From NCBI RefSeq assembly GCF_000015945.1, contig NC_009033.1, positions 1,440,001 through 1,472,000 on the forward strand: DNA of 32,000 nt. Reading direction: 5' to 3'. A program made the translations under genes and the position numbers. Positions within the stretch are counted from its first letter, which is position 1, and each line of letters opens with the position of its first letter. The DNA comes from Staphylothermus marinus F1 (lineage in GTDB: Archaea; Thermoproteota; Thermoprotei_A; Sulfolobales; Desulfurococcaceae). Positions 1-32,000 of the stretch are shown piece after piece. The notes under the pieces were generated by a model. The model was not told the DNA's origin. It searched no databases and worked only from the letters and a program-made list of their open reading frames with translations.

Positions 1-1
1 T

Positions 2-604
2 AAGATACATGAACTTGGTAAAGATAAAGAAGTATTATTGACTACAGAGTTTAACAATAAAAGATATATCATATATATTGATCACGGAGTAATAGTCTCT
101 TCTGCCGAAACAGATCCTGAGAAGGATACGAGAATAGTTGGTTTAAGACCTTTAGCAACACTTATACTCGCATCTAAAATTAAACCCATAACCTTCAAAT
201 TATTCGAGATACAACCATATGAGGAAGAGAAAACCCAGGAAGCACCTAAGACTGTATACAGGGAATTCATTACTAAGAAAAAAATAGTGCCTCCAACAAT
301 CCCTGTTAGCAAGAAAAAGGAAACTAGAATAATGGATTTCTCTAAGATGCTCAAGGAATTAATCGATAAAACTAAGCAAGATGTTGAAGATATTGCTCCA
401 CTATATGGTTGTAAACTCGTAGATGTAAAACTAGCGATTAGTCGTGGAACTATATATATTAGAGTCTATGTTAAAAAGAAGAGCTTCCTGGGTAAATGCT
501 CTATTGAAAAATTAATGGAAAATATTAAGAATGATCTAGAAGTAATAACTTCGATGATAGATCTAAATCTACCTTATAAAGTAGAAGTGATTCAAATAAA
601 ATAA
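2..604 (+). CDS. hypothetical protein; 5' end probably lies outside the window
   Basis: The track ORF 38..604 starts at a TTG, but the same frame is stop-free back to nt 2. There is no in-frame ATG before about residue 98. Lys/Ile/Glu-rich; no motif recognised. Confidence 0.45.
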   Translation, partial: KIHELGKDKEVLLTTEFNNKRYIIYIDHGVIVSSAETDPEKDTRIVGLRPLATLILASKIKPITFKLFEIQPYEEEKTQEAPKTVYREFITKKKIVPPTIPVSKKKETRIMDFSKMLKELIDKTKQDVEDIAPLYGCKLVDVKLAISRGTIYIRVYVKKKSFLGKCSIEKLMENIKNDLEVITSMIDLNLPYKVEVIQIK

Positions 605-670
605 AGAACTATAGATTATAAAAATTTTCCCCCAAGAATATTTTAATCATCGATTAGGACCTTTATATAT

Positions 671-699
671 TATACAAGATTAATAATATATCTTGTATA
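671..699. promoter_or_regulatory. perfect 10-bp inverted repeat (TATACAAGAT-N9-ATCTTGTATA); candidate operator in the promoter region of the 718 gene
   Basis: Read directly: 671-680 is the reverse complement of 690-699, with a 9-nt A/T spacer. It sits in the 113-bp gap just upstream of the GTG start at 718. A regulatory function is inferred. Confidence 0.3.
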
Positions 700-717
700 T
701 ATAGTGTCTAATCCTAG

Positions 718-1626
718 GTGATAATATTGAGTTTTTGGAAAATAGTATTAAAGAGAAAAGGCCCTTTAGTTAAAAAAAGAGAAAAGGATATACCTGATCT
801 CTACTTGGATACTGTCTATTTCTCCGAGAATAAACCATTATCACTATTATTATTAAAGGCTATAAATAAGCCGGGAATAATATTCAAGGTCACCGAGATA
901 ATAGCTGGTAAAGGCAAAAATATCATTAAGCTTAACGTGCCAGATATAGCATTTGGCGATTATGGTTTTGTATTGATCCTCATTGATAATTGTGATGAGT
1001 CTTGTGGTGAAGATTTGAAAAAGGAAATAGTGAATAGATTGGGGAATGATATTATAAAGATAGATGTGTTCACTTCTACTAATAGCTATGTTTTTCTAAA
1101 ATACAATAGGTTATTACTGCTTGACGATGAATCAATTGTTATGACGAAAAGAATGATTGAAAGAGCTATTTATTATGTGTATAAGAAGGGAATGTTTAAT
1201 GCCACTGCTTTCTTAACAGATTTTGGTAGGGGTATAGGAGAGTCAATCTATGATATATTTATATCTGAGCTAATGAAGGATGTTGAGAGAAAATATGAAG
1301 AAAGACTGAGAGATTCTCTCAAAATGTTTACTTATATATATAAAGCTCTAGGATTAGGAGATATGTTGATAGAAGGTTTAGAAGAGCTTGGAAACAGTTA
1401 TAGGATTATTATTAGAAATAATTATGAATGCACTGCACTTGCAAAATATGGTTCGAAACATGGTTTTGTCGGAAAAGTTGGAAATATGACTAAAGGCGTT
1501 ATAGAGGGGTTCTTCAGGAAATTGTTTAATAGAGAAGTTAGTGTAAAAGAAATTGAATGCGTTCTTGAAGGAAGACAAGCAGATGTATTTACAGTCGATC
1601 TTAGAGAATATGCTTTTGAGTTGTAG
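718..1626 (+). CDS. putative ligand-binding regulator with an ACT-like N-terminal domain and a V4R-like C-terminal domain
   Basis: The N-terminal segment KAINKPGIIFKVTEIIAGKGKNIIKLNV resembles an ACT fold. The C-terminal YECTALAKYG...GNMTKGVIEGFFRKLFNREVSVKEIECVLEGRQADVFTV fits the V4R pattern (C..G...G....V.V.E.EC..G....F.V). GTG start. Confidence 0.5.
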   Translation: MIILSFWKIVLKRKGPLVKKREKDIPDLYLDTVYFSENKPLSLLLLKAINKPGIIFKVTEIIAGKGKNIIKLNVPDIAFGDYGFVLILIDNCDESCGEDLKKEIVNRLGNDIIKIDVFTSTNSYVFLKYNRLLLLDDESIVMTKRMIERAIYYVYKKGMFNATAFLTDFGRGIGESIYDIFISELMKDVERKYEERLRDSLKMFTYIYKALGLGDMLIEGLEELGNSYRIIIRNNYECTALAKYGSKHGFVGKVGNMTKGVIEGFFRKLFNREVSVKEIECVLEGRQADVFTVDLREYAFEL

Positions 1627-1660
1627 ATTAAATATAAAATAAGAATAGGATTTTACTCCT

Positions 1661-4600
1661 CTACTTTTCAAGCTCTCTTGTTCTCTCAAATAATTCTTTA
1701 GTTGCTTCACCCATTTCCTTAGTTCCGCCCACTAATTCCTCTGTGGAGGCAACTTCTTCTGGAGCAACCATTGTTGGAACACCTGCTTCACGACCAGCTT
1801 CTTCAAGCTCTCTAACAGCTCTCTTATATACTGAAACAGGATCATAGTAGTAGTTAAATATTATTCTTGAAACATCCCATACATTAAATATGTTCTTATA
1901 GATCATCCAGTTTAATACAGTTGCTTTACGATATATTTCATCAATAATGTCTTCAAGCTCTAATCCACGCTTTGCAGCAATATCCCTTAAATGCAGGCTT
2001 TCCTCGAGATTAACCTTGAACTGATCTGTTCTAGGATCCCATACCGCAATAGTTCTATATTTACCGAAATCCTCGACTTCCTGTACAATAGTTGCTCTCC
2101 TACGGACCCTAACAACTCCCTTCTCAATACGAGCAATAACACGTTGTAGATGAATAAATGTATTCATCAACTTCATATATGTCGGCGGAATATTCATTGG
2201 TGGACTCGTAAGCCTCTTAATAGCATAATCAAGCGTCTCAGCATGAATAGTTGATAATCCACCGTGGCCCGTGTTATGGAGTAGAATCGGTATGTTTCCT
2301 CCGAAGAACGCCTCTGTTATAGGAACTGATATATCGTAGACATATCCCTTATACTGTTTCTTCCTCACATCTTTGATCTTTAAGACAATGATGTCTCCAT
2401 TAATTAATGACTCGATTTTTCTCAAATACTCTCTGCTGAAGTCAGTGAAGGATCCATCCCTTCTGATCCATTCTAAGGCTTTTAAAGCTGTTTTCCTTGA
2501 TATGAACTCTCTCCTCTTTATATATGCTAGTTCGGGAGGCATAGTTCTTGGTTTAGTATACTTGATCAGTTTAAGAATAGGTTTTACAGGCACTCTTTCT
2601 GAAGCATTAGGTTTCCTATATGATTGGTCAAGGTAAACTATTACATGATAGTAGGTTTTCCCATTATTCTTTCCTGCTTCTTTTTCTTCTTTAAGCACAG
2701 AATAGAAGCCAGCGAAACGAGCCAGCCATAATAGTTGATATGCTAAGTTCTTATTCGCAGTTGTATAACTAGTATATCTTCTCCTAAGCGTTCTCTGTGA
2801 ATAAGCTCTTAATCCCTCGAAGAAGGCTCTAATAACACTTTTAGGAGAGCTCCAAAGGATTTCTGGCATCTTTTTTTCTTCAAGTTTTCTTCCTAGAAGC
2901 TTCTCGAATATAATAGCTAGTAGTGTGTGTGGATACTCGTAAATAATATAGGTGCCACGATCATCTATGAAAGGTTTTATATTGAATTTCTCATACATTA
3001 TATTCATTACCTTATCGGCAATATTCTTTGCACTCTTACCAAAAGTGAAGCAGATTAGTTTATCTCTACGCTCCTTGACACATCCATTAGCAATGTATGC
3101 TCCAAATAGGAATGCTAATTTCTCATCTAATACTAGTCTTATTGGAAGAGTATACTTGCTTCTCCGTAGCTTGATAAGTGAATTATTTTTCTTTGTTATA
3201 ACACGTTTTCTCAGGATCATGTATTGTTTTAGAGGTATAGGGTTTCTGCCTCCTGTATGCTTCTTTAATTCGCTAGGTATATTGTCGACATAGACATCGT
3301 TATAGTCGCTGACAAGATCTATGAGGTCTATTGTTTGATGATCTTTATTCTCCTTAACACCATTAAATGATACAAGGTATTCACCCTTATTTAGAAGCAT
3401 AACAGGTTTCTCAACTATGTCTAGGGTATCTGGATCTAGGACAAATACGCTATGACTACCTGTTGCTTCTAGTTTGCCTCCTCCCTCATATATTATTTCA
3501 TAGATCTCATTGGTTCTATGCCTTAACACGTATTTTATGGGTTTCCACACAACTTGGAACCCGTCATGGCTTAAAACATAGTATCCATTTACATGCTTAG
3601 CTGTTCTTTCCTCTCCTTCCTCATAGAATTTATCGATGAATTCACCGATTTTTACTAGATGAATTTTGTTAATTGGATCCCTTATCAGTACTGGTGTATC
3701 ATATGATACACTAGCCATTGCTTGGAACAGTACGAATGCTTCTTCTCCACGAACCTCTCCCACTATTATATAGTCTGGCCTATATCTTAGGCTTAGTTTT
3801 ACTAGGTCAAATAAGCGTATGTTTGTTCCCAGCGAGCTTGTACCTACTAGGTATGTTTCTCTACTTGTTAATTGTACCCAGTTAGGATGTGGGAGATTGA
3901 TTTCAGGAGTATCCTCGATGGTGACTATTTTCATTCCTGGACGAATAAACATGCTTATAACGTTTAGCATAGTTGTTTTACCAACACCTGTACCGCCAGC
4001 GATCATCGCTGTTTTTCCATGTTCTATAAGTGTCCATAGATAAGCTGCTACAAGACTATTTATGACGCCTGATTGTATAATCTCGGTTACACTAAATGGT
4101 CTCTCACGGAACTTACGGATAGTGAATGTTGGTCCTTTAACAGATACTTCACGTCCAAACGTAGCGGCTAAACGGTGTTTTTCAGGCAACATAGCGTCTA
4201 GGATTGGGAAAGCTATACTAATATGTTTACCAGCCATATGAGCCATTTTCATAACGAACTCGTTCAAGTAGTCTTCATCTATGAAAGTAATATTTGTAGG
4301 GATGCTCTCGTATTTTTTGTGCCAAACATATATTGGTATGTTTACTCCATTACAAGATATATCCTCAATATTTGGATCCTTCATTAATGGATCAATTGGA
4401 CCATATCCTAATAGGTTTCTCTCAATATAGTAGAGCAACTTAATCTTACGGGCACCAACAAGTCCTAGTTTCTCTCTATACTTATCAGCAATCCTCTCTG
4501 TTTCTTTGAAAACATATCCTTTCAAATCCTTAATATCCTCAGGTCTTGTTGGAGGACGTATTTCATCCATCAAAATATCGGTGAGCTTCTCCAATACTTC

Positions 4601-4870
4601 TTTATCACTCGGTGTAAGACCATATTCTTCAACGAAATACATTGGTCCTTGAGGTGTTTCAGCTATCACGATCTTGACGAATGGTTTATATACATAGTAG
4701 CTCTCAATAATTCTCCAACTAGGATCACGTTTTGCAACCTGAATAGGCTCTGCAGGAACAATAATTGATTTAACAGCTTCAGAAACCTCTTCCTCTCCAG
4801 GAAGCTTTGTTAACCTCTCCTTCCTTTCCCTACGCGAAAACATCGATAAAATCTTCCTAAGAGACTCCAT
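1661..4870 (-). CDS. FlaI/VirB11/PilB-family type IV filament assembly ATPase, intein-containing (extein product about 589 aa)
   Basis: 1069-aa ORF with Walker A GGTGVGKTT, Walker B region DYIIVGEVRGEEA and His box TGHGGLSTIHA. FlaI-like N-domain (PMYFVEEYGLTPSDKEVLEKL). Divergently paired with a FlaJ/TadC-like gene. Confidence 0.9.
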   Translation of the reverse strand: MESLRKILSMFSRRERKERLTKLPGEEEVSEAVKSIIVPAEPIQVAKRDPSWRIIESYYVYKPFVKIVIAETPQGPMYFVEEYGLTPSDKEVLEKLTDILMDEIRPPTRPEDIKDLKGYVFKETERIADKYREKLGLVGARKIKLLYYIERNLLGYGPIDPLMKDPNIEDISCNGVNIPIYVWHKKYESIPTNITFIDEDYLNEFVMKMAHMAGKHISIAFPILDAMLPEKHRLAATFGREVSVKGPTFTIRKFRERPFSVTEIIQSGVINSLVAAYLWTLIEHGKTAMIAGGTGVGKTTMLNVISMFIRPGMKIVTIEDTPEINLPHPNWVQLTSRETYLVGTSSLGTNIRLFDLVKLSLRYRPDYIIVGEVRGEEAFVLFQAMASVSYDTPVLIRDPINKIHLVKIGEFIDKFYEEGEERTAKHVNGYYVLSHDGFQVVWKPIKYVLRHRTNEIYEIIYEGGGKLEATGSHSVFVLDPDTLDIVEKPVMLLNKGEYLVSFNGVKENKDHQTIDLIDLVSDYNDVYVDNIPSELKKHTGGRNPIPLKQYMILRKRVITKKNNSLIKLRRSKYTLPIRLVLDEKLAFLFGAYIANGCVKERRDKLICFTFGKSAKNIADKVMNIMYEKFNIKPFIDDRGTYIIYEYPHTLLAIIFEKLLGRKLEEKKMPEILWSSPKSVIRAFFEGLRAYSQRTLRRRYTSYTTANKNLAYQLLWLARFAGFYSVLKEEKEAGKNNGKTYYHVIVYLDQSYRKPNASERVPVKPILKLIKYTKPRTMPPELAYIKRREFISRKTALKALEWIRRDGSFTDFSREYLRKIESLINGDIIVLKIKDVRKKQYKGYVYDISVPITEAFFGGNIPILLHNTGHGGLSTIHAETLDYAIKRLTSPPMNIPPTYMKLMNTFIHLQRVIARIEKGVVRVRRRATIVQEVEDFGKYRTIAVWDPRTDQFKVNLEESLHLRDIAAKRGLELEDIIDEIYRKATVLNWMIYKNIFNVWDVSRIIFNYYYDPVSVYKRAVRELEEAGREAGVPTMVAPEEVASTEELVGGTKEMGEATKELFERTRELEK
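2273..3712 (-). mobile_element. 480-aa intein with a LAGLIDADG homing-endonuclease domain (residues 387-866 of the ATPase)
   Basis: Starts SVSYDTPVLI (Ser1, block A-like) and ends ILLHN, followed by Thr (+1). Two LAGLIDADG-type motifs: LAFLFGAYIANG and IRAFFEGLRAYS. Excision rejoins ...VLFQAMA|TGHGGLSTIHA, the contiguous conserved segment of this ATPase family. Confidence 0.8.
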
Positions 4871-4999
4871 GGCTCAAATACACTCTCCAAACTAAAATTA
4901 AACACACAGTTTTATAACTGATAATCATATTATATACTCCCTCGATAAATAATTATTCCCTAAAACAGTTTGTGGTTGCCCGAGCATTATCTTTTGGAA

Positions 5000-5182
5000 G
5001 CTATGGTTATTTTGGGAATTGTTTGCAGGGGCTCCCCCCTCTTGTGTCGGGGCTCCACATAGACCACTTTGAGTCCTTCATCTGCATTTTACAAACAATT
5101 ATGAAGGGTTTATAAAGCGAACACATAAACATAAACACTACAAAACAATCATAGCCTCCACAATATCCAAAACAACCATAGC
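5000..5182. repeat. imperfect inverted repeat pair flanking a G+C-rich core, plus three copies of the 15-mer CAAAA(C/T)AA(C/T)CATAGC
   Basis: 15-mer copies at 5141-5155 (+), 5168-5182 (+) and 5000-5014 (reverse complement), each differing at one position. The extended arms 5000-5023 and 5159-5182 are complementary with about 3 mismatches. An inner perfect 9-bp stem pairs 5017-5025 with 5092-5100. The 8-mer GGGGCTCC occurs twice (5028-5035, 5049-5056). Confidence 0.6.
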
Positions 5183-5310
5183 ATCTAAATAAGCGAATAG
5201 TCTCCAGAGTTGTTCTTATTTAGTATTCCTTGTATAGGTTGATAAATATATTTGTGTCCTAAGGAAACTATATATTAAGGAATACCAACTATGAATACTA
5301 GGGGTTATAC

Positions 5311-7086
5311 ATGTCCTTTTGGGATTGGGTTTACAGGTATTTTGAGGGTTTAGGCAAATATATTCTTAGAATGTATCCGAACTTATCAAATGATATACGT
5401 AAGAGTGGGATGCATCTATATCCTGAAGTATATGCTTCTTTCATGGCTTTTATGTCTATCCTGATTAGTGGTGTGACTATTGTTTTAATAATATTGTTTG
5501 CAGTAGTGAAAATATATATTGTTTTACCTTTCCTTGTCCTAGTACCTTTCCTTACATATATTTTATTAGCGTATCTACCAGCTCTTATAGGAAGTAGTAG
5601 AGCCGGCGGGATAGAAGGAGAGTTCCCATATACAACGGCTTATTTAAGCATGATGGTTATGAGTGGTTTATCGCCGTATGTAGCGTTTGAGAGAATTACT
5701 CATGCAAGCAAAGTATTTACTAAATCAGCAGAGCTTAGCCAGAGATTTATATTATTAGTAAGAGTTCTAGGGAGGGATCCGTTAACAGCTTTCAGCATGT
5801 TAGCTCATAGAACACCTAGTCCAACTGCGAGAGACTTGTTAATGGGTTATGTAACAACTGTTCGTGCAGGCGGAGATGTAGCTGATTATTTGAATAAAAA
5901 AGCTAGACTATTATTCTCTGAACTACTTGTTAAAATGAAGATTATAGCTGATAGATTAGCTGGTCTTCTAGAAGCATATCTAGCTCTTGTCCTCTTATCA
6001 ATGATTAGTTTAACAGTCATGTACTTTGTAACAGTATCATTTATCTCCGCCGTCCCCTTTGGATTATCGCCTATAGGATTATTCTTAGTCCTCTACGTAT
6101 TAATCCCTATGATTTCGGGCATGATTATTTATTTAGCTGATATTACCCAGTATAAGGAGCCATGGGTTGATTATCGCCCATACATATTGTTTGGAGGCTT
6201 AACTCTTCCACTAGCGTTTTTCCTAGTATTTTTTGGAATGATTATTCCAAATATTCTACCGCCTGGACACCCGTTTAGGAGTAATGTCTTGGTTAAGGGA
6301 ATATATGATTTCCTTGTTTACCCAGCTGTAGCCTTTAATCTTCAACCATATATTTATCCATCAGTAGCTTTATCAATGATATTAATCACTGCTACCCTGC
6401 CAACAACAATCTATGCGGAAATAGTTGGAAGAGAATACAAAGTAGTAACTGGTATAACAAGGTTTCTACGTGACCTCGTAGAGATACGTAAGACAGGATT
6501 ATCTCCGGAGAGAAGCATTATTGAGCTTTCACGTAGAAACTATGGTGTATTCACAAAGTATTTAAAGAAGATGGCTCTCCAACTAAGCCTTGGGATCTCC
6601 TTGTCTAGGATAATACAGGAGTTATTCAAGAAAATAATTGTTTGGAGAGCAAAGGTATTATTATTCGTATTAACAGACACGATCGAGGTTGGCGGTGGAA
6701 GTGTTGAGATAATGGAGCATCTTGCATGGTTTGCTGAAAGTGTAGATGCTATTGAGGATGAGAAAAAGAAGAATCTCAGAACCCTCCTAATAGTTCCATA
6801 TATGGGTGGAATATTAACAGCAGCAACAGTAATTATGCTGGCAGCATTCATGGGCTCACTACAATTTGGTGCTGGAGGAGCATATTTTCAAGCCGCAGCA
6901 ACAGCGTTGCCAGCAATAGTTATAAATACTTATCTAATGGGTCTTGTAGCTGGAAAAGTATCATCGGGATCAATAGCTGCTGGATTCAAACACGCAATAT
7001 TTTTAACAATAGTTACACTCCTATTCTTCCTAGCATCACCACTATTCAACACAATGCTTGGAGGATTAACACAGCCAGTAACGTGA
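5311..7086 (+). CDS. FlaJ/TadC-like polytopic membrane platform protein of a type IV filament system
   Basis: 591 aa with many TM helices interleaved with two cytoplasmic helical domains, the T2SS-F-like architecture. Divergent from the ATPase and followed by pilin-like genes. TATA-like box about 35 nt upstream. Confidence 0.8.
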   Translation: MSFWDWVYRYFEGLGKYILRMYPNLSNDIRKSGMHLYPEVYASFMAFMSILISGVTIVLIILFAVVKIYIVLPFLVLVPFLTYILLAYLPALIGSSRAGGIEGEFPYTTAYLSMMVMSGLSPYVAFERITHASKVFTKSAELSQRFILLVRVLGRDPLTAFSMLAHRTPSPTARDLLMGYVTTVRAGGDVADYLNKKARLLFSELLVKMKIIADRLAGLLEAYLALVLLSMISLTVMYFVTVSFISAVPFGLSPIGLFLVLYVLIPMISGMIIYLADITQYKEPWVDYRPYILFGGLTLPLAFFLVFFGMIIPNILPPGHPFRSNVLVKGIYDFLVYPAVAFNLQPYIYPSVALSMILITATLPTTIYAEIVGREYKVVTGITRFLRDLVEIRKTGLSPERSIIELSRRNYGVFTKYLKKMALQLSLGISLSRIIQELFKKIIVWRAKVLLFVLTDTIEVGGGSVEIMEHLAWFAESVDAIEDEKKKNLRTLLIVPYMGGILTAATVIMLAAFMGSLQFGAGGAYFQAAATALPAIVINTYLMGLVAGKVSSGSIAAGFKHAIFLTIVTLLFFLASPLFNTMLGGLTQPVT

Positions 7087-7096
7087 GGTTTAAGAA

Positions 7097-7858
7097 TTGA
7101 GGGGGATCAGCGAAACAATATCCACCGTTATAATATCATCGGTAATTATAATGGTAAGTATAATGATATTCTACATAGCCACATATTCTCTAACAACAAC
7201 TATGCAGGTATCAGAGTATGGATACATGAAATCATCAATGATAAACATAGCTTCATCAATACCAGAAATAATTAAGGGAACAAGCATATCAATATCTGTT
7301 CCGAAGGGAAGCGTAGGAGTAGGATATAGCATTCAAAACAATATAGTTTATGAAGTAGATGTTCTCACAAGTTCTGGATGGAAGAATATAATAGTTGATG
7401 ATTCCCCATCAGCTATCGTGATTAGATCCTATAATGTAGTAGTCACTAGCAATAGGATCATCTATGGTATTAACAATCTAACCGTAAATGATATCGCCTT
7501 CATACCAACAATATGGGAGTACTATAAGGATGGAGCATCAATAATAAACTTCAACACATCTAGATTCTATATCCACATATACAAAGTCACAAATGGAACA
7601 TATACAGAAATATATATTAGAATCTACTATTTACAGCTAAGACCAAAATACATATCTGGCCCAAGAACAATCATGTTTGTACCCGGAGGAAAAGTAATAG
7701 AGGATCAAATAAACAATATTGAAGGACTCGTTATTAGAGAAATAAATAGTGTAACAGGTAAAACCATTCGTTCCTATGAACCATCTAAATTGTTCAGTCT
7801 AGGATATAAAGTAAATTTATTATTAAGCGTTGATCGATTATATGTGGTGATGACTTAG
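7097..7858 (+). CDS. pilin-like protein with a class III (prepilin-type) signal peptide
   Basis: N-terminus MRG|ISETISTVIISSVIIMVSIM fits the archaeal prepilin motif: K/R-G, then a hydrophobic helix with S..I.T.V.I. TTG start 10 nt after the platform gene, with a GAGGT Shine-Dalgarno-like motif. Many N-x-S/T sequons. Confidence 0.65.
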   Translation: MRGISETISTVIISSVIIMVSIMIFYIATYSLTTTMQVSEYGYMKSSMINIASSIPEIIKGTSISISVPKGSVGVGYSIQNNIVYEVDVLTSSGWKNIIVDDSPSAIVIRSYNVVVTSNRIIYGINNLTVNDIAFIPTIWEYYKDGASIINFNTSRFYIHIYKVTNGTYTEIYIRIYYLQLRPKYISGPRTIMFVPGGKVIEDQINNIEGLVIREINSVTGKTIRSYEPSKLFSLGYKVNLLLSVDRLYVVMT

Positions 7859-8367
7859 TGGCGACACCTGCTATAATTCATATGATCGGCACCTTAGCAT
7901 TAGTGATCGTATTAGCATTCGTGATACTACACGTATCAAGCACAATTACCGTAATGAAAAACGATGCCCTAGTTAATAATTTTAAGAGAATAGCTGATTC
8001 AGTTTCTACCCAGATCCTGTATGCTATAATGTGGCATAATAACTTGTCAATAAGACTGATGTATCCTCCACAAGCTGGGTATGGTCAACAATATAATATA
8101 ATAATAGGCACAGGAGCAGCTATAAGATCCCATTATAAAATATTCAATGTACCAAATGATAATACATTATATATAGTCATAACTACGCCGGATAACACTA
8201 TTCATGTAGAGAAAAAAATAATAGAAACCACAAATGGTTATACAACGATAACTATGGTAAACGATCCCATACTATTCGGTAGTTCAACAATTACTTACTT
8301 AGATATTAGAGTCGTTAACAATAATATATATGTGAATATAGTTGTTAAGGGGGAAATATATAGATGA
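7858..8367 (+). CDS. small secreted/anchored protein with an N-terminal hydrophobic helix (possible minor pilin)
   Basis: The GTG start overlaps the upstream TAG by 1 nt. N-terminus MATPAIIHMIGTLALVIVLAFVIL; the beta-rich remainder carries sequons. The prepilin motif is not canonical. Confidence 0.5.
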   Translation: MATPAIIHMIGTLALVIVLAFVILHVSSTITVMKNDALVNNFKRIADSVSTQILYAIMWHNNLSIRLMYPPQAGYGQQYNIIIGTGAAIRSHYKIFNVPNDNTLYIVITTPDNTIHVEKKIIETTNGYTTITMVNDPILFGSSTITYLDIRVVNNNIYVNIVVKGEIYR

Positions 8368-9509
8368 AAGAACTTATTGAATATGTTTTAGCTGCTTTAA
8401 TAATTGTTTCCTTCATACCCATATTTGATGTTATAGTCACCGATTTTTCAAGAACAAACCCCCCTATAATAGAGAGTAGTACCCTAGTATACATGTCAAG
8501 CGGTATAAGAGATGTTTTAACAAATATTTCTTCCCAAGGAAACTTCACGCCTCAATTAGTCGATATCGCGGGAGCTATTTCTTCTAGACTAAACATATCT
8601 AGAAATATAGGATATAATGTTAGAATAGTTTCTTCAGGAGTCAGTAAAATAAATGTTCAAGATAATAATATACAAGTATACACGACAAGTCCTGGAAAAC
8701 TATATGTATGCATAGTCTATAATGATCTATCATATAGTAACTACCAATTATATAAACCAACCACTACTTTAGCAAATGGAACATTTCTCTACACCATAAT
8801 CCCTTCCAGAACAGACATAATAGCAGTATCAGCAATTCTAGAAACAGGCGTAGCCAGATATATAGGATACTGGATCTCGGATAACATATACGAAGCACAC
8901 GCTTATAACGTTAATAACACAGTCACCATAGCAATACCCGACACAGTTCCACAACCAAACTACTATACAGTATCCGGTTTAGAAGCTATAGACGCTATAT
9001 TAATTTACTATACACAGGGACATTTCTATAATTACTCAATAGCTAGTGGTAGCTTTATAGTTAATCTAACATGGATCCAGTACTATTCTTATTATTGGGG
9101 TGCTGGATACTATAAACAATATTTCTCCAGATACATAGCATCTTACTATGATCAAACAACAATTGATGGAATAACTTATAGTCTGCATAAATTACAGAAT
9201 TATGTGGAAAAAGACACTCATTATATATTATACGAATATTATTCTGGGAACCTTATAATATACTATGATAGTATAGTAGGGACAGAATCTCGGTTCTTCA
9301 ATATTCAATATCCAATTTACAATTTAGTATTTATATTTCTCAGAGATGCGGATAATAATATATACTATGCTGTAATTTATCCGCATGAACTATCTATTGG
9401 TGAACCAATACCTTCTAACTGGGTCACATATAAAACAACATATACGGCGAGAATAGGAATGGTTAACTATGACATAATAATAACTGTGTGGAGGAGGTTT
9501 CAGAGATGA
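8364..9509 (+). CDS. large Tyr/Asn-rich pilin-like or filament-associated protein
   Basis: ATGA overlap with the upstream gene. N-terminus MKELIEYVLAALIIVSFIPIF. 381 aa, very Tyr-rich (YYSYYWGAGYYKQYF), with many N-x-S/T sequons. No recognisable domain. Confidence 0.55.
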   Translation: MKELIEYVLAALIIVSFIPIFDVIVTDFSRTNPPIIESSTLVYMSSGIRDVLTNISSQGNFTPQLVDIAGAISSRLNISRNIGYNVRIVSSGVSKINVQDNNIQVYTTSPGKLYVCIVYNDLSYSNYQLYKPTTTLANGTFLYTIIPSRTDIIAVSAILETGVARYIGYWISDNIYEAHAYNVNNTVTIAIPDTVPQPNYYTVSGLEAIDAILIYYTQGHFYNYSIASGSFIVNLTWIQYYSYYWGAGYYKQYFSRYIASYYDQTTIDGITYSLHKLQNYVEKDTHYILYEYYSGNLIIYYDSIVGTESRFFNIQYPIYNLVFIFLRDADNNIYYAVIYPHELSIGEPIPSNWVTYKTTYTARIGMVNYDIIITVWRRFQR

Positions 9510-9892
9510 AGTCGCAGGCTATTGTTATATCAGCATATCTAGCATCAATACTTATAATATTATTGATAATTACCTACTATATCAACATCCTACCCTATTC
9601 TACGACTATAAATATTCGTACACGCAACTACGATGTATACTCGATCATATACTCAAAAGTTTCTTGGACAGCGCGAGAACTAGCATATACTATTATCGAT
9701 GAGTTAAAGGCTAGCTACGTTGTTGTAAATATAACTGTTATCAACATTACTGATCGCCAAGTTAACAGTACCGACTACTATTCAATCATTCCGAATAACC
9801 AAAATGTTACCTTAATCTATGAATACAACGTTTCCAGGCTTGATGATAATGGTTTATTCTATAGTTACTATATAAAGGTGGGGTTTAGATGA
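9506..9892 (+). CDS. small pilin-like protein
   Basis: The preferred start is ATG 9506 (MKSQAIVISAYLASILIILLII). It forms an ATGA overlap with the upstream stop and follows GGAGGAGG at 9491-9498. The track start at 9488 (GTG) is less likely. Confidence 0.55.
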   Translation: MKSQAIVISAYLASILIILLIITYYINILPYSTTINIRTRNYDVYSIIYSKVSWTARELAYTIIDELKASYVVVNITVINITDRQVNSTDYYSIIPNNQNVTLIYEYNVSRLDDNGLFYSYYIKVGFR

Positions 9893-11361
9893 AGGCTCAA
9901 CTACCCGTAGTAATAGCTATAGTTATATTGGGAGGTTTAATAATAGCCAGCTTATTCTATGTTACATCAATCACACTATATACTAAATCCCTCAGCAAAG
10001 GCACGGTTAAGAATGAATGGGACCTCATAGATCAAGAACTAGACACATTGGATCTAGTTGCACTAAAATATGCTAGTATGAAAGCCTATAAAGAGTTTAG
10101 TTCATCTTTTGACACTATATATAATGAGATAAGCTATACTCTATCTCTCGAGGATAGAAGTGCAATATATTATTCGGACTTTTCAACAGATAATACAGCT
10201 GGCCTAGTAATTATAGCGGATAATTATTATGTTGATACAAATAAGCATGTCTTAGTGCTTGAAAGCAGTAGCGATTTTGCCATAGCATATGTTAATATAC
10301 CTATAAGCGGTATTTTTTATGATCAGGTATATGTAGCTTATAGAGGAACAGCTGACCAGCACATAGACTGGTTTCAATTACGCATCCGCAGATCTAGAAT
10401 ACAGTATATGTATATACTGGGCAATGACATTAATTCTCAAATGCTTGAAGTAAGATATTATAGGAGAGGAGTTTATAGATTGGTGAAAACATCGGAGTCA
10501 GTACCTGATCCTTATGTTTATTATGGTGGTTATGATTATATTACAGGAACACTTAGCTTAGACGTGTTTGATAGAATTAATAATGTTTGGGCTAGTATAA
10601 CTTATGATAGGAGATCAACTTCTCAGAATTTATACTATGGTGTTGGAGGATATTATCATGTTGAAATAGATAAGCTTGTATTATCGGTTAATAGGGATCC
10701 CAAATATATATATGTTGAAGGCTTATATCCTGGGTGGAGAGTCGTTGTTTCTAATGGAACAAATAGTTATGAGGGAGTTGCTGATTCTTCGGGTTTAGCA
10801 ATGGTCTTTTTCCCTGATCTAATCTTTAGAAATGGAGTTATCAGTGTATATGATGATACAGGTGAATTGGTGATCTCTAAGGCTTTCGATGTTATTGTTG
10901 GAGGTGATAGGTATGTTTTTGGAGCCGGTAACTTGGCGGGTTATGATTATTATCAAGTTCTAGAGAATTTTAAGCAGTCTTTAAACAATGCTAGTTTAGA
11001 GGCATTATCTGTTCTTAGGAAGAGTGTTTTAGAAGTAATTCATAATTGGATATCTTATAAGATACGTGATGGATACTCTATTAATATTACTTATTTCAAG
11101 CCATTCTATAATATTACATTGTGGAATAATGGCTATATATCTAATGGTAGGGGATCGATCGGGTTTGAAATAAAATATTTTATAATAGCACCGGATGGAG
11201 AGTATAGAGAGTTTGTTAAAAGCATAAATGCAACATACTTTATGTCTTTTGATTTAGTTTATACGGGTTTATGCGTTGTATTTGCTTTATGGGAACAGGG
11301 AGGTTCTTGTTCCTTGATCATTTCAAAATATTATATTAAGCCCCTTCCTCCTCTGGTTTAG
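9889..11361 (+). CDS. large (490 aa) pilin-like or filament-associated protein
   Basis: ATGA overlap with the upstream gene. The N-terminus MKA|QLPVVIAIVILGGLIIASLFY resembles prepilins with Gln at +1. Tyr/Asn-rich, with no recognisable domain. Confidence 0.6.
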   Translation: MKAQLPVVIAIVILGGLIIASLFYVTSITLYTKSLSKGTVKNEWDLIDQELDTLDLVALKYASMKAYKEFSSSFDTIYNEISYTLSLEDRSAIYYSDFSTDNTAGLVIIADNYYVDTNKHVLVLESSSDFAIAYVNIPISGIFYDQVYVAYRGTADQHIDWFQLRIRRSRIQYMYILGNDINSQMLEVRYYRRGVYRLVKTSESVPDPYVYYGGYDYITGTLSLDVFDRINNVWASITYDRRSTSQNLYYGVGGYYHVEIDKLVLSVNRDPKYIYVEGLYPGWRVVVSNGTNSYEGVADSSGLAMVFFPDLIFRNGVISVYDDTGELVISKAFDVIVGGDRYVFGAGNLAGYDYYQVLENFKQSLNNASLEALSVLRKSVLEVIHNWISYKIRDGYSINITYFKPFYNITLWNNGYISNGRGSIGFEIKYFIIAPDGEYREFVKSINATYFMSFDLVYTGLCVVFALWEQGGSCSLIISKYYIKPLPPLV

Positions 11362-11363
11362 TG

Positions 11364-11374
11364 TTTTTGTTTTT
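11364..11374 (+). terminator. oligo-T archaeal terminator of the pilus operon
   Basis: TTTTTGTTTTT lies immediately after the TAG at 11359-11361, in the 24-bp gap between convergent genes. Confidence 0.4.
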
Positions 11375-11385
11375 ATCTTAATTGT

Positions 11386-12423
11386 TTATGTAGTGTTTTC
11401 TTTTTCTCCCTTAACAGCTACTAGTGATTCGTTTTCATGCACTGTTGTTTCTGGGTTTGGTGCTATTATGTATTCATTGTTTGTTTTTACATATGCTATT
11501 ATTCTGTAACGATATTTTTTATCTTGATTAAGGATTTCTTCTATTTCTCTAATTGTTTTTCTTTCTAGTTTCTTGTTTATTTTAATCTGTATTAAGTCTC
11601 CTTTTCCCCGAGCCGATATAATATCGGATAATACTAGTAGTACTCCGGGCTCAAATAGTGCAGAGGTTATTGTTCTTCCAAGCATTCTCGTTGATATTAC
11701 TGTTTTTGCACCTGCAGCTCTAACTAGTTCCTCTGTCTTAGAATCAGATGCTACTGCGTAGATGTTTATATTGGGGTTTAAATATTTGATTAGAAGAGTT
11801 GTATGTATTGTTCTACTATCATCTCTTAAGCATAGGAAGACATGTTCAGCTTTTTCTATCCCTGCACGCTTTAATACCTCAGCATTACTTGGATCACCTA
11901 CTAGGAAATCAACATCACTTATACTCCTAGGTTCTCTTGGCGTAACCCAGCCAACTTCGTCCAAGTAATTATTAGCTATCAATTCATCTATTATCTCCCT
12001 ACAAGAATCACTATCCCCAATAACAAGTATCTTCTTATTCTTCAAAGGCGCTCTCCCCAAGCTCCTCCTAATACTTTTAGACAGGAACCAATCAGCTATA
12101 ACTGATACTGTTAAAGTATATGCTAGAATACCCATAACAGCGGAGAACCCAGCAACAAGCCAGCCAAGCCCTCTAACAGGTGTAATGTCTCCGTAACCAA
12201 TAGTAGCCATAGTTATAATGCTCCAGTAAAGACTTGCAATAATATCTATCTCCTCCCTACCAGCAAAAATGTGCTCACTATAATAAAACAATAAACCATT
12301 AACAAACCATGTAGTAACAAAGAAGAGGACAACATAAAACATACGAGTCCTAGCAATTCTTTTAATGATCCTGTGCTTAGCTAAAATCCTATAAATAATA
12401 AACGACACCATAAAACCTCCCAT
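11386..12423 (-). CDS. 2-TM potassium channel with a cytoplasmic RCK (TrkA-N/TrkA-C) domain, MthK-like
   Basis: Selectivity filter TIGYGD (IITMATIGYGDITPV) flanked by two TM helices, then a Rossmann-like KILVIGDSDSCREIIDEL and a C-terminal TrkA-C-like segment. Confidence 0.85.
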   Translation of the reverse strand: MGGFMVSFIIYRILAKHRIIKRIARTRMFYVVLFFVTTWFVNGLLFYYSEHIFAGREEIDIIASLYWSIITMATIGYGDITPVRGLGWLVAGFSAVMGILAYTLTVSVIADWFLSKSIRRSLGRAPLKNKKILVIGDSDSCREIIDELIANNYLDEVGWVTPREPRSISDVDFLVGDPSNAEVLKRAGIEKAEHVFLCLRDDSRTIHTTLLIKYLNPNINIYAVASDSKTEELVRAAGAKTVISTRMLGRTITSALFEPGVLLVLSDIISARGKGDLIQIKINKKLERKTIREIEEILNQDKKYRYRIIAYVKTNNEYIIAPNPETTVHENESLVAVKGEKENTT

Positions 12424-12728
12424 TTACCTATTCTCTATGTATAAGTGAATACTGTAGCAAAGTTCTAATAAAACTTAATATTTATCGATGACCGATGCGG
12501 ATAAAACATTAGTTTCCATATTTAATGATCGAGTTTTTCGATAAACAATCATTGATGCATGCCCCGTTTAGACTTGGGCATAGTTTCAATATTCTTATCT
12601 GGGAGGAGAGGTTTTCTATTAGAAAAAAGCCTTTTTGAAGCGTGGAAATAGTGTTTTCTGGGATCAAATTTAATAACCATGAAGTAATAAGGATCATGTA
12701 GTTAGAAAGTATTTGTAGGGTGTTGTTC

Positions 12729-12926
12729 ATGAGTGAGAGGAAAACGGCTAAGGAGATAATATTAGAGGTGCTTAAGAAGGAGAAGAGACCATTGTCTCCT
12801 AAGGAGATTCAGAAAATAACAGGGTTAAACTATAATACTATTCGTGGTAGACTTCAAGATTTGAAGAAGGCAGGACTCGTTGTTAGAACTGAGAAGGGCT
12901 GGATATATAAGGAGTATGCTAAGTAA
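12729..12926 (+). CDS. small winged-helix DNA-binding protein
   Basis: MSERKTAKEIILEVLKKEKRPLSPKEIQKITGLNYNTIRGRLQDLKKAGLVVRTEKGW is a classic wHTH layout. The ATG at 12729 is preferred over the track's GTG at 12720. Confidence 0.6.
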   Translation: MSERKTAKEIILEVLKKEKRPLSPKEIQKITGLNYNTIRGRLQDLKKAGLVVRTEKGWIYKEYAK

Positions 12927-12980
12927 AATTGATTTATACCTATATAATCCAAATAATTATTTTTTAAAACATTGTTTCCC

Positions 12981-13352
12981 TTAATGTATTGCGGGGATAT
13001 TTTCTAGTACAATATATGCTATGATCGAGTAAAGTATTGTTAATAGTAGGTCTCTCAACAAGTTTTTCTTGTTAACACCTGTAATGCTTATCTTCATCAA
13101 TATTATTCCAGCAATATTTGTTAACGCATAGCCTGCGCTGAATAATATTGCGAAATCAATTCTTATCAAGCTATGTATAAGGACTGCGAACAAGTATGCT
13201 AATGGAATATTTATGAATAAATCATTCCACCATGAGAGAGGAGATAATATATATCCTGCTAAGAACACTGCTGACCTAACCACTACTTTTAACTTACCTA
13301 AATATTTAAGCGATAACAACCCAATGATCCCATTATAACCTTGTATATCCAC
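12981..13352 (-). CDS. small integral membrane protein, function unknown
   Basis: 123 aa with 3-4 hydrophobic helices and an SPLSWWNDLFINIP motif. Family not recognised. Confidence 0.5.
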   Translation of the reverse strand: MDIQGYNGIIGLLSLKYLGKLKVVVRSAVFLAGYILSPLSWWNDLFINIPLAYLFAVLIHSLIRIDFAILFSAGYALTNIAGIILMKISITGVNKKNLLRDLLLTILYSIIAYIVLENIPAIH

Positions 13353-13464
13353 CCGTATTACACATGTATTACCGGGTTCTATTATAAGGAGTAAGATAGA
13401 TCAGCTATCATGGCATAAACAATATAAAGCTTTCTGATCATTAGGTATTACCAGCCAGTACATA

Positions 13465-15048
13465 ATGGTTGATGTAGCCATGTTAAGACATAAAGATGTT
13501 GCGGCAAGATACGAGCACAAGTTTACATGGAAAGAAATAAGTGATCCAATATATGGATACACATATTTCAACAGGGAAATAGAAGAGAAAATTATAAACA
13601 GCCTCATACTTCAAAGACTAAGATATATATTACAACTACAAACAGCCCACCTAGTATATCCTGGAGCAGTTCATACACGTTTCCAACACGCAGTAGGAGT
13701 AATGCATCTAGCCGGCTTAATGGTTGAAGACATTATTTCAAAAATACTAATATATTATGGAAAAGAATACTTGGAAGACTATGATCCAGACTCATTAATA
13801 CAAGCAGTAAGACTTGCAGGACTACTCCATGATGCAGGACATGCTTGTTTTGGACATGCATTCGAAGAAGCACTACTATGGGGCAACAATAGGGTTCCCA
13901 TAGAAGTTAATAATCATGAAAAAATAGGCTATAAAATAGTGCAACTATTACTGGAGGATAAGATTAGAGAATTCGAAGACACATATGGACTGGGTCATTT
14001 ATACGATATATTAATGAGTATATTGGACCCCGATGAGCCCAGGGATAAAATACTCTTAATCATGAGGTGGTTGATAAAGGATAGCTTGTATCCAGCAGAT
14101 ATTCTTGATTTCCTACGTAGAGACAGCTATTATACTGGAACAAATGAGTATGGATACATTGATTATGAGAGACTCTACAAGAATACTTATCCATACTTTG
14201 AAAACAATAAACCTCTCCTCCTACTAGACAGGAATACTTGGGGAGAGTTTAGAGCTTATCTATATGCTAAAGCAAACATGTTTGAACACGTATATTATCA
14301 TAGTGTTAACAGAGCTTTCGACAAATTATTAAAAACTATTCTTAGAAAATTAGATGAAGAACTAGATCTTACTGGTAGAGTAAATGATCTAGCCAAGGGC
14401 GATCCATATGGGTACTTGGCTCTAACAGATGTTAAAATGTATGATGTAATGCTTGAAAAAGCACTTAATACTAATGGTGAATTATCCAAGCTAACCTATA
14501 GGTTATTGATTGAGAGGAAACCAGAATGGAAGAGAGTGGGTAGAGAATATATTTTAAGCAGTTATCAAGGATCCTTAGCAGTTAAGCATATATTAAAACT
14601 AGTATTCGATAAAGAATATCGTAGAAGAATCGCTGATAAGATCAGGGAAGAAGTATATGATTCCTTAAAGGATAAAGGAGTTGATGAATCAGATATATGG
14701 ATTGATGTACTAGATATATCACCTGTTCCAAGAAGCATTCTAATGCCTGGAAAAAGTGGTGGTGCAAACCTCTTAACACTACATATTGGGAAGAAGAAGG
14801 ATAAACAAATCATTAAGGATAGAGACGTATTCTTAGTCGAGGAGGGTATACCGTTAATGATAATATTCAGAGCATATATTAGGAGAGGACTACACAGACT
14901 AGAATATGAATCAATAGTTACCGAGAAAATAAGGCAAACAGTAAATTCAGAACTAGGAATAAATATTGACGAGTACAAGAAGATAATCAAAGAAATATAT
15001 AGTGAATTATCCCCCGAAAAATACGAAGAAGAAAAAATAACCGTTTAA
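13465..15048 (+). CDS. HD-domain phosphohydrolase of the SAMHD1/dGTPase-like group (COG1078-type), putative dNTP triphosphohydrolase
   Basis: HTRFQHAVGVMHLAG and LAGLLHDAGHACFGHAFEE match the H...HD...GH.PFSH-type metal and substrate motifs of this family. 527 aa. Confidence 0.8.
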   Translation: MVDVAMLRHKDVAARYEHKFTWKEISDPIYGYTYFNREIEEKIINSLILQRLRYILQLQTAHLVYPGAVHTRFQHAVGVMHLAGLMVEDIISKILIYYGKEYLEDYDPDSLIQAVRLAGLLHDAGHACFGHAFEEALLWGNNRVPIEVNNHEKIGYKIVQLLLEDKIREFEDTYGLGHLYDILMSILDPDEPRDKILLIMRWLIKDSLYPADILDFLRRDSYYTGTNEYGYIDYERLYKNTYPYFENNKPLLLLDRNTWGEFRAYLYAKANMFEHVYYHSVNRAFDKLLKTILRKLDEELDLTGRVNDLAKGDPYGYLALTDVKMYDVMLEKALNTNGELSKLTYRLLIERKPEWKRVGREYILSSYQGSLAVKHILKLVFDKEYRRRIADKIREEVYDSLKDKGVDESDIWIDVLDISPVPRSILMPGKSGGANLLTLHIGKKKDKQIIKDRDVFLVEEGIPLMIIFRAYIRRGLHRLEYESIVTEKIRQTVNSELGINIDEYKKIIKEIYSELSPEKYEEEKITV

Positions 15049-15161
15049 TAATAATAGACACCATTACTTTAATAAGCACTCAATTCTAGGGATTTAATAA
15101 CATGTTCTGCTATTATTAATTTATTTGAAGACATAAATACATTGATATCCTAAAGCGATAA

Positions 15162-15375
15162 ATTGAATATGTTAGAAATAGTGGTGGACAAGCTCTAAGT
15201 ATTGATGCTGTACATATTAACGATAAACTTGTTACTGTTCAAAGCATTTACGATGCTGATGATCCTGATAATTTCAAATCACTATGAAATAGGATATGAT
15301 CCAGGCACAGACAAAATTACTACATGGACTTTTCACTCAGGATACAAAGTAACAATCTGGTATATCAAACTATAA
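15162..15375 (+). pseudogene. possible gene remnant: two coding-like segments in different frames
   Basis: Frame A 15162-15287 encodes ...SGGQALSIDAVHINDKLVTVQSIYDADDPDNFKSL* with no start codon. Frame B continues to 15375 as EIGYDPGTDKITTWTFHSGYKVTIWYIKL*. Alternatively frame B is a 40-aa ORF from ATG 15253. It lies in an otherwise ORF-free ~590-bp gap. Confidence 0.2.
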
Positions 15376-15641
15376 TATCGTCACAATATTGCTATAATGG
15401 AAAAATCTAGTGTAGAGCAGAGAAAATGACATGCTCTGTAGAAAGATTATTTTTCACATGTAAAGTTTTCATTTCCTATAATGTTTCTTTGGGATAAAGA
15501 TTATTGTGTTCCAAGGTATATTTACTTGATTTGTATGTGTATGGCAATTTTCTAAGAGTTTCGGGAATGTGTTGAACTTATAGATTTAATTGTCTCTTAC
15601 TCCATAATTATTCCTATTAGAGTGAGTAGAGCTGATGTGGT

Positions 15642-15905
15642 ATGGGTAAGATTGTTTTGTCTTTGAAACATAAGCCTGAGGAGTATAGTGTTTTGATAAA
15701 GGTTTATGGTGGTGATGGTGCATTAGTTAAGGAGGAAAGCATTGATCATATTAAACAGGTTATTATTAAAGCTGGAGAAGTTAGATTGTCTAGGCAATTG
15801 TCTCCGGAACCCCTTGTAGTAGTTATTGATGCTGAGAAACCATCTATAATGGTTAAGGAGGGAACACTGCTTTATATACGTGACGAGGGAGCTGGAAAAC
15901 AATGA
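15642..15905 (+). CDS. small hypothetical protein (87 aa), first gene of a four-gene cassette
   Basis: ATG start with a TATA-like box about 30 nt upstream. Its stop overlaps the next start as ATGA. No recognised motif. Confidence 0.55.
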   Translation: MGKIVLSLKHKPEEYSVLIKVYGGDGALVKEESIDHIKQVIIKAGEVRLSRQLSPEPLVVVIDAEKPSIMVKEGTLLYIRDEGAGKQ

Positions 15906-16339
15906 GTCAATATGTAGTTGGAGGCTTTAAGCTTGAGGAATCCCGTAGTAGGAGAGGGAAGCATATTGCGAAATCAGTAGCTTACATATATTCTAGAGAT
16001 AAGGGATTCATACCTATAGATAAGGCTAGCGAATACATTGTGTCTCGAGAACCGGATAAACCAACATATGTTAAGGGGGAGGCTTGGAAGTTCTTCATAA
16101 GGCTTGGTCACGGCGAATATATTGTTTATGGATGGTTTGTACGTAATTTTCTAGGCAAAGTCAAGGGGTTTATCAGTGTATATAATTATAAGGGAGAACT
16201 TCTTTATCGAGCAAAATACTATGATGGTGTCCTTAGGAGAAGCATGGGGGACCCAATATATGCTTGGCTAGTAAGGTTATTTATTGAGAAAACCAAGCTA
16301 CCAATAAAAAAGACGAGATTAGGTGATGAGAAGATATGA
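15902..16339 (+). CDS. hypothetical protein (145 aa), beta-rich and basic
   Basis: ATGA overlaps at both ends. Aromatic/Gly beta-hairpin-like repeats (GEYIVYGWFVRNFLGKVKGFISVYNYKGELLYRAKYYDG). No recognised family. Confidence 0.6.
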   Translation: MSQYVVGGFKLEESRSRRGKHIAKSVAYIYSRDKGFIPIDKASEYIVSREPDKPTYVKGEAWKFFIRLGHGEYIVYGWFVRNFLGKVKGFISVYNYKGELLYRAKYYDGVLRRSMGDPIYAWLVRLFIEKTKLPIKKTRLGDEKI

Positions 16340-16755
16340 GTGAACTTCTCGATCTAGCTAAGAGAATGGTTAAAGCTTTCAGGACTTTTGAATGCTTTGT
16401 TTTCGAGAAGGAAGAGATCGATAAGGTTAGAGAGCTCTTGGTTCAAGCTGATATTAGAAGTCTTGTCAGGATAAGAAAAGCTGATCCAAGATATCCATAT
16501 ATATACGTAGTTGTTCCCTGGAGTAGGGAGTTTGAGAATATATGTGTGTCTAGAGTTAAGAAGATGCTTGCTGAGGGAAGAATTGATCGGGAGACATATA
16601 ATAAGAGATATAATGAGATGATCACTCAGTGTATTAGGCATTATGAGAGGGAGAGGGTAAAAGAAATTATTGAGAAACTAGAAAGATATATTGGTAAAGG
16701 CTCAGGTGGAGGTTTTGGAGGAAAAACTACTATCTTTCCCCTCGAATTCCCGTAA
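16336..16755 (+). CDS. hypothetical protein (139 aa), helical with a Gly-rich tail
   Basis: ATGA overlap with the upstream gene. Charged helical C-terminal half ending in GKGSGGGFGGKTTIFPLEFP. No recognised family. Confidence 0.6.
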   Translation: MSELLDLAKRMVKAFRTFECFVFEKEEIDKVRELLVQADIRSLVRIRKADPRYPYIYVVVPWSREFENICVSRVKKMLAEGRIDRETYNKRYNEMITQCIRHYERERVKEIIEKLERYIGKGSGGGFGGKTTIFPLEFP

Positions 16756-17488
16756 ATACTTAGCAATAGGTTATTTTCTAAGAATAATACCTATAGGAAA
16801 CATTGTTGGTTCAGCACTTATACCTATTGGATGGTTCAAAATCAAGAATTGGGGTAAAAATACTCCTTACGATTTAGCATTTATTGGTTCAATTATAACA
16901 CTTATCATACTCATCTATAGTAGTTTTATTGGCGGAGCAAATCTTCTCCCAGGAACGCAGAGTGTTCCACAAATACAGATAACGGGTCAAGAAACAGTAT
17001 CTGAGCTAAAAGAGAAGATTATCCCATATCTACAGCAATTAGTTGATTTAATGAGGAATCCCAGTAGCTATATACCACCATTAATTATGGGGTTGGGAAT
17101 TATGCTTGAATCATTTGGTGTGAGGAGATTGAGTAGAGATACTAGTAATGTTGTTTCCAAGTATTTATTCATATTAATGATTCTCCTAGCATTTCTCACA
17201 ATGCTCTCATCACCCGCAACACTATATTCTGCTCAAAACTTGGAGAAGCTTATTCCACAAGTAGAATCTGCTGAAACACTAGATGATATAACATCTATTC
17301 TATCCATAGGATTACTTTCAGCACTAATCCCGGTTCTGATCGTTAGTGGATTAACTTTTATCATAGGATTGATCACATATATTATGCTCGGCTATAAAAT
17401 ATGGAAAATAGAGGAGCATGTGAAGAGAATAAAACTATTATCTGAAGTAGAGGAAGAGGAGAAGCCCAGCGAAGAATTATTAATATAA
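16691..17488 (+). CDS. polytopic membrane protein with an acidic C-terminal tail, function unknown
   Basis: At least four hydrophobic helices and a tail EVEEEEKPSEELLI. There is no in-frame ATG before residue 121, so the start must be TTG 16691, GTG 16706 or TTG 16715. The gene therefore overlaps the upstream gene by 41-65 nt. Confidence 0.6.
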   Translation: MVKAQVEVLEEKLLSFPSNSRKYLAIGYFLRIIPIGNIVGSALIPIGWFKIKNWGKNTPYDLAFIGSIITLIILIYSSFIGGANLLPGTQSVPQIQITGQETVSELKEKIIPYLQQLVDLMRNPSSYIPPLIMGLGIMLESFGVRRLSRDTSNVVSKYLFILMILLAFLTMLSSPATLYSAQNLEKLIPQVESAETLDDITSILSIGLLSALIPVLIVSGLTFIIGLITYIMLGYKIWKIEEHVKRIKLLSEVEEEEKPSEELLI

Positions 17489-17496
17489 AACAATAT

Positions 17497-17898
17497 TTAA
17501 CCGTATACTAGCCTATATATGATTCTCCTTGAACCTTTATATTCATAGATTATTTTTAAAAGACACCCACTCCTTTCTTTAGATATATTGAACATAAAAG
17601 TTCTTGATTCATGTGGTTTTATTATGGTGTTTAATTGATAAATTGAATTACATATTGATACATTGATTATGAATACTTTTTCATCATAATTATTCGTTAT
17701 ATTAACCATTAATGTAGACTTATTCTCTAGTATATTGTATTGAATAAATAATCCACCCCTTATAGATGAGAAGTTATTTTTTAAGCTTGGATGAAATATT
17801 CGCGGTAGAAACACGGTTAATGAAAACATTATTGTTAATAGTAGTAATGCTACGAAAGGTTTAGCTAAAACAGATTTACTACTACTTATAACGCTCAT
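17497..17898 (-). CDS. small N-terminally anchored or secreted protein
   Basis: 133 aa with an N-terminal hydrophobic helix (KPFVALLLLTIMFSLTVFL), then a beta-rich domain with N-x-S/T sequons. Confidence 0.5.
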   Translation of the reverse strand: MSVISSSKSVLAKPFVALLLLTIMFSLTVFLPRIFHPSLKNNFSSIRGGLFIQYNILENKSTLMVNITNNYDEKVFIINVSICNSIYQLNTIIKPHESRTFMFNISKERSGCLLKIIYEYKGSRRIIYRLVYG

Positions 17899-17938
17899 AC
17901 ATTACCCTAATATATGTATGGAGACTATAAAAAGTGTG

Positions 17939-18553
17939 TTAGAAGATGGCGAATTGTAGAGTAATATATAGTCCTATCGAGAAAATAAACGATATAATCC
18001 ACAATAATGGTTTCCAAGAAATAATCTTTGATCCATCTAGTGGAGGGATAGGTAATAGGTTAAAGAATGCAACCCAAGAATTAAGTATTGCTGTCCAATA
18101 TGCGAGACTAAGTATTATTGAGGTACATAACATGGTTTTTAAGCAAACCACAACGATGAAGAAGGATATTGTTGCGAACAATATATTAGTTATTGGTCCA
18201 GCCAGTGATACTACTCCATTAATCCTCTTATTCTCCACTGGATCATAGTAGTGGCTTATAACGAGAGTATATCCAGGCATAATTATTTTGAATGGTATAA
18301 TTGGTATAGCTGTTATAAGTGTTAATAATAACCCGGTAGGATCTAGGACATACCTGCTATAACAACCCATTCTCCGAGCACTCCATCTATGAGCTAGTTC
18401 GTGGGGAACCATAGCTATTATTGCCCCGATAGAAATGATCAAGAAAACAATGTATTCATGTGATAACAAGTAGCCTAATCCGAATACTAGGGATACAACA
18501 ATAGATGCTATAATCAAAGATAATGCTTCGTTAAGCTTAATTATAGACGACAC
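17939..18553 (-). CDS. site-2-protease-like intramembrane zinc metalloprotease (peptidase M50 family)
   Basis: HExxH in a TM helix (VPHELAHRW) plus the second signature FNLLPIPPLDGSKI. Polytopic. Confidence 0.85.
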   Translation of the reverse strand: MSSIIKLNEALSLIIASIVVSLVFGLGYLLSHEYIVFLIISIGAIIAMVPHELAHRWSARRMGCYSRYVLDPTGLLLTLITAIPIIPFKIIMPGYTLVISHYYDPVENKRINGVVSLAGPITNILFATISFFIVVVCLKTMLCTSIILSLAYWTAILNSWVAFFNLLPIPPLDGSKIISWKPLLWIISFIFSIGLYITLQFAIF

Positions 18554-18618
18554 TTCTATCCACCATTCATTCTAGAGCTATCTATATAATTACTTAGAAT
18601 AATATGTTTAATAACTGA

Positions 18619-18628
18619 TTATATAAAA
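18619..18628 (+). promoter_or_regulatory. TATA-like box for the NMNAT gene
   Basis: TTATATAAAA lies about 25-30 nt upstream of ATG 18653, consistent with a leaderless transcript. Confidence 0.3.
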
Positions 18629-18652
18629 CTCCATGGGTAGGCGGTGCTTTTA

Positions 18653-19207
18653 ATGGTCGGTGTTGATGATAGATGCATGATGATAGCTAGGTTCCAGCCC
18701 CTCCACTATGGACATTTCAATGTGATCAAGTATTGTTATGAAAAATTCAAAGAGGTAATTATAATAGTTGGTATGGCTAGTCAGAGCCACACACCAGAGA
18801 ACCCGTTTACAGCTGGTGAAAGAATAGAGATGATCCGAGAAACAATTAAGTGGGCAAAACTACCCCTAGATAAACTAATAACTGTGACTCTCCCAACTCT
18901 AGAAGTTAGTAGAGCAGCTGTTCATTATGTGAAACTATATAGTCCACCATTCAAATACGTTGTAACATTGAATCCTATTATTCAAAGAATATTCATTGAG
19001 GAAGGCTACCACGTTATACAGCCACCAATAGTTGAGAGAGGAAACTATAGAGGAACAGTTATTAGAAAACTAATAGCGAATGGTAGTGATGAATGGAAAA
19101 AGCTTGTTCCACCACCTGTTGCTGAAATTATTGAGAGAATAGATGGTATTAATAGGATAAGAATGCTTTACAAAGAGAAACTGCCAGGATACTATGTTAC
19201 GGTTTAA
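18653..19207 (+). CDS. nicotinamide-nucleotide adenylyltransferase, archaeal type
   Basis: IARFQPLHYGH matches the (G)RFQPxHxGH signature of archaeal NMNAT. The start is uncertain: track GTG 18644, ATG 18653 or ATG 18674. Confidence 0.85.
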   Translation: MVGVDDRCMMIARFQPLHYGHFNVIKYCYEKFKEVIIIVGMASQSHTPENPFTAGERIEMIRETIKWAKLPLDKLITVTLPTLEVSRAAVHYVKLYSPPFKYVVTLNPIIQRIFIEEGYHVIQPPIVERGNYRGTVIRKLIANGSDEWKKLVPPPVAEIIERIDGINRIRMLYKEKLPGYYVTV

Positions 19208-19898
19208 AAATATTAACGCACCTAGTGGAGGAGCCGGTGTGTATAAGAGGTTTAAGTGTATTTTATGCGGCGATTGCTGCAGAGCTTCTCCAATATCTCT
19301 ACTACCATATGAGGAAACTATTCTTAGACTACTAGCTGGAAAACTAGGATTACCGTATAAGAGCAGGATCGGCTATAAAGTATATGATGCTCGTCGTAGA
19401 GTAAATATTGTTTTAAGCTATGCTATGGAATTAATCGATGGTAAGTGCCCTTTTCTCACTAAGAGGAATCTATGCTTAATAAACAATATCTATAAACCAT
19501 TGATTTGTAGAAGCTATCCTTATGTTCCAAAACAAGTAAGATACACTATAAGTACTGATTATAAAATAATATTTGCAATTGCCGATTATAGTTTAAGCGT
19601 TAAATGCCCAGTTATAGAGAATGATAAAGAATACATTAGTAGTTTGATGCAGAACACGATTAATTGGCCACAAATATATTTGCCAAACGAATACAAGGCT
19701 GCTAGAGAAATGGAGGAGAAACGTAATTTACTTCTTAAACTGTTATCCGATTTATGGAGGAAAGGAATAGTTGATTTAAAAGATGAAAAACCTAATGCTT
19801 CGGTAATTAACTTATATGATTTGCTGAGAATTTATTATCCAAACCTACCCTATATATTGGAAATCGATAAAATATATAAAAAGATGAAAAACCTCTAG
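19194..19898 (+). CDS. YkgJ-like CxxCxxCC zinc/iron-chelating domain protein
   Basis: KCILCGDCCR motif near the N-terminus, with downstream CPFL and C..YP elements typical of the family. Overlaps the NMNAT 3' end by 14 nt. Confidence 0.7.
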   Translation: MLRFKNINAPSGGAGVYKRFKCILCGDCCRASPISLLPYEETILRLLAGKLGLPYKSRIGYKVYDARRRVNIVLSYAMELIDGKCPFLTKRNLCLINNIYKPLICRSYPYVPKQVRYTISTDYKIIFAIADYSLSVKCPVIENDKEYISSLMQNTINWPQIYLPNEYKAAREMEEKRNLLLKLLSDLWRKGIVDLKDEKPNASVINLYDLLRIYYPNLPYILEIDKIYKKMKNL

Positions 19899-19918
19899 TA
19901 ATTGAGGGATGTAGTTTA

Positions 19919-20830
19919 TTGATTAGCGAAGAAACAATTATTAAGTTATTGATAATTGATAAGCTTATTCATAGACAAGAATATGTGTTGAGAGAATTAG
20001 CTTGGGAAATAGGTGTACAGCCCGATCTCTTGGAGAGAATAGCTGATGATATGAGTAAGAATTACTTGTTAAATATTGAGAAAGGCAAAATTATATGGAA
20101 TCCAGCAGATAATCCCAGCACATTGAAGCCTTGGGGATGGCTTCTCATACATAAACCATTGCTTGGCTCAACACAGGAGGCTGCTAAGGGGGCTAGTCCT
20201 TGGAGTGTTATTGTTGCGGAGTATATGTTGGCGGGTAGGGGTAGGCATGGGAAGAAATGGTATAGTAATCTAGGGGGTTTATGGGCTACGTTCAAAATAT
20301 TAACTAATGCACAGACAGCTAGTATGGCACCTATAATTATACCTATTATTCTGGTCAGAATATTTAGGAAAAGCTATGATGTAGAGGCTAGCATTAAGTG
20401 GCCTAATGATATAATTATTGATAATAAGAAAATTGCGGGCATACTCATAGAGGGAGAAGCATTCAGGGATCAAATATTATTATATGTAGGTATAGGAGTA
20501 AACATTAACAATGATCCACCTCTCCCAGACACTATATCTTTGAAAAATATATTGAATAAACTAACACCTAGAAACAGGTTTTTATCATTATTAATTGGAT
20601 GGATGAGCAGGATGGAAAAATTATCTCTAGAGCCAGAGAAAATAAGGGAAAACTATATGGAATACCTTGAAACACTAAATAGAAAAGTTCTAGTTAAAAC
20701 TCTTCAAGGAGAACTAATTGGTAAAGCAGTAGATGTTAGAGATACTGGTGAATTAATCGTTGAGGTTGGGAGGGGGGAGAAAAAAGTTCTTGATCCAACT
20801 CTTACATTTGAGCTTAGACATATTGACTAA
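19919..20830 (+). CDS. birA: biotin--protein ligase with an N-terminal wHTH (BirA-like)
   Basis: GRGRHGKKW (the GRGRxGRxW biotin-binding loop) and KWPNDIIIDNKKIAGILIE. N-terminal helix-turn-helix-like segment. TTG start. Confidence 0.85.
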   Translation: MISEETIIKLLIIDKLIHRQEYVLRELAWEIGVQPDLLERIADDMSKNYLLNIEKGKIIWNPADNPSTLKPWGWLLIHKPLLGSTQEAAKGASPWSVIVAEYMLAGRGRHGKKWYSNLGGLWATFKILTNAQTASMAPIIIPIILVRIFRKSYDVEASIKWPNDIIIDNKKIAGILIEGEAFRDQILLYVGIGVNINNDPPLPDTISLKNILNKLTPRNRFLSLLIGWMSRMEKLSLEPEKIRENYMEYLETLNRKVLVKTLQGELIGKAVDVRDTGELIVEVGRGEKKVLDPTLTFELRHID

Positions 20831-20832
20831 TA

Positions 20833-22221
20833 TTATTTACTAGCAATTCTCGCTTTCTCAACAATTATTTGCGGTGCATAAATGTTTTCTACCCTATAAG
20901 TCTCCTTGCTGACGCTGACTAATTGTTTTCCCAGCCAATCATAAATGTTTCCGCCAATAACCAGTCCCTTAACTGGATACTTTACTTCACCGTTTTCAAC
21001 GTAGAATCCATGAGTAATTGTTGCTTGAACAGCTCCATTCACATAATTAGACATCCAATACCCGATCATTCCATGAATTATTATTCCTCTCCCAACATCT
21101 CCCAGCATATCATTTATATTAGTAGCGTTTTTCTCAGCTTTCAACACAAAGTTTGTTGGAGATGGCGAGGGCGGTGATGATGGTTGTCTACGGAAACCAT
21201 TACCGGTAGATTGTTTGTTTTCTTTTCTAGCAGTATAGTAGTCATATAAGTATCCTGTCAGCACACCTTTATCGACAAGAGTTTTTGTCCTAGTAGGTAT
21301 TCCTTCATCATCAAAGCTTCTTGTACCTATTCCCCAATTTATTCCTGGCTCATCTGTAATTGTTATGTTTTCTGCCAATACTTGTTTCTCTAACTTATTC
21401 TTTAATGGGCTACGGTTTTGTTGAATGTTCTGTGCTGAAAACGCTGGGATCAAAGCTGAGGATAAGAATAATGCTGTCATATATGGATCTATTACTACAG
21501 TGTATTCTCCGCTTGGAACAGTTTTTGCCCCGATAAATTTAACTGAGAACTCGCCTGCTCTTCTAGATTGCTCCAATATTTCATCGATATTTATTTTCCT
21601 ACTGCTAAAATATGCGTTAAAACTGGATTCTTCACCGGCTTTTCGAGACTTGACAGTATAGATTAGTGATGCTATGGTGAATTCTTCATATATGTTTTCA
21701 CCATAAGTATTTGCAACATATACTCCTCCAAGCCCTACTCTGAAGCTTCCCCTAGTAATTATTGATTCTTCAGCTCCACATTTTCTAGCAATATCGTTTG
21801 ATTCATTGAAGGCTTGGATCATTATATCTATTGCTTCCTCAGGAGTGATCTTAGCGGTTTTCTCATCGTAGACGTCGCCCATAACCCCCCTACTATAACC
21901 TGTTGCAAAACCTGGCCAATACTTGTCTTCAGGCGATGCTTTTATCATGGATAATAATTGATCAGCTAGCTTAGAGGGATCAGCTTCTAAATCTTCTGAA
22001 GCAATCCCTGCAACTCTTCTCTGAATAGCTCCTCTAACACCATAGTTTACAACATACCTGGTAGTAGCTGTTTTCACATTATCTCGTGATACATTTATTA
22101 ACATGTTCTTTGTCCATACACCATAGAACTCTGCTTCTTCAACTCCTCTCTTCAATAGCTCGTTGAATATCTTATCTGATAATTCAAGCATGTATTCACG
22201 CATATCAGCCACCTCCACCAA
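20833..22221 (-). CDS. pmbA: PmbA/TldE-family protein, partner of the TldD metalloprotease
   Basis: Size and overall pattern fit the PmbA_TldD family, and it lacks HExxxH. It overlaps the tldD stop by 17 nt, consistent with an operon. Confidence 0.75.
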   Translation of the reverse strand: MVEVADMREYMLELSDKIFNELLKRGVEEAEFYGVWTKNMLINVSRDNVKTATTRYVVNYGVRGAIQRRVAGIASEDLEADPSKLADQLLSMIKASPEDKYWPGFATGYSRGVMGDVYDEKTAKITPEEAIDIMIQAFNESNDIARKCGAEESIITRGSFRVGLGGVYVANTYGENIYEEFTIASLIYTVKSRKAGEESSFNAYFSSRKINIDEILEQSRRAGEFSVKFIGAKTVPSGEYTVVIDPYMTALFLSSALIPAFSAQNIQQNRSPLKNKLEKQVLAENITITDEPGINWGIGTRSFDDEGIPTRTKTLVDKGVLTGYLYDYYTARKENKQSTGNGFRRQPSSPPSPSPTNFVLKAEKNATNINDMLGDVGRGIIIHGMIGYWMSNYVNGAVQATITHGFYVENGEVKYPVKGLVIGGNIYDWLGKQLVSVSKETYRVENIYAPQIIVEKARIASK

Positions 22222-23611
22222 TTGTTATTTCACGTACACGAACATGTGGTCCACCATCACCTACACGTGCTAATTGCCCAGCTTTACCGCATCCGCCGAA
22301 AACACTTGTTCTAACAACCAAATCGTTTGCGACAGCATCAACATTCTTCAACGTCTCCAAGATAAAGCCTGAAAGCATTACTCCGCGAACAAGTTTTGTT
22401 GGTTCACCATTTTCTATTAAATAGCTTGGGCCAGCTGTGAAAGTAAATGTACCCATTGCCGGATCTACTTCTCCACCCATAGCGCCTTTACCTCTAACAT
22501 ATATTCCCTTCCTCGTATCCTTGAATAGTTCATCTACTTTCCAATCGCCGGGCTCCATATATGTGTTCGTCTGCCTTACAAGGTGTGGGTGGGCATAAGT
22601 CATAGCTCGAGCATTACCGGTTGGTTCTTCACCTAGTTTTTCAGCTGTGGATAAGCTGTGGAGAAATGTTTTCAATACTCCTTTCTCAACTGTTTTAACT
22701 TTCTTCTTAGCTGTTCCTTCATCATCGTATGGAACATAGTATCCTCCAGCTATTCTGCCATCATCCACTATTGTTACATACTCACTAGCAACTTTCTCAC
22801 CTATTCTATTCTCCAACACGCTTCCACCAGATTCAACAATATCACCCTCCGTTGCATGCCCAAATGCTTCATGTAGCATTAACCCTACAATCTCATTGTC
22901 CAGGATAGCGACATATTTACCTGGTTTAACAACGGGAGCTTTAGCGGCTTCTACAACAAGTTTAGCATTTTCTGATGCAAACTCCTCAATATTCATGTTC
23001 TTAATAAATTCCCATCCAGCAACATTTGATCTAGAATCCCATAATCTCTCACTAACTCCTTCAACCATTGATACAATAAATGCACCCACACCTATTAATC
23101 GAGTGGTAACATCTACGTAGTCTCCATTACTTGAAGCAATAATTCTATGATCAACCTCGTATCCATATCTAGGAATAACACTAACAACTCCCCTAACATT
23201 TTTACTAATATCATATATACTTTTCAAAACCTCAATCTTCTCGACTGGATCTATTTCTAAAGCATCAACAGCATAATGACTAATTATCTTATCCTTATAA
23301 CTAGGCCTACTATATAGCTTGGTTTTAGAACCATGCAGACTCAACGCTTTAGCGTTTTTAACAGCTTCCACAACAGTTTTCTTGATCTCCTCCCAATCAA
23401 AAACATTCGTAGCAGCATACCCCATAAACCCATCAACAATAACTCTAACACCAACACCCCGCAACCTATTAACACTATACTCTCGTAAAACACCATTATC
23501 TAAAGTAATAAGCTCATATACTTTCTCATGAACCCTAACATCAACATACTCAGCACCAAGCTCCTCACCATACCTTATTAACCGGGCAAGATCTAGGCTG
23601 GATAAATTCAT
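22205..23611 (-). CDS. tldD: TldD-family zinc metalloprotease
   Basis: HEAFGHATEGD (HExxxH) and a C-terminal GGCGK motif. 468 aa. Confidence 0.85.
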   Translation of the reverse strand: MNLSSLDLARLIRYGEELGAEYVDVRVHEKVYELITLDNGVLREYSVNRLRGVGVRVIVDGFMGYAATNVFDWEEIKKTVVEAVKNAKALSLHGSKTKLYSRPSYKDKIISHYAVDALEIDPVEKIEVLKSIYDISKNVRGVVSVIPRYGYEVDHRIIASSNGDYVDVTTRLIGVGAFIVSMVEGVSERLWDSRSNVAGWEFIKNMNIEEFASENAKLVVEAAKAPVVKPGKYVAILDNEIVGLMLHEAFGHATEGDIVESGGSVLENRIGEKVASEYVTIVDDGRIAGGYYVPYDDEGTAKKKVKTVEKGVLKTFLHSLSTAEKLGEEPTGNARAMTYAHPHLVRQTNTYMEPGDWKVDELFKDTRKGIYVRGKGAMGGEVDPAMGTFTFTAGPSYLIENGEPTKLVRGVMLSGFILETLKNVDAVANDLVVRTSVFGGCGKAGQLARVGDGGPHVRVREITIGGGG

Positions 23612-23787
23612 ACCACATCATCTACTAGCACATATTCATTTAAACCATATAGAAATATGCAAGTTAAATGCTTTTCAAAAACCCATAACCCATTAATAAA
23701 CGAGAAGATAAAACAAGCAATTATAGAGGGGGCCCTCGCAAACTATAGATAAATAAGCACTAAATCAGAGACTTTATTTTACTCAAA

Positions 23788-23804
23788 CTAAAATAATATA
23801 TATG
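23788..23804 (+). promoter_or_regulatory. TATA-like box for the solo pilin gene
   Basis: CTAAAATAATATATATG is centred about 36 nt upstream of ATG 23833. Confidence 0.3.
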
Positions 23805-23832
23805 AAAAACCGGGTTCTGGTTGTGATCGTAT

Positions 23833-24282
23833 ATGAAGGCTATTTCACCCGTTATTGCTACTGTTATTATTGTTGCTGTTGCTATTGCTATTAGTATTGC
23901 TGTAGCATTATGGATAACAGGATTAACATCTAGTTTTACAGGTGTTGAGAAATTAGAGGTGGTAAATGCTTATGCTGAATTAGATACTGCTAATAATCAG
24001 TGGATTGTGCATTTACATGTTAAGAATACTGGGACAAAGGCTGCTACAATAGACGATATATTCATTAATAGCAAACCTTACTCAAGCTATAATACTGCCA
24101 CCAGTACCTATGTTACACTATCGGAAACATTACCTAAAACCCTAAATCCCGGAGAAGAATTAACAGATTTACAAATAACTATTAGTACGAATACCCCCGG
24201 TTTTGCTAGCGGCCAGACAGTTAGCATAGTTATTCATACTGCTAGTGGTGGACAATACCCAGCAACAGTAACATTACCTTAA
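23833..24282 (+). CDS. archaeal type IV pilin (class III signal peptide, Pilin_N/DUF1628-like N-terminus)
   Basis: MKA|ISPVIATVIIVAVAIAISIAVALW is a near-consensus archaeal pilin N-terminal domain (K-G/A then SPVIATVLLI). The remainder is a beta-rich Thr/Asn-rich globular domain. Confidence 0.8.
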   Translation: MKAISPVIATVIIVAVAIAISIAVALWITGLTSSFTGVEKLEVVNAYAELDTANNQWIVHLHVKNTGTKAATIDDIFINSKPYSSYNTATSTYVTLSETLPKTLNPGEELTDLQITISTNTPGFASGQTVSIVIHTASGGQYPATVTLP

Positions 24283-24283
24283 A

Positions 24284-24310
24284 ACAAATATTTTTTCAAA
24301 CATTATTTGT
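24284..24310 (+). terminator. hairpin plus T6 terminator after the pilin gene
   Basis: ACAAATA (24284-24290) pairs with TATTTGT (24304-24310). T6 at 24291-24296, directly after the stop codon. Confidence 0.35.
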
Positions 24311-24518
24311 CGGAGATAAACGTTTTAATTCTGCCCTCTATTAGAGCTAAACCTACATAATTGTATTCCTTAGATAGTTTTAGGGGATCGTTGGTGTATA
24401 GTGTTTTCTGTTTACCGGATGATCTCGGCTTTATATCTTGTCGTAATTAGTATTAGTTATTAAGTTATTAGCTAATCCTAATATTCAGTTGTATATAATA
24501 TATTATGTGGTGTAGGAG

Positions 24519-24752
24519 ATGGTTGAGGAGAAGATATGTAGTGTTGAGGGTTGTGGTCGGGGGGCTGTTAGGGAGATTAGTTATTTGGATGCTAAGGTTC
24601 TAGAGGAGAAGGCTGGGTTGAAGCTTAAGGTTTATCATGCTCATCCTCCTAGGAGACCTGGTGTTGTGTATTTGTGTGAGGAACACTATAAGTTGTGGAA
24701 AAAGCTTAGTAGGGAGGAGAGGAAGATCAGGGAATTATCTATGAAGGGCTAG
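24519..24752 (+). CDS. small C2CH zinc-binding protein with a basic C-terminal helix
   Basis: 77 aa with C7-x4-C12-x40-C53-x2-H56 (KICSVEGCGR ... YLCEEHYKLW) and a tail KKLSREERKIRE. It ends 9 nt before the helicase ORF. Confidence 0.6.
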   Translation: MVEEKICSVEGCGRGAVREISYLDAKVLEEKAGLKLKVYHAHPPRRPGVVYLCEEHYKLWKKLSREERKIRELSMKG

Positions 24753-24761
24753 ATAATATTT

Positions 24762-27068
24762 TTGGGTAAGTTGTCAATGATTATTAGGGATCAATTGATC
24801 CTAAGCATAGACAATGATCTCCGGGATCTTATAAAGGCTAGAGATATAGGTGTTATCTATGTTTATCGTGAAGAAACAGGTGAGCCAGAGCCTGGTCCTA
24901 GTATTGAGGACATAGATTTACCTGAGCCATTACTTGAAGCTTTGAAGAAGAGGGGGATTAGGAGGCTTTATCGTTTCCAATACGATGCATATAAGAGTAT
25001 ATTGAATGGCGAAAACGTTGTTATAACAGCTGGTACGGGAACAGGCAAGACGGAGGCATTCCTGCTCCCAATCCTATCAAAAATATATGAGAAGAGAACT
25101 CCTAATCCGCAAGCAATGCTTGTATATCCGACAAAAGCTTTGGCAAGGGACCAGCTTCAAAGAATAAATGATTATCTAGGCTACGGTGTTTTCTCTGCAG
25201 CAGTATATGATGGTGATACTCCGCGTAGAATTAGGCAGAAAATATCTGCTAATCCACCCGATATAGTAGTTACTAATCCAGACATGATACATGTAGGCCT
25301 TGTTCTCAGCCCTACTATTAGGAGATTCGTTAAAGCTTCCCAGTTCATGGTTATAGATGAGCTACACGTATACGAAGGCGTTTTTGGATCAAATGTTAAA
25401 TGTGTTTTCGAAAGAATCAATAAGTATCGGAGAAATAATCCACCACAATATATTGGTTCATCTGCAACAATTGGTAATCCAAGAGAACATGCTGAAACAT
25501 TGTTTGGTGTCCCAGTAAAGGTTATTGAGGGACCGTTGAGAAGGAGGGGGATAGCTTATCATGTCCTTGTATCAGCTGGCAAGCTTAGTAGGTGGACGGT
25601 TACTGCGGCGTTAGCTTCTGTTCTTGCTCGTCGAGGACTTAGATTCATAGTATTTGTTGATAGTCAGCAAATGGCTGAATTAATAGCTAGGATTGCTTGG
25701 AGAAGCTATGGTGTAGATATAATGGTTCATAGAGCTGGTTTACCGGCTGATGAGAGGAAAATGATTGAGTCAAAGCTTAGAGCCGGAGAGATCAGTGGTG
25801 TCGCCGCTACACCAACGCTTGAACTAGGAATAGATATTGGGTTCCTCGATGCAGTAATTATGGCTGCTCCACCCCCTAGCTTCGCAAAATATTTGCAGAG
25901 AGCTGGTAGAGCTGGGCGTAGAGGTAGGAAAGGATATGTTTTCACAGTTTTAGCAGATGATCCTATTGATGCATACTATGAGCGGAATCCTAAGAGGTAT
26001 TTTGAACAAGAAATCCCGCCACTATACATGGATCCTGAGAACGAAGAGGTTTTAAGGATTCATTTATTGGCTCTCCTATTAGAGCAGGGGAGGATTAGAA
26101 GAGACGAGTTGAAGAGGGCTTGGCTACGTGTTGCTGAGAGGCTTAGATATGAGAGACTAGTTGCTTGGGTTGGACCATATATTTATCCAAACTATAGGTT
26201 GGCGAGAAAAATTTTCATGGAATATATGAGTATTAGAGGTAGTGGTCCACAGGTTGTTATATATGATGTTGATGAGAAAAACATTGTAGGTTATAGAGAG
26301 CTTCCACAAGCAGTTCTCGACCTACATCCTGACGCGGTGTATTTGCTTAATAGAAGAGTATATAAGTCTATAGAAATCGATGTTGATAAGAAGATTGCAC
26401 GAGTTAAGAGATTACCAGATGATACACCATACTATACTAGGCCACTCTATACTGTTGATTTGGTTGATTACAGTATATTAGCTTCTAGAACAAGTAGTAG
26501 AGGCATACCATTAGCTTATGCATGGGTAAAGCTCAGCATAAATGTTGAAGGATACATTGTTAGAAATTATTGGGAAACAGAAAAAGCCGGTATAAAGTAC
26601 TGGTTTGATCACCCTATAACATATACTTATAATACAAAAGCACTACTATTAAAATATCCAGAGAATCCCGAATGGGATTATATGAGCAATGCCGAAGCTT
26701 TTCACGCAATAGAACACGCATTAATCTCTGCTGCCAGACCAGTATGTGGAGCAGCATTAGGTGAAATGGGGGGAATAAGTTATCCAAGCGGAGACATAGT
26801 AATATATGATGGAGCACCAGGAGGATCAGGCTTAGCCAAACTATTGTTCGAAAGATTTGAAAAAGCAGAAGAGATAGCTTATGAAATAGTATCAAAATGC
26901 GACTGCGAAGATGGGTGTCCAAGATGTATATATAGTCCATACTGTGGAAACAATAACCAAGTATTATCCCGTAGAAAAGCAACATATGTTCTAGGAAACA
27001 TATTGAAGAGAGGAGCAGTAAAGGTTATGGAACCCATTAAGAATAGATATGGTAAACCAATTGTCTAG
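24762..27068 (+). CDS. COG1205-type DEXH-box helicase with a C-terminal metal-binding Cys-cluster domain (DUF1998/MZB), MrfA/YprA-like
   Basis: Motif I AGTGTGKT, Ia TKALARDQ, II VIDELHVYEG, III SSATIGNP, V TPTLELGIDIG, VI QRAGRAGRRG. The C-terminus has HAIEHALISAA and CDCEDGCPRCIYSPYCGNNNQVLSRRKA. The start is TTG 24762 or ATG 24777. Confidence 0.85.
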   Translation: MGKLSMIIRDQLILSIDNDLRDLIKARDIGVIYVYREETGEPEPGPSIEDIDLPEPLLEALKKRGIRRLYRFQYDAYKSILNGENVVITAGTGTGKTEAFLLPILSKIYEKRTPNPQAMLVYPTKALARDQLQRINDYLGYGVFSAAVYDGDTPRRIRQKISANPPDIVVTNPDMIHVGLVLSPTIRRFVKASQFMVIDELHVYEGVFGSNVKCVFERINKYRRNNPPQYIGSSATIGNPREHAETLFGVPVKVIEGPLRRRGIAYHVLVSAGKLSRWTVTAALASVLARRGLRFIVFVDSQQMAELIARIAWRSYGVDIMVHRAGLPADERKMIESKLRAGEISGVAATPTLELGIDIGFLDAVIMAAPPPSFAKYLQRAGRAGRRGRKGYVFTVLADDPIDAYYERNPKRYFEQEIPPLYMDPENEEVLRIHLLALLLEQGRIRRDELKRAWLRVAERLRYERLVAWVGPYIYPNYRLARKIFMEYMSIRGSGPQVVIYDVDEKNIVGYRELPQAVLDLHPDAVYLLNRRVYKSIEIDVDKKIARVKRLPDDTPYYTRPLYTVDLVDYSILASRTSSRGIPLAYAWVKLSINVEGYIVRNYWETEKAGIKYWFDHPITYTYNTKALLLKYPENPEWDYMSNAEAFHAIEHALISAARPVCGAALGEMGGISYPSGDIVIYDGAPGGSGLAKLLFERFEKAEEIAYEIVSKCDCEDGCPRCIYSPYCGNNNQVLSRRKATYVLGNILKRGAVKVMEPIKNRYGKPIV

Positions 27069-27103
27069 ATATAGCTTAAAATCATTTATTAATAAAAAAT
27101 ATA

Positions 27104-27184
27104 GAAGGGATGACCGAGGCCTCTACTAGATGACCAAGCTTGTGAGAAGGGATGATTGTTTCACGGACCGGGGGACCCTTTTTT
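27104..27184 (+). other. G+C-rich non-coding element: candidate small RNA or structured 3' UTR
   Basis: It is preceded by an A/T block (TTATTAATAAAAAATATA, 27086-27103) and ends in T6 (27179-27184). Internal repeats: AAGGGATGA at 27105 and 27147, GATGACC at 27109 and 27129. GATGA motifs sit about 20-22 nt apart. Confidence 0.2.
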
Positions 27185-27952
27185 CTAACTATATCCTTTC
27201 TTCTTGTAAAAATATATTATAATGAGAAAAGCTAGAGTTAAGGCAATAATTGTTGGTAAAACCCATGTGTTAAGTGAAGGCTTTTTTCCCGTTACTGTGT
27301 TTGTGGTATTCGAGTTTTGCGTAGTTGTATTTGTCGCAGTAATAATGACTGGAGTGCCTGTGGATTTATTTAGTATAGTGTTAATGTCTGGTATACAATA
27401 GTAGTCTTTTAGATCGTTTATCGATGTATTTAAGACGCCGGCTTTTAGACTATTTATTATAAAACGTGGGTAATCAGCTTGTTTACCCGTAATATTGAAT
27501 GATGAAACATATAGTTCTTTAAGCTTGGGAATATACGAGAGATTATATTCTCTAATAGAACAATTATCATATACAACAACAGCTCTACTAATATTAACAT
27601 CAATGAATAAGCGGAACTTTAAATTAGGCTCATCACTATCCCCGAGATAATACCATTCATTTTGTGTTCCAAGCATTAAATACATAGAATAAGCTTCTTT
27701 ATCAGGATCCTTTAATACTGTGATCCCATAAGCATATACTCCATCCGGTTTTAAATAAATAGATATCACACCATAGTTTCCAATTCTATAAATATTAATG
27801 TTCACATCTAAAAAGTATAAGTTACCCTGCTCCTTTATCGAGTATTCTTCTCTATACGCTGAAAATACATGTGTAGACTGAGAAATAATAAGTAATAATA
27901 TGAAAACTAATATCATATATTTAAGAACATGTTTTCTCAATAAATTAAACAT
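27185..27952 (-). CDS. secreted, C-terminally membrane-anchored surface protein
   Basis: N-terminal signal-like helix (YMILVFILLLIISQSTHVFSA), a Thr/Asn-rich linker (TATNTTTQNSNTTNTVTGKK), a C-terminal TM (WVLPTIIALTLAFLIIIYFY) and a KKKGYS tail. Confidence 0.65.
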   Translation of the reverse strand: MFNLLRKHVLKYMILVFILLLIISQSTHVFSAYREEYSIKEQGNLYFLDVNINIYRIGNYGVISIYLKPDGVYAYGITVLKDPDKEAYSMYLMLGTQNEWYYLGDSDEPNLKFRLFIDVNISRAVVVYDNCSIREYNLSYIPKLKELYVSSFNITGKQADYPRFIINSLKAGVLNTSINDLKDYYCIPDINTILNKSTGTPVIITATNTTTQNSNTTNTVTGKKPSLNTWVLPTIIALTLAFLIIIYFYKKKGYS

Positions 27953-28041
27953 TATTTTAAGCCTCTGAAAAATGGTTTCATTTAAACTATTACTAGGATA
28001 AAATATCGTTCCTTATTAAAGTATTCATCTATCTCCATAAA

Positions 28042-28356
28042 CTATGTTTTCTCTACTATAGTCATAGCAGCTACTCCGCTAACCAGTTCTGAAACCTTAT
28101 TGGTAATGGTTTCTATGAGGGTTTCATATGCTTTTTCCTCTATTTTCAAATGAAGTAATTCGTCAACTTCAACATGTACACCGTTAACGCTTACAGAAGG
28201 TTTTGTGCCAGGCATATATACTTGTATAATATTTGCTTCAATACCTTCCTCTAATAGTTTAGATACTGCTACCGATACAGCATTAACAATTACTGCTTCC
28301 TCGGGGGATCCGTATACTACAGTTATAGTAATATTTTCTCTCACACCACTCACCAT
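28042..28356 (-). CDS. small hypothetical protein (104 aa)
   Basis: Clean ORF 38 nt downstream of the 28395..28685 gene on the same strand. Alpha/beta pattern; no recognised motif. Confidence 0.45.
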   Translation of the reverse strand: MVSGVRENITITVVYGSPEEAVIVNAVSVAVSKLLEEGIEANIIQVYMPGTKPSVSVNGVHVEVDELLHLKIEEKAYETLIETITNKVSELVSGVAAMTIVEKT

Positions 28357-28394
28357 AGTGTATAGTAGTAGGAGATTTGTTGCTTGAATAATTT

Positions 28395-28685
28395 TTATGC
28401 TTCTGATTCAACTGGTTCTACAATATTTGTTAATGCTTCTATTTCATCCAGTAAATCATCTACATACTCGTCTTCATGATAATCAATTCCCAGCTCTTCT
28501 GCAATATGTTTCTTTATTGCTTTAAAACCTATCAGCAATAATAGGTCCTTCTGTGTCTTCACAGGTTTAGATAGGATCTCAGCCTCTTGGGCAACAATGT
28601 CTTCAAGCATTAACAAATATTTATGCTCGATAAAACCAGCTAACTCAATGCTTCTATCATATATTTCGCTCTGCTTAGTAGGCAT
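28395..28685 (-). CDS. small acidic hypothetical protein (96 aa)
   Basis: ATG start with a strongly acidic C-terminus (DYHEDEYVDDLLDEIEALTNIVEPVESEA). Divergent from the PIN-protein gene across 285 bp. Confidence 0.5.
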   Translation of the reverse strand: MPTKQSEIYDRSIELAGFIEHKYLLMLEDIVAQEAEILSKPVKTQKDLLLLIGFKAIKKHIAEELGIDYHEDEYVDDLLDEIEALTNIVEPVESEA

Positions 28686-28973
28686 TTATCTCCACCTCAA
28701 CCATGATATGGTTTTTGAAAATATTTTTAAAACAAGTTTAGAGTGTTAATGAGATATTACATGTGTATATTTTCTGAATAAGCCGGAAACCAATTTTCTG
28801 TTTCAACTTATGTTTTAAGCATTTGTCTATGATTATTGATCTTATTCATAACTGTTATAGCACTCTTTTTATCTTTTCAAATGTATATATGCATAAGGGA
28901 CGTATATGGATAACAGAACATGTAAATAGTTGTTTTAGAAGAGAAAACTTGTTTATATTGGAGGGAGTCGTTG

Positions 28974-30617
28974 ATGTCTAAAGAAAATATTTCATTTGTA
29001 GATGTTTTAAAGGAGAAAATAATGTCTGGTTTTTATCCAAGTATATTAGTTGTAGATAAGTATCCATGGATCACTCCTACGATAATAGGTAGGTTAGCTG
29101 AAGAACTAGGTATTGATTTATTCGTTATCCTTACTAGTCAGCATGTCGTTCAATCGGTTGAGCAGAGTCTCCAGCATATTAAGGAGGATGTTGAGGATTT
29201 AGGCGCGATTATTCTTCCAGACTATGTGTTTGGTCAGTCTTTAGTAAAGGATAATGTTTTTGATACGGCGTTTACTCTTAACAATGTATTTAGTAAGATA
29301 AGTGATCAAGTGGAGAAAATAGTAGTTGATTTATCGGGTAGTGATGGAGCAATAGCTGCAACAACAGTTTACTCAGTCAAGAAAATACTTGGCGATAAAG
29401 CAGTATTCACAGTTGTAGACACTATTCCATTATATGGAATACCTGCTTATCCAGGTAGTCCTAGATGGCTCCACAAAGTATACGTATATGGAGATGCAGA
29501 TATTAGGAAGAAGGGGTCAATAGTTGATGATTACCCAAAAAACATTGAGTGGAGAGGTAGTAGGGGAATATATATTGCTATATCAAAATTATTCAATACA
29601 TTAACAAGATGTGGTTTCATAGAAACATACCATAATAGCAGGCGATACATGCCCGGTGAAAACAGTAAGTTAGAAGCATGGATAGAAACAATTGGTGCAT
29701 TAGGGGAGAAGCGCAGGCTCTTAATGATTGAGGAGCTGAAAGGCCCTGATCAAAACACTAGTAACATGTTATATAATGCTTGGAAACAAATTTCTGAACT
29801 ATTAGATATGACTATTGGCGATAAAGATAAGCAGAGCATTGATAGATTAGTTATGCAGATTCAAAGATATGTTGGCGCAGCTGATCTGATAATTAAAGAA
29901 TCTGCTTCATCTAGTCCCCAATGGTTTGATCATGAAGGCGAGAAGCTTCACAGAATAATTCTTAGATCAACAGGTGAAAGAAACAAATTAGCGGTTGTTC
30001 CAGACACTAATCTATTCTATCAAGGACTACATATGGTATTGCTTAAAGCAAGTATAAGACAAGGTTCTCCCTGGAGCACTCTACGGAATATCTCGGTATA
30101 TATTCCAAGATGTGCTGAAACAGAAATTAACGGTAAAGTTGCAGAGACTAATCCTGATGCAGGGGGATTACAGCGTGTATCATATATTATGGCTTTACTA
30201 GCTAATAGAGCATTGCTCGAGACAAAATATTATTATGACGCTAAAACATTATCGGCAACGGCACAGCCTTGCGAAGCATCAATGGCTGTTGAAGCACCGA
30301 ATCTCCCGGAACACAGAATATTATTGATAACAGCTGATCACAAAGCATTTACTGCTTGGCAAACACTAAATGTTTGTAGAGGAAAAGTTGCATGCGCATA
30401 TATTGGACACAGCGATAAACCATTAGATACAGATACAATATATGGTAGATTCTATGCCAGCATAGCCTCCAGCATATTATTATATGTATCCAGCTTATTC
30501 CTCCCAGTAACAGTTAAGGGATCAAGTGGCGAAGCTAGATTAATCGTTAAAAACTTAAAAGGCTCATCAGCACCAATAGTTAGCGTTCATAGAATAAGGA
30601 ATGACGAGAAATTATAA
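28974..30617 (+). CDS. multidomain protein: N-terminal alpha/beta (Rossmann-like) domain, helical middle region, C-terminal PIN-domain nuclease
   Basis: PIN signature spread over residues ~340-470: LAVVPDTNLF (Asp 1), YIPRCAETEINGKV (Glu), CEASMAVEA, and RILLITADHKAF (the ..iTnD.. motif). The N-terminal domain alternates beta and alpha elements and has a loop KIVVDLSGSDGAIAATTVYSV. The ATG at 28974 is preceded by GGAGGGA. Confidence 0.7.
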   Translation: MSKENISFVDVLKEKIMSGFYPSILVVDKYPWITPTIIGRLAEELGIDLFVILTSQHVVQSVEQSLQHIKEDVEDLGAIILPDYVFGQSLVKDNVFDTAFTLNNVFSKISDQVEKIVVDLSGSDGAIAATTVYSVKKILGDKAVFTVVDTIPLYGIPAYPGSPRWLHKVYVYGDADIRKKGSIVDDYPKNIEWRGSRGIYIAISKLFNTLTRCGFIETYHNSRRYMPGENSKLEAWIETIGALGEKRRLLMIEELKGPDQNTSNMLYNAWKQISELLDMTIGDKDKQSIDRLVMQIQRYVGAADLIIKESASSSPQWFDHEGEKLHRIILRSTGERNKLAVVPDTNLFYQGLHMVLLKASIRQGSPWSTLRNISVYIPRCAETEINGKVAETNPDAGGLQRVSYIMALLANRALLETKYYYDAKTLSATAQPCEASMAVEAPNLPEHRILLITADHKAFTAWQTLNVCRGKVACAYIGHSDKPLDTDTIYGRFYASIASSILLYVSSLFLPVTVKGSSGEARLIVKNLKGSSAPIVSVHRIRNDEKL

Positions 30618-30629
30618 ACATTTTTACTA

Positions 30630-30640
30630 TTCATAAATAC
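30630..30640 (+). promoter_or_regulatory. TATA-like box for the Tfx-like gene
   Basis: TTCATAAATAC lies about 20-27 nt upstream of ATG 30657, suggesting a leaderless mRNA. Confidence 0.25.
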
Positions 30641-30656
30641 ATTGTGTGAGCAAAAC

Positions 30657-31148
30657 ATGAAGGAGAAGTATGGTTTCCTGACAAAGATACAGCTATTATC
30701 TCTATACTATAAATCTAGAGGCTATAGTTATCGTAGAATAGCTGAGATAATTGGTACAAGCCATCAAAACATAGCAGTAGCTTATAGGAGAGCATTGAAG
30801 AACATAGAATTATCTGAAAAAACAATTCTCTACTATAAACTTTCCACAGCAAAATTCATAGCACTTATTAATAAAGGAACACATTTAGCAGAGATACCAA
30901 AATTAATTATTGAAGAATGTGATAAGAGAGGAATTAAGCTAAGAGCAGACTTTACATTAATCTTCAAACAAATACGTTTCTACACCCCTCAATGCGTGTC
31001 TGGTTCACGGCTTGCTGGAGAAATAATAGTGGTTGTAGATGAACATGGATTTATCCAAGTATATTCTTACCGGGAAGTAAAAGATATTATTAAGGATATA
31101 GAGAAAACCCTTGGCAAACAAATAATCAGTATAAAGCATGGATACTAG
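30657..31148 (+). CDS. tfx: Tfx-family DNA-binding transcriptional regulator
   Basis: FLTKIQLLSLYYKSRGYSYRRIAEIIGTSHQNIAVAYRRALKNIELSEKTI is the sigma-70 region-4/LuxR-like HTH typical of Tfx, followed by the family's C-terminal domain. The ATG at 30657 is preferred over the track's TTG at 30642. Confidence 0.7.
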   Translation: MKEKYGFLTKIQLLSLYYKSRGYSYRRIAEIIGTSHQNIAVAYRRALKNIELSEKTILYYKLSTAKFIALINKGTHLAEIPKLIIEECDKRGIKLRADFTLIFKQIRFYTPQCVSGSRLAGEIIVVVDEHGFIQVYSYREVKDIIKDIEKTLGKQIISIKHGY

Positions 31149-31260
31149 TTAAAACAACACCTTACATAGCCATATATATATTGCTGTGTATTATTAGTAG
31201 TTCTTATAAGAGCATATAATCATAATGGCATAATAAGAAGAACTCTAATGGTGTGTATAG

Positions 31261-32000
31261 ATGAGCTATTCTAAAGAATTATATGATAAAATAATGGAGA
31301 ATCCATGGCTTACTATTTATGATTGTCTTAGAAGCAAATGTGATTTCTCCGAAATAGGAAGAATACTGAAAGATCTCTTATTGAAGCCTATGAATACTAA
31401 GGAATACATAGTTGGTTTAGAATTATTAAAAGCTATTAAGAGCCAAGCACCAGTAGAAATACTGTTTCGATCAATATCTATGGTTGTCGATGATAAAGTA
31501 ATAAAGAAAATTCTAGAAGATACAAAACCAGACAAGATCTTAGAGGAATATAAGAAAAACTATTTCAAAGGAATGGGCCTCATAACTCTATTAGAGATCT
31601 ATCCGTTTCTCAATCTACGGGATGAACTAGCTGAGAGAGTAAAGGAATTATTGAGGGAGGCACCGGAGAAGATAGATAATGAAAAGGATCTTAGGGAATT
31701 TTTGAGAGCACTAACATTTGGTCCATTATCTGTTCTCTCACCAGCTAAGTTAAAAGATGTACTGGTATTTATTAGAAATAACCTCAGCAATAAACCACTA
31801 TGTCTCCAAACAAAAACTGACATCATATCTATGATTGTAGATAATTATCCTCCTCAAATACTAGGTGAAAATATTGAAATAATCGATATCATAGCGGATA
31901 TTCTAAGAGAAGTTGCTGAAAACACTATATTGCTGGCATCAAGTGAACTAGATAGAGCGGTCAATATTTATAGTGATATAAATATATTCATGTCCAAGAT
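31261..32000 (+). CDS. helical hypothetical protein, 3' end outside the window (not in the supplied ORF track)
   Basis: My own translation: ATG 31261 directly follows an in-frame TAG, and the frame stays open for 246 codons to the window edge (MSYSKELYDKIMENPWLTIYDCLRSK...AENTILLASSELDRAVNIYSDINIFMSK). The Leu/Glu/Lys/Ile pattern suggests an all-alpha protein. Confidence 0.6.
   Translation, partial: MSYSKELYDKIMENPWLTIYDCLRSKCDFSEIGRILKDLLLKPMNTKEYIVGLELLKAIKSQAPVEILFRSISMVVDDKVIKKILEDTKPDKILEEYKKNYFKGMGLITLLEIYPFLNLRDELAERVKELLREAPEKIDNEKDLREFLRALTFGPLSVLSPAKLKDVLVFIRNNLSNKPLCLQTKTDIISMIVDNYPPQILGENIEIIDIIADILREVAENTILLASSELDRAVNIYSDINIFMSK

Follow-up and report, generated by a model that had tools for sequence, protein, structure and literature searches.

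The analysed window, a stretch of 32,000 nucleotides from Staphylothermus marinus F1, carries a gene for a protein in which a middle domain separates an N-terminal CARF domain from a C-terminal PIN nuclease domain (28974..30617 including the stop codon, + strand; delimited by its open reading frame and a PADLOC match). This protein is almost certainly the Staphylothermus member of a catalogued archaeal CARF-HTH-PIN family, CARF_m12. The PADLOC-DB model PDLC01979, 'CARF_m12--CARF_PIN', matches residues 5-544 over profile positions 3-532 of 533 with an E value of 2.3e-281, and is also matched by all homologues in the neighbourhood set (8/8). In the 2014 CARF census, Smar_1499 (547 aa) and Shell_0945 (549 aa) appear together with TCELL_0861 and DKAM_0747 as 'CARF_HTH_PIN_archaeal_new' (PMC4012209 Suppl. 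1), and CRISPR-Cas is flagged as absent around members of this group (PMC4012209). The window protein has the length of Smar_1499 (547 aa), as well as taxon, architecture and absence of CRISPR-Cas nearby, in common with the Smar_1499 family, and no difference from CARF_m12 is detectable. An earlier note, made from the sequence alone, had proposed a candidate novel module with a PIN protein whose size and architecture matched no characterised one known to it. As the family and a same-length S. marinus entry have been in CARF catalogues since 2014, and a PADLOC-DB model is dedicated to it, the protein instead belongs to a known kind, of which it is a member not yet characterised. CARF_m12 is known from computation alone, and all sources name its members 'hypothetical protein'. 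Neither Pfam nor NCBIfam returned a family for the 547-aa protein at E<=1, curated PIN families included, and the PADLOC CARF_PIN models alone match. A literature search on CARF_m12, SiRe_0806, ST0035 and Staphylothermus plus type III yielded nothing useful. CARF+PIN families have been listed as predicted sensor-effectors of cyclic oligoadenylates (cOA) (PMC12669027 Suppl. Table 2).

The open reading frame is genuine and conserved, with strong purifying selection acting on it. It ends at 30617 on the + strand and could start at TTG 28971 or ATG 28974; homologues begin at the ATG, so that the frame proposed earlier holds, while its length shrinks from 548 to 547 aa. Compared with S. hellenicus, where the orthologue at locus L028 has 549 aa and the order of genes is the same (dN 0.041), the gene has a dN/dS of 0.108. 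A sequence search recovered 43 homologues, and residue conservation was read from an alignment of 32 homologues down to 36% identity. The distribution is very narrow, as 1.84 billion representatives contain 3 full-length clusters at 50% identity, and no relatives were found on viral contigs or plasmids, both of which were searched. The gene looks vertically inherited, evolving like its housekeeping neighbours: identity is 56% for the CARF-PIN protein, 68% for the helicase and 66% for PmbA at locus L016, and 40%, 57% and 49%, respectively, at locus L025. Such evolution is unusual for a defence effector and counts against a cOA/type III mechanism.

Residues 1-175 (28974..29498, + strand) were delimited by AF2 secondary structure and Foldseek. 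In the confident full-protein AF2 model (pLDDT 91, pTM 0.92) they form six strands (22-27, 49-55, 79-82, 116-119, 143-148 and 169-172) alternating with helices, just as had been read from the letters for the first ~175 residues. CARF domains are defined by a six-stranded Rossmann-like core with strands 5 and 6 as a hairpin, and some accepted CARF families that also lack the signature K/R may bind other ligands (PMC4012209). The modelled domain likewise has the six strands of a Rossmann-like sensor fold, and D119-x-S121 comes directly behind strand 4. Its Foldseek matches comprise Cam1, Sis0455, Sso2081/Crn1, Csa3, Can2, Cad1, Csm6 and Cdn1, and probability reached 1.0 for the CARF domains of Cam1, Sis0455, Sso2081 and Csa3 (rmsd 3.6-4.7 over 132-146 columns). 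Together with the PADLOC family model, these matches bear out the early impression that the N-terminal loop recalls CARF, and on the predicted structure the N-terminal domain is of the CARF-type sensor fold. R40, E43, E44, D83, D119 and P157-H167 are invariant among the 32 homologues, and the loop at 153-170 (IPLYGIPAYPGSPRWLHKVY) is highly conserved. With D119 invariant and position 121 S or T in 32/32 sequences, the family has [DN]x[ST] right after strand 4. At position 125, the +6 position of [DN]x[ST]xxx[RK], every member carries G, S or A, and K/R is absent. At position 28, the end of strand 1, where the CARF rule has a polar S/T, most members carry D, N or S and some L, H or Y.

The same loop had also been likened to a PP-loop, and a reading of the domain as PP-loop ATP pyrophosphatase instead of CARF has just the loose likeness of LSGSDG to SGGxDS in its favour. 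A PP-loop sits after strand 1, whereas the motif here follows strand 4, and the G and S of the loop vary within the family (DLTMTTG, DISASSG, DTTFVSS). All significant fold matches are CARF proteins, PP-loop enzymes are absent from them (0), and Pfam and NCBIfam gave no match. Motif position and fold matches thus rule this reading out, leaving it a negligible probability.

The C-terminal domain at residues 336-480 (29979..30413, + strand), delimited by a domain-only model and invariant acidic residues, is on that model a PIN nuclease fold with intact acidic tetrad. The PIN-only model (pLDDT 83.5) matches the PIN of AF0591 (1o4w, TMt 0.61) and also the SMG6/EST1A PIN (2dok/2hwx), an archaeal helicase with a PIN (5f4h), PAE0151 (2fe1) and T5 FEN. 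The clear PIN domain announced in the earlier note is therefore recovered, with all four quoted motifs found; they hold D344/T345/N346, E382/E384, E434 and D455, which are invariant in the 32 homologues. Conservation of the acidic residues had been named as a check, and the tetrad of D344, E382, E434 and D455 is invariant in 32/32. The tetrad is spaced by 38/52/21 residues and the DTN motif is present; VapC-type PINs show about the same 38/52/21 spacing of acidic residues. Among the domains of the protein, conservation is highest in the PIN (38 invariant positions, dN/dS 0.046), which, together with the invariant tetrad, argues for catalysis. The protein does not, however, end in its PIN domain as supposed, because the core stops at about residue 480, after which comes a moderately conserved extension of one helix and three strands (residues 481-547; 30414..30614, + strand). 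Between CARF and PIN, the middle domain (residues 176-335; 29499..29978, + strand) is a mixed sheet with helices in the AF2 model. The census assigns a MarR-like HTH to it (PMC4012209 Suppl. 1), residues 205-346 of DKAM_0747 matching MarR 3bj6 with an HHpred probability of 95 (PMC4012209 Suppl. 1 and 2). This published assignment was not reproduced, as a scan of 10 members for Pfam HTH families in the middle domain gave none at E<=10.

The best full-length Foldseek match is SiRe_0806 of S. islandicus, both apo (PDB 9jxw) and with cA4 (9jxx), released in 2025 (E 5e-10, TMt 0.60); the matches that follow are almost exclusively cOA-binding CARF proteins. SiRe_0806 is also the best match of the PIN-only model, and its lead in both comparisons points to a common arrangement of N-terminal CARF and C-terminal PIN-like domain. 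It differs in sequence (12% identity) and in length (411 versus 547 aa). Sequence searches of the PDB with the CARF-PIN protein, the family profile, the PIN-only profile and P0053 of CARF_m3 returned nothing real, so the link to SiRe_0806 is structural only. As no paper describing it was found in the literature, its cA4 binding is backed by the titles of the PDB entries alone.

At the sequence level, relatedness extends to the PIN domain of CARF_m3, the Crf10-Crf11 archaeal CARF+PIN proteins, represented here by P0052 and P0053. Members have 414 to 555 aa and a domain order identical to that of CARF_m12. The PIN of the window protein aligns with that of P0053 (hhalign probability 96.7), placing D344, E382, E434 and D455 opposite D, E, D and D, and PADLOC also shows homology between the PINs of the two families (E 3e-12). 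The motifs DTN, CxxxEI, PCE/D and T(A/G)D are common to both families, and a G-x-PYP-x-PR-like loop behind the CARF core recurs in P0052 and P0053. In contrast, the CARF domains cannot be aligned by sequence and identity is undetectable outside the PIN. ST0035 and Ahos_0373 were grouped in the same broad 2014 family as the CARF_m3-type proteins. ST0035, a related CARF-PIN protein, bound cA4 weakly and had no cA4-induced RNase activity (PMC6546367), the only test of ligand-dependent activation of a CARF-PIN protein that we found. It adjoins a type I-A cas locus, whereas CARF_m12 genes are without adjacent cas genes.

Csm6/Csx1 HEPN RNases, the nucleases Can1/Can2/Card1, the deaminase Cad1 and the membrane effector Cam1 are also fusions of CARF sensor and effector, and they dominate the fold matches. 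The presumed logic, ligand binding that switches the effector on, would be common to these cOA-activated proteins and CARF_m12, but the effector of CARF_m12 is a PIN and its gene does not lie beside cas genes. VapC-type and stand-alone PINs (AF0591, PAE0151, SMG6 PIN) have fold, four acidic residues and DTN motif in common with CARF_m12, whose PIN, however, is part of a 547-aa multidomain protein and has no Pfam PIN match. No VapB-like small co-transcribed antitoxin gene was found upstream of the CARF-PIN gene at the examined loci; in the window its upstream neighbour is transcribed divergently, across a gap of 285 nt, and elsewhere that neighbour varies.

The CARF-PIN locus is conserved among genes for TldD/PmbA, an MrfA-type helicase, tRNA synthetases and transporters. 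Gene order is kept across the family in this housekeeping-rich region of Desulfurococcaceae, and the small unknowns on the flanks are conserved syntenic genes, which speaks against the accessory island suggested earlier. Downstream lies a Tfx-family HTH regulator (30657..31148, + strand; 163 aa from the ATG, or 168 aa from TTG 30642), correctly recognised as such: both PF14601 TFX_C (9e-23, 80.5 bits, cut-off 27) and TIGR00721 (66.7 bits, cut-off 60.25) score above their cut-offs. The intergenic gaps of 39 and 112 nt are right if Tfx starts at ATG 30657. A T5 run (30621-30625) and the TATA-like CATAAATA (30632-30639), both read from the sequence, suggest that Tfx has its own promoter. Tfx adjoins the CARF-PIN gene only in the Staphylothermus clade (window, L001-L003, L005 and L028). 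It is followed by the 5' part (246/291 codons) of an orphan all-helical protein, hel291 (31261..32000, + strand), cut by the window end. The complete frame in a near-identical contig (L001:3428-4303) has 291 aa, so this is not the large protein that had been supposed. At the nine loci where hel291 was found it directly follows the CARF-PIN gene each time, and it is also present in S. hellenicus; the linkage is confined to two clades, at about 10/25 loci. Given this patchy linkage and the restriction of Tfx, the proposed three-gene module is not supported.

Searches of the 32,000-nt window for cas genes, CRISPR arrays, tRNAs and Rfam families found none, in agreement with the earlier note as to cas genes and array. 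CRISPR arrays were likewise absent from the 26 loci (0 in 398 kb), where no cas genes were seen among clustered or annotated neighbours. In a PADLOC scan of 149 neighbouring ORFs, cas genes were absent among the 25 commonest families, a survey that singletons could escape; generic helicase/ATPase cross-matches to Cas3, Mad and AriA occurred among these families. Since a cOA effector can work in trans, its distance from cas genes is a weak argument. In S. hellenicus and D. kamchatkensis, Cas10 is encoded at another place in the genome (PMC4012209 Suppl. 9; 2014 table). Thermogladius 1633, which has TCELL_0861, is without Cas10 in the 2014 table (PMC4012209).

The CARF_m12 protein is most likely an RNase gated by a ligand, probably a cOA, and would work in trans. 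Its CARF domain, presumably dimeric, would bind a cyclic oligoadenylate; the nearest experimental structure, SiRe_0806, makes cA4 the best guess by analogy. The bound ligand would activate the metal-dependent PIN RNase, which would degrade RNA and slow or stop growth during infection. The signal would be made by a type III CRISPR Cas10 encoded elsewhere in the genome; its source is placed in trans because the CARF-PIN gene sits in a stable, housekeeping-rich chromosomal position. We infer dimerisation, ligand identity, RNase activity and its activation, and the link to type III CRISPR. By itself, this cOA/type III mechanism appears to us evenly balanced between right and wrong; family identity and mechanism taken together we favour slightly. 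Against the mechanism stand the absent CARF K/R, which in other families hinted at a different ligand, the negative result with ST0035, the lack of Cas10 in the 2014 table for Thermogladius 1633 and the loci without CRISPR arrays.

Alternatively, the protein may be a CRISPR-independent, lineage-specific regulated RNase. Its CARF domain would respond to a nucleotide-derived signal that is endogenous or other than cOA, related for instance to stress or RNA damage, and its PIN would process or degrade cellular RNA in normal Desulfurococcaceae physiology. We consider this distinctly less probable than the cOA mechanism and the most serious alternative to it. The conserved position among housekeeping genes, the divergence that tracks neighbouring proteins at L016 and L025, the very narrow distribution outside viruses and plasmids, the missing basic residue of the CARF signature, the Cas10-less Thermogladius 1633 and the census record of neighbourhoods free of CRISPR-Cas are all consistent with it. 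However, the closest structures are almost all cOA-binding CARF proteins, a crystal structure with cA4 exists for SiRe_0806, Cas10 is encoded in other genomes that carry the gene, action in trans weakens the argument from cas distance, and an alternative ligand or synthase was not identified. A more pointed proposal, which we hold with slightly less confidence still, is that CARF_m12 is no CRISPR accessory but a vertical, core-like Desulfurococcaceae sensor RNase for a non-cOA or endogenous signal. It would fit the missing basic residue and the Cas10-less genome, and the RNase would be tuned or localised by lineage-specific, translationally coupled partners, either hel291 or a membrane protein unrelated to it.

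Such partners could also form a toxin-antitoxin-like pair with the PIN, hel291, or the membrane protein in other clades, restraining or partnering it. hel291 occurs only beside the CARF-PIN gene; in Thermogladius its start overlaps the CARF-PIN stop by 4 nt (L021) or otherwise lies within 5 nt, and in L018 and L019 the gene overlapping the stop encodes a membrane protein of 270 aa, unrelated to hel291. Yet most clades carry neither partner, Tfx with its own TATA-like box separates the genes in the window clade, hel291 resembles neither known antitoxins nor anything else, and the partner is downstream and large, unlike VapB, so that we regard such a pair as very unlikely. Somewhat less improbable, though still unlikely, is a signal-terminating or regulatory protein, a CARF ring nuclease, cOA sponge or Csa3-like DNA-binding regulator, in which the PIN would be auxiliary. 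The CARF fold matches include two ring nucleases, Sis0455 and Sso2081/Crn1, and a regulator, Csa3, the census gives an HTH middle domain, and ST0035 showed no cA4-induced RNase activity. Set against this, ring-nuclease matches reflect the common CARF fold only, no HTH family was detected in 10 members, and the PIN with its invariant tetrad is the most strongly conserved part. The Csa3-like variant would act through the proposed wHTH middle domain.

CARF_m12 is compact, conserved and away from cas genes, with a confident model and a distant cA4-bound relative, and is therefore a reasonable target. It could show whether cyclic oligoadenylates switch on PIN domains and whether some CARF sensors act outside CRISPR immunity. 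As the outcome of a genome scan, it amounts to calling correctly the domains of a family that was already in the catalogues, and not to a discovery.

Two further candidates around the locus were rejected. A weak match of truncated hel291 to Csx1/Csm6-like proteins (E 0.023) vanished with the full-length protein, for which no relatives were found in Pfam, PADLOC or PDB. The downstream partner c25 of other clades is not a diverged hel291, being a membrane protein without similarity to it. Upstream, a conserved acidic helical protein of 96 aa, p96 (28395..28685, - strand), is recorded from synteny as context, with no partner role claimed; searches gave no family match for it. It lies within two genes upstream of the CARF-PIN gene in 14 loci, in varying orientation.

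The CARF-PIN ORF lies on the forward strand and extends from 28971 (TTG) or 28974 (ATG) to 30617; as homologues start at ATG, its product is a protein of 547 aa. Pfam, NCBIfam and PDB sequence searches with this protein returned no match. The PADLOC-DB model PDLC01979 'CARF_m12--CARF_PIN' covers residues 5-544 (E 2.3e-281), which places the protein in family CARF_m12, and the CARF_m3--CARF_PIN models, representing other archaeal CARF and PIN proteins, match residues 334-508. The distribution of the family is very narrow. Its 43 clusters at 90% identity all derive from Desulfurococcaceae or uncultured Thermoprotei and are all named 'hypothetical'; a set of 1.84 billion representatives holds only three full-length 50%-identity clusters, and the more distant relatives are only two CARF_m3 proteins, recovered via the PIN region. 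The S. hellenicus orthologue has 549 aa, the same gene order as the window and a dN of 0.041. No relative was found on viral contigs or plasmids. Three contigs of one MAG (JAADCY01; loci L012, L013 and L015) each carry one copy, which probably reflects strain mixing in the bin and not paralogy, because two of them have identical upstream synteny.

The family had already been catalogued, and the catalogue probably reaches this very protein, so the 'novel module' proposed in the earlier note is not new as a protein family. Supplement 1 of Makarova et al. 2014 lists Smar_1499, Shell_0945, TCELL_0861 and DKAM_0747 with a predicted toxin domain marked for each, marks Smar_1499 and DKAM_0747 as having an HTH middle domain and a neighbourhood without a CRISPR-Cas system, and assigns ST0035, Ahos_0373, Pyrfu_0473 and Hbut_1444 to the same broad family (PMC4012209). 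For the HTH call, HHpred had matched residues 205-346 of DKAM_0747 with a MarR protein (probability 95; PMC4012209); a Pfam scan of ten members did not reproduce it. In the 2025 CRISPR-Cas classification, the CARF and PIN families Crf6, Crf10 and Crf11 are predicted sensor-effectors, and the minor clade m12 was not renamed (PMC12669027). The CARF-PIN protein ST0035 showed weak cross-linking to cA4, a cyclic oligoadenylate (cOA), and no induced RNase activity (PMC6546367); our literature search found no other experiment on a CARF-PIN protein. The gene is of modest interest, because the literature search gave no CARF-PIN protein with demonstrated ligand activation and because the family behaves in an unusual, core-like way.

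With 32 homologues as input, AlphaFold2 gave a confident model (pLDDT 91.1, pTM 0.92), in which residues 22-172 alternate between six strands and intervening helices. The best whole-chain Foldseek match of this model in the PDB was S. islandicus SiRe_0806, as the apo protein and bound to cA4 (E 5e-10, TMt 0.60), for which the literature search found no publication. The next matches were almost exclusively cOA-binding CARF proteins (Can2, Cad1, Cam1, Sis0455, Sso2081/Crn1, Csa3, Csm6 and Cdn1). Human SAMD9 structures appeared among the weaker full-length matches (E about 1e-3, probability 0.3-0.44), probably a generic likeness through a Rossmann-like domain. Modelled alone (pLDDT 83.5), residues 328-547 again matched SiRe_0806 and also classical PIN domains (AF0591, SMG6/EST1A, PAE0151, T5 flap endonuclease), a PIN-bearing archaeal RuvB-like helicase and a small-subunit processome PIN protein. 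Residues D344 (in PDTN), E382, E434 and D455 are invariant in the homologue alignment and correspond to D, E, D and D in an aligned CARF_m3 protein. The gene as a whole is under purifying selection (dN/dS 0.108); conservation is highest in the PIN domain, which has 38 invariant positions and a dN/dS of 0.046. Strand 4 of the CARF domain is followed by D119 and S/T121, in agreement with the [DN]x[ST] element of the published signature (PMC4012209); the basic residue at +6 is missing in the homologue alignment. Residues 153-170 form a nearly invariant loop, and CARF_m3 proteins have a similar motif. The reading of a CARF-like sensor joined to a PIN nuclease was therefore accurate, as the PADLOC model, the structural matches and the invariant acidic residues agree on it; the PP-loop alternative is contradicted by where the motif lies, by its lack of conservation and by the fold.

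We compared the gene context across 24 genome loci, two contigs and the S. hellenicus chromosome by tblastn, ORF clustering and profile searches. Several clades share a block of helicase, 255-aa membrane protein, 104-aa protein, 96-aa protein and CARF-PIN, often with TldD/PmbA beyond it. The remaining neighbours are housekeeping genes (phosphate and amino-acid transporters, ABC ATPases, a ROK kinase, seryl-tRNA synthetase, PLP enzymes, an M55 peptidase, radical SAM proteins), and CARF-PIN identity declines in parallel with that of neighbouring housekeeping proteins. The 96-aa protein of the window (28395-28685, reverse strand) is acidic and helical without a family match; it lies at most two genes upstream of CARF-PIN in 14 loci, and its orientation flips between clades.

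Downstream, a Tfx-family gene (ATG 30657-31148, forward strand; TFX_C 9e-23, TIGR00721 above cut-off) follows CARF-PIN after 39 nt, and a helical ORF begins 112 nt after it and continues past the window end. A T5 run and a TATA-like box after the CARF-PIN stop codon predict separate transcripts. The near-identical contig L001 completes the helical gene at 291 aa (hel291). Tfx adjoins CARF-PIN only in the Staphylothermus clade, with one further homologue 4 kb off in locus L025. The orphan hel291, known only beside CARF-PIN among the loci compared, follows Tfx in Staphylothermus and CARF-PIN directly in Thermogladius, with a 4-nt stop-codon overlap or within 5 nt. In another clade it is replaced by an unrelated protein of ~270 aa that has membrane helices at both its N- and its C-terminus and whose start lies 1-4 nt ahead of the CARF-PIN stop codon (L018:11611-12456, L019:11608-12426) or 7-55 nt past it (L006:4835-5644, L007:10620-11423); this suggests a different partner, translationally coupled to CARF-PIN. 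Most clades have neither partner. Synteny and partner distribution therefore identify the CARF-PIN gene itself as the conserved unit, and neither the three-gene module nor the accessory island of the earlier note holds. An LDcluster4/SLOG (LOG-like, nucleotide-processing) gene lies just past the window end, after hel291 in contig L001 (L001:4435-4971), and recurs in L002, L006-L009, L019 and L028; it is found one to three genes downstream of CARF-PIN in about ten loci, in clades with at least 53% identity, which could be inherited synteny or a nucleotide-signalling link.

The best-supported proposal is a ligand-gated PIN RNase: a type III system elsewhere would supply cOA in trans, and the CARF domain would sense it and gate the nuclease. 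The protein would presumably act as a dimer, with RNase activity and a functional link to CRISPR. The 2014 table records Cas1, Cas3 and Cas10 for D. kamchatkensis, and for S. hellenicus a Cas10 with a GenBank ID number about 415 apart from that of Shell_0945 (PMC4012209). The main rival, a regulated RNase independent of CRISPR, is rather unlikely, but is favoured by the apparent vertical inheritance of the gene, its housekeeping synteny, the CARF signature without the basic residue, and Thermogladius 1633, whose genome has Cas1, Cas3 and Cas4 but no Cas10 (PMC4012209). CRISPR arrays were absent from 398 kb of family loci. A toxin-antitoxin-like pairing would draw on the exclusive association of hel291 with CARF-PIN and is a minor alternative given the many clades without it, as is a ring-nuclease or regulator role of the CARF-PIN protein.

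Apart from these genes, the window resembles any archaeal chromosome and encodes an intein-bearing secretion/pilus ATPase and its membrane partner, a K+ channel, an HD protein, biotin ligase, TldD/PmbA and an MrfA-type helicase; as the earlier note stated, it contains no cas genes or CRISPR array, and neither a tRNA nor an Rfam match was found. The 1069-aa type II/IV secretion-family ATPase (T2SSE; 1661-4870, reverse strand) is split by an intein whose homing-endonuclease domain is of the LAGLIDADG type. Its T2SSF-like membrane partner (5311-7086) is followed by several unknown ORFs (7097-11361), which may make up a locus for archaeal pili or adhesion. The 527-aa HD-domain protein (13465-15048, forward strand) matches a dGTPase model weakly (E 6.7e-6) and is flanked by stretches without long ORFs (12424-13464, roughly 1 kb; 15049-15901, 0.85 kb). 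The DEAD/DEAH helicase with an MrfA Zn-binding domain (DUF1998; 24762-27068, forward strand) hits the BrxHI defence model at E 6.5e-61, but its synteny with TldD/PmbA is conserved across the family, so it probably serves in housekeeping repair and does not belong to BREX. A 149-aa ORF (23833-24282, forward strand) has a hydrophobic N-terminus resembling an archaeal pilin or class III signal peptide, and a short imperfect tandem repeat with periods of 15 and 24 (23852-23903) lies where this hydrophobic segment is coded.
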